Of a DNA stretch of 64,000 bases, positions 1 to 64,000 are shown piece by piece (position 1 is the stretch's first letter; every line of letters begins with the position of its first letter). The position numbers and the translations under genes were made by a program. This stretch comes from Mobula hypostoma (taxonomy: Eukaryota): assembly GCF_963921235.1 (NCBI RefSeq), contig NC_086097.1, positions 103,108,001 to 103,172,000 on the forward strand, given 5' to 3'. Under the pieces are notes generated by a model. It did not search any database. It saw nothing but the letters and a program-made list of their open reading frames with translations, and was not told where the DNA came from.

Positions 1-59
1 GCATTGGTATAATTGAGCCTGCTTGGAGCAGGTGGGTACCTCAGACTGCTGAAGCGAAT

Positions 60-303
60 GGTTCTCACTTTGTATGGACTTGCTTTCAAGGACTCTCATG
101 TTCTTGATGTTTATTGCTAATTATTTCTTTTTTTCCTTTTGTATTTGCACACTGATTGTTTGTCGCCCTTTTGTTATGGTCTTTCACTGATTCTTGCATA
201 GTTCTTGGATTTACTGAGTATGCCCACAAGAAAACAAATCTCAGGGTTGTATATGGTGACATGCGTACTTTGTTAAAAAATTTACTTGGAACTTTTAAAC
301 TTT
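60..303 (+). mobile_element. Rex1/Babar-type LINE 3' tail fragment
   Basis: aagaaaacaaatctcagggttgtatatggtgacat...tttacttggaactttt; the same tail follows Rex1 RT sequence at about 61560-61625. Confidence 0.6.
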
Positions 304-1980
304 ATCCTTGCATGTAAACTTTGAAAAAATTCTTTATTGGTATAGGAGCCCTCTCAGATTAATGAGAACAAGATGGGAATATTGGTTTGAATGGCGGATT
401 GAATGTGATGTTATTGACTCATAAAGTGGGCTTGAGAATTTCAGTGGCGTACTCTTGATGTTTGTGTTTTTTGATTAAAACTGAATCTCTAAGGTTGATC
501 TAAACAAACAAAATGTACCATTGTATGCCCAATGCTTCATAAAGCTACACACCAATACACTTCGTTTTTTTTGAGGTTGTCCTGAAATAGTCTAACAGTC
601 ATCTCATCTGGAGCTGCACCAGACTGCTGCTGTGTTGATGCCTTCCCTTGCAGTGTGGCATCTCATGAGCATACAGAGACATACTAAGTGAATTCCTTTT
701 CCTTATTGCCACAAGATCCATATCCTCTCCTGGCCTTGTAGTCTAAGAGCATGAATACGTTGCCAGCAGAGAGGCTGAAAATTCAGTGTTAAAGGATTGC
801 ATAATCTGCATTTGCATTGAATTTCAGCGTTTAGTTCAATTATTTTAAAATGTACTATTGGCAACAGATGGTGCAAATTAGAATTTCTGTTTACTCAGCT
901 GAAATATAATATAGTTAGATCTTGGTTGGCAGTCTGATGCTGACGAATAGGCCCAACAAATCTATGTTCCTGCTAGGTGAACAGTTTTAACCCTATCAGT
1001 CCCATATAAAAGGACATTTTATTAAGCTCTCAGTTCTGGATCCAATTAGCTAGAGTGGAAGAAGCTCAGAAGAACAGATTGTGCTTTAAGTAGACGATTG
1101 ACTTCCAGTCTGATTTTGAAATGGTCATCGAGGCCAGTGTACGACTGTGAATTCTTAGACAGATAGGGCAGTTATGCCTGATGAGTTGGATGGGTGCTTT
1201 GTGGAGCAGTCTGGACCATCCAACATTTTCAAATGTCTCTTTGAGCTTCTACTGCATGGTCTTGGTTGTCAATTCTAAATGCCTCTGCTTTAAGCAGTCA
1301 TTGAGACTTTGAGCATGCCAAGAGATGATGGGTATCGTGCATTTCTTCAGAAGGACTTTTAATCTGCGAGTCTGTTCTTCAATTCATCTGATAAACTACT
1401 TCTATGGCAAAACTCAGAGTGCCTTTTCCAGTAGTCTGATGTCAGGGACTGTGTAAGAAAAACTTGCCACCTAGATGACCTTTGCTTTGAGTCAATTTGG
1501 GACTTTTTCTTTCATCTTCAAGGCATTATTTAAATGTTCACCCTCTAAGCTGCTCTGCAGGTTGAAAATTTCACCTTTGCAAAATCCACAAGGAATGATT
1601 GTTCAGGTTCTTTATTTCCAATGAATTAATCATTTTGAATTGCAAAAAGAAACTCAATTGAGGCTGAAATTAGGCATTAAAATGTAAATAATCTATCACA
1701 AGGACACTCAGCAAGATGACTTCAAATAAAAGAAATAGAAACTGAAGGCGAATAGGATTGAAGGTCCCTTGAGCTATTTTCATTTGTGCTTGATTAGTTA
1801 AAGTGCATTTGCTGAGCTTACTTATTAGGCAATGCCAGGGTGGAAATCAGTCATTTGCCTCTATCGGATTAATTTAGAAGCAAATAATGGACACATTTGG
1901 AGCTGTGTCAATTTTGATGGAGGTGCTACCAGAGTTCATTAGTGCATTAGTTCTGCTCTGGCGTTAACTGAAATACTTAG

Positions 1981-2142
<162 letters not shown>

Positions 2143-2699
2143 TGAAAGGTTAATTATATACAAACATAAATATGCTGACAATATTTTGAACACATATGTT
2201 GTCTTTTATTTCTCCATAATTGGTGCTAATGTGGAAAGACTAGAACCAGTGATGGCTTTCTCTGAACTCATCATGGTACTTAATGACTAAAACTCCAAGT
2301 TTCTTCTGAAAATGGAAGTTGTAAGAAATGCACATAATTTAACAATGTTCACTTTTTCCATTCCAAAACTCTGAGGGACAGATAGCTGTATCGGTCAGGA
2401 GGAGTGTAACTTGGAGGTGTTTATGTCCCAAGTTGTTGCTCTTAGCTGTTATTTGGCAGAGAAGCTGAGGGCTGAGGTAAGATGCTGTAGCAATAACCTC
2501 TGAACATATGATCCCCACTGAAAGTGCGTCCTGAAACCTTGCAGACATATCTTTCACGTTACCAGGACTCTGAACTCTTGACATCACACCTTTAGGGGCT
2601 TCCCACTTTGCAGATACTTACTGCAATCTTGGCCAGTCAACCTCTGCAACATCTCACTTAATGGTTCCAAAATTTGCTCTGTCCCAGTTCAGGACCTTC

Positions 2700-3270
2700 A
2701 CCTGAACTGGTTATATCCTTCATTACAATTTGTAAAAATTAATATACTTATGGTCACTGCCTTCAAAGGGCCAGTTGACAGGCTCTTCTACTTGCCCTAC
2801 CTCATTTTCCAGGAGAAGGTCCACTGTAGGCCCTTCTATATATTGATCAAGGATACTTTCTTAGACACATTTTACAAATTCCACTTTGATCCATTTACAC
2901 TATGGATGGCCCAACCACATTTGGGAAAGTTAAAATCTCCCACCAATATTGCTCTATTATGTTTACAACTAGTTGCATTCTTTCATAAATATCTGCCGTT
3001 ATAATTCCTGCGGACTAATGGGGATCCTAAAATACAAAACCATCAGAGCAACTATTCCCTTCTTGTTTCTAAGTTATGCCTATATGTCATCACTGGATAA
3101 TTCCTCAAGAATATCCTTTCTAGGGACCATTGCTATGACCTTTTTCATCAAGGAAGTAGCTCCCTCTCCTTTCTTAATTGCACCTCAACTTGCCTCACAT
3201 TTATAGCATCCATCTCTTGGAACATTAAGCTGCTAATCCTGCTCTTTCCTCAGCCACATTTCTGCTATGG
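2700..3270 (-). mobile_element. Old CR1 LINE endonuclease fragment
   Basis: Reverse complement of about 2919-2944 reads VGDFNFPN; boundaries approximate. Confidence 0.5.
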
Positions 3271-3514
3271 CTAGATTTCCAGCATCTGCAGTTGTTTTAT
3301 TTTGCTTTTAGTTGCAAAACAAACTTTGCAACTTAACTGAAAATGTAAAGCATTAAATTATAAAAGTTCTAATTCAAAGTTATTTTAAAGAATACATTTG
3401 ACACATGCATTTCCTAATTAGACCAAAAGCGTTAATTGCAATTGGGAATTTATAGAAGATTTATAATATTCGAAACTGAAATATAAATATTGGTCAGCTT
3501 TTAAGAATTATCTG

Positions 3515-3775
3515 TTAGATAGTGGACAGCCAGAGATGTTTTCCCAGGTTGGGAATGGCTAATACAAGGGGCCGTAATTTTAAGGTGATTGGTAGAAAGT
3601 ATAGAGGGGATGTCAGAGGTAAGTTCTTTTCACAGAGAATGGTGGGTGCTTCGAGTGCCCCACCAGGAGTGATGGTAGAGGCAGATACAGTAGGACATTG
3701 AAAAAACTCTTTGACAGGCATATGGATGATAGAAAAATGGACAGTTAGGTTAGGAGGGTAGCTTTAGATTGATCT
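3515..3775 (+). mobile_element. CR1 LINE 3' fragment
   Basis: Degenerate FP...TRG...FFSQR C-terminus of CR1 ORF2. Confidence 0.7.
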
Positions 3776-3796
3776 CAGTGTTGTTCTAAATATATA

Positions 3797-6700
3797 CAGT
3801 GGTGCTAGAAAGTTTGTGAACCCTGTAGAATTTTCTCTATTTCTGCATAAATATGACCTAAAATGTGATCAGATCCTCACACAAGTCCTAAAGCTAGATA
3901 AAGCGAACCCAGTTAAATAAATGATACAAAAACTTATATCTGTTCATTTATTTATTGAGGAAAAATGATCCAGTATCCAATGATCCAATATGGGAAAAGT
4001 ATGTGATCCTCTGAGGAGGTAATGACTTTGACCAAAGCTATTTGGAGTCGGGTGTTCCAGTCAATGGGATGAGATTGGAGGTGTGGGTTGTCAAGGTACC
4101 CTGTTCTATATTAAAAAAAAAGACACTCAAAAGTCAGATTACTGACAGAGACTGCTCTTCTCAGGAAAGATCTGTTTATATGCACTATGCCTCAATCAAA
4201 ACAACTTTCAGAGGACCTTAGCAAAAGAATTGTAGAGATGCATGAAACTGAAAAAGGCGTTTCTAAAGACCTGAATGTTCATCAGTCCACAGTAAGAGAA
4301 GCTGTCTACAAAAGGAGGAAATTCAGTACTGTTGCTACTCTCACTAGGAGTGGGCATCCTGCAAAGATGACACCAAGAGCACACCGTGCAATGCTGAAGC
4401 AGGTGAAACAGAACCCAAGGGTAACAGCAAAACTTGAAGTCTCTTGTTTATGTGTCCACTATAAGAAAAACAATGAACAACAATGGTGTTCATGGAAGGA
4501 CACGACTGCTCTCCAAAAAATGTTGCTGCTCATCTCAAATTTACTAAAGACCACCTCGATGTTCCACAATTCTTCTGGGACAATGTTCCGTGGACAGATG
4601 AGACAGAAGTTGAACATTTTGGCAGAAATGCACATACTTTATACTTTATTGTCGCCAAACAATTGGTACTAGAATGTACAATCATCACAGCGATATTTGA
4701 TTCTGCGCTTCACACTCCCTGGGTTACAAATATTAAATATTTAAAAATATTAAAAATAGTTAAAATTAGTAAATATTAAAAATTTAATTTATAAATCAGA
4801 AATAGAAAATAGAAAAATGGAAAGTAAGGTAGTGCAAAAAAAACCGAGAGGCAGGTCTGGATATTTGGAGGGTACGACCCAGATCCGGGTCAGGATCCAT
4901 TCAGCAGTCTTATCACAGTTGGAAAGAAGCTGTTCCCAAATCTGGCCGTATGAGTCTTCAAGCTCCTGAGCCTTCTCCCGGAGGGAAGAGGGACGAAAAG
5001 TGTGTTGGCTGGGTGGGTCGTGTCCTTGATTATCCTGGCAGCACTGCTCCAGCAGCGTGCAGTCTAAAGTGAGTCCACGGATGGAAGATTGTTTTGTGTG
5101 ATGTGCTGTGCCGTGTTCACGATCTTCTGCAGCTTTTTTCGGTCTTGGACAGGACAACTTCCATACCAGGTTGTGATGCACCCTAGAAGGATGCTTTCTA
5201 CGGTGCATCTATAAAAATTAGTGAGGGTTTTAAGGGACAGGCCACATTTCTTTAGTTTTCTCAGGAAGTAAAGGCACTGGTGGGCCTCCTTGACAGTGAA
5301 CTCTGCTTGGTTGGACCAAGTCAGGTCATTTGTGATATTGACCTTGAAGAACTTAAAGCTTTTGACCTGTTCCACTTGTGCACCACCGATGTAAGTTGGG
5401 TCGTGCGTTCCGCTACTCCTTCTGAAGTCAACAACGAATTCCTTCGTCTTGCTGATGTTGAGGGATAGGTTATTGTCATCGCACCATGCCACCAGGTTCT
5501 TAATTTCCTCTCTGTACTCAAACTCGTCATTACCCGAGATACGGCCTATAGTTGTTGTGTCATCAGCAAATTTGTATATTGAGTTTGATGGAATCTTGGC
5601 TACAGAATCATGGGTGTACAGTGAGTACAGCAGGGGGCTGAGTACACAGCCTTGTGGGGCACCGGTGCTCAGAGTGATTGTAGAGGAGAGCTTGTCCCCT
5701 ATTTTTTACAGCCTGGGTCCTGTCTGTGAGGAATTTGAAGATCCAGCTGCAGATCTGAGTGTTAAGGCCCAGGTTCCGGAGCTTAGGAATCAGTTTATTT
5801 GGAATGATGGTATTAAAGGCAGAGCTATAGTCAATGAAAAGGAGCCTTACGTATGCGTCTTTATTCTCCAGGTGTTCTAAGGAGGAATGTAGGGCCAGAG
5901 AGATGACATCTGCCATTGACCTGTTGCTCCGGTAGGGGAATTGCAAAGCATCGAGGTTGACCGGTAGGCTGTGGTTGATGTGTGCCATATCCAATCTCTC
6001 AAAGCACTTCATAGCAATTGATGTCAGAGCCACAGGTCGATAGTCATTCAGGCATGCCACCTTGCTCTTCTTCTTCTCAACATTGTTATGTTTGAAGGAA
6101 AAAGGGCATTGCATGCCAACACCAAAAGCACAATCCCAACTGTGAAGCATGGTGGAAGGAGCATAATGGTTTGGAGCTGCTTTGTTGCCTCTGGGCCTGA
6201 ACAACTTGCAATCGTTGAGGGAGCAATGAATTAAAAATTGTATCAAGGCACCTTCCAGGAGAACGTCAGGGTAGCAGTCCGTCACCTGAAGCTTAATAGA
6301 AGTTGGATAATGCAACAATACAATGAGCTGAAAAGACAACTGAATGGTTTAAAAAGTAGAACATTTGTGTTTTGGATTGTCTGAGTCAAAGTCCTAACAT
6401 TAATCCTATAGAAATGTTGTGAAAGCACTTGAAGCAAGTAGTTCATGCAAGGAAGCCTACCAACATCCCAGAGATGAAGCAGTTTTGTAGGGAGGAACGG
6501 CCTCAGATTCCTCCAAGCCAATGTGCAGGACTGATCAACAATTACCAGAAATGTTTGGTTGAAGCTATTGCTGTACAAGGGGTCACACCATTTATTGAAA
6601 GCAAAGGTTCACATTTTTTCCAACAAAAATATGTAATATTGGATCATTTTTCCTCAATAAAGAAATTAACAAGTGTAATTTTTTTGTGTTATTTATTTAA

Positions 6701-6816
6701 TTGTGTTCTCTTTATCTAGTTTTAGGACTTGTGTGAAGATCTGATCACATTTTAGGTCATATTTATGCAGAAATAGAGAAAATTCTACAGAGTTCACAAT
6801 CATTCTAGCACCACTG
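3797..6816 (+). mobile_element. Tc1-family DNA transposon A (defective), interrupted by a Rex1 LINE
   Basis: TA|CAGTGGTGCTAGAAAGTTTGTGAAC ... GTTCACAATCATTCTAGCACCACTG|TA; roughly 200-bp inverted repeats; transposase fragments MPQSKQLSEDL.., [22 protein letters not shown]. Confidence 0.95.
4635..6077 (-). mobile_element. Rex1/Babar-type LINE, 5'-truncated, inserted into Tc1 A
   Basis: RT motifs [50 protein letters not shown]; tail AATAAAGTATAAAGTA; the transposase resumes at about 6078. Confidence 0.9.
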
Positions 6817-6894
6817 TACAACTATTTTATAGTCCAAAACTAGACTATTACCTGATGTGGAAAAGAAAATCTCTAGCTGGCATAGAATCATGGC

Positions 6895-7073
6895 ATGAAA
6901 GGCCTTGATGGAATAGATGTGGAGAGGATATTTCCAATGGCGGGAGAGTCTAGGACAAGAGGCGTGGCTTCAGAGTAGAAGGTGAATAGGAGGGAAGATA
7001 TATCAGCCATAATTGAATGGCAGAGCAGATGATGGACCGAATGGCCCAAATCTGCTCTTGTGTCTTATGGTTT
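6895..7073 (+). mobile_element. CR1 3' end fragment with internal deletion
   Basis: KGLDGIDVERIFP..ESRTRG followed by the gaatggc...tctgctcttgtgtcttatgg tail. Confidence 0.7.
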
Positions 7074-7237
7074 AAATATAGTTCCTTTCGTGCCCCAAAT
7101 GTGATGAGAGCTTTTGCTCATTCATAGCTGACTTAGCAAATATTTTTGCAATTCCTCATATGAAGCTGGCTGCTATGGGTATGGACAGATGTTTGGAGGT
7201 CTAAGATCTGTTCTAAAACAGTATAGAATAATGCATT

Positions 7238-8819
7238 CAGTTGAAAGAAAAAGTTTGTGAACCCTTTGCAATTACCTGGTTTTCTGCATTAATTACTCAT
7301 AAAATGTGGTTTTCATTTTGATTTTCATCTAAGTCACAATAATAGCAAACACAATCTGCCTAAACTAATACAACACAAACAACTATACTACTTCTCGTCA
7401 ATACTGAGTACGCCATTTAAACAATTGCATCCTAGGTTCAAAAAAGTATGTAAACCTCTGGGATAATGCCTTCTGCAAAAGCTTTTTGGAGTCAGGTGTT
7501 GCAGTCAATGAGATGAGATTGGAGGTGTGGGTTGTAGAGGTGCCCTGCCCAATGAAAAGGACACACAGTCAGGTTACTGACGGAGCCTGCATTTCTCGAG
7601 AATGAGCTGTTTATGTGCACTATGCCTCAATCAAAACAACTTTCAGAGGACCTTAGAAGAAGAATTGTCAGGATGCATGAAGCTGGAAAAGGCTGCAAAA
7701 ACATTTCTAAAGACCTGAGTGTTCATCAGTCCGCAGTAAGAGAAATTGTCTACAAAAGGAGGAAAATCAGTACTGTTGCTACTGTCCCGAGGAGTGGGCA
7801 TTCTGTGAAGTTGACACCAAGAGCACACCGTGCAGTGGTGAAGCAGGTGAAAGAGAACCCAAAGGTAACAGCAAAAGACCTGCAAAAATCTCTTGAACTT
7901 ACTGTTTATGTGTGCACTATAAGAAAAACACTGAACAACAATGGTGTTCATGGAAGGACACCACTGCTCTCCAAAAAACATTGCTGCACATCTCAAGTAT
8001 GCAAAAGACCACTTGGATGTTCCACAATTCTTCTGGGACAATGTTCTGTGGACAGATGAGACAAAAGTTGAACTTTTTGGCAGAGAAGCAAATTGCTATG
8101 TTTGGAGGAAAAAGGGCACTGCACACCAACACCAAAACCTCATCCTAACTGTGAAGCACGGTGGAAGGAGCATCATAGTTTGGGGTTACTTTGCTGTCTC
8201 AAGGCCTGGACAGCTTGCAATCATTGAGGGAACAATGAATTAAAAATTATACAGGAGAGTGTTAGGCCAGTGATTCACCACGTGAAGCTTAATAGAATTT
8301 AGATGATGCAACAAGACAATGATCTGAAACATGACAGTAAATCAACCACAGTATGGTTTAAAGGAGAAAATTCATGTTTTGGAATGACCAAGTCAGAGTG
8401 CAGGCCTTAACCCAATTTTGATGCTGTGGCTTGACCTGAAGAGGGTTGTCCATGCAAGGTATCCCAGAAATATTGATGATCTGAAACAGTTTTGTATTGA
8501 AGAATGGTCTCAAGTTCCTCTTCACTGTTATGCAAGTCTGATCAGCAGCTACAGGAAACATTTGGAGGAGGTTATTGCTGCTAAAGGAGGTTCTACCAGT
8601 TTTTAAATACAAGATTCACATTCTTTTCTCATCCTGGACTGTGAATGATTAGACAATGTGTTCAATAGAGACATGAAAAGTACAATTGTTTGTGTGTTAT
8701 TAGTTTAGGCAGATTGTGTTTGTCTATTATTGTGACAGATGAAGATGAGACCACATTTTATGAGTAATTAATGCAGAAAACCAGGCAACTGCAAAGGGTT
8801 CACAAACTTCTTGCAACTG
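7238..8819 (+). mobile_element. Tc1-family DNA transposon B (full length, defective)
   Basis: CAGTTGAAAGAAAAAGTTTGTGAACCCTTTGCA ... TGCAAAGGGTTCACAAACTTCTTGCAACTG|TA; frameshifted transposase 7622-8606 with WTDETKVELFG, QQDND, IAAKGGST. Confidence 0.95.
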
Positions 8820-9311
8820 TATGTCAAAGAAGTGACTGATGACAGATTATTCAGTGCTAAATAAACTTGTCAGTAAATATCTGTTATGATTCTAATAAAT
8901 AGCAGGCATCAAATCATGTGTCAGATCATTCTTTCACTGTAGCCAATGGTTGTGCATATATTGTGTAAGACTATGGATGAGGCTTGTTATCTCCTACGAC
9001 GACTATACTCCGCATTTGTGTACTTAGCATATCTGAATCCAAAAATCTTGTTTTGAATAAAGTTTTAACTTTTGATTAATGTTGTTTTAGAAAATATGAA
9101 TAGTTTTGCATCACTATTTGGTCTGATAGCATTTTCTACTTGTATTAGATTCAAGATAACACTTTTATAGTTTCATACCTGTCACATACAAAGGTATAAG
9201 GACTATTGGATAGCACTTAATTTTAATAAATTTTCAGACCATAGCATTTCTCTCATGAAATATATAAACCCTTCTATGATCAGTTCATGCATTATTGATC
9301 TGGTACTGATC

Positions 9312-9545
9312 ATGGAGTCATATCATATAGAAAAAGACCCTTCAGTCCGACTGATCCATGCTGACCAAGACAACCATCTAAGCTAGGTCCTATTACCTTT
9401 ATTTGGCTCATATGACTCTCAATTTTCCTATCCATGTACCTGTCCAAGTATCTTTTAAATGTTGTTAATATCCCTACCTCACTTTCTCTGGCTCCTCATT
9501 CCATATGTAGATCAGCCTCTGAGTGAGCAAATTTCCCTCACGATA
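9312..9545 (-). mobile_element. CR1 3' fragment
   Basis: cctatccatgtacctgtccaagtatcttttaaatgttg resembles the 3' end of the CR1 at about 20165-20250. Confidence 0.65.
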
Positions 9546-10484
9546 TATTTGGATTACATTGTACAATCTTACTGGAGAGAGAGGCAGATACAAATGGGTA
9601 ATTATTTGGCAATCCAACCCAGCAACAGTAAGCTTCTGTCTGATGGACAATAGTTGAGAGGCTTCTTTATTGGGCACTGAATCATGGATTCTGAACCAGT
9701 GAACAGCCACTGCACAATGAAGATGCATTACTCAGCTACAACTCTTCACAAATAAATCGAGCAAGACCAGCCTCAGAAAATAAATTGCTCTTCAAGTGGA
9801 GATCACATTATTCTGACAGTCACTTGCGAGACACCATGCACCATTGGATCTATATTGCAGTGCAATTTTTTTTTGCTCTTCTCTACCTCAACTCTACAAA
9901 AAAAAAGGATGATGGGCATCTGCAGATTCTGTCATAATGGTTGAATTTCATGCAAAGCTTTGGCTAGCCAGCCTAGTTATGAGAGTCGCAAAACTAGATA
10001 TAATACTTTTAACCATTAGAATGGGTGAAGACTAAAGGTGTCAGATTTACTGGTTGAAATAGTGAAGAGTGAAGTGATTTTTTTTTCAGGATATTGATGT
10101 CAGGAATTTTAATTTCTAACTAATTTTGCTCTGTACAATCATCTTTTTGACTTTTTGATTAAGGTAAGTGGATCAATAAATAAAGATGAATGGTCTAGTA
10201 CCTAGACATTATAATTAAATTAATTAACTTTGATCCTATTATGTTAATCAACTGCAAAACTTTATTATTTTGAGAAGTTTTTTTTAGTGCATGCATAATG
10301 AAGCCTGCTCCACTTTGCCCTGTGGCTAACCTTGTGATGCCAGATGCAATTATGCGCCTGTTCCAATTCACCATGCCTCCATAGAACTGAATGTGCAAGG
10401 AAGATTAAAATATGGAACTGTTGCTCTCCAAACTGGAAGGCTTAGGTAGCTGTTTAACATTTGTCAGAGAAAGAATCAGCATGT

Positions 10485-11455
10485 TGCCAGCATAAGCCTC
10501 TGTATCCAGCACGTTATTCTCCATAACTTCCACCATCTCCAATGGGATCCTACCACTAAGCCTTCTGCACCCACGCCCCTACTTTCCACAGGGATTCTTC
10601 TCTGTGACTCCTTTGACTACTCGTCCCTCCCCACTAAGTTACCCCCTGCATGACAAGCATGACAAATGGTATACCTGCCCCTACACCCTCCCTCACCACC
10701 ATTCACAGTCCTTCCAGGTGAAGCAACAATTCACCTGTAAATCTGTCAAATTTTTCTCCGGTAGTTCTGGTGTGGTCTCTATATTGGTGAGACCCATCAC
10801 AGACCTTAACACTGTCTTGCCACAAAAGGCAGGACCTACCAGTGGCTACCTATTTCAATTCAGCTTCCCACTCCTATTTGAATGTGTCTGTCTGTGGCCA
10901 CCTCTAATACCATGATGAGGCCAAATTCAGATTGGAAGAGCAACACCTCATATTCTATCTGTATAGCCACCATCCTGATGGCATGAACATTAATTTCTCC
11001 AACCTTCAGTACTTTCTCCCCCCTCACTCGTATTTTCCATTTCGCATTCTGATTGTCCTCTCACCCCTTCTCTTCTTACCTGACAATCACCTCCCTCTGG
11101 TTTCCTTCTCCCTCCCTTTCTCTCCTTCCTCTCATCACATGATCTCTCCTATTAGTTTCTTTCTTTGTAGCTTATTACCTCTTCCAGCTATACCCTCCCA
11201 GCTTCTTACTATTCCTTCTCCCCCATGCACACACATTCCCCTCTCACCTAGTCTCACCTGCCAGCTGCATTTCTTTCCTTCTCCCTACCTTTTTATTATT
11301 GCTTCTGCCACTTCCTTTCCAGTCCTGATGAAGGGTCTGAGTCTGAAATATCAAGTGTTGTTCCCCTCCTTAGTTGCTACCTGATCTGCTGAGTTCCTCT
11401 AGCATTTTGTTTGTGCTGCTTAATATTTCCAGCCTCTGCAGAATCTCTTGTGTTT
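10485..11455 (+). mobile_element. Penelope-like element, decayed 3' part
   Basis: Homologous to 51375-52664 (SFQVK..FTC, EEQHLIF..L..PDGMNINFSN); pyrimidine-rich UTR; degenerate hammerhead; TTTCCAGCCTCTGCAG tail. Confidence 0.85.
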
Positions 11456-11724
11456 AACATAATGCTAATCCTTTGATTGGCCAATGTATTGTGCTCCTTT
11501 ATCAGATAGAATCATAAATCAGTTGATACAATAGGAAATGTTGCCTTTATTTATTTTGCTTAGAAAGCTTTAGTAAAGGTATGCCACTGTATTAGCATTT
11601 GACTCATTATAAATCTAGCTATGATTTTTAGTAGTCCAAATCTGTTGCAAAGTAGAATTGTTCTGTATTACTTCCTGTCTATTTTAGCATACTGGCATTA
11701 TTTTAACTTTTATTGATTTTTTAA

Positions 11725-11844
<120 letters not shown>

Positions 11845-12713
11845 TAATAAGCTGAAACACAAATCTGAGATGCATTCTGGTGCTAGAAGATTTTTATTTC
11901 CTTTTTGTTAATTATGTATGCACATAATTAAGGAAAAATATGTATATGTTTGACAGAGCATTGTTGTGAATAATTACATGGGTTCTTTTGTACAGGGACT
12001 AAATCTTTACCACTGGGTTTATATGTCTGCTGTGTCTATCATTATTACATTATCTTTAATTAGGTATAATTAAATATTTATGAGGCTGATACTTGTATAT
12101 ACAAGCTGGTATTATGTAATTTTTGAGTAAATCTGAAAACTCAAGATAGAGAACATAATTTAACTGATTAACTCAGCACAGGTTGGTGACTAAACCTTAC
12201 ACTGCACCGTTTAACTGAAACAGTTGTTTTCTGTAGATATGAAGATGGGGCAGTTTGTATTCAAGTAGATGCAATATGTAGTGAAACTGAGAGGAAGGAC
12301 AGGCAGATGATTGGGTCGGTGGTATGAGGTGAAGTGTAACATGGGACAAAATCAAAAAGGGTGATGAATACAGGACTGAAGTTGTTATATTCTGCAGTAT
12401 ACAGAATAAAGTAGATGATCTTTTAGTACAGTTAAAGATTAGCAGGTATGACATTGTGGGCATCACCGAATCGTAACGAAGAAGATCATAGACAAATCAT
12501 ATGCAGGTAGATTGAGAAAAATGGGTTGATGTTGAATCCCCAGAGAGAGAATTTGTAGAGGGCCTCTGAGTTGGCTTTCTAGAGCAGCTTGTGGTTGAGA
12601 CCATGAGGGAAAGGTAATTCTGGATTGGGTGTTGTGTAAAGGAACCCTTTATGGAATGAAGTAGATGATCTTGTAGCACAGTTAGAAATTGGCAAATACA
12701 ATATTGTGGGCAT

Positions 12714-14040
12714 GCTGAGCTTGTCAATTTCATCAACTTTGCTTCCAACTTCCACCCTGCCCTTAAGTTCACTTGGTTCATTTGTGACACCTCACTTCCC
12801 TTTCTCAATATCTCTGTCTCCATCTCTGAAAACAAACTGTCGACTGACGTCTTTCTTAAACCTACTAATTCCTACGGTTATCTTGGCTATACTTCCCACT
12901 CTGTCTCCTGTTTTTTTTTTAAAAGAAAGCTATTCCCATTTCTCAGTTCTTCATCTTTGCCATATTTGTTCCCAATATGCAGTTTTCCTTTCCAGGACAT
13001 CAGATATGTCCTTCTCCAAAGAGCGATGTTTCCCTTCCTCTACCATTGATGCTGCCTTCACTGGCTTCTCCATTTCCAAGACACATGCACTCACCCTATA
13101 TTCTCGCTGCCTTAACAGTCACGAGAGTTCCCCTACCACTCTATGAGCCTCCACATCCAACACATCATTCTCTACAGCTTCCACCATCTCCAATGAGATC
13201 TTACCACCAAACACAACTTCCCCCACCCACATCTCCGCTTCCTGCAGAGTTCGTTTTCTCCATGATTCCCTTGTCCATTCATCCCTCCCCGCTAATCTCC
13301 CTCCTGGTACTTATCCCTGCAAGCAGCCAAAGTGCTGCATCTGACTACTCACCTTCTCCCTCATCTTCATTCAGGACCCCATACAGTCCTTCCAGGTGAG
13401 TTAACTCTTCACCTGTGAATCTGCTGGGGTTATCTATTGTGTCTGGCACTCTTGGTGAGGACTCCTCTACATTAGTGAACCTGTCATAAATTGGGGGATC
13501 ACTTTGTTGAGCACCTCCACTCCAACCGCCAAAAGCAGAACTTCCCAGTGCCCGAACATTTTAATTCCGATTTCCCGTTCTGACACATCAGTCTAAAGCC
13601 TCCTCTTGTGCCACAATGAGGCCACTCTTAGAGTGGAGGAGCAACACCTTGTATTCCATCTGGATAGCCTCCAACGTGATGGCATGAATATCAATTTCTC
13701 TTTCCAGTAATAAGAAATTTTCCCTCCCCTTCCCTTCTTCTTTTCCCTACTCTGGCCTCTTTCTTCCTTGATCATCCCCTCCTGCTGGATCCCCTCCTCC
13801 TTCCCTTTCTCTTATATCCTCTCTTCTCTCCTATTAGATTCCTTCCTCTCCAACCCTTTACCTTTCCTACCCAGCTGGCTTCACCTATCACCTAGCTATA
13901 CTCCTTCCCCAAACCCCCACCTTTTTATTCTGGTGTCTTCCCCCTTCCTGTCCAGTCCTGAAGAAGGATCTCAGCCTAAAACATTTCCATCGATGCTGCC
14001 TGGCCTGCTGAGTTCCTCCAGCATTTTGTGTGTGTTGCTT
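12714..14040 (+). mobile_element. Penelope-like element (RT thumb, GIY-YIG and UTR; decayed)
   Basis: Homologous to 51375-52664; ends ctgctgagttcctccagcattttgtgtgtgttgc; the host CR1 (gaaccctt|ggaggcagtg) resumes at 14041. Confidence 0.88.
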
Positions 14041-15539
14041 CGGAGGCAGTGATTATAATGTGATAGACTTCACCCTGCAGTTTGAGAGGGAGAAGCTAAA
14101 GTGAGAGATCTCAGTATTACAGTGGAGTAAAGGGAATTACATGAGAGAGGAGCTGGCCAACATTGATTGGAAGGGGATATTAGCAGTGATGACGGCAGAA
14201 CAGCAATGAGGGCAATTTGGAAGGTGCAAGAGAGATGCATCTCAAAGATGAAGTATTCTAAAGGGAGGAAGAGCAACAGAGGCTTACAAGGGAAGTCAAA
14301 GACAGCATAAAAGCAAAAGAGAAGGCAAAAATACCAATAATATACAAGAGAATATCAAAAGTTTTTTTCCTAGATATCTAAAGAGTAAAAGAGGTGAGAG
14401 TAGATATCAGACTGCTGGATAATGACACTGGAAAGGTAGTGATGGGGGGCAACGAAATGATGGACAAACTTAAGTATTTTGCGTCAGTCTTCACTGTTGA
14501 AAACACGAGCAGTATGCCAGAAATTCAAGAGTGTCTGGGGGCAAAAAGTGAGTCAATTGCTAATGCTAAGGAGAAGGTGCTTAGGGAGCTGAAGGTCTGA
14601 AGGTAGCTAAGTCACTTGGACCAGAGGGACTACTCTCCAGGGTTCTGAATCAAGTCGCTGAAAAGACTGTGGAAGCATTAATGAAATGATCTTTTAAGAT
14701 TCACTAGATTCTGCAAAGGCTCTGAAGGACAGGAAAATTAAAAACTCCGCTTCACTCTTTAGGAAGGGAGGGAGGCAGAAGGAAGGATATTATAGGCCAG
14801 TTAGTCTGACCTCAGTGGTTGGGTAGGTGATGGAGTAGACTGCAAAGAATGTCGTTTCAGGGTACTTGGAGGCACATGGTAAAATAGGCTGTATGGTTTC
14901 ATGGTTTCCTTAAGGAGAAATCTTACCTAACAAACCTGTTGGAATTCTATGAGGAAATAAGACAGGATAGACAAAGGAGGCTCAGGGGATGTTGTTTACT
15001 TGGATTTCAGAAGGCCTTTGACAAGGTGCCACACAAGCTGCTAAACAAGATAAGAGTCCATGGTATGACAGGAAAGATATTGGCATAGATAGAAAGGCAG
15101 CTGACAGGAGACAAAAAGTGGGAATAAAGGGGGCCATTTCCGCTTGGCTAATGGTGATGAGTGAAGTTCTGCAGGGGTTACTGTTGGAACTGTTTCTTTT
15201 CAAGTTATGTATTAATGATTTGGATGACGAAATTGGTGGATTTGTGGCCGAGTTTGTGAATGATACAAAGATAGATGGGGTGGTAGTTAGTTTTGAGGAA
15301 GCAGGGAGCCTGCTGAACGACTTGGACAGGGAAAATGAGCTAAGAAGTGGCAGATGGAATAGAGTGTAGGGAAGTGTATAGTCATGTACTTTGGTAGAAG
15401 GAATAATAGTGTCGACTATTTTCTGGATGCAGTGCTGGCTCGAAGGGCTGAATGGCCTACTCCTGCACCTATTGTCTCTAAAGGATAACTCGCAGGTTGA
15501 GTTAATGGTATTACAGCATTCATTTCTAGAGGATTAGAA

Positions 15540-15746
15540 CTCCTGCTGCTGCCTGTAAGGAGTTTGTACGTTCTCCCCGTGACCGCGTGGTTTTCCTCCT
15601 ACAGTCCAAGGACGGACCAGTTGGTAGGTCAATTGGTCATTGTAAATTGTCCTGTGATTGGTCATTGTAAATGGTACTGTGATTAGGCTTGGTTAATTGG
15701 TCATTGTGATTAGGCTAGGGTTAAATTGGGGCATTGCTGGGCAGCA
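15540..15746 (+). mobile_element. V-SINE (HE1-like) fragment
   Basis: ggagtttgtacgttctccccgtgaccgcgtgg...cagtccaag...attggtcattgtaaattgtcc central V-domain; internal repeats of attggtcattgt. Confidence 0.75.
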
Positions 15747-16251
15747 GTTTTGGGCCCCTGATCAAAGAAAAGTTGTGCTGACTTTGGAGAGGGTCTTGAG
15801 GAAGTTCACAAGGAGGACTCTGTGAATGAAAGGGTTAATGTTTGAGGAGTGTTTTCATGGCTCTGGGCCTGTACTCACTGGAGTTTGGAAGAATGAGGGG
15901 GATCTCATTGAAACTAATTGAATATTGAAAGGCCTAGATAGAGTGGATAGGGAGAGGATATTTCCTATCGTGGGTGAATCTTGAAACGGAGGACATAGCT
16001 TCGGGATAGAGGGATGTCCATTTAGAAAAAAGATGAGGATTTTCTTTAGCCAGAGGGTAATGAATTGCCACAGACGGCTGTGGAGGGCAAGACATTGAGT
16101 AAATTTAAAGCTGTGGTTGATAGGTCCTGATTAGTCAGTGTCTTAAGGTTACAGAGAGAAGAAAGAAGAGTGGAATTGAGAGAGATAATAAAAAGCCAAG
16201 CAGAGCAGATTTGATGGGCTGAATAGCCTAATTCCACTCCTATGTCTTAGG

Positions 16252-16850
16252 CAATAGGTGCAGGAGTAGGCCATTCAGCCTTTCGAGCCAGCACCGCCAT
16301 TCACTGTGATCATGGCTGATCATCCACAATCAGTACCCTGTTCCTGTCTTCTCCCCATAACCTTTGATTCCGCTATCTTTAAGAGCTCTATCCATCTCTT
16401 TTTTGAAAGCATCCAGAGACTTGGCCTCCACTGCCTTCTGAGGCAGAGCATTCCACATATCCACCACTCTCTGGGAGAAAAAGTTTTTCCTCAACTCCGT
16501 TCTAAATGGCCTACCCCTTATTCTTAAACTGTGGCCTCTGGTTCTGGACTCATCCATCAGCGGGAACATGCTTCCTGCCTCCAGCGTGTTCAATCCCTTA
16601 ATAATCTTATATGTTTCAATCAGATCCCCTCTCATCCTTCTAAATTCCAGAGTATACAAGCCCAGTCGCTCCAATCTTTCAACATATGACAGTCCCGCCA
16701 TCCCGGGAATTAACCTTGTGAACCTCCACTGCACTCCCTCAATAGCAAGAATGTCCTTCCTCAAATTTGGAGACCAAAACTGCACACAATACTCCAGGTG
16801 TGGTCTCACCAGGACCCTGTGCAGCTGCAGAAGGACCTCTTTACTCCGAT
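16252..16850 (-). mobile_element. Young CR1 LINE 3' fragment
   Basis: Open ORF RPHLEYCVQFWSP...TRGHSLR...NFFSQRVV; tail-to-tail with the older + strand CR1. Confidence 0.92.
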
Positions 16851-16955
16851 ATTCATCTTGTAGTCTTGTATGTGTTTATATATTGCAAAGCCTGGAGCCC
16901 AGTCTCACTTTCAGCTTATTTTTATCAATCTATTCATCCTTTCATTAGGTATGTT

Positions 16956-18233
16956 CAGTGCCTTGAAAGGTATTCAGCACCCATAATTATTTTCACAATT
17001 TACTGTCTTTTTCTAAATTTCTTGAAGTAGGATTTTTTGAGCTAATCTACAAAACAATGTGCATCATGTCAAATCAAAAGAAAAATTCCAAAACCTGTCA
17101 AGAATTTTCTAAAAATTAAAAACCAAAATTGAGGCTGAAATAGTATTCATCCCTTTTGTAATTACTCTGCTAACTTTCCTCAGGTGCAATACTGTCAACT
17201 TACCAACTTATCCAATTTGTTGATGTAGAAAATTGGAGGATCACCTGATTTCAATGTGGCACCAACAGTCACTCTGAGCTGCAGAAGTCAGTGACTGCAA
17301 CTGGAGACGAAGTTCATGGCTCCACTATCTCTTAAGGTCTTGTACAAAAAGGTTGTTTATGGAACAGTGGCAAGGAAGAAACTCTGGCTTTAAAAAAAAA
17401 CATATCCTTGCCTGTAAAGACTTTGCAAAGCATCACTTAAAGATGTGGAAGAAGGTCTTGTGCTCAGATGAGATTAAAGTGGAACTTTTTGGCCTCAACA
17501 CTAAGTGGTCCATGTGGCATAAATCTAATGCTGCACATCAGCCAGGTAACACCATCCTGACTGTAAAGATTGATGGAGGTAGCATCATGCTATAGGGATG
17601 ATTTCAGCAGCAGGGACTTGAAATCTGGTCAAGATTGATGGGATTGATGAAAGTGAAATGCAAGTGGAATGCTAAATACAAAGAGATCCTGGCTAAAAAC
17701 CTGCTATTTTCTGCCAAAAAGTTTAAACTGGGGAGGAAGCTAATCTTTCAGCAGGACAATGACTCGGAGCACACTGCCAGAGCAACCATGGAGTGGCTTC
17801 AAATGAAGATAATTGATACCCTTAGAGTCTTGACCTCAACCTGATTGAACATCTCTGGCATTGCTGTCCATCGGTGCTCCCCAACTAAGCTGGTGCAGCC
17901 TGAACAATTTCGCAAGGAGGAATGGGCAAATCTTGCTCCGTCACATTGTGCAAAACTAATAGAGACTAATCCAAAACAATTGCTGGCTGTAATAGCTGCA
18001 AGAGGTGTTTCAACTAAGTACTGAGCAAAGGGGATGAATATTTTTGAACTGCTGATATTTTAGTTTTTGAATTTTTAGTTTTTCATGCTTTACACTTTTC
18101 GTGTCTTTCAGCTCTACTGTAAAAAAAAATCATGTAATTCACAAATCAAAATTCTCGGTTAAATTGATCAAAACCCCCAGTTGGAATATTCACTTATGTA
18201 AACAAAGGGTTTGGGGTGGAATACCTTTGCACT
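16956..18233 (+). mobile_element. Tc1-family transposon C (IR/DR type, internally deleted)
   Basis: CAGTGCCTTGAAAGGTATTCAGCACCC ... GGGTGGAATACCTTTGCACT; inner repeats agtattcatccctttt / aaaggggatgaata; motifs SDEIKVELFG, QQDND, DLNLIEHLW. Confidence 0.85.
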
Positions 18234-18536
18234 CCATATCCTTGCTATACTGATAGTCTCCTCTGCACTTAACTCCGTTGTCCTTTTAATTGTATGGCAA
18301 TCAGATCCAGAACAGTAAACTAGGCATAGTCTAACCAAAGAAAGTTCAAAACAGGTTTGCTTCAGGTTAATGACCTTGCTAGCTGGTAGTGTAATTTGTA
18401 GTAATTCGTGGATATGGTGGATTCCAAAGTCCTGTTATCATCTACCCCACCCAAACTTCCACCTTCTGACCAAATTGTATCATCCCACATTGGTGCTGAA
18501 TTTTATCAGTTATTTGCCATTCTGCAGGTTTATGAG

Positions 18537-18720
18537 CATAGGCCATTACAGCACGGTGCAGGCTCTTCAGCCCATGATGTTGTGCCAGCATTTTAACTAC
18601 TCTTAAGATCAATTTAATCCTTCCCTTCTACATCACCTTCCGTTTTTCTATCATCCATGTGCCTAGCTTAGAGTTTCTTAAATGCTCCAAATGTTTCCGC
18701 TTCTATCATCACCCCTGCCC
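18537..18720 (-). mobile_element. CR1 3' tail fragment
   Basis: tacagcacggtgcaggctcttcagcccatgatgttgtgcc resembles the tail at about 20065-20110. Confidence 0.6.
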
Positions 18721-18935
18721 TACCGGAGCCCAAACACCCTTGATCATTGCTACTAAAAATGTTCAAGTTCTTGGGTTAATTGGCTACTGCTGTTGGTTTC
18801 TAGTGTAAATGAATGTTGAATTTGAAGAGAGTTGATGGGACTCTGCAGAGAATAAAATGAGACTAGTGTGTGGATCTTGGTTTTGATAATTGGATTGTGT
18901 ATGGTCTAAATGTTTCTATTCTGTTTTGTTTATAG

Positions 18936-19760
<825 letters not shown>

Positions 19761-20045
19761 ATACAAAGATGCCTGAGGAGCTTGTCAGGTCCACAAAAGA
19801 TTTGGATGCAGATTGGATCTTGCAAAAAAAATCACCCATTTAATGCACTTTTAAAATAAAATGCAAGAGTGGTTTGGCTTCTAGTATTTGTTTTCACCAT
19901 GCAGTGATTATCCTTGCCTTTACCTGAGCCGAGCTGAAATTCTGAACTGAACAATATTAATAGAGTTGTCACTTTGCTCTTAAAGAACACCTTCACAATT
20001 TAGTTACCACAATGCACACTGGCTAAGGATATGATGCACTTCTTA

Positions 20046-22965
20046 CCATAGAAACCATAGAAACTACAGCACAGAAACAGGCCTTTTGGCCCTTCTTGGC
20101 CGTGCCGAACCATTTTCTGCCTTGTCCCACTGACCTGCACACGGACCATATCCCTCCATACACCTCCCATCCATGTATCCAATTTATTCTTAAATGTTAA
20201 AAAAGAACCAGCATTTACCACCTCATCTGGCAGCTCATTCCATACTCCCACCACTCTCTGTGTGAAGAAGCCCCCCCATAATGTTCCCTTTAAACTTTCC
20301 CCCCCTCACCCTTAACCCATGTCCTCTGGTTTTTTTCTCCCCTTGCCTCAGTGGAAATAATATCATAATTTTATATACTTCTATCAAATCTCCCCTCATT
20401 CTTCTACACTCCAGGGAATAAAGTCCTAACCTATTCAACCTTTCTCTGTAACTGAGTTTCTGAAGTCCCGGCAACATCCTTGTAAACCTTCTCTGCACTC
20501 TTTCAACCTTATTTATATCCTTCCTGTAATCTGGTGACCAAAATTGAACACAATACTCCAGATTCGGCCTCACCAATGCCTTATACAACCTCATCATAAT
20601 ATTCCAGCTCTTATACTCAATACTTTGATTAATAAAGGCCAACTTTCCCAAAGCTCTCTTTATGACCCTATCTACCTGTGACGCCACTTTTAGGGAATTT
20701 TGTATTTGTATTCCCAGATCCCTCTGTTCTACTGCACTCCTCAGTGCCTTACCATTAACCCTGTATGTTCCACCTTGGTTTGTCCTTCCAACGTGCAATA
20801 CCTCACACTTGTCTGTATTAAACTCCATCTGCCATTTTTCAGCCCATTTTTCCAGCTGGTCCAAGTCCCTCTGCAGGCTCTGAAAACCCTCCTCACTGTC
20901 TACTACACCTCCAGTCTTTGTATCATCAGCAAATTTGCTGATCCAATTTAGCACATTATCATCCAGATCATTGATATAGATGACAAATAACAATGGACCC
21001 AGCACTGATCCCTGTGGCACCCCACTAGTCACAGGCCTCCACTCAGAGAAGCAATTCTCTACTACCACTCTTTGGCTTCTTCCATTGAGCCAATGTCTAA
21101 TCCAATTTATCACCTCTCCATGTATACCTAGCGACTGAATTTTCCTAACTAACCTCCCATGCGGGACCTTGTCAAAGGCCTTACTGAAGTCCATGTAGAC
21201 AATATCCACTGCCTTCCCTTCATCCACTTTCCTGGTAACCTCCTCGAAAAACTCCCAATAGATTGGTCAAACATGACCTACCACGCACAAAGCCATGTTG
21301 ACTCTCCCTAATAAGTCTCTGTGTATCCAAATGCTTGTAGATTCTGTCTCTTAGTACTCCTTCCAATAACTTACCTACTACCGACGTTAAATTTACCGGC
21401 CTATAATTTCCCAGATTACTTTTCGATCCTTTTTTAAACAACGGAACAACATGAGCCACTCTCCAATCCTCCGGCACCTCACCCATAGACAGCGACATTT
21501 TAAATATTTCTGCCAGGGCCCCCGCAATTTCAACGCTAGTCTCCTTCAAGGTCTGAGGGAACACCCTGTCAAGTCCCGGGGATTTATCCACTTTAATTTT
21601 CCTCAAGACAGCAAGCACCTCCTCCTTTTCAATCTGTACAGTTTCCATGATCTCATTACTTGATTCTCTTAATTCCATAGACTTCATGCCAGTTTCCTTA
21701 GTAAATACAGATGCAAAAAACCTATTTAAGATCTCCCCCATTTCCTTTGGTTCCGCACATAGCAGACCACTCTGATCTTCAAGAGGACCAATTTTATCCC
21801 TTACAATCCTTTTGCTCTTAATATACCTATAAAAGCTCTTTGGATTATCCTTCACTTTGACTGCCAAGGCAACCTTATGTCTTCTTTTAGCCTTCCTGAT
21901 TACTTTCTTAAGTATTTTCTTGCACTTCTTGTACTCCTCAAGCACCTGATTTACTCCCTGTTTCCTATACAATTCATACAACTCCCTCTTCTTCTTTATC
22001 AGAGTTGCAATATCCCTTGAGAACCAAGGTTCCTTATTCCTATTTACTTTGCCTTTAATCCTGACAGGAACATACAAACTCTGCACTCTCAAAATTTCTC
22101 CTTTGAAGGCTTCCCACCTACCAACCACATCTTTGCCAGAGAACAACCTGTCCCAATCCACGCTTTTTAGATCCTTTCTCATTTCTTCAAATTTGGCCGC
22201 CTTCCAGTTCAGAACCTCAGCCCTAGGACCAGATCTATCCTTGTCCATGATCAAATTGAAACTAATGGTGTTATGATCACTGGAACCAAAGTGCTCCCCT
22301 ACACAGACTTCTGTCACTTGTCCTAACTCGTTTCCTAACAGGAGATCCAATATTGCATCCCCTCTAGTTGGTCCCTCTATATATTGATTTAGAAAACTTT
22401 CCTGAACACATTTTACAAACTGTAAACCATCTAGACCCCTAACAGTATGGGAGTCCCAATCAATATATGGAAAATTAAAATCCCCTACCACCACAACTTT
22501 ATGTTTTCTGCAGTTGCCTGCTATCTCTCTGCAGATTTGCTCTTCCAATTCTTGTTGACTATTGGGTGGTCTATAATACAATCCCACTAATGTGGCCATA
22601 CCTTTCCTGTTTCTCAGCTCCACCCATAAGGACTCAGTAGACAAGCCCTCTAATCTGTCCTGCCTGAGCACTGCTGTAATATTTTCCCTAACATGCAATG
22701 CTACTCCCCCACCTTCCATTCCTCTGCCTCGATCACATCTGAAACATCGGAACCCTGGAATATTAAGCTGCCAGTTCTGCCCCTCCTGTAGCCAAGTTTC
22801 ACTAATTGCTATAATGTCATAACTCCACGTGTCAATCCACGCCCTCAACTCATCCACCTTCCCCGCAATCCTCCTAGCATTGAAATATATACACCTCAGA
22901 AGATTTTTACCACCACTCACAACCTTTCTATTAGCGGATTTGCTTGAACTTTTAACATCATTTAT
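20046..22965 (-). mobile_element. CR1 LINE with nearly complete ORF2 (APE endonuclease and RT)
   Basis: ORFs of 614 and 330 aa joined by one frameshift near 21255; CIYFNAR, ISETWL, GDFNFP, SDHN, KFADDTK; (TTTCTATGG)n tail. Confidence 0.95.
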
Positions 22966-23503
22966 TTCTTGCTCAGCTGTTGTAGCTTGTATATTTCGTT
23001 CTGTTATAGCAGACTGCACCACACTTGATATAGCATGTGCCTCACATTCACCTCTTGCTGGCATGGCTACTTTGGTTATTCCTCAAGCCAGAGCAGGTTG
23101 CAAATGGCCACTGATGTAGAAAACTAGACCCATGGATTACCCCCATGGCTGCCTGATTTAATTCTGGAACACATTCTCTGTTTAGTTTAATTCCCATAAC
23201 TGGATGTCTAAAGTGATTGGAAGTCTGTAAAAACAATTAGGAAAAATTTTAAAATAATTAAAAACCTAACATTAATACTGAATTGTATAAATTCATTTCA
23301 AATTGTAATTTATATATTTAAATATCTGTAGTATTTTAAAAAAATACAGCATTCACTTGTTAAAGACTGGTGACTCCTTGCGAATGTTAGTGAAGCCATA
23401 TTTAAATATTGTGCTCACTTTTGGTCACCCTGTGATTTGGAAGATGCCAGTAATTTGGAAAGAGTGCAGAGGATATGTTGCTGGGACTTGAGGGACTGAG
23501 TTA

Positions 23504-25260
23504 GAAACATAGAAAATAGGTGCAGGAGTAGGCCATTCGGCCCTTCGAGCCTGCACCGCCATTTATTATGATCGTGGCTGATCATCCAACTCAGAACCTC
23601 GCCCCAGCCTTCCCTCCATACCCCCTGATCCCCATAGCCACAAGGGCCATATCTAACTCCCTCTTAAATATAGCCAATGAACTGACCTCAACTGTTTCCT
23701 GTGGCAGAGAATTCCACACATTCACCACTCTCTGTGTGAAGAAGTTTTTCCTAATCTCGGTCCTAAAAGGCTTCCCCTTTATCGTCAAGCTGTGACCCCT
23801 TGTTCTGGACTTCCCCAACATCGGGAACAATCTTCCTGCATCTAGCCTGTCCAATCCCTTTAGGATTTTATACGTTTCAATCAGATCCCCCCTCAATCTT
23901 CTAAATTCCAATGAGTACAAGCCCAGTTCATCCAGTCTTTCTTCATATGAAAGTCCTGCCATCCCAGGAATCAATCTGGTGAACCTTCTTTGTACTCCCT
24001 CTATGGCAAGGATGTCTTTCCTCAGATTAGGGGACCAAAACTGCACACAATACTCCAGGTGTGGTCTCACCAAGGCCTTGTACAACTGCAGTAGTACCTC
24101 CCTGCTCCTGTACTCGAATCCTCTCGCTATAAATGCCAGCATACCATTCGCCTTTTTCACCGCCTGCTGTACCTGCATGCCCACTTTCAATGACTGGTGT
24201 ATAATGACACCCAGGTCTCGTTGCACCTTCCCTTTTCCTAATCGGCCACCATTCAGATAATAATCTGTTTTCCTATTTTTGCCACCAAAGTGGATACCTT
24301 CATATTTATCCACATTAAATTGCATCTGCCATGAATTTGCCCACTCACCCAACCTATCCAAGTCACTCTGCATCCTCTTAGCATCCTCCTCACTGCTAAC
24401 ACTGCCACCCAGCTTCGTATCATCCGCAAACTTGGAGATGCTGCATTTAATTCCCTCATCCAAGTCATTAATATATATTGTAAACAACTGGGGTCCCAGC
24501 ACTGAGCCTTGCGGTACCCCACTAGTCACCGCCTGCCATTCTGAAAAGCTCCCGTTTATTCCCACTCTTTGCTTCCTGTCTGCTAACCAATTCTCCATCC
24601 ACATCAATACCTTACCCCCAATACCGTGTGCTTTAAGTTTGCACACTAATCTCCTGTGTGGGACCTTGTCAAAAGCCTTTTGAAAATCCAAATATACCAC
24701 ATCCACTGGTTCTCCCCTATCCACTCTACTAGTTACATCCTCAAAAAATTCTATGAGATTCGTCAGACATGATTTTCCTTTCACAAATCCATGCTGACTT
24801 TGTCCGATGATTTCACCGCTTTCCAAATGTGCTGTTATCACATCTTTGATAACTGACTCCAGCAGTTTCCCCACCACCGACGTTAGGCTAACCGGTCTAT
24901 AATTCCCCGGTTTCTCTCTCCCTCCTTTTTTAAAAAGTGGGGTTACATTAGCCACCCTCCAATCCTCAGGAACTAGCCCAGAATCTAACGAGTTTTGAAA
25001 AATTATCACTAATGCATCCACTATTTCTTGGGCTACTTCCTTAAGCACTCTAGGATGCAGACCATCTGGCCCTGGGGATTTATCTGCCTTCAATCCCTTC
25101 AATTTACCTAACACCACTTCCCTACTAACAAGTATTTCGCTCAGTTCCTCCATCTCACTGGACCCTCTGTCCCCTACTATTTCTGGAAGATTATTTATGT
25201 CCTCCTTAGTGAAGACAGAACCAAAGTAATTATTCAATTGGTCTGCCATGTCCTTGGAGA
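23504..25260 (-). mobile_element. Young 5'-truncated CR1 LINE with an uninterrupted 552-aa RT frame
   Basis: ORF 23591-25249; TSD GAGTTA (23498-23503 / 25261-25266); inserted into an old + strand CR1 remnant at about 23385-25304. Confidence 0.95.
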
Positions 25261-25304
25261 GAGTTATGGAGAGAAGTTGAGCAGCTTGGCACTTTATTCA
25301 TTGG

Positions 25305-25431
25305 GATCCTTATGTAGAGTCTCAGCCCGAAACATTGACTTTTCCATTGATGCTGTCTGGCCTGCTGAATTCCTCCAGCATTTTGTGTCTGTTGCTTTGG
25401 ATTTCCAGCATTTGCAGATTTTCTCGTGTTT
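25305..25431 (+). mobile_element. Solo Penelope terminal (pLTR) fragment starting at a degenerate hammerhead
   Basis: cttatgt-agagtctcagccc-gaaa-cattgact followed by gatgctg..cctgctgaattcctccagcattttg..tttccagcatttgcag. Confidence 0.75.
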
Positions 25432-25443
25432 GTTATTTATTTA

Positions 25444-25448
<5 letters not shown>

Positions 25449-25478
<30 letters not shown>
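25449..25478. repeat. (TG)n microsatellite
   Basis: About 15 TG units, roughly 100 nt upstream of the exon at 25582. Confidence 0.95.
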
Positions 25479-25485
<7 letters not shown>

Positions 25486-25581
25486 GAGATAGTATTCTCT
25501 GTGACTATTCCAGAGTAACTGTCCTGTTATTGCATTGTTACATTTTTCATTATCCTGACTTGGTTTTTCTTTGTTCTGTAG

Positions 25582-25740
<159 letters not shown>

Positions 25741-26234
25741 TAAGTACAATATTGTTAGTATATTTTTCCTACACTGATCGAGAGTTTGAATGTGTGAGGA
25801 GAATGTTTAACATTGGCTTACCAGTCATATAGTGCATCATAATTCAGACAATGTTCTTTCAAGAAGCACAATCATACAGATCAGGATAAGTCAACTTTGT
25901 GTTGAGCCATATACTCCATAAGAAATACATTAAATGATTTACTGTAATCTTGTCGAAGTTATGCATTCTCTTGTATTTTGCGTTTTGGCAAGAGAGATTG
26001 TTATTACAACTCGCTTTGAATTTCATGTTTTGTTTTGAGTTAATGAAGAATAATGCTATAATTCCTTATTAAACAATTGGTTGGTTTAAGGAATAGATTG
26101 GTTTGAGTGTAATATACTAGGGAATTCTAACTAAAATGCAGTTGATGTACCCTAATGGACTTAATTAAAGGAGGTCAATTATGGATGATATTTAATTTCT
26201 TTGTAAATTATTTTACTGTTGTGCCTTTGACTAA

Positions 26235-28706
26235 TGCTTTAAATGTGATGAACTGAGAGCTTGGATACATACATGGAATTATGTTGTAGTGGCCATTACA
26301 GAGACTTGGCTGGCACCAGGGCAGGAATGGATTCTCAATATTCCTGGATTTCAGTGCTTTAAAAAGGATAGAGAGGGGGGAAAAGGGGAGGAGGGGTGAC
26401 ATTACTGGTCAGGGATACTATTATAGCTACAGAAAGGGTGGGTAATGTAGCAGGATCCTCTTTTGAGTCAGTATGGGTGGAAGTCAGGAACAGGAAGGGA
26501 GCAGTTACTCTATTGAGAGTATTCTGCAGGCCCCCTGGTAGCAGCAGAGATACCGAGGAGCAGATTGGGAGGCAGATTTTGGAAAGGTGTAGAAATAACA
26601 GGGTTGTTATCATGGGTAACTTTAACTTCCCTAATATTGATTGGCACCTGATTAGTTCCAAGGGTTTGGACGGGGCAGAGTTTGTTATGTGTGTCCAGGA
26701 TGGATTCCTGTCACAGTATGTTGACAGGCCGACTCGGGGGAATGCCATACTAGATCTAGTATTAGGTAACAAATCGGGTCAGGTCACAGATCTCTCATTG
26801 GGTGAGCATCTGGGGGACAGTGATCACTGCTCCCTGGCCTTCGACATTATCGTGGAAAAGGATAGAATCAGAGAGGACAGGAACATTTTTAATTGGGGAA
26901 GGGCAAATTATGAGGCTATAAGGCTAGAACTTGCGGGTGTGAATTGGGATGATGTTCTTGCAGGGAAATGTACTATGGACATGTGGTCAATGTTTAGAGA
27001 TCTCTTGCAGGATGTTAGGGATAAATTTGTCCCGGTGAGGAAGATAAAGAATGGTAGGGTGAAGGAACCATGGGTGACAAGTGAGGTGGAAAATCTAGTC
27101 AGGTGGAAGAAGGCAGCATACATGAAGTTTAGGAAGCAAGGATCAGATGGGTCTATTGAGGAATATAGGGAAGCAAGAAAGGAACTTAAGGGGCTGAGAA
27201 GAGCAAGAAAGGGGCATGAGAAGTCTTTGGCGAGTAGGGTAAAGGAAAACTCCAAGGCATTCTTCTTCAATTATGTGAAGAACAAAAGGATGACTTGGAG
27301 TGAAGCTAGGACTGATTAGAGATAAATGTGGGAAGATGTGCCTGGAGGCTGTGGAAGTGAACGAGATCCTCAATCCTCAATACTTCTCTTTGGTATTCAC
27401 CAGTGAGTGGGAATTTGATGACGGTGAGGACAATACGAATGAGGTTGATGTGCTGGAGCATGTTGATATTAAGGGAGAGGAGGTGTTGGAGTTGTTAAAA
27501 TACATTAGGACAGATAAGTCCCCGGGCCCTGACAGTATATTCCCCAGGCTGCTCCACGAGGCGAGGGAAGAGATTACTGAGCCTCTGGCTAGGATCTTTA
27601 TGTCCTCGTTGTCTATGGGAATGGTACCGGAGGATTGGAGGGAGGCGAATGTTGTTCCCTTGTTCAAAAAGGTAGTAGGGATGGTCCAGGTAATTATAGA
27701 CCAGTGAGCCTTACGTCTGTGGTGGAAAAGATTCTTAGATTCTGTGGGCATTTAGAGAATCATGGTCTGATCAGGGACGGTCAGCATGGCTTTGTGAAGG
27801 GCAGATCGTGTCTAACCTGATAGAATTCTTTGAGGAGATGACCAGGCATATAGATGAGGGTAGTGCAGTGGATGTGATCTACATGGATTTTAGTAAGGCA
27901 TTTGACAAGGTTCCACATGGTAGGCTTATTCAGAAAGTCAGAAGGCATGGGATCCAAGGAAGTTTGGCCAGGTGGATTCAGAATTGGCTTGCCTGCAGAA
28001 GGCAGAGGGTGGTGGTGGAGAGAGTACATTCAGATTGGAGGATTGTGACTAGTGGTGTCCCACAAGGATCTGTTCTGGGACCTCTACTTTTCGTGATTTT
28101 TGTTGACGACCTGGATGTGGGGGTAGAAGGGTGGGTTGGCAAGTTTGCAGACGACACAAAGGTTGGTGGTGTTGTAGATAGTGAAGAGGATTGTCGAAGA
28201 TTGCAGAGAGACATTGATAGGATGCAGAAGTGGGCTGAGAAATGGCAGATGGAGTTCAACCCGGAGAAGTGTGAGGTGGTACACTTTGGAAGGACAAATT
28301 CCAAGGCAGAGTACAAAGTAAATGCAGGATACTTGGTAGTGTGGAGGAGCAGAGGGATCTGGGGGAACATGTCTGCCGATCCCTGAAAGCTGCCTCAGAG
28401 GTAGATAGGGTAGTTAAAAAAGCTTATGCGGTGTTAGCTTTCATAAGTCGAAGGATAAAGTTTAAGAGTCGCGAGGTAATGATGCAGCTCTATAAAACTC
28501 TGGTTAGGCCACACTTGGAGTACTGTATCCATTTCTGCTCGCCTCACTATAGGAAGGATGTGGAAGCATTGGAAAGGGTACAGAGAAGATTTGCCAGGAT
28601 GCTACCAGGTTTAGAGAGTATGGATTATGATCAGAGTTTAAGGGAGCTAGGGCCATACTCTTTGGAGAGGAGGAGGATGAGAGGAGACATGATGGAGGTG
28701 TACAAG
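26235..28706 (+). mobile_element. CR1 LINE ORF2 (EN and RT, frameshifted); 3' end cut off at the Gypsy LTR
   Basis: ITETWL, GNFNFP, SDHC, DFSKAFDKVPH, KFADDTK, RPHLEYC; homology stops at MEVYK|TGTAAC. Confidence 0.93.
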
Positions 28707-29293
28707 TGTAACGTTCAGTTATATTGGCTCGTATATGTCTAGGGGAAATCCCACCCAGCACCTGCCTCAACGCTTCCCACGGGATCGGTTGCCGCTCGAA
28801 TCAATCCCAAACATCAAACATCAGCCAGCACACGCAGTACGTTTTACCAAGCACACTTTATAGATATTACTAATTCTATGATATTAATATAAATTCGATA
28901 CAGAAAAGGAAGTAATGAAAAAAAAGGCGCCAACACTTATCAAAGTCCAAGTTCTTTGCGCGCAACCGTTGGAGCTCATTCGATTCCGGACGACCACCCA
29001 GATCCTGTCGACTCATGGCTCGGGACCACCCGAAGTGATGGACCAGAGCCTTTCCGCACGTCCGACGTCCTCCTCTTCTCTGCTCTGACTCCCCGCCAAA
29101 AACCCTATCCGCCATCATATGATACAGCATTATATCCGAAAACAAAATGATACATGACCACCCATTGGCTAGTAGCACCCTGCTATCTATAATAACCCAA
29201 GCAACTGTCTAGCCAGAGACTTCCTCAGCATTCCCAAGTATAACATAACAAAGAAGCCATTTTAAATTTAACAAAAAAGAAAGACCCCGTATA
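28707..29293 (-). repeat. 3' LTR of Gypsy element
   Basis: Begins TGTAAC on +; abuts a minus-strand polypurine tract GGTGGCGGGAGAG (29294-29306); the inner terminus is slightly mutated. Confidence 0.75.
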
Positions 29294-31990
29294 CTCTCCC
29301 GCCACCAATAAAAGTCATGCCCTCATGACGTTAACAGGGTTCACCAGTGCTCCTTGTGAAACACAAAACCCAACCCAGGTGCATAAAGCAGTGACATAAC
29401 TTTCCAGGGCAGTAGAGATCACACCCTGTTCTCCCGGCACTGTATAAGTCAATCTCTCCTGGGGATGCCAACTCCTCCGAGGCCTCTGTACTTCCTCTGC
29501 TGACTCTCCCTGTTCAGACACCCCAGGTGACCCCCCAGACTTAACTGTCAGACCTTCACCCTCACCAGGACCCCTCAGCACCTGTGAGCCCTCTGGCTCG
29601 GGTTCTGCCTCCACCCTCTCCTCCCCCAATCCCGGCTGTAATACAGGCGGCTCTGCAACACCCTCCCTGGGTTCCCCTAACTCAGTGAGGGAAGGGCCAG
29701 GAGCCTCTTCTCCCGGCACCGGGGAATCAGCGAACGGAAACGGGTACCACACGTCTGAATCATCGTCTTCCGATGATGTATCCCTTTTCGGGGTGGGGAC
29801 TGGCCCCATCTCTTTCGCAGCGGGCTCTTCCCTCGCCCCGCGCCCTCGCAGAGTCCTCACACTAGGCGTAAACTCCCATTCGAGCTCTCGGTCTACCTGC
29901 ACCTCTCAACCCAGAGGCAACAGGTGGTTCTGATGGAGTACCTTGACAGACCCCTGCCCGCCCTCGGGTCTCACCTGGTAAACAGGGAGATTCAGCATCT
30001 GACTCTCCACCACATAGGGGGTGGCCGCCCAACGATCCGCCAACTTGTGCTTACCAGGTAGTCCTAAATTCTGGATAAGGACCCGGTCTCCCAGCAATAG
30101 CTGGACGAACTTTACTTTCTGATCATATCTCTTCTTATTCCGCTGATTCTGCTTGGTGGCTGCCGCCTCAGCCAACTCATATGCCCTTTTCAACTCTCTC
30201 CTCATATCAGACATATACTTCAGACATGGCTTCGAAGGTATTTCACCTACGTTTTGGGACTGAAGCAGATCAATGGGCAACCTCGCTTCCCATCCGAACA
30301 TCAGATAATAGGGCGAGTACCCGGTAGCATCATTGCGCGTGCAATTGTAACAGTGAACCAAATGGGCGATGTGCCAACTCCACTTACTCTTCTGCCCGAT
30401 CTCCAAAGTGCCGAGGATGTCCAGCAGGGTCCGGTTAAACCTCTCTGGCTGAGGATCACCCTGCGGGTGATAGGGGGTGGTCCTGGATTTCTCAACCCCA
30501 AGCATACCCAGTAATTCATGGAGAAGCCTGCTCTCGAAATCCCGTCCCTGATCACTATGGATCCGCCGGGGAAGGCCATAATGAACAAAGTACTTCTCCC
30601 ATAACACCTTCGCCACTGTAGTCGCTTTCTGGTCCTTAGTAGGAAAAGCCTGCGCATATCTAGTGTAGTGATCCGTGATGACCAAGACATTGGCGATGTT
30701 GCTGGTGTCTGGCTCAATAGACAGGAAATCCATACACACCAGGTCCAGGGGTCCCGCACTCTGCAAGTGGGAGAACGGGGCCGCCTGCGCAGGCAAGGTC
30801 TTCCTCCTGATGCAACAACTACAGGTCTTACAGTATTCTTCCACCTCCTTCCTCATCCGGGGCCAGTAAAACTGGTCCTTGACTAATCCACAGGTCTTCT
30901 CTACCTCTAAGTGCCCGGAATCATCATGTAGAGCCTGGAGCACAGTCTTCCGATACTTCTCAGGCATGACCAGCTGCCAGCGCCGGGGGTGGTCCGGGGG
31001 CGACGTGACCTGGTACAGGACGTGGTTCTTCAGCTTCAACCGGGGCCACTCCTTCAGTAGTAGGGGAACGGAGGCATGTTTCGCCTTCTCCACCTGCCCC
31101 ATATCACCCCGGCTAACTGCGTACCAGATAGTGCCAATGCTTGGGTCATCATGCTGAGCCGCCCCCACTTCCTGGGGACTCAACTCTGGCAGCTGCCTGT
31201 TCCGCAGAGCAGTCAAATTACAGTAAACAGTGGGTAGTGTATCATCATCAGCCCCCAATTGATCTACTGCCCGATCCATTCCCATCGGGGCTCCTACTTC
31301 CCCGTCGCTCCCAACTTGACACATGGCCTTTACTCCCGGGGCAGGGATACTTTTCCACTCCTCAGCTGTGCCTGACTCATCGTGCGCCCGACGAGATAGA
31401 GCATCTGCATCGATGTTCCGACTCCCTGGCCGGTACTTCAGGCTGAACTCATAGGCAGACAAGGCCGCTAACCACCAGTGCCCAGTAGGGTCCAGCTTTG
31501 CTGAGGTCAGGATATAAGTGAGGGGGTTGTTGTCAGTTTTCACCTCAAACTGGGCCCCGTATAGATAGTCACTCAACTTGTCCACCACCGCCCATTTCAA
31601 CGCCAAGAACTCCAGCTTGTGAGTGGGATAGTTTCCCTCAGATGGCGACAAACTCCGGCTGACAAATGCCACCGGCCTCAATCCGTTGCCCTGTTCCTGG
31701 TACAGGACAGCGCCCAGACCCTCGTGACTGGCATCAGTGTGTAGAACATACGGCTTCTGGGGATCAGCAAAAGCCAATACTGGGGCCTGAGTCAGCGCCC
31801 TTTTTAGAGATTGGAACGCATCCTCACATTGAGCATCCCACCTCGATCCAAAAGGCTCCCCTGGGTTCAAGTATCCTTCTACCTCCGGCCCTCGGTCTCC
31901 CTTCCTCTTCCTCCCCACAGGTGGATAACCACAGAACAGCTGGTTCAATGGGTGACTCATTTTCGCATATCCTTTCACGAATCGCCAATT
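28707..31990 (-). mobile_element. Ty3/Gypsy LTR retrotransposon, 5'-truncated (RNase H, integrase, C-terminal extension)
   Basis: 690-aa ORF: LHTDAS, YPTHKLEFLAL, TDNNPL, HDDSGH..CSCC zinc finger, MDF/SDQG/PERFN DDE; one in-frame TGA at 29906-29908 separates a 195-aa acidic tail. Confidence 0.95.
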
Positions 31991-32208
31991 ACCTGGGCTG
32001 CACTAGGAGGTTGTTGTGTCTTTAGCAGTTTTGGTGTAAAGCCCTAAGCCTTTTTATGGCATACCTTGAAAGTTATCTTTGTCATCAAAATTTTGGGCAG
32101 CTATTAAGATGTGTAACTAGATAGCATGATTTTGACTTTTATTTCATTGTTGTATCCATGAAACACCTTTTGGAGCTTTTAAATGCTCAAAAATGTGACC
32201 TATTGTAG

Positions 32209-32415
32209 AAACACACACCTGGGTGCTGGAGGAACTCAGCAGGCCAGGCAGCATCTATGGAAAAGGGTACAGTCGATGTTTTGGGCCGAGACCCTTCACC
32301 TTTCGGCCCAAAATTTGGACTCTACTGTTTCCCATAGATGCTGCCTGCTGAGTTCCTCCAGCATTTTGTGTGTGTTACTTGGACTTCCAGCATCTGCAGA
32401 AATTCTGTTGTTTGT
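32209..32415. mobile_element. Palindromic head-to-head Penelope terminal repeat
   Basis: tgctggaggaactcagcagg..gcagcatctatgg..ttttgggccga [13-nt loop] tcggcccaaaa..ccatagatgctgc..cctgctgagttcctccagca. Confidence 0.85.
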
Positions 32416-33759
32416 GATTGAATTATCTATTTAGAGCTTACAACTGATAAGTAATAAGGACAAAAGATAACAAGCGAAAGGTTAAACAGCATAGGTTGGT
32501 AATAGAAAGATAGGAAAATTAGCATTTAGAACCGGGGTTACAGAGCCAGAGACAATAAAAAGTTTTTAAACATTAAAGAGTTTTTTTACTTTTCTATTAC
32601 AGAGAGAAAGCAACAGAGAAACAGAAACTGATACAGAGTATATGGTATCTACACAGACCTCACTGTGGACTAGGGGCTAGTTGAGCTTGCTTTAATACTC
32701 AGTTAGAAAAGCTGACATGTAATTTAAGAAAAAGGATCACATTGGAGCCCTGTTGAATTATGTTCTGGTGGGAATACCTAATTTGATATGAGATGTTACA
32801 GAACAGCTGGTGTAACATGCACACAAAGTACACAAATAAAATATTTGCCATTAACAAATTTAATAAGGTTTATCTTATTTCATTTGCCAAGTAGAACAAA
32901 AAATATACTGCATTACACAGAATATGACCATTTAATACTCTGAGACAAATTGTTACCTATCCACCAATGTAAGAAACAATCATTTCAAAAGATCTTATTT
33001 AAAAAAATATTCTATACTGGCATTCTAAGTTGAACTATTGTATCTCCTGTATTTCCATATCCTTTTGAAGATATATTGCAGCTCATTCCTGTCTTTGAAT
33101 GTTCTAAACAATTCCTCTGCATACCTTCATTAATAAATACCATGAAAAGCAATAAGCACCAAGTTAAAGCAACCAGCTAAAAACCAGCAAATGTACTACT
33201 TTTAAACTAATTGCTAATCATAGGGGAGATTTCGTTTTTTTGCAGGATGAATTGTTGCACATTGGGAAGTTAAGGGGGATGGGGAGTGGAGTTAACTGTT
33301 GTCAAGGTACTGCCACAGATCACGAAGATGATACAGAGCATTTAAAATGCTTCATGGGGAAAATGTACACAGTAAAGATGAGAAGATTAAGAGTGGCCAA
33401 CAACTTGGTCCAAAACCTTAAGTTCTGAGTTGGTGGCAAGGTGGATATGAATGAAGGGAATTCTTGTTTGTTGAACCTTTGTCTGGTAGCTCAGTCACCA
33501 ATGATTCTGTGATAAATTTGAACACCAAGTGCTTCCCATGAAATGTAGGGGATACCAAAATGAAGGTCAACAAAGAAAATGGTGAAGATACAAAATTTTA
33601 AATCTGAGGTGACTGAGTTAGAGAACCCTCATAACTTGTTGAGGATGGGTGATAGAGTGGTAGGATTTGGAAATGTAGGAAGACAGATTTGAATAAGATG
33701 CCAAGTTAAGGATGCAAATCCAGTCTGAAGAGTATTACAATAATTTGATTTTAATTTTA

Positions 33760-34463
33760 TTTCAGAGGATTCAAAGTACATTTATTATCAAGGTATATAC
33801 GTAGTATACAACCCTGAGATTCCTCTTCTCTGCAGATAGCCACGAAACAAAGAAAACAACATATCTCGTTCAGAGAAAACATTAACCTTCCCCCCCCCCA
33901 CACACACGCAAAAAAAACAAATTGTGGAAATGGCAACAAGAACATCAACCCCACCCACCCACGTGCAAGAAAAAAACAAATAGTGCAAACAGCAAAAAGA
34001 ACATCACAACCCCCCACGCAAAAGGCAACAAGAAAGAATGAGCCAAAACACAATATTAAAAAACTACTAAGTCCATTTTTCAATGAATGAGTGAGAGTGA
34101 GTGTGGCTTTCTCTAGCAGCAGTGATGGTGATGAACACTCGCTCGCCTTCTGCATTCGCCTTGATGTTTCAATCTTCCTCAATGCTTCAATCAGTAAGAT
34201 CGGTAAGAGGTGGGTCGATCCTGGGCTTGCACCCTGTCTCTCAGCTTTTTGACCTGAAGGCTATTAACCTCCCAGAACCTTCTTGGAGACAGCAAAGCAC
34301 CAGATAGCTCAGTGGGCCCAAAAACATGCCATCAAACTGTAGATCACAGGATCACTGGCTTTAGAACCATATTTTAAAAAAATGTGAAAGTAACTGTTTC
34401 GTGGACCACCTGCAGGGTGTCGCCTGTGGTAGCATTGTTCGCTGGCACCATCTTCTTCCGGAA
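33760..34463 (-). mobile_element. Non-coding retroelement with a Rex1-type 3' tail
   Basis: Tail gaatctcagggttgtata..tgataataaatgtactttgaa on -; similar copies at about 39400-39780 and 40385-40540. Confidence 0.6.
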
Positions 34464-34644
34464 TTGAAAAAGTATACATTGTATAATGGTTTAACAATTT
34501 ATCACAAATCAGAATGTACTATTTAGATTGCCTATTTTGAATGTGCATGATGTCACAAGGTCATATGGTCAAGTGGCATCTCAGGCTCCAATCAATAGTG
34601 AAATATTTTGTCCTGTTCACCACTGCTGATCAAAGAGAAGACTT

Positions 34645-36358
34645 TAAAGTAAGTGTACCTCACCAGTGAGCGGAATGGCAAAAGTGCCTGATGCATAGAG
34701 TGGACTTAGCGGCCGGTGCCACGGCCTACTGCGGCTACTCGGGGAAGTGGGCATTGGAAAAGGATACAGAACCACTGGTACTTTAGTGACTGTTGAAGCA
34801 CGTCCCTGCAGGCCTGCGCTCCTGAAGATTCTACTTACTAACATCTGATAGTGAGAAAATAAGATGGATTATTGTGTCTGCATCTGAACCAACAGGAGAT
34901 GAGGGACTGTTGCACACTCGTCCTGACGGAAACGTGGCTCCAGGACAGCACTCCATACTTGGCCATCAAGCTATGAGGCCTAATCTGCTTTCAGGTGGAC
35001 AGAAATGATGTGAATTCTGGTAAGACCAGCGGAGGCGGTCTGTGTGCCTATGTCAGTAAGAACTTGTGCGTGAATGCCTCGGTGCCAGTGCTGCGGAAGC
35101 TCTGTGGTGCCATCTGTGACCTCGAAGCCTCTCACTCCAATGGTTTCTTCAATTGTATCAACTTAAAAACAGTCCTGCCAAAGGTCTACCAGCATGTCAA
35201 CTTTGCAACCATAGGAGAGAACCTCCTAGACCTGGTCTATACTAACATTCGTGGAGCCTACAAGGCCGCCTCTGCCGTCACCTTGGGTACTCAGACCATG
35301 CATCCATTTTGCTAATCCCTGCATACAGACCACTGGTTAAACAAGTCAAACCAGTTTACAGGGAGATCAGGACCTGGCCAGAAGTTGCCACCTACTGTGT
35401 GAACAGCTACAGGACTGGACTGGAGCATATTCAGGAAGGCAGCTGCCTACGATCATCATGTCAACATTGATAAATAGGCGGGATTGGGACTGGCCACATA
35501 GGAAATGCACTGAAGAAAAAGGATCATAGAGTTGTATGTGGTGACATGTATGTACTCCGATAATAACTTTTACTTTGAACTTTGAACCATGATTAAGCAC
35601 TACACTGCCAGGGCAAATGAGAAACCATGGCTTAATGCAGAGGTTCGTGCACTGCTCAGGGATCGGGTTAATACTTTCAGATTAGGGATAGGACGTCTCT
35701 AACGTCAGTAAGAGCCGTGCTCTCATGCTATCAGGAAGGCAAAGTGAGAGTACGCACAAAAAAACTCACTGACACCATCTGCAAGACACATACAGAAAGA
35801 TATACAAACCACCTAGTGCATCAATGACAGTGACAGTGACACCTCCCTTCCTGATCATATAAAATCCCTCCTTCCAGCTACATTGGACCCTTTCCAGTTC
35901 ACCTACCGCCCATGATCTCTTTGACTTCCTGCCACCAGGAAAGAGGTACAGGATCAGGTTGAGAACTGCCAAACTAGTCCGAACTGGGTAACAGCTGCTT
36001 CCCTCAGGCTGTGAGACTTCCCTCACAATGTTTTCTCTCTGTGGTTGAAGAAGGTTGTGGTGAAAAAGGCAAATGCAATGTTAGCATTCATTTGGAGAGG
36101 AACAGCTTCTTCCCTCTGGCTGTGAAACCTGCCACCACCGAAGGTCTCACCGGTAGGACATCGCGCTGTTTACTGTTTACCTGTGCTACGCGCCACATGC
36201 ACTTTGAATTCGATTTTATTAATTTATTTGTGGCAGTATTTTGTGCTGTGTATGATGTGTGTTTTGTGGTTGCACTGTGGTCTGGAGGAATGTTGTTTCA
36301 TTTGGTTGTATATACTGTATATACAGACAGATGACAATGAACTTGATTTCATTTGATT
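34645..36358 (+). mobile_element. Rex1/Babar LINE, decayed and internally deleted
   Basis: [52 protein letters not shown] motifs; 3' tail near 36330-36358. Confidence 0.8.
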
Positions 36359-36461
36359 TAGCATATTACATTTTTGATAGTCTAACTCTGTATCAGTGTC
36401 ATACGTGTAATGACAGCTTAACTCTGTATTTCCAAAGAATTAGGTTAATTATGTTGTAAAA

Positions 36462-37145
36462 TGAAGATGGGTAGAGGGACAGGTAGTTTTGAGGGAATGA
36501 AGCAGCACTAGAAGGACTTAGACAGATGAGGAGAATGGGCAACAAAATGGCAGATGGAATACAGGGTTGGGAAGTGTATGGTCATGCACTTTGATAGAAG
36601 AAATAAAAGGGTTGACTATTTTCTAAATGGAGAGAAAATATTAAAAACTGAGGTGCAAAGGAACTTGGGAGAACCTCCCTAAAGGTTAATTTGGAGGTTG
36701 TGTGTGTGGTGAGGAAAGCAAATGCAATGTTAGTATTCATTTCATGAGGACTAGAATATAAATGTAAGGATGTTATGTTGAAAATTTATGAAGCACTGGT
36801 AAGACTTCACTTGGAATATTGTGAGCAGTTTTGGGCCCCTTATCTTAGAAAGGATGTGCTGAAACTAGAGAGGGTTCAAAGGAGGTTCACAAAAAATGAT
36901 TCCAAGATTGAATGGGTTGTTATATGAAGAGTATTTGATGGCTTTGGGCCTGTATTCACTGGAATTCAGAAGAATGAGGGGTGACCTCTTTGAAACCTAT
37001 TCAATAGTGAAGGGCCTTGATAGGGTGGATGTGGAGAGGATGTTTCCTATGGTGGGAGAGTCTAAGACCAGAGGACACAGCCTCAGAATAGAGGGGTGTC
37101 CTTTTAAAGCAGAGATGAGGAATTTCTTTAGCCAAAGAGTAGTGC
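36462..37145 (+). mobile_element. CR1 LINE fragment
   Basis: [26 protein letters not shown] motifs. Confidence 0.88.
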
Positions 37146-38151
37146 ATAATCTGCTCAGCTTCTTCTCATAACCTTTTCTATATTGTTCCCCAGTAACTCT
37201 CCTAAAACTGGGGAAGTGTTAGCAAATAACCCTTGACTCATAACCGGTGGAACTATTTAAACCCATCTAATGGAAAATGGTTTTAAATACAAGTAACTTT
37301 GTTTACTTCAGAACAAAGTCTTAACAATTTTAGTCCTTTGAATAACAAATTTGCCTGCCAGGGTATCACTTTCTCTTCCAGGTCATGTGTAACCAATCTC
37401 TCAGATCTCCTCTAATGGTCCAAAAATCTGCATCCCTGCCCCACACCAGTTTTTCAGCCATGCGTTCATTTGCCATGGCCTCCTCTTCTTACCCTTGTTA
37501 GTACATGGCACTGGAAGTAATCTGGGGATTACTACCTTTTAGGTCCTGCTTTTTAATTTCTTCCCATTTCTGATATTTACTCTGCAAATCTCATCCCTTT
37601 TCTCTACCTGTGTCATTTATGCCAGCATGCACAACAATTTGCTACTCCCCTCACCCTTAAGAAATATGGTTAACTGGCAAGACCCTTAATCTCTTGGTGT
37701 GTGTGACATGCATAGTTGTCAAATAATAAGGAAATGTTAACTGACCAATATTAATCACCACACATGATTGAAAGAATGTAGCATTAGGCAGGATGTATTT
37801 TTGGAAAGCAAACTGCTTAATATAAGAACTTGACATGTACTGTAGGTGCTATAGGATCTCCCTATGTAAATAGCAGAATCATTCATTAATTGCAAACATT
37901 TATTATGCAAATAACAAGACCAATATTTGAAGGGGTCAAGAATTTTATGACATAAAGGATTTTGTCTTATCCTGCTTTTGAAAGATCATGGTAGTAAATT
38001 AGTCCCATTCTCTTGCTCATCCTACTTGCCTTTAATTTTTTTTCAACTTTAACTGTTTGGCTTTTGTAGATAACAATGGAAGCTGCTCCCAGCTTTTGTA
38101 TAAGCAATGCTTTCCAGGTTACAAAAGTATCTAACCCATTTCTCTTTAATC

Positions 38152-38230
38152 CGGGGGTTCCCAACTTTTTGATGCCATGGACCCCTACCATTAACTGAGG
38201 GGTCTATGAACCCCAGGTTGGGAACCCCTG
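38152..38230. mobile_element. 79-bp hAT-type MITE
   Basis: TIR C(G/A)GGGGTTCCCAAC ... GTTGGGAACCCCTG; 8-bp TSD CTTTAATC / CTTTAATT. Confidence 0.85.
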
Positions 38231-38297
38231 CTTTAATTGATAAAACTGCTATCAAAAGAAATACTTTTTAATAAGTTACAGAAATTTCTATCTTTAA

Positions 38298-38591
<294 letters not shown>

Positions 38592-39139
38592 TAGATTTGG
38601 TGGATGAAAGAAGGGCAGCAGACTTTCAACGATGAAGCAAAGCCATCATGTCATGTTCAAATTGGCTTTCTGCTTACCATCTCTAACAATATCCTTACCT
38701 TATTGAGTTGTTGTTAGGACTCTCTCCTTTTATCCATGAGTCTACTCCATTTGTAGCAATTCTGACATCGTAGATATTTCATGTTAATGTAAGTTGGCTC
38801 TTCCAAGGCAAGCATGAAAAAGATCTTCAATATAGATTCTACAAAATAGTGAATAAGAAATTACTGACATTCATAATTTTGGACCTACTTGATTTGGAAC
38901 TTCACACTTTGGTTGCCTCAGGTATGCAAGCTAATGTTTTTATATGAAAAAGGCTCACATCTCTCATGAGGGAAGGGGTTCCAGGAAGATAAATGGGAGA
39001 ATGAAACAGACAGGAATGCTTTGTATAGACTTAATGGGCTAAATGGCCATCTGCTCTGAGAACATTCAAGAAATATTAAATGAGTTTACAGGGATTAATA
39101 TGCTGAAACTGGGAAGAAAAAGAAAATCAGTGATTTGAC

Positions 39140-39400
39140 ATTACAGGGATGTTCCCAGGACTTGAGGAAATAGATTAGGACTTTATATCTTAGAGTGCAG
39201 GAAAATGAGGAGAGATTCAGTAGAGGTATATAAATTTGAGGGGTATAGATAGGGTAAATGCAAGCAGGCTTTTTCCACTGAGGTTGGGTGAGACTCAAAC
39301 TAGAGGTCAAGGGCTAAGGATGAAAGGTGAAAAGTTTAAAGGGAACATGAGGGGGAGCTTCACTCAGAAGGTAGTGAGAGTATGGACGAAACTGCCAGTA
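39140..39400 (+). mobile_element. CR1 3' fragment
   Basis: GIDRVNASRLFPLRLGETQTRG motif. Confidence 0.7.
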
Positions 39401-39832
39401 TAAGTTCAAAGGTTCATTTAGTATCTAAGTGTACAATTCTGAAATTTCTTCTTCAGGTAGCCATGATACCAAGAAAGAAATGAACAGCAGCACAATCATG
39501 ACCCCCAAATCCATCTCCCAGCACAAAAAAAGAGCAAAAATAGAACAGGCACATCGACCCCCAAATCCCCCCCCACACAAAAAAATGAGAAACATAGGGT
39601 GAAAAACAGAATACAACAAAACCATAAGACTGGGGGTGGGGGGGGGTCCGCAGTCCAAGTCCACATCCAAACGCAGAAAACCTGGGCAAATTTTTCCCTC
39701 TTCATAGCAGAGCAATCTCACCAGCGTTTTTTTTTAAAAAGCAGACAGCTGGCACTTCAATCTCCCTTGTCACTTTAATCGGTGAACAAGTTCAAAGTTA
39801 ATTTATTATTAAATACATATTTGTCACATATA

Positions 39833-40380
39833 TAGTGGATTCCACTTAATTTGTCCATTGGTTAATCGGGGCAGCTGCTTATTTGGGACAACTCTTAAAG
39901 AACAAAACCTAATTGAGAAAATAGCTGAGATTCCTTTTGCTTATTTGGGACACTATGCAGCATAATTGGAATAGGACACTGTTGCCGAACAGGTTCTAAA
40001 TAGCATCAATTGCATGCACTTGCGTGGCATTTGCAAGCAAACTGTTTTTAAATAGTGTCAGTTGCTTGTGTTTGTGTTTAAGAAGCAGTGATTTTTGTCA
40101 CTGATAGTTGGTGAGAAATAAGTAGTAAGACAATTTGGAACTGTTTTGCTCATTGCGGCTTCAAGCATTCAGGCTTAAAAATCCCAGAAATGGCTGGGAT
40201 TGAAAATGAAATGTCTTCACTACTTCAACAACTTAGGAACTATGAAGAATTTGAAGGCATTGACAATCATCTTTAAGATTTGGAGGATGCTATTGTCAAC
40301 GGCATTCTGTGAAGTCAGTCCATTTTCTGCACTAGGTGTCTGCTGATTTTGTTCATTTACCAGCAAAAGAACACGACACA
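39833..40380. mobile_element. Probable Tigger/pogo-like non-autonomous fragment
   Basis: Starts tagtggattccacttaat with repeated ttatttgggaca motifs; second end not found. Confidence 0.4.
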
Positions 40381-40554
40381 AGAGTGTTCAAAGTAAATTT
40401 ATTATCAAAGTACATATATATATATATATATATATATACAACCCTGCGATTCATTTTCTGGTAGGCATCCTCAATATATCCAATAACTATAATAAAATCA
40501 ATGTAAGACTGCATCAACAAGGCGGGTAACCAGTGTGCAAAAGACTACAAACTG

Positions 40555-43500
40555 GGGGACTTCCGGTAGCGCTCATGGAGTGAAGTCGCGTTCTTGACTT
40601 GCTCCATTACCTCTGAGTTTTTTTTTTATGATCAGCCATATTTTAACTAACCATTAAGGCATCGACTTTTACAATACTTTGAAACAAATTGGGCTCTTCG
40701 ATAATTGGATGCGTTTAAGGTCTGCTATGTCTAAAAATGGAAAAAATGGGAAAGACGGCAAACCTCCGGTTAGACCAAAAGGTACCGATTTCCCTCCGAC
40801 TGAACCACCGGTGACTTTGAAAGCTATATCGGATTTAATTCAAAGGGAAATTTCAACCTCTATTACGGAACTGATTCGTTCGGAAATTTCAATTAATTTC
40901 CAGAAAATTGCCGATTTAATCGATAAAATACAATTATCTATTACGGAACATCAGTCGGCTATATCTAATCTTCAAAAATCCACGCAACAAAATGAACTCA
41001 AGGTGGGGAAAATTGAAGAAACAATTACTATAATGAAGAAAAAACTTGAGCTTCTGACCTTTAAAAACTCAGACTTAGAATCCAGAATGCGACAGCAGAA
41101 TCTTCGAATGATTGGCGTGCGTGAAACTGTGGAACCTGACAACCCTATGAAGTTTTTTTTCTCAACTTTTAAAAGATGCATTTCCTACTGTATTTCCTGA
41201 CCAACCACCGTTATTGGATCGGGCTCACAGAGTTCCATCATACTCGTCTAAGTCAGATAAACCTCGACATGTCATCTTACATTTTCATTACTTTCAAGAC
41301 AAGGAGAAACTGTTTCGATTCGTTCGATCTAAAGGTTACATTGATTTTTCGGATCTTAATTTCTGATTCGTGGAGGATTTCAGTAAACCAATTCGGGATC
41401 AACGGGTTCGTTACAGATCTGTGATGTCGGAACTCTACAAGATGGTTTTAAAACCAGCGCTGCTTTACCCAGCACGTCTAAGGATTCGTACGTTGGATGG
41501 AGCCCTCCGTTTTTTTGAATCTCCATTGGATGCCCAGAGTTATCTGGGTCAATTTTCACCTTCAACATCTTAATCGTAATTTTTAACTATCTCTGTTTGA
41601 TCGGAGGTTGTGAATCTGTCGGCCTTAATTTTTTTTTTGCCTTATATGGGCAGAAAAGTTTATTTTTGATTAATTAATATGGCTGCTAAACTTCCTTTCT
41701 ATCTGCGTCATTCCTTTCTTTTTCCCAGGGGATTCTGGGTGGTTATTCCCTCAACATCATTCTACCTATTTCCTTTGAGGCCTTAAATTTTGTAGTTTTT
41801 AAATCTACTTTTTTTGTAGGTTTTCATAGCTAGTTTCTGTTAATATTTTCATTTCTTTTTTTGTTTATTCATAGGGTCTGGGGTTTGTTGCGGTTTTTTT
41901 ATATTTTCTGGCTTTTTCTTTGTTATGTTAAGTGTTTGTTTTAATTGATTTACTTTTTTTATTACTGTTTTATAACTAGCTGATCTTTTTTATATTTACA
42001 CTTTTTTTTAGGGAGCGTCTATCGGAAGTCATGGGGGTAGTTTTAGTGCTTACTTCTTTCTGGCTGGTCTGTTTTAGATTTAGCCTTGGGGTCATGGGGT
42101 GGTGGGTGGGGCTTCACGTTTTAGTTTCTTTCTTCTTGGGCTATGTACACTATTGAAGTATTGGTTGCGTTCTCCTTCCCGGTATCTCTTATTTGTTCTG
42201 TTCCCTTTCTGGGTTTGTGGGTCGAGCCTATCGTCAATCCTCCTTTTTGCGGGTTGACTTTAGGGTTTATGGAGTCTATTATTAATTTTGTCTCCTGGAA
42301 TACTAGTGGTCTTAACCATCCTGTTAAAAGGAAAAAAGTTCCGGAGACTTAAAGCACAAATTCTATTTTTACAAGAGACCCATGTGCGGAGGGGGGACAG
42401 ACTACGTTTTTTTAAATTCTGGAAGGGAAAACAGTTTCATTCGGACTCTAACGCTAAGATTCGAGGCGTCTCTATTTTTATAGACTCCTCAGTTACTTTT
42501 ATACAACATGATATTACCTCTGATCCGAATGATAGATTTCTACTGGTTAGTGGTCTACTATTTAATAAAAAGGTAGTTTTGGTTAATGTTTATGCTCTCA
42601 ATATGGACTATCTGGAATTTTATAAATCATTACTCAATCAGTTTCCGAATTTGAATGAGTTTTCATTGATCTGGGGCGGAGATCTTAATACCTATTTATC
42701 TCCAGCTTTGGACCGTTCGGCTCCTCTACTGACCTTACCTAATAAATCTGCAACTTTGATTAATTCATTCCTCTCTGATTCTGGGTCGACGGACATTTGG
42801 CGTTTTATGCATCCTCAGGAAAAAGATTTTTCTTTTTTTTCACATGTTCACCATTCCTATTCAAGAATTGATTATTTCTTTATTGACTCTCGTCTTATTT
42901 CTTCAGTGATTAAATGTGATTATGACTCTATAACCATTTCGGATCATGCTCCACTTAAGCTTTCTATTAAAATTCAGGCCAATACACAAAATAATAGACA
43001 ATGGCGTTTTAATTCGATGTTGCTTCAGGATTCGGACTTTGTTAAATTTATGAATGAACAGATTGATCTTTTCTTTACAATCAACTACACAGAGGATATT
43101 TCTGTGAACATTCTTTGGGATACTTTTAAAGCTTATATTCGTGGTCAGATTATCTCGTATTCTGCTGCTTTGAGGAAGAAGCTGAAGCAGGAGGAGTTGG
43201 TAATTGTGGGCAAGATTAAGGAAATTGATAAGAAATATGTTACAGCTCCCTCTGAGGAGTTATATAAATAAAGAACTGAACTTCAAATGGAACACAGTTT
43301 ATTACTTTCGTCCTCGATTGTAAACCAATTAAAGAAAACAAGAAGTGAATTTTATGTACACAGTGACAAAATTAGCAAACTGTTGGCTAACCAATTGAAG
43401 TCTAATTATGCTAAATCTCAAATTAATCAGATTTATAATCAAAATGATCGACTGATACTTGATCATGCGGGGATTAATCAAACCTTCTTTGATTTTTATT

Positions 43501-46500
43501 CTTCCTTATATCAATCAGAGTCTCCTCGAGACTCTAAATATATGAATGATTTTTTAGATAACCTAGACTTCCCTGAGATTTCACAGGATATGTCTTCTAT
43601 GCTAGATACTCCCATTACCACTGATGAGATTAAGAATGTTATTTCCTCTATGAACCTGGGGAAAGCTCCTGGCCCTGATGGGTTTACCGCTGAATTTTAT
43701 AAATGTTTTGCACCTTCATTAATCCCTTGGTTCTGTAGGGTTTTCGAGGCTTCATTAAAACCTGGTAAACTTCCCAAATCTTTCAATAGAGCGTCAATCT
43801 CTCTAATATTAAAGAAGGATAAAGATCCTGCTCAATGTGCATCTTATAGACCAATATCTTTATTAAATGTTGATTCTAAAATTTTTTCTAAGTTATTAGC
43901 AAACAGATTAGAAAAATTACTTGCTTTTATTATTTCGGAAGACCAAATGGGTTTTATTAAAGTTACTCTTTTTATAACATTCGCACACTGTTAAATATTG
44001 TTATACCCCCTCACAAAATGTTCCTGAGTGTGTTATCTCTTTATCAAAAGCTTTCTCAGCATCTAGAGTAGAATGGCCTTACTTATTTAAGGTGCTTGAA
44101 ATGTTTAATTTTAGCTCGACGTTTATATCCTGGATCAAACTGTTATATCATTCTCCTGTGGCCTCGGTCCGTACTAACTCTTTAAGCTCACCTTTTTTCC
44201 CTCCTTTTCGAGGTACTCAACAAGGTTGTCCTCTTAGTCCTTTATTATTTGATATTGCATTAGAACCTCTTGCAATTGCCATTCGAGAATCTCCAAATAT
44301 TACTGGGATAACTCGGGGCTTAAAGTCCCATAAAATATCACTCTATGCTGATGACTTACTTTTATATATTTCTAATCCTCAGAAATCCATCCCTGCTGTT
44401 TTAGAGTTATTAGCACAATTTGGTCTTTTTTCAGGTTCTAAATTAAATCTTAGTAAGAGTGAACTTTTCCCGATTAATAAACAACTTCTCTTATATCATA
44501 ACTTACTGTTTAAATTGATTAATAATTATTTTTCATATCTTGGGATTAAAATTACTTGTAAACACAAAGATTTATTTAAGATTAACTTTTTACCCTTAGT
44601 TGACCATATTATTCAACTTTCATCTAAATGGTTTCCTTTATATTTAACTTTGATTGGTCGTATTAATGCAGTTAAGATGTTTTTTCTGCCAAAATTTTTA
44701 TATATATTGCAGGCATTACCGATTTTTGTTCCAAAATCTTTTTTTGATAAAGTTGACTCAAAAATTTCTTCATTTATTTGGCAAAATAAAAACCTGAGAC
44801 TGGGTAAAATACATTTACAGAAAGCTAAGAGAGATGGAGGTTTAGCATTACCTAACTTTAGATTCTATCATTGGGCAATTAATATTCGACATATGAAATT
44901 TTGGTTACTTGACCAGGATATGCTATCCATTCCCAAATGGGTAGCATTGGAATTACAATCTGTTCAGGGCTATACACTTGGCTCTATTTTAGGTTCCTCT
45001 CTTCCTTTTGATTTGAAACGCCTCAAACAGGTATCTAACCCGATAGTTAAATATACCTTACGTATTTGGTTTCAATTCAGAAAATTTTTTGATCTTAACC
45101 AATTTGGGCTAGCGATTCCTATTTTAGGTAACATATTTTTTCCTCCCTCTTTTACGGATCGTGCTTTTCAAATTTGGAAGACTAAGGGTATTTCACGGTT
45201 TTTGGATTTATTTTTAGATGGTTCCCTTATGTCTTTTGAACAATTATCTAATAAATATAATTTATCAAGAATACATTTTTTTTAGATATCTGCAAGTTAG
45301 AAATTTCCTAAGTACTATACTTTCTTCCTTTCCAATACTTCCTCCTACATACATTTTAGATACTATAGTTAACCTTAACCCATGTCAGAAAGGTGCATCG
45401 GCTATGATTTATAATATTATTATGAAACTTAGGAAAGTTCCATTTGATAAGATTAGGGTAGGTTGGGAACAGGAATTAGGTTCTATCATTTCCGTGGATG
45501 ACTGGGGGCAGATTTTACAATTAGTCAATACTTCCTCTATCTGTGCTAAACATTCCCTAATTCAATTTAAAGTTGTTCATAGAGCACATATGTCCAAAGA
45601 TAAATTAGCTCGCTTTTATTCTCATATTAATCCTTTTTGTGATAGATATCCGGGGCAGATAGCCTCTTTAACCCATATGTTTTGGTCTTGTCCTACTCTG
45701 GAAACTTTTTGGAGAGGCATTTTTAATATTATCTCAAAGGTATTGAATATAGATAGCTCTCCGCACCCTATTACTGCTATCTTTGGACTACCTAAAATTT
45801 CCAGTAATCTTTCTCCTTCAGCCCGTAGAATAATTGTATTTCTTACTTTAACGGCGAAAAGATGTATCTCACATCATTGGAAAGAGCTTAATGCTCCAAC
45901 CACCTTTTTTTTGGTTCTCTCAGACGATATTATGCTTGAATTTGGAGAAAATTAGAAGTAATCTTTATGATTCCTCACTTAAATTTGAACATACCTGGAG
46001 ATCTTTTATTCAATATTTTCATTTAATGTAAATTTTTTTTCTCTTTTTTGCTCCATATTTATATACCCTTCTTGTTTTTTTTACTGTTTTTAATGGAGGT
46101 CGGGTTTGAGGACATGATTTTAAGTTCTTTAACTCTACTTGGTTCCAAGTTAGCCCATTGCTTTGCTTTGCTTTTAGTTAGTTGCACGGTGGGTTTTTTT
46201 TGGGGTTTTTTTTTCCTTTTCTCTATTGATATATATATATCTATATATATATATCTATATCTATATATATCTATATATATCTATATCTATATCTATATAT
46301 ATCTATATCTATATCTATATATATAAAAATTAGTATACTATTATGTTACCTTAGTATGTTATGTTTAAATTACATTGTTTGTATCACTTTTTTTCTGTAT
46401 TAATATCTCCTGTAATTTTATTATATTCTAACAGTGTATTAGTGCCTATATGGCTTACCTTTTTGTATACTTATTCAATAAAAAGATTTAAAAAGAAAGA
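40555..46500 (+). mobile_element. Full-length L1-clade LINE, copy 1 (inactive)
   Basis: 16-bp TSD AAAAGACTACAAACTG (40539-40554 / 46501-46516); ORF1 from ATG 40727; ORF2 from about 42269 (SWNT.GL, LQETH, YADD, HMFWSC); AATAAA at 46477; several stops and frameshifts. Confidence 0.96.
46228..46325. repeat. (TA)n/(TCTATA)n compound microsatellite in the L1 3' UTR
   Basis: Longer than the short (TA)n at about 51195-51211 in the sister copy. Confidence 0.9.
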
Positions 46501-46667
46501 AAAAGACTACAAACTGCAAATACAAACAGAAAGAAAATAAATAAATAAATAAGCAATAAATATTGAGAACATGTTATGAAGAGGCCCTGAAAGTGAGTTC
46601 ATAGTTTGTGGGAGCAGTTTAGTGATGTGGCAAGTGAAGTTGAGTGATTAACCCCTCTGGTTCAATT

Positions 46668-47157
46668 GTCTTAAATATGCATAAAGACTTGGCTTCCATA
46701 GCTGTCTGTGGCAAAGAATTCTACAGATTCACCACCCTCTGGCTAAAGAAATTCCTCCTTATCTCTATTCTAAAAAGACAAACCTGTATTCTGAGGCCAT
46801 GTCCTCTGGTCTTAGACTCTCACCAGAGGAAACATCCTCTCCACATCTATGTATCATGGCCTTTCACCTTTCAATCCTGGAATCATTTTCATGAACCTCC
46901 TTTGCACCCCCTCCAGTTTCAGCACATCCGTTCTAAGATGAGGGGCCCAAACAATACTCCTAAATGAGGCCTCACCAGTGCTTTATAAAGTTTCAACATT
47001 ACATCCTTGCTTTTATATTCTAGTCCTCTTGAAATGAATGCTAACACTGTGTTTGCCTTCCTCACCACAGGCTCAACCTGGACACCTTTAGGGAATCCTG
47101 CACAAGGACTACCAAGTCAATTTGCATCTAATTTTTTTTGTATTTTCTCTCCATTTA
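46668..47157 (-). mobile_element. CR1 fragment
   Basis: Reverse complement of the CR1 C-terminal coding region (ttcaccaccctctggctaaagaaattcctc; tgaggcctcaccagtgc). Confidence 0.8.
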
Positions 47158-50100
47158 GGCTATTCTCGATACTAATTTTTTTTTAATCACTGATTTTTTT
47201 TATTGCAACACCAGCAAATTACGTTCAATACAACCAGTTGCCAATTACATTTTGACTATTTAACCCAGCCCCCCCAACTTTCATCACCATCCCCCCTCCA
47301 CCCCTCGTCCTCTTCCCCCGTCCTCTTTCCCCGTCCCCCCCAACCAACTGAATAGTAATACATACACAGACAGAGCATTCCTATTTTAACAGAAGATCTT
47401 TTAAGTTAGATATCAAATTTGTCCGCATTAAGATTGTGTTTGGTTGTGCATCATTTACTCTTGCTGATGATAGTTCCAGGTAAGAAATGTCCAAAAAGCT
47501 CGAAGCCAGTGAGTATTTGAAATACCATGGGGAGGTTTCCAACGCTGAACTACAGTCGTCTTAGCTGCAGTCAGGCCTGCTAGCCAGACTTTGCGTGTTT
47601 TTTCCGTAAGGGAAAGGTGGGAGGCATCATTTAGAAGATGTACAGTGGGGTCCATTGGTAATTGTACCCCCATTAGTTCTGTAAGAGTACTGATAACCTT
47701 CCCCTTCAAATCAAAAACCCCTGGACATTCCCATACAACATGTATAAAAGAGCCAATGGTTCCGTGGGGGCAAAATGAGCAATATGGGTCAGGAACCAGT
47801 CCCATTTGATGTCTAATTCTCAGTGTTAAATATGCTCTCTGACAAAATTTCAAGTGTATATACAGATGATTTGGGTTTTTCAAAGCACCGGCCGCATTAT
47901 CCCAAATTGCATGCCAGTCTAAGTCTTGTCCCAATTCAGATACGTATCTATCCCAGGCTTTCATTCCTGATGTGGGGATATATTTCTGGGAGTTTAATTT
48001 GTCATATATATATGTGTGTGGGTTCACAAGCTGATCTTACGATAAAGTAGAAGAAAAGAGAGTGTTTATCAATATTATATCAAGATACCAGTTCTTGAAA
48101 GCTAAGGATAGTATTAGTGCTGATTCTGACAAATTAACTTTGTATCCTGAAAGAAATACAAATTGCTCCACTGTTTTTAAAACATTTGCCATATAAACTA
48201 GCATGTTGTCTGCGTAAAGTGATATCGAATGTGATGTTGTATCTATTGTAATAGGGGAGATCTGAGGAGACTTTCTAATTAAGTGTGCAACTGATATAGT
48301 AAAAAATAAAGGAGGCAAAGGGTCCCCTTGTTATGTGCCCCGTCCTATGTCAAATCACTCTGAGAAACCTCCTCCCACACATACCTGGGCTGAAAGATTA
48401 GCATACAGTGTTTGAATCATATTGATAAATTTATCGCCAAACTTAAATTCTTTTAGAACTCTCCAAAAATATGGCCATTCAAGATGATTGAATGCTCTTT
48501 CAGCATCCAGAAATAGCAGGCCATAGGCAGGTGGGATTTTATGTGTTGCACTCAGTATGTGTAAGAGGCGGCGAATATTATCAGGTGCAAGACGTTCCCT
48601 GATAAAGCCCGTTTGATCTGGGCTAATTATTTTCCCAACTACTGTCTCATGTCTACTGGCTAAGACTTTGGAAAATATCCTGAGGTTGGCATTTATCAAG
48701 GAGATTGAACGGTAAGTGGCACACTCTAAGGGGTCCTTACCGGGCTTAGGTATAACTGTGATCAGGGCTGTGTTTAGATCTCTATGGAAAGCACCATTTC
48801 CAAAAGCATAATTTAATGTTTCTAACCATGCTGGTCCAAGAATGTCCCAAAGTGCTAGGTAGTTTCACAGGTATGCCATTTATACCTGGCGTACGGCCCT
48901 TATTTGTAGCTTTGACTGCTTTAAGTAGCTCATCCAGTGTAATAGGAGAGTCTAGAGTTTTGGTGTCCTCTAATGACAACGTAGGGAGGTCTAATCCACT
49001 TTTTAAAAAAACTGTAAAGTCATTTTCAGAAGGAACTGAGCCACTTGTGTACAGCTCTTTAAAGTAGTTCTTGAATGTCTCGTTTGTTTCTTCTGTTGAA
49101 GGTACTACTCCATGTTTAGCACATCTAATCGCTGGTATAGACCTTTTAGCTTCCTGTTGTTTGAGTGTTAGTGCCAAAAGATGGCTCGGTCTGCTGCCTT
49201 CTGCATAATACTTATGATTGGTTACATGGATCATATATTCTGCCCTGTTTCTTAATAAATCATTTAATTCTGCTTGCTTTGTTTTGAGCTGATTTTCTTT
49301 TGTTATGGTGTATCTCCTTTTGAGATTATTCTCCAAAACTTTACATTGTTCTAGGGTGGAAATCTTTTGAAGCCGGCTTTTATGTAGGTAGGAACTGAAC
49401 CATATGGCGTTATATCGTAAGAAACCCTTGATGGAGGCCCAGATCACTGTCACATCCGAGACACTATTTAAATTTATAAATTCCATCAGTTTTGTTCTCG
49501 GTTGTGTTAGAAATTTGTCATTTTTTAGAAGGGTGGAGTTAAACCTCCACCTAGTAGCCTTATTTTTAATTTTGTCATAATTAAAAGTAGATATGACTGG
49601 GTTATGATCAGATAGATGTCTGGACAAAAATTCTATTGAGTGTACCAAAGGCAGCAGACCAGAGGATATAAGAATGTAATCTGTCCGAGAGGAAGTTTTA
49701 TGTCTTGTGGAGAAGAACGTATAGTCTTTAGCAGATGGATTATGCACCCTCCACACATCAGGTAAATTTAAATCCGTTAGAAAAAGGTTAAGTGCTTTGG
49801 AAGCAGATTCTTGAGAGCTTGATATAGTTGAGGAAGATTTATCGAGGTTAATGTTTATCAAAGCATTCATGTCCGAACCAACATAAAGTTGATAGTCACT
49901 TAACTTCAGTAATTGTGAGGTAACTGAGGGAAAAAATTCAACCTCGAATATAGTCGGGGCATATAGGCTAATGAATGCAACTTTTTTTTTACCCTGAATG
50001 GATGTACAGCAAAAAGCTAGACGTCCTTTATTGTCAGCACCAGTCCTTTGAATTGATACATTAATACTATATCTCATTAATATCATAACTTTTCATACGA

Positions 50101-51374
50101 GTACCATCAGCTGATGACACAACGGATTTATAAAAGCGGTTTTGAACCCAAGGGATGTCATTAGGTTTAAGATGTGTTTCCTGTAACAGCGCGATATCTA
50201 TTTTCTTTCGGCGTAAGAAATCTAAAACCTTTGAACGCTTGTAGGGAGAGTTTAATCCTCTAATATTAAATGATACAATAGTAAGATTTTCTGATTTATC
50301 TGTGTTGCTCATCTTCCCCTGGATCTATTGTTGTAAGTTGGTGGTGGAGCCCTGAGTTACCCCCTTCCCACCCTCCTCCCATCACCCCTTGCATATAACC
50401 CTTTGCTTTGTAACATCTGTGAGTGTCACTTAGCAATGTCAGACACTGAACAATAACCGCCCCCCCACCCCCAACACCAACAAATTAGAAAGGCAAAGCG
50501 GTTCTCACAGACGATCATATCAAAGAGACAAGAAAAAAAAACCTGGTCAAACCTGTTAACCTATATAATTAAAACCATTCCATCTCAAATATAATATAAC
50601 ACATAATCAAGACCCCAACGGCTGTCTTGCGAGAGACTGTTGCTTTAATAGACCGTCGCTTAGCGATGGCGCCAGTGACATCTTATCTGGAGCCCAGGAA
50701 CGTAAACAAGTCTACAGGAGACATAACCCGAAATGAACATGTACAACTAAAGTTATTCAGAACAAACTGCTGTTTTTCAGCTTCATTCTTGATAAACTAT
50801 GACATTTGGGTGTATTGAATATCACCTTACAATGTAAAAGATAAGTATATTCTAGGCAGACTTGTATCACCTTACCATGTTACCCTTGTATGAGCAAGTT
50901 AACTGAGCCGTTACCTTAAAACTCTGACCTGCAATACTCGGAAACAAATTGGCCCTTAATTAACTAAATACAAAAGTGTATCAAATGACTTTCCAATAAA
51001 AGGATAACCAGAAAACTTTACACCTTTCTTTTTAAATCTTTTTATTGAATAAGTATACAAAAAGGTAAGCCATATAGGCACTAATACACTGTTAGAATAT
51101 AATAAAATTACAGAAGATATTAATACAAAAAAATACTACAAACAATGTAATTTAAACATAACGTACCAAGGTAACATAATAGTATACCAATTTTTATATA
51201 TATATATATATCAATAGAGAAAAGGAAAAAAAAAAACCCCCAAAAAAAACCCACCGTGCAACTAACTAAAAGCAAAGCAAAGCAATGGGCCAACTTGAAA
51301 CCAAATAGAGTTAAAAAACTTAAAATCACGTCCTCAATTCCGACCTCCATTAAAAACAGTAAAAAAAAAGCAAG

Positions 51375-52664
51375 CAACACATATCAAAGTTGCTGGTGAA
51401 CGCAGCAGGCCAGGCAGCATCTATAGGAAGAGGCGCAGTCGACGTTTCAGGCCAAGACCCTTCGTCAGGACTAACTGAAGGAAGAGTGAGTAAGGGATTT
51501 GAAAGCTGGAGGGGGAGATGCAAAATGATAGGAGAAGACAGGAGGGGGAGAGATAGAGCCGAGAGCTGGACAGGTGATAGGCAAAAGGGGATACGAGAGG
51601 ATCATGGGACAGGAGGTCCGGGAAGAAAGACAAGGGGGGGGGGTGACCCAGAGGATGGGCAAGAGGTATATTCAGAGGGACAGAGGGAGAAAAAGGAGAG
51701 TGAGAGAAAGAATGTGTGCATAAAAATGAGTAACAGCTGGGGTACGAGGGGGAGGTGGGGCCTAGCGGAAGTTAGAGAAGTCAATGTTCATGCTAACAGG
51801 TTGGAGGCTACCCAGACGGCATATAAGGTGTTGTTCCTCCAACCTGAGTGTGGCTTCATCCTTACAGTAGAGGAGGCCGTGGATAGACATGTCAGAATGG
51901 GAATGGGATGTGGAATTAAAATGTGTGGCCACTGGGAGATCCTGCTTTCTCTGGCGGACAGAGCGTAGATGTTCAGCAAAGCGGTCTCCCAGTCTGCGTC
52001 GGGTCTCACCAATATATAAAAGGCCACATCGGGAGCACCGGACGCAGTATATCACCCCTGTCGACTCACAGGTGAAGTGATGCCTCACCTGGAAGGACTG
52101 TTTGGGGCCCTGAATGGTGGTAAGGGAGGAAGTGTAAGGGCATGTGTAGCACTTGTTCCGCTTACACGGATAAGTGCCAGGAGGGAGATCAGTGGGGAGG
52201 GATGGGGGGGACGAATGGACAAGGGAGTTGTGTAGGGAGCGATCCCTGCGGAATGCAGAGAGAGGCGGGGAGGGAAAGATGTGCTTAGTGGTGGGATCCC
52301 GTTGGAGGTGGCGGAAGTTATGGAGAATAATATGTTGGACCCGGAGGCTGGTGGGGTGGTAGGTGAGGACCAGGGGAACCCTATTCCTAGTGGGGTGGTG
52401 GGAGGATGGAGTGAGAGCAGATGTACGTGAAATGGGGGAGATGCGTTTAAGAGCAGAGTTGATAGTGGAGGAAGGGAAGCCCCTTTCTTTAAAAAATGAA
52501 GACATCTCCCTCGTCCTAGAATGAAAAGCCTCATCCTGAGAGCAAATGCGGCGGAGACGGAGGAATTGCGAGAAGGGGATGGCATTTTTGCAAGAGACAG
52601 GGTGAGAAGAGGAATAGTCCAGATAGCTGTGAGAGTCAGTAGGCTTATAGTAGACATCAGTGGA
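51375..52664 (-). mobile_element. Young 5'-truncated Penelope-like element in the 3' UTR of L1 copy 2
   Basis: 15-bp TSD TAAAAAAAAAGCAAG (51360-51374 / 52665-52679); open ORF to 51762 with GIY-YIG motif GVIYCVRCSRCGLLYIGET..RFAEH. Confidence 0.95.
51436..51473 (-). ncRNA. Minimal type I hammerhead ribozyme
   Basis: UAGUC-CUGACGA-AGGGUCUUGGCCU-GAAA-C-GUC^GACUG: complete core, stem I UAGUC/GACUG, stem II AGG/CCU, palindromic ACGU in place of stem III. Confidence 0.85.
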
Positions 52665-55600
52665 TAAAAAAAAAGCAAGAAGGGTATATATTACATTAAA
52701 TGAAAATATTGAATAAAAGATCTCCAGGTCTGTTCAAATTTAAATGAGGAGTCATAGAGATTGCTTCTAATTTTATCCAAATTCAAGCATAATATCGCCT
52801 GAGAAAACCAAAAAAAGGTATATGGAGCATTGAGCTCTTTCCAATGTTGTAAGATACATCTTTTCGCCATTAAAGTAAGAAATGCAATCAATCTATGGGC
52901 TGAAGGGGAAAGGTTACTGGAAATTTTAGGTAGTCCAAAGATAGCAGTAATAGGGTGAGGAGAGATATCTATATTCAATACCTTGGAGATAATATTAAAA
53001 ATGTCTCTCCAAAATGTTTCCAGAGTAGGGCAAGACCAAAACATATGAGTTAAAGAGGCTAGCTGCCCCGGACATCTATCACAAAAAGGATTAATATGAG
53101 AATAAAAGCGCGCTAATTTATCTTTGGACATATGTGCTCTATGAACAACTTTAAATTGAATTAGGGAATGTTTAGCACAGATAGAGGAAGTATTGACTAA
53201 TTGTAAAATCTGCCCCCAGTCATCCACGGAAATGATAAACCCCAATTCCTGTTCCCAATCTACCCTAATCTTATCAAATGGAGCTTTCCTAAGTTTCATA
53301 ATAATATTATAAATCATAGCCGATGCACCTTTCTGACATGGATTAAGGTTAATTATAGTATCTAAAATGTATGTAGGAGGAAGCATTGGAAAGGAAGAAG
53401 GTATAGTACTTAGGAAATTTCTAACTTGTAGATATCTAAAAAAATGTATTCTTGATAAGTTATATTTATTAGATAATTGTTCAAAAGACATAAGGGAACC
53501 ATCTAAAAATAAATCCAAAAACCGTGAAATACCCTTAGTCTTCCAAATTTGAAAAGCACGATCCGTAAAAGAGGGAGGAAAAAATATGTTACCTAAAATA
53601 GGAATCGCTAACCCAAATTGATTAAGATCAAAAAATTTTCTGAATTGAAACCAAATACGTAAGGTATATTTAACTATCGGGTTAGATACCTGTTTAAGGC
53701 GTTTCAAATCAAAAGGAAGAGAGGAACCTAAAATAGAGCCAAGTGTATAACCCTGAACAGATTGTAATTCCAATGCTACCCATTTAGGAATGGATAGTAT
53801 ATCCTGGTCAAGTAACCAGAATTTCATATGTCGAATATTAATTGCCCAATAATAAAATCTAAAGTTAGGTAATGCTAAGCCTCCATCTCTCTTAGCTTTC
53901 TGTAAATGTATTTTACCCAGTCTCGGGTTTTTATTTTGCCAAATAAATGAAGAAATTGTAGAGTCGACTTTGTCAAAAAAAAGATTTTGGAACAAAGATT
54001 GGTAATGCCTGAAATATATATAAAAATTTTGGCAAAAAAAATCTTAACTGCATTAATACGACCAATCAAAGTTAAATATAAAGGAAACCATTTAGATGAA
54101 AGTTGAATAATATGGTCAACTAAGGGTAAAAAGTTAATCTTAAATAAATCTTTGTGTTTACAAGTAATTTTAATCCCAAGATATGAAAAATAATTATTAA
54201 TCAATTTAAACAGTAAGTTATGATATAAGAGAAGTTGTTTATTAATCGGGAAAAGTTCACTCTTACTAAGATTTAATTTATAACCTGAAAAAAGACCAAA
54301 TTGTGCTAATAACTCTAAAACAGCCGGGATGGATTTTTGGGGATTAGAAATATATAAAAGTAAGTCATCAGCATAGAGTGATATTTTATGGGACTTTAAG
54401 CCCCGAGTTATCCCAGTAATATTTGGAGATTCTCGAATGGCAATTGCAAGAGGTTCTAATGCAATATCAAATAATAAAGGACTAAGAGGACAACTTTGTC
54501 GAGTACCTCAAAAAAGAGGGAAAAAAGGTGAACTTAAAGAGTTAGTACGGACCGAGGCCACAGGAGAATGATATAACAGTTTAATCCAGGATATAAATTT
54601 CGAGCTAAAGTTAAACATTTCAAGCACCTTAGATAAATAAGGCCATTCTACTCTATCAAAAGCTTTCTCAGCATCTAAAGAGATAACACACTCAGGAACA
54701 TTTTGTGAGGGAGTATAAACAATATTTAACAGTGTGCGAATATTATAAAAAGAGTTACGACCTTTAATAAAACCCGTTTGGTCTTCCGAAATAATAGAAG
54801 GAAGTACTTTTTCTAATCTATTTGCTAATAACTTAGAAAAAACTTTAGAATCAACATTTAATAAAGATATTGGTCTATAAGATGCACATTGAGCAGGATC
54901 TTTATCCTTCTTTAATATTAGAGAAATTCACGCTCTATTGAAAGATTCAGGAAGTTTACCAAGTTTTAATGAAGCCTCAAAACCCCTACAGAACCAAGGG
55001 ATTAATGAAGGAGCGAAACATTTATAAAATTCTACGGTAAACCCATCATGGCCAGGAGCTTTCCCCAAATTCATAGAGAAAATAACATTCTTAATCTCAT
55101 CCGTGATAATGGGAGTATCTAACATAGAAGACATATCCTGTGAAATCTCAGGGAAGTCTAGATTATCTAAAAAATCATCATATATTTAGAATCTCGAGGA
55201 GACTCTGATTGATATAAGGAAGAATAAAAATCAAAGAAGGTTTGATTAATCCCCACATGATCAAGTATCAGTCGGTCATTTTGGTTATAAATCTGATTAA
55301 TTTGAGATTTAGCATAATTAGACTTCAGTTGATTAGCCAACAGTTTGCCAATTTTGTCACTGTGTACATAAAATTCACTTCTTGTTTTCTTTAATTGGTT
55401 TACAATCGAGGACGAAAGTAATAAACTGTGTTCCATTTGAAGTTCAGTTCTTTGTTTATATAACTCCTCAGAAGGAGCTATAACATATTTCTTATCAATT
55501 TCCTTAATCTTGTCCACAATTACCAACTCCTCCTGCTTCAGCTTCTTCCTCAAAGCAGCAGAATACGAGATAATCTGACCACGAATATAAGCTTTAAAAG

Positions 55601-57178
55601 TGTCCCAAAGAATGTTGACAGAAATATCCTCTGTATAGTTAATTGTAAAAAAAAGATCAATCTGTTCATTCATAAAGTTAACAAAGTCCGAGTCCTGAAG
55701 CAACAGCGAATTAAAACGCCATTGTCTATTATTTTGTATATTGGCCAGAATTTTAATAGAAAGCTTAAGTGGAGCATGATCCGAAATGGTTATAGAGTCA
55801 TAATCACATTTAATCACTGAAGAAATAAGACGAGAATCAATAAAGAAATAATCAATTCTTGAATAGGAATGGTGAACATGTGGAAAAAAAAGAAAAATCT
55901 TTTTCCTGAGGATGCAAAAAACGCCAAATGTCCGTCGACCCAGAATCAGAAAGGAATGAATTAATCAAAGTTGCAGATTTATTAGGTAAGGTCTGTAGAG
56001 GAGCCGAACGGTCCAAAGCTGGCGATAAATAGGTATTAAGATCTCCGCCCCAGATCAATGAAAACTCATTCAAATTCGGAAACTGATTAAATAATGATTT
56101 ATAAAATTCCGGACAGTCCATATTAGGAGCATAAACATTAACCAAAACTATTTTTTTATTAAATAGTAAACCACTAACCAATAGAAATCTACCATTCGGA
56201 TCAGAAATAATACCATGTTATATAAAAGTAACTGAGGACTCTATAAAAATAGAGACGCCTCGAATCTTCGCATTGGAGTTCGAATGAAACTGTTTTCCCC
56301 TCCAGAATTTAAAAAAACGTAGTCTGTCCCCCCTCCGCACATGGGTCTCTTGTAAAACTAAAATTTGTGCTTTAAATCTCTGGAACACTTTAAAAACTTT
56401 TTTCCTTTTAATAGGATGATTAAGACCATTAGTATTCCAGGAGACAAAATTAATAATAGACTCCATAAACCCTAAAGTCAACCCGCAACAAGGAGGATTG
56501 ACGATAGGCTCGACCCACGAACCCAGAAAGGGAACAGAACACACAAGAGATACCGGGAAGAAGAACGCAACCAATACTTCAATAATGTACATAGCCCAAG
56601 AAGAAAGAAACTAAAACGTGAAGCCCCTCCCACCACCCACCACCCCATGACTCCAAGGCTAAATCTAACGCAGACCAGCCCGAAAGAAGCAAGCACTAAA
56701 ACTACCCCCTTGACTTCTGGTATACGCTCCCTAAACAAAAGTGTAAATATAAAAAAGATCAGCTGATTATAAAACAGTAAAAGAGTTAAAAAAAAGATAA
56801 CTCAATTAAAATAAACACATAATATAACAGAATAAAAGCCAGAAAATATAAAAAACCGCAATAAACCCCAGACCCATGAGTAAACAAAACAAAAAAAATG
56901 AGATTATTAACATAAACTAGTTATAAAAACCTACAAAACAAAATAGATTTAAAAAAACTACAAAATTTAAGGCCACAAAGGAAATACATAAAATGACAAT
57001 GGGGAAATAACCACCCAGAATCCCCTGGGAAAAAGAAAGAAATGACGCAGTTAAAAAGAAAGTTTAGCAATCATATTAAATAATCAAAAATAAACTTTTC
57101 TGCCCATATAGGGCAAAAAAAAATTAAGACCGACAAATTCACAACCTCCGATCAACGGAGATAGTTAAAAAATTACGA

Positions 57179-57988
57179 TTAAGATGTTGAAGGTGAAAAT
57201 TGATCCAGATAACTCTGGGCATCCGATGGAGATTCTAAAAAACGGAGGGCTCCATCCAACGTACGAATCCTTAAACGTGCAGGGTAAAGCAGCGCTGGTT
57301 TTAAATCCATCTTGTAGAGTTCCGACATCACAGATCTGTAACGAACCCGTTGATCCCAGATTGGTTTACTGAAATCCTCCACGAATCGGAACTTAAGATC
57401 CAGAAAATCAATGTAACCTTTAGATCGAACGAAACGAAACAGTTTCTCCTTGTCTTGAAAGTAATGAAAACATAAAATGACATGTCTAGGTTTATCTGAC
57501 CTAGGCGAGTATGATGGAACTCTGTGAACACGATCCAATAATGGTGGTTGGTCAGGAAATACAGTGGGAAATGCATCTTTTAAAAGTTGAGAAAAATACT
57601 TCATAGGGTTATCGGATTCAACAGCTTCACACACCCCTATCATTCGAAGATTCTGCCATCGCATTCTGGATTCTAAGTCAGAGTTTTTAAAGGTCAGAAA
57701 GTCGAATTTCTTCTTCATTACATTAATTGTTTCTTCGATTTTCTCCATCTTGAGCTCACTTTGTTGTGTGGATTTTTGAAGATCAGATATAGCCGACTGA
57801 TGTTCCGTAATAGATATTTGTATCTTCTGGATTGAATCGGCAATTTTCTGGAAACTAGTTGAAATTTCCTCACGAATTAGCTCCGATATAGCTTTCAAAG
57901 TCACCGGTGGTTCAGTCGGAGGGAAATCGGTACCTTTCGGTCTAACCGGAGGTTTGCCGTCCTTCCCGTTTTTTCCATTCTTAGACAT
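57179..57988 (-). CDS. Intact L1 ORF1p (coiled coil, RRM, CTD; 269 aa)
   Basis: Open from MSKNGK to stop; NLRMIGV RRM start, DRVHRV, EDFS, LYPARL motifs. Confidence 0.8.
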   Translation of the reverse strand: MSKNGKNGKDGKPPVRPKGTDFPPTEPPVTLKAISELIREEISTSFQKIADSIQKIQISITEHQSAISDLQKSTQQSELKMEKIEETINVMKKKFDFLTFKNSDLESRMRWQNLRMIGVCEAVESDNPMKYFSQLLKDAFPTVFPDQPPLLDRVHRVPSYSPRSDKPRHVILCFHYFQDKEKLFRFVRSKGYIDFLDLKFRFVEDFSKPIWDQRVRYRSVMSELYKMDLKPALLYPARLRIRTLDGALRFLESPSDAQSYLDQFSPSTS

Positions 57989-59292
57989 AGCAGACCTTAA
58001 ACGCATCCAATTATCGAAGAGCCCAATTTGTTTCAACGTATTGTAAAAGTTGATGCCTTAATGGTTAATTAAAATATAGCTGATCATAAGAAGAAAAACT
58101 CAGAGGTAATGGAGCGAGTCAAGAACGCGACTTCACTCCATGAGCGCTACCGGAAGTCCCCAGAAAAAGCTTTACACCTAGGACGTTAACTTGCCAATGC
58201 CTGTTAGATTGAGCATACAGACTGGTCTGAGCTCTTAACGCACTTCCATCTCCTCCCAAGGGGCGTGTGGACTTTGCCCAGGGTCTTCTTCCATACCTCG
58301 CAGCACTGATGATTTCAGCACTTCATCGGCCAAGTTGACATCTTCATGCCCTTGATATTCACTCTCAAAATCGCCGGGTATATGAGGAACGAGTGAATCC
58401 CCTTCTGTTGAAGCTTAGCGTGGATTTTCTTGTGTCCCTGCCGTTCTTGCATCGTGCCGGGGATGTAGTCGGCGAAGAACTGCAGCTGGGTGCCATCAGG
58501 GAGAGTAGGTTTGGCTTTCCTCGAGCCTCCAGAATAGCCTGCCGGTCGGTGTACCCTAGAAGCCTAAAAACCATGTCCGCGGTTTTGAGGTGTTGTTGGA
58601 AAAGATCCTGTGTGCTCTATCGATCTCCAATGGAGTGCTGTGGGAATTCTTGAGCACTGGAATCCAATTAGGCAGCATCTTCTGGAGGGTAACCTCTTGG
58701 ATCGTCGCCCTCAGTGTCTGTCGGTAAGTTGACCAGCCGCACGTTATTTTTCCTGGATCTGTCCTGCAAGTCATTTAGCTTCTTCCGTATCTTAATCACC
58801 TCCGCGAGACAGGAGTTAGTAATTTTCTCATTCTTGCATAAGCTAACCTGAATGTTGTCTATTTTGTTGAATACCGTGCTAAATTTTTAGCATGAATGTC
58901 CGCTTGCTCCTTTAACGACCGGAGAATGTTGCCATTCTGTGCCATATAATTCTGTATGGGGTTGAGAGCCTTTTCCAGCGACTCCTTTAGCGTGTGGGCT
59001 ACCGTTTCTTGCAGCGATTCCATCTCCGTTGCCATTGTTTGCTTAATTAGCATAGCTATTTCCTCGGATGAATCGCTAGCTTGGTGTTGTCTGCTGATAT
59101 CTTGTTTCTTGGTTGAATTTGGATCTTTTTTTGAGGTCATGTCTTTAGTTAGATCTTTCTCCAAATCAACCTTGTATTAAGACAGTCTATGAGCCCTAAA
59201 GAATGTGAAAAAGGAGGGTTATATGTCAGCGCTCAGTGCTGTGCTGCCATCTTGCCTCGTGCCTCACTGGAAGTCCCTCGATACTAATTTTT

Positions 59293-60935
59293 GACTTGTA
59301 GAAAGGGTTGTCTTGTAGGAAGTAATGGTCTGCAAATCCTGCCAGAGCTGATATGCATCCGATCCTGTCTTGAATGTCACAGATCTAGCCCTTAGACTAC
59401 AAGTCTTCTGGTTCATCCACAGCTTTTGATTCAGTTGTGTCTGGTATGTTCTCGAAGGCACATCCTCATCCACACAGGACTTAATGAAGTCAGTGACAAC
59501 TGTGGTGTTCTCATTCAGATTCGAAGATGAATCCCTGAATATTTTCCAGTCCACAAACTCAAAGCCTCAGCCTTTCCGAAGTACAGGTGTGGGATTGCAC
59601 AATAAACATTGTTGATGGTGGTATAACAGTGGCCACAGGTGATAAGTTGGTAGTAGTTGTTCAGAGACTTCAAGCTGCAATGATAGGGAAGGCATCAGGG
59701 AGCATGTTTCATGACTACTGATCTCAGTGAGCTCCTCCGATGCCTGCCTAGCATGGGCCAGAGGTGGAATGTACACCAGTGCCAGGATGACAGCAGAAAA
59801 TTCCCTCGGCAGGCAAAGTGGACAACACTTGACTGCTAGTTGTTTCAGGTCGGGTGAGCAGGAGTGAGACAGAACTGCCCTGTCTGTGTACCACAATGAG
59901 TTAATCATGAAACATACTCTTCACCATTTACACCTCGGACTTCAACTACTGCACAGAGTCTTGTCATCTTCAGAAGTTTTCGGATGACTCTGCCATAGTT
60001 GGATGCATCAGCAAGGGAGATGAGGCTGAGTACAGGGCTACGGTAGGAAACTTTGTCACATGGTGTGAACAGAATTATCTGCAGCTTAATGTGAAAAAGA
60101 CTAAGGAACTGGTGGTAGACCTGAGGAGAGCTAAGGTACTGGTGAGCCCTGTTTCCATCCAGGGGGTCAGTGTGGACATGGTGGAGGATTGCAGATACCT
60201 GGGGATACGAATTGACAATAAACTGGACTGGTCAAAGAACACTGAGGCTGTCTACAAGAAGGGTCAGAGCCGTCTCTATTTCCTGAGGAGACTGAGGTCC
60301 TTTAACATCTGCCGGACGATGCTGAGGATGTTCTACGAGTCTGTGGTGGCCAGTGCTATCATGTTTGCTGTTGTGTGCTGGGGCAGCAGGCTGAGGGTGG
60401 CAGACACCAACAGAATCAACAAACTCATACGTAAGGCCAGTGATGTTGTGGGGATGGAACTGGACTCTCTCATGGTGGTGTCTGAAAAGAGAATGCTGTC
60501 TAAGTTGCATGCCATCTTGGTCAATGTCTCCCATCCACTACATAATGTACTGGGTGGGCACAGGAGTACATTCAGCCAGAGACTCATTCCACTGAGATGC
60601 AGCACAGAGCGTCATAGGAAGTCATTCCTGCCTGTAGCCATCAAACTTGACAACTCCTCCCTTGGAGGGTCAGACATCCTGAGCCAATAGTCCTAGACTT
60701 ATTTCATAATTTACTGGCATAATTTACATATTACTATTTAACTATTTATGGTTCTATTACTATTTATTATTTATGGAGCAACTGTAACAAAAACCAATTT
60801 CCCCCAGGATTAATAAAGTATGACTATGACTATACTCCACCTCCTCTACCTTTAAGCAGACAGCCATTTTGTCTTTTCAATGAACCATGTTTCCATAAAG
60901 CAGAGTACATAGCAGTCCCTGGCATCTCTCTTTGA
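59293..60935 (-). mobile_element. Old Rex1/Babar LINE endonuclease region, split by a younger Rex1
   Basis: RDCYVLCFMETW..GRGGG|VCFMINSLW..CSPDL..VYIPP. Confidence 0.8.
59920..60831 (+). mobile_element. Young 5'-truncated Rex1/Babar LINE
   Basis: KFSDDS, LNVKKTKELVVD, RLYFLRRLRSF; tail AATAAAGT(ATGACT)n; 6-bp TSD ATACTC (59914-59919 / 60832-60837). Confidence 0.9.
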
Positions 60936-60949
60936 CTACCACTTGACAT

Positions 60950-61625
60950 ATAATACTATAATCCCATCAAAACTAATCAGTCAGCTCCAAGACCTAGGTT
61001 TCACTCCCTCATTGAGCAACTAGATTCTCAATTTCCTCTCTTGCAGTTCCCAGTCAGTTTGAATTGGCATCAATATCACAATCACCATTAGCCCAAGTGC
61101 ACCACAAGGCTATGTGCTTAGCCTCCTGCTCTATTCATTTTATACTCATGATTGTGAGGCTAAGCACAATTCCAATGCCATATATAGGTTTGCTGACTAC
61201 ACCACTATTGTTGGCCAAATCAAAGGAGATGATGAAACAGAATATAGGAGGGAGATTGAAAATCTGGCTGAGTGACGCCATAACAATAACCTCTTATTCA
61301 ATAGCAGCAAGACCATGAAGCTGATTTTTGACTTCAGGAGGAAGCCTATCCTCACTGGGAGAATCAGAGGTGGCAAAGGTCAGCACTCAACCATTAGGAT
61401 CTTGAACCAGAAGGAATTACTTCACTCACCCCAACAGGGAACTGTTCCCACAACCTATGGATTCAAGGGCTGTTCATTTCATGTTCTTAATACTTATTGC
61501 TTATCTATTATTAATATTCTATTTTTTTATGTTTCCTTGTCTTTACTGTGAATGCCTGCAAGAAAACAAATCTCAGGGTTGTTTATGGTGACGTATATGT
61601 AATTATACATTTACTTTGAGCTTTA
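60950..61625 (+). mobile_element. Rex1/Babar LINE fragment with 3' tail
   Basis: NTIIPSKLI, PQGYVLS, YRFADYTT motifs; tail aatctcagggttg..tttactttgagcttt. Confidence 0.8.
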
Positions 61626-62071
61626 AACAAGCTGAATGAGAGGGGAACAAATTGTCAGATAAACATAATGTGAAAAGATTATGTTTCATAATCTTTTATA
61701 TATTTTATATCTTTTATATTTTATGTTTCATAATCTTAAACATAATGGGAAAAGATTATGTTTCACATGCAAATGGAATTGCTGAGTATTTTCAATTCCA
61801 TTCAGTGGCTAAATGTGCGATATGCTTATATTGATGGTATTTAGAAGTCCAGGAAAGCTGGTGAGTAGTTAGGAAGGCCGAGCTATTTTATTTTGGGTCT
61901 AAGTGTAAAGATGTTAGAATACCATTGGTAAGGCCGTACTTGGAGTTTTTACGTGTTTTGTTTTCTCGACATGAAAAAGAAGATGCATTTGCTGTAGAAG
62001 AAGTGCAGTGGAGATTCAGCAGACTGATGGTTGGAATAGCAGCTCTGAAATGAGGATAGAGCAAGCTAGGC

Positions 62072-63013
62072 TGTCACGTACCCCGTGACGGGTTAAACAA
62101 CCAGCAGAAATGGGAAACACCGTGGAGTCCAGTATTGCTATTAACTAATACGCAATACAGTAATATAAATGCAGATAAATCAAACAGATTAGCAATGATT
62201 ATATATAAGTAAGTATATCAGTAAATGTGGATATATATGAAAACCAAGCTTCTTCAAGTCTAGGGGTAAATAAATACAGTCTTATGATGAGTAAAGTTCA
62301 GTTCGTGGTATTGAGTTGAGTAGTGATGCAGAGAGAGAGAGAGGGAGAGATTTGAGTCTTCAGGTGAGCTGACGCCGTCGACCTTCCCGTTGTCCTCCGA
62401 AATCCTTTAGAAGTCGCCGACTGTGACCACAACAAAAGTTCTTCTGTGGTGGAGTTATCAACCCAGGCGAGGGTTGGACACACAAATAACACCCCACCGG
62501 TCACACCTTCTCCACACTGCAATAGCCACTGATTGATCCGCCTGATCGATCCTCCAAAACCCACTTTTTCTGTAGGCACAACAAAGCTCATTCAGTGTCC
62601 AAAACCATGTGTCTGAGGTCTATCATCTGACCTTCCATTTATCTTCCCGTGCTGAATACCAGCTGTCACTCAAACAGCTCTTCCCCTCTCTGTCTGTAAG
62701 AACTTTCAAGCAGGCAGTGACCTTGTAGAAATGTAAACATACTGTGAGCAGTCTTTCTTTCTCTCTCTCTCACTCTCTCTCTCACTCTCTCTCTCACTCT
62801 CTCTCTCACTCTCTCTCTCACTCTCTCTCTCACTCTCTCACTCTCTCTCTCACTCCCTCTCTGTCACTCTCTCACTCTCTCTCTCTCACTCTTTCACTCT
62901 CACTCTCACTCAAACAAGATGTTGGTGTTAAATACCTCTCTCTCTCTTTTCAAAAGCACAGTTCATAGGAGAATTGAGCACAATTCATAGGGGTCATTCA
63001 AGACCCCACCACA
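62072..63013. mobile_element. Solo LTR (Gypsy-type), 942 bp, inside an old CR1 remnant
   Basis: TGT...ACA termini with 4-bp TSD AGGC (62068-62071 / 63014-63017); no coding domains. Confidence 0.8.
62755..62910. repeat. (CT)n/(CTCA) compound microsatellite within the solo LTR
   Basis: Direct reading. Confidence 0.95.
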
Positions 63014-63233
63014 AGGCTCAATGAAAGATCTCACTGAAATACCAATTTTTTTTGGGGAGGAAAAAATTGGGTCAGGAGAAAATATTTCTGTTGGCTGAGG
63101 TGTATGTAACTTGGGTAACAGGCTACTTTCCATTGAAGAGGGGAAGTTTCTTCATTCAGAGGGTAGTGAATATTTAAAATTCTGTGTTGCAGAGGACTAT
63201 GGAAGGTTAGTTGATGAATTAACCAATTGACTT

Positions 63234-64000
63234 CACACGATCACAAGACAAAGGAGCAGAAGTAGGCCATTCAGCCCATCGAGTCTGCTCCGCAGCTCCT
63301 CCATGAGCTAAACTATTCACCCACCTAGTTCCAATTTCCGGCTTTTCCCCCATATCCCTTGATACCCTGATTAATTAGATACCTGTCAATCTCCTCCTTA
63401 AACACCCTCAATGATCGGGCCTCCACAGCTGTATGTGGCAACGAATTCCACAAATCCACGACCCTCTGGCTAAAAAAATTTCTCCTCATCTCTGTTTTAA
63501 CTGGGTACCCTCTAATTCTAAGACTATGGCCTCTTGTCCTGGACTCACCCACCAAGAGAAACAACCTTTCCACATCTACTCTGTCCAACCCTTTCAACAT
63601 TCAAAACGTTTCTATGAGATCCCCTCTCATTCTTCTATACTCTAATGAATACAATCCAAGAGTCGACAGACGCTCCTCATATGTTAGCCCCTGCATTCCA
63701 GGAATTATCCTTGTAAATCTTCTCTGAACTCTCTCCAACATCAGTATATCGTTTCTAAGATAGGGGGTTCAAAACTGCACACAGTATTCCAAATGAGGTC
63801 TCACTAATGCCCCATAGAGCCTCATTAACACCTCCTTACTCTTATACACTATTCCTCTTGAAATGAATGCCAACATAGCACTCGCTTTCCTTACCGCTAA
63901 TCTAACTTGGTGGTTAACCTTTAGGGTATCCTGCACCAAGTCCCTTTGCACTTCTGATTTTTGAATTTTCTCCCCATCTAAATAATAATCTGCCTGATTA
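63234..64000 (-). mobile_element. CR1 LINE 3' part, running off the window
   Basis: RPHLEYCVQF, TRGHSLR, NFFSQRVV; tail gaatggcctacttctgctcc. Confidence 0.92.

What the first reader, a model, noticed from the sequence alone, without database searches (positions are those of the whole stretch)
51436..51473. Intact minimal hammerhead ribozyme in a young Penelope element
Seen: the minus strand reads UAGUC CUGACGA AGGGUCUUGGCCU GAAA C GUC GACUG. All core nucleotides are present, stem I is 5 bp, stem II is short, and there is no intramolecular stem III, only the palindrome ACGU. It lies about 290 nt past the GIY-YIG ORF stop and about 60 nt from the element end. Established: PLE terminal repeats carry minimal type I hammerheads that are proposed to work as dimers. 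Inference: this copy can cleave after GUC (between 51441 and 51440) and helps define RNA ends for this family. The class is known; this family instance may be unannotated.
Basis: partly seen in the sequence, partly recalled or inferred. Interest (0 to 1): 0.7.

Follow-up and report, generated by a model that had tools for sequence, protein, structure and literature searches.

The report
Known Penelope-type hammerhead in dead copy
The 38 bases really are the small "dimer-type" self-cutting RNA motif that Penelope-like jumping genes are already known to carry, here in a truncated, dead copy in a ray-like fish genome, where it probably does nothing.

Summary
Bases 51473-51436 (minus strand) fit the published minimal-hammerhead descriptor of Penelope-like elements (PLEs). 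It is the only such site in 64 kb; chance gives about 0.006 per window. It lies 289 nt past the stop of a Neptune/Nematis-type GIY-YIG ORF. The element is a 1290-bp, 5'-truncated insertion with a perfect 15-bp target-site duplication, inside the 3' UTR of a broken L1. The host is ray-like. The functional inference is weaker. The copy ends 66-70 nt past the intact scissile bond, at an end shared with two other copies, so its template was uncut or religated; the 3' end was more likely set by internal priming of reverse transcription. It has no tandem partner, a 4-bp stem II with two G·U pairs, and predicted folds that bury the core. Covariation could not be shown. The class was described in 2014 (including a Neptune element). 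I found no paper naming this ray family. This scan has already noted such motifs many times in this same genome and in sharks. Verdict: new member of a known kind, low interest.

The parts
51436..51473 (-). Minimal type I hammerhead motif (no intramolecular stem III); predicted cut between 51441 and 51440
   Evidence: only hit of the published descriptor in the window
51462..51468 (-). Core box C3-A9 with N7 = C; extra unpaired A at 51461 between positions 9 and 10.1
   Evidence: register
51449..51460 (-). Stem II, 4 bp (G10.1·U11.1, G-C, G-C, U·G) with 4-nt loop
   Evidence: U at 11.1 is shared with much of the family
51441..51448 (-). G12-A14, palindromic A15.1-C-G-U16.1, C17
51457..51487 (-). 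Predicted competing hairpin: upstream pyrimidine tract pairs with the first core box and the 5' side of stem II
   Evidence: prediction only; z-scores of these folds are not significant
51375..51435 (-). Downstream pLTR segment; the copy ends at the 'short' end, without the ~35-nt optional tail seen in 3 of 6 window copies
   Evidence: loose ends at 51371
51474..51761 (-). Pyrimidine-rich part of the pLTR / 3' UTR between ORF stop and hammerhead
51762..52664 (-). PLE ORF remnant, 300 codons without a stop: end of RT region, C-x4-C-x2-C linker, GIY-YIG endonuclease; RT core missing
51375..52664 (-). Whole 5'-truncated PLE insertion, 1290 bp
52665..52679 (-). Target-site duplication, 5' copy (15 bp, T-rich)
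51360..51374 (-). Target-site duplication, 3' copy; its first 4 nt also match the family's continuation (microhomology)
51024..58161 (-). Host L1 copy (broken ORF2) whose 3' UTR received the insertion; paralog 40555-46499 (+) shows the empty site

Best explanation
The motif is the standard minimal hammerhead of a PLE pseudo-LTR, inherited passively by a dead insertion. Shown: the motif, its position downstream of a PLE GIY-YIG ORF, the 5' truncation, the TSD and the host L1. Inferred mechanism of the insertion: a PLE protein from an intact element nicked T/A-rich DNA in the L1 3' UTR. The target's 3' end (4-nt match to the RNA) primed reverse transcription at an internal site 66-70 nt downstream of the scissile bond. 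The RT copied through the uncut hammerhead and stopped after 1290 nt. Inferred role in the family: in tandem, full-length elements the motif cleaves weakly after GUC, only when two copies pair through their ACGU palindromes and probably with the element's protein helping, to process long precursor RNA. It is not what sets the 3' end of insertions. At this locus (single copy, weak stem II, competing folds) it is most likely silent.
For: Descriptor match and chance control. Same position downstream of the ORF in two older window relics, with the first core box intact in both. A zebra-shark gene model reads from the homologous ORF through a hammerhead-like stretch (P0007). Exact insertion limits from the L1 paralog. 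3 of 6 window copies stop at the same short end and 3 of 6 carry ~35 nt more, matching the optional 30-40-bp PLE tail (PMC8557442, passages) that PMC11167929 ties to two RT start sites. Energies (nearest-neighbour, without tertiary contacts): open monomer -7.0, rod that pairs the core -11.0 kcal/mol; with >= 27 nt of upstream sequence, stems I and II have probability <= 0.02. Double hammerhead -11.5 against -22.0 for two rods and -32.1 for the dimer minimum. Literature: monomer inactive, dimer weak; protein-assisted and dispensable for insertion in vitro; 1 of 9 Xenopus retrozyme dimers cleaved (bioRxiv 10.64898/2026.07.22.740005).
Against: All core nucleotides are intact in this copy, and none of the 40 listed variant sites falls in the 13 core positions (about 1 expected, so not significant; 59 sites hidden). 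G·U at 10.1/11.1 and C7 occur in published min-HHRs (8 of 56 and 6 of 56 rows of Fig. S3, my count by eye), so they do not mark decay. Folding predictions ignore Mg2+, tertiary contacts and proteins. Transcription of this locus was not tested. The PLE biochemistry cited is from a Poseidon element, not a Neptune one. A religated or circular template would also leave the scissile bond intact.
Confidence: 0.82

Rival explanations
1. Active ribozyme that defines family RNA ends: cleavage of tandem precursors gives unit RNAs that are religated or circularised, and copies such as this one come from the religated template. This copy could itself cleave in trans with any of the many family transcripts through the ACGU palindrome and stem I exchange.
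For: Intact core and palindrome. The family is very abundant: 131,350 Logan contigs of run X1 were laid on the 561-bp stretch, so partners could be plentiful. This model is proposed in PMC4209133. An earlier AI note (e1-7790562, unchecked) reports an insertion starting at the cut site.
Against: Neither end of this insertion is at the cut site. The active dimer is predicted 10-20 kcal/mol above competing folds. No RNA ends at the cut site were found for the anole element.
Confidence: 0.12
2. The motif is kept for a role other than cleavage (part of the protein-binding / RT-initiation signal, or tied to a splice acceptor just upstream), and catalysis is vestigial in this clade.
For: The segment downstream of the motif is as well conserved as the motif in two old relics (tail identity 0.73 and 0.84 against 0.79 and 0.66 for the motif). 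Contig depth peaks over motif plus tail. A pyrimidine tract and CAG/UAG precede stem I, and the Drosophila virilis PLE intron ends at helix I.
Against: Exact core letters are retained across animal PLEs. Core mutants abolish cleavage in the anole element and a compensatory pair partly rescues it. No splice-type joint at this site among the 15 joints shown (79 hidden).
Confidence: 0.05
3. Chance match to a short consensus.
For: No compensatory covariation among 6 window copies (0 of 9 pairs). Fold z-score only -1.38. No Rfam hit.
Against: 0.006 hits per shuffled window. It sits at exactly the position expected in a PLE. Its architecture is nearly the same as the Acropora Neptune motif in Fig. 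S3.
Confidence: 0.01

Closest known systems
Minimal hammerheads (min-HHR) in pLTRs of metazoan PLEs (Cervera & De la Peña 2014, PMC4209133; parts 1-2 of 4 of the text and supplement file 2 read)
   Same: Core boxes, 5-bp helix I, extra nucleotide between 9 and 10.1, no helix III, palindromic 15.1-16.1, position at the 3' pLTR of a 5'-truncated copy. The Acropora digitifera Neptune motif has the same C7, extra A, 4-bp helix II and CGUC.
   Different: No cartilaginous fish among the 56 motifs of Fig. S3. Helix II is at the short end of the range and closes with G·U (as in 8 of 56 rows) instead of the consensus G-C.
Poseidon element of Anolis carolinensis (PAc) hammerhead (Frangieh et al. 2024, PMC11167929; parts 1-2 of 4 read)
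   Same: Hammerhead in the pLTR upstream of the insertion end; two end classes (optional tail); AT-rich target.
   Different: Different PLE clade (this one has the C-x4-C-x2-C linker). In PAc the ORF starts in stem II, whereas no AUG lies there in this copy. Here the end is 66-70 nt past the cut and shows a 4-nt match to the target, whereas PAc initiation was reported as non-homologous.
Neptune / Nematis clades of endonuclease-containing PLEs (Craig et al. 2021, PMC8557442; passages read)
   Same: C-terminal GIY-YIG, CX2-5CxxC linker, pLTR with hammerhead, optional 30-40-bp tail, inverted truncated partner copies.
   Different: Clade not placed by RT phylogeny; the RT core is missing from this copy.
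Non-LTR retrozymes (Li, Clavereau & Pollet 2026, bioRxiv 10.64898/2026.07.22.740005; parts 1 and 3 of 5 and passages read)
   Same: Type I hammerhead derived from PLE pLTRs; reported in the one chondrichthyan sampled.
   Different: This is a single copy attached to ORF sequence, not a tandem non-coding array.

Membership tests
PLE minimal hammerhead (min-HHR) | Core boxes CUGANGA and GAAANNUH | tested here: met
PLE minimal hammerhead (min-HHR) | Helix I 3-7 bp, helix II 3-7 bp with 3-10 nt loop (G·U allowed) | tested here: met
   5 bp and 4 bp + 4 nt; descriptor read, applied
PLE minimal hammerhead (min-HHR) | [quoted passage not shown] | tested here: met
   A51461; register probability 0.96 against 0.02
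PLE minimal hammerhead (min-HHR) | G10.1 paired with 11.1 (descriptor allows G·U; consensus is G-C) | tested here: met
   G·U here, not the consensus G-C; G·U in 8 of 56 published motifs (counted by eye)
PLE minimal hammerhead (min-HHR) | No helix III; palindromic 15.1-16.1 | tested here: met
   ACGU at 51445-51442
PLE minimal hammerhead (min-HHR) | Located in the pLTR of a PLE | tested here: met
   289 nt after the GIY-YIG ORF stop, inside the TSD-bounded insertion
PLE minimal hammerhead (min-HHR) | Compensatory covariation / core conserved over flanks across copies | tested here: inconclusive
   0 of 9 pairs with a two-sided change in 6 decayed copies; 0 of 40 listed variant sites in the core, about 1 expected, 59 hidden
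PLE minimal hammerhead (min-HHR) | Self-cleavage after position 17, as a dimer | not testable with these tools
   needs in vitro assay; folding predictions are unfavourable
Neptune/Nematis-type PLE | CX2-5CxxC linker between RT and endonuclease | tested here: met
   C-x4-C-x2-C in the translation; feature
Neptune/Nematis-type PLE | C-terminal GIY-YIG endonuclease downstream of RT in one ORF | tested here: met
   Pfam GIY-YIG E 1.7e-4, 22.2 bits, just under the 22.6 cut-off; longer homologs carry RVT_1 + GIY-YIG
Neptune clade specifically | Placement by RT phylogeny | not tested
Non-LTR retrozyme | Tandem non-coding units each with a hammerhead | tested here: not met
   single motif, attached to ORF sequence

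The most novel reading that the evidence does not exclude
This ray Neptune-type subfamily carries a built-in 'off' fold. C7 lets the core pair with the CGUC strand, the upstream pyrimidine tract pairs with the first core box, and U11.1 weakens stem II. The hammerhead would then be a protein-triggered switch that stays uncut until the element's protein has bound and primed reverse transcription 66-70 nt downstream, using a 4-nt match to the target. With very many copies and two end classes, the family would let the order of priming and cleavage be read from genomic insertion ends.
Probability: 0.12. Interest if true: 0.5.

Novelty: new member of a known kind. Interest (0 to 1): 0.15.

Why it matters
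The kind is known, and this copy adds no new chemistry. Its modest value is as a clean, TSD-bounded example showing that a PLE was copied from a template with an intact hammerhead and that its 3' end falls at a tail site, as the anole Poseidon biochemistry predicts, now in a Neptune-type element. What PLE hammerheads do in vivo is still open (PMC8557442). This abundant ray family would be a good place to test it genome-wide, but a single dead copy cannot.

Tried and rejected
Whole-genome family alignment: no genome is held for this window. Pattern search in metagenome contigs: 0 matches. Pattern search in viral contigs: 1 match, unrelated phage-like coding sequence by inspection. The search for related loci in metagenomes: 110 candidate stretches, none confirmed. 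Rfam: 4 and 3 sub-threshold unrelated hits, no hammerhead. Expression: no RNA holder listed; X9 is only guessed to be RNA and is used neither for nor against expression. Raw-read run X21 laid 2 reads and was uninformative. My first idea that U11.1 is a private CpG decay was rejected: C is only 19%, 15% and 29% of summed contig depth in X1, X9 and X5 (depth is not copy number), and G·U occurs in 3 of 5 informative window copies. C remains common: 4 of 5 informative read-through units in ray and shark gene models imply C (P0225 twice, P0227, P0007; P0226 implies U; inferred from amino acids). The A-U register of stem II was rejected. L1-mediated insertion of an antisense RNA was considered because the TSD is an A-run on the + strand. 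I rejected it as less likely because the end coincides with the short end of two other PLE copies. Splicing at the acceptor-like site: no supporting joint among 15 shown, 79 hidden; open. A structured tail downstream of the motif: z-scores 0.76, -0.31, -1.76 and -0.73 in 4 copies, not supported. The 'kissing' dimer string printed had the wrong topology and was replaced. Host gene: Pfam on 118 of 131 frames >= 85 aa gave only transposon-type domains; short exons would be missed. Lünse, Weinberg & Breaker (RNA Biol 14:1499) is not held; I saw only its title and a review's account. Literature searches for a chondrichthyan description: 'hammerhead ribozyme + Penelope + shark' gave 1 review, not opened; 'ribozyme + Penelope + cartilaginous fish' 0; 'Penelope + Mobula + transposable element' 0; 'Penelope-like + hammerhead + elasmobranch' 0. 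Repbase and Dfam were not available. Supplements of the 2026 preprint (closed) and file 1 of PMC4209133 (not searched) may bear on whether this family is already listed.

Full report
Observation. It has a 5-bp stem I (outer pair U·G), the core box C3-A9 with C at position 7, an extra A, a 4-bp stem II, G12-A14, the palindrome ACGU and C17 at 51441. I read the RNAmotif descriptor of Cervera & De la Peña in their supplement and rewrote it as a script. It finds one site in the 64-kb window, this one, and 3 sites in 500 order-3 Markov windows, none with stems as long. A looser descriptor gave 4 sites in 150 windows. Rfam has no matching model. The motif is real and not chance.

Anatomy of the element. 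The window holds two L1 copies in inverted orientation, 40555-46499 (+) and 58161-51024 (-). They are 92.6% identical and both have broken ORFs. The second carries an insertion in its 3' UTR that the first lacks. The insertion is 52664-51375 (1290 bp), bounded by a perfect 15-bp T-rich duplication at 52679-52665 and 51374-51360. It holds 300 codons without a stop: the end of an RT region, a C-x4-C-x2-C linker and a GIY-YIG domain (Pfam E 1.7e-4, just under the curated cut-off). It aligns to residues 505-801 of an 803-aa homolog with RVT_1 and GIY-YIG domains, so about 500 codons with the RT core are missing and the copy was dead on arrival. The closest proteins are from Mobula hypostoma (93%), Hypanus sabinus (mostly 75-86%) and sharks (60-68%), then corals and echinoderms (about 45-52%); the host is a ray-like fish. 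The linker marks the Neptune and Nematis clades (PMC8557442, passages). I did not place it by phylogeny.

Age. For relative youth: open frame, perfect TSD, CpG o/e 0.52 against 0.31 and 0.16 in the two older PLE relics of the window. Against being fresh: the copy differs from the depth-majority letter of run X1 at 13 of the 40 variant sites listed (59 hidden) over about 526 nt, 5 of them where over 90% of depth differs.

Family context. Five older related copies lie in the window. Two follow ORF relics at the same position as here. None of the five passes the descriptor. Three of the six copies, the focal one included, stop at the same short end, and three run about 35 nt further. Contigs of three runs also continue past 51371 with family sequence. 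This is the optional 30-40-bp PLE tail, which PMC11167929 assigns to two internal RT start sites. The first 4 nt of the TSD match the family's continuation, a possible priming microhomology. The family is very abundant: 131,350, 9,776 and 108,466 contigs of runs X1, X9 and X5 were laid on 561 bp (not a copy number). Within the motif only two sites are among the 40 listed variants: position 11.1 (C in 19%, 15%, 29% of depth) and a loop II site where this copy has the minority letter. No listed site is in the 13 core positions, but only about 1 was expected, so the test has no power. Pair counts on the six window copies show no two-sided change in 9 pairs. Read-through gene models from Mobula, Hypanus and Stegostoma keep residues consistent with an intact core (inferred from amino acids, 5 proteins found by similarity, so biased).

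Can this copy cleave? Not testable here. Against: it has no tandem partner. In the isolated 38-mer the predicted minimum is a rod that pairs G5-G8 with the CGUC strand (-11.0 against -7.0 kcal/mol for the open form). With 27 nt or more of upstream sequence, stems I and II fall to probability 0.02 or less because a pyrimidine tract pairs with the core. The double hammerhead scores -11.5 against -22.0 for two rods and -32.1 for the dimer minimum. These are nearest-neighbour energies without tertiary contacts. Published behaviour of the class is similar: no monomer cleavage and low dimer cleavage, cleavage only with protein in the anole element, and 1 of 9 Xenopus retrozyme dimers active. For: the core is intact, and G·U at 10.1/11.1 and C7 occur in 8 and 6 of the 56 published motifs (counted by eye), so neither marks decay.

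Does it define RNA ends? Not for this copy. Reverse transcription started 66-70 nt downstream of the scissile bond and passed through it, so the template was uncut or religated. The 5' end is an ordinary truncation in the RT region. This agrees with PMC11167929, where ribozyme mutants inserted normally and no RNA ends were found at the cut site. A role in 5'-end formation or circularisation for tandem master elements is not excluded.

Comparison and novelty. It meets every sequence feature of the PLE min-HHR that I could test; cleavage and covariation remain open. The 2014 paper already lists a Neptune element from Acropora with nearly the same architecture, and 5'-truncated PLEs with a single 3' motif. 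No cartilaginous fish is in its alignment. A 2026 preprint reports hammerhead retrozymes in one chondrichthyan. Four searches found no paper naming this family, but repeat libraries and some supplements were not available. This scan's notes hold 31 hammerhead look-ups in this genome. Seven of the 8 shown describe PLE hammerheads of this kind, and further notes come from shark genomes (AI notes, not used as support).

Verdict. Observation confirmed; interpretation partly supported; new member of a known kind; interest 0.15. The most novel reading not excluded is a protein-triggered 'off by default' hammerhead whose timing relative to priming could be read from insertion ends (probability about 0.12).

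Noticed in passing
window 32224-32305 (-) / 32306-32400 (+): Head-to-head inverted pair of PLE 3' ends whose junction lies inside the hammerhead region; the ~35-nt tail is present on one side only, as drawn for PLE insertions in PMC8557442.
   Followed up: partly
window 40555-46499 (+) and 51024-58161 (-): Two L1 copies, 92.6% identical, in inverted orientation 4.5 kb apart; both have stops or frameshifts in ORF2.
   Followed up: partly
window 51490-51470 (-): Branch-point-like letters, a pyrimidine tract and CAG/UAG end at the 5' arm of stem I, resembling the Drosophila virilis PLE intron end at helix I; no splice joint seen among those shown.
   Followed up: partly
proteins P0224, P0226, P0227, P0003, P0008, P0223: Pieces of this PLE family (pLTR with hammerhead, or ORF) appear inside ray gene models for host genes (STARD3NL, Tim8 A, TNFRSF5-like, DIPK1C, CHID1, an NLR); exonisation or annotation artefact, not checked.
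   Followed up: no
protein P0225 (Hypanus sabinus gene model): Repeated read-through of hammerhead-plus-tail units in several frames suggests a tandem, retrozyme-like array at that locus.
   Followed up: no
window 10495-11460 (+) and 12705-14040 (+): Two older, decayed 5'-truncated PLE relics of related subfamilies, about 70% identical to the focal copy, with damaged hammerheads.
   Followed up: partly
window 29909-32002 (-): 698-codon open frame with RNase H-like and integrase domains: an LTR-retrotransposon pol fragment in a GC-richer stretch.
   Followed up: no
window 4115-4669 (+) and 7556-8056 (+): Tc1/Sleeping Beauty-type transposase fragments.
   Followed up: no
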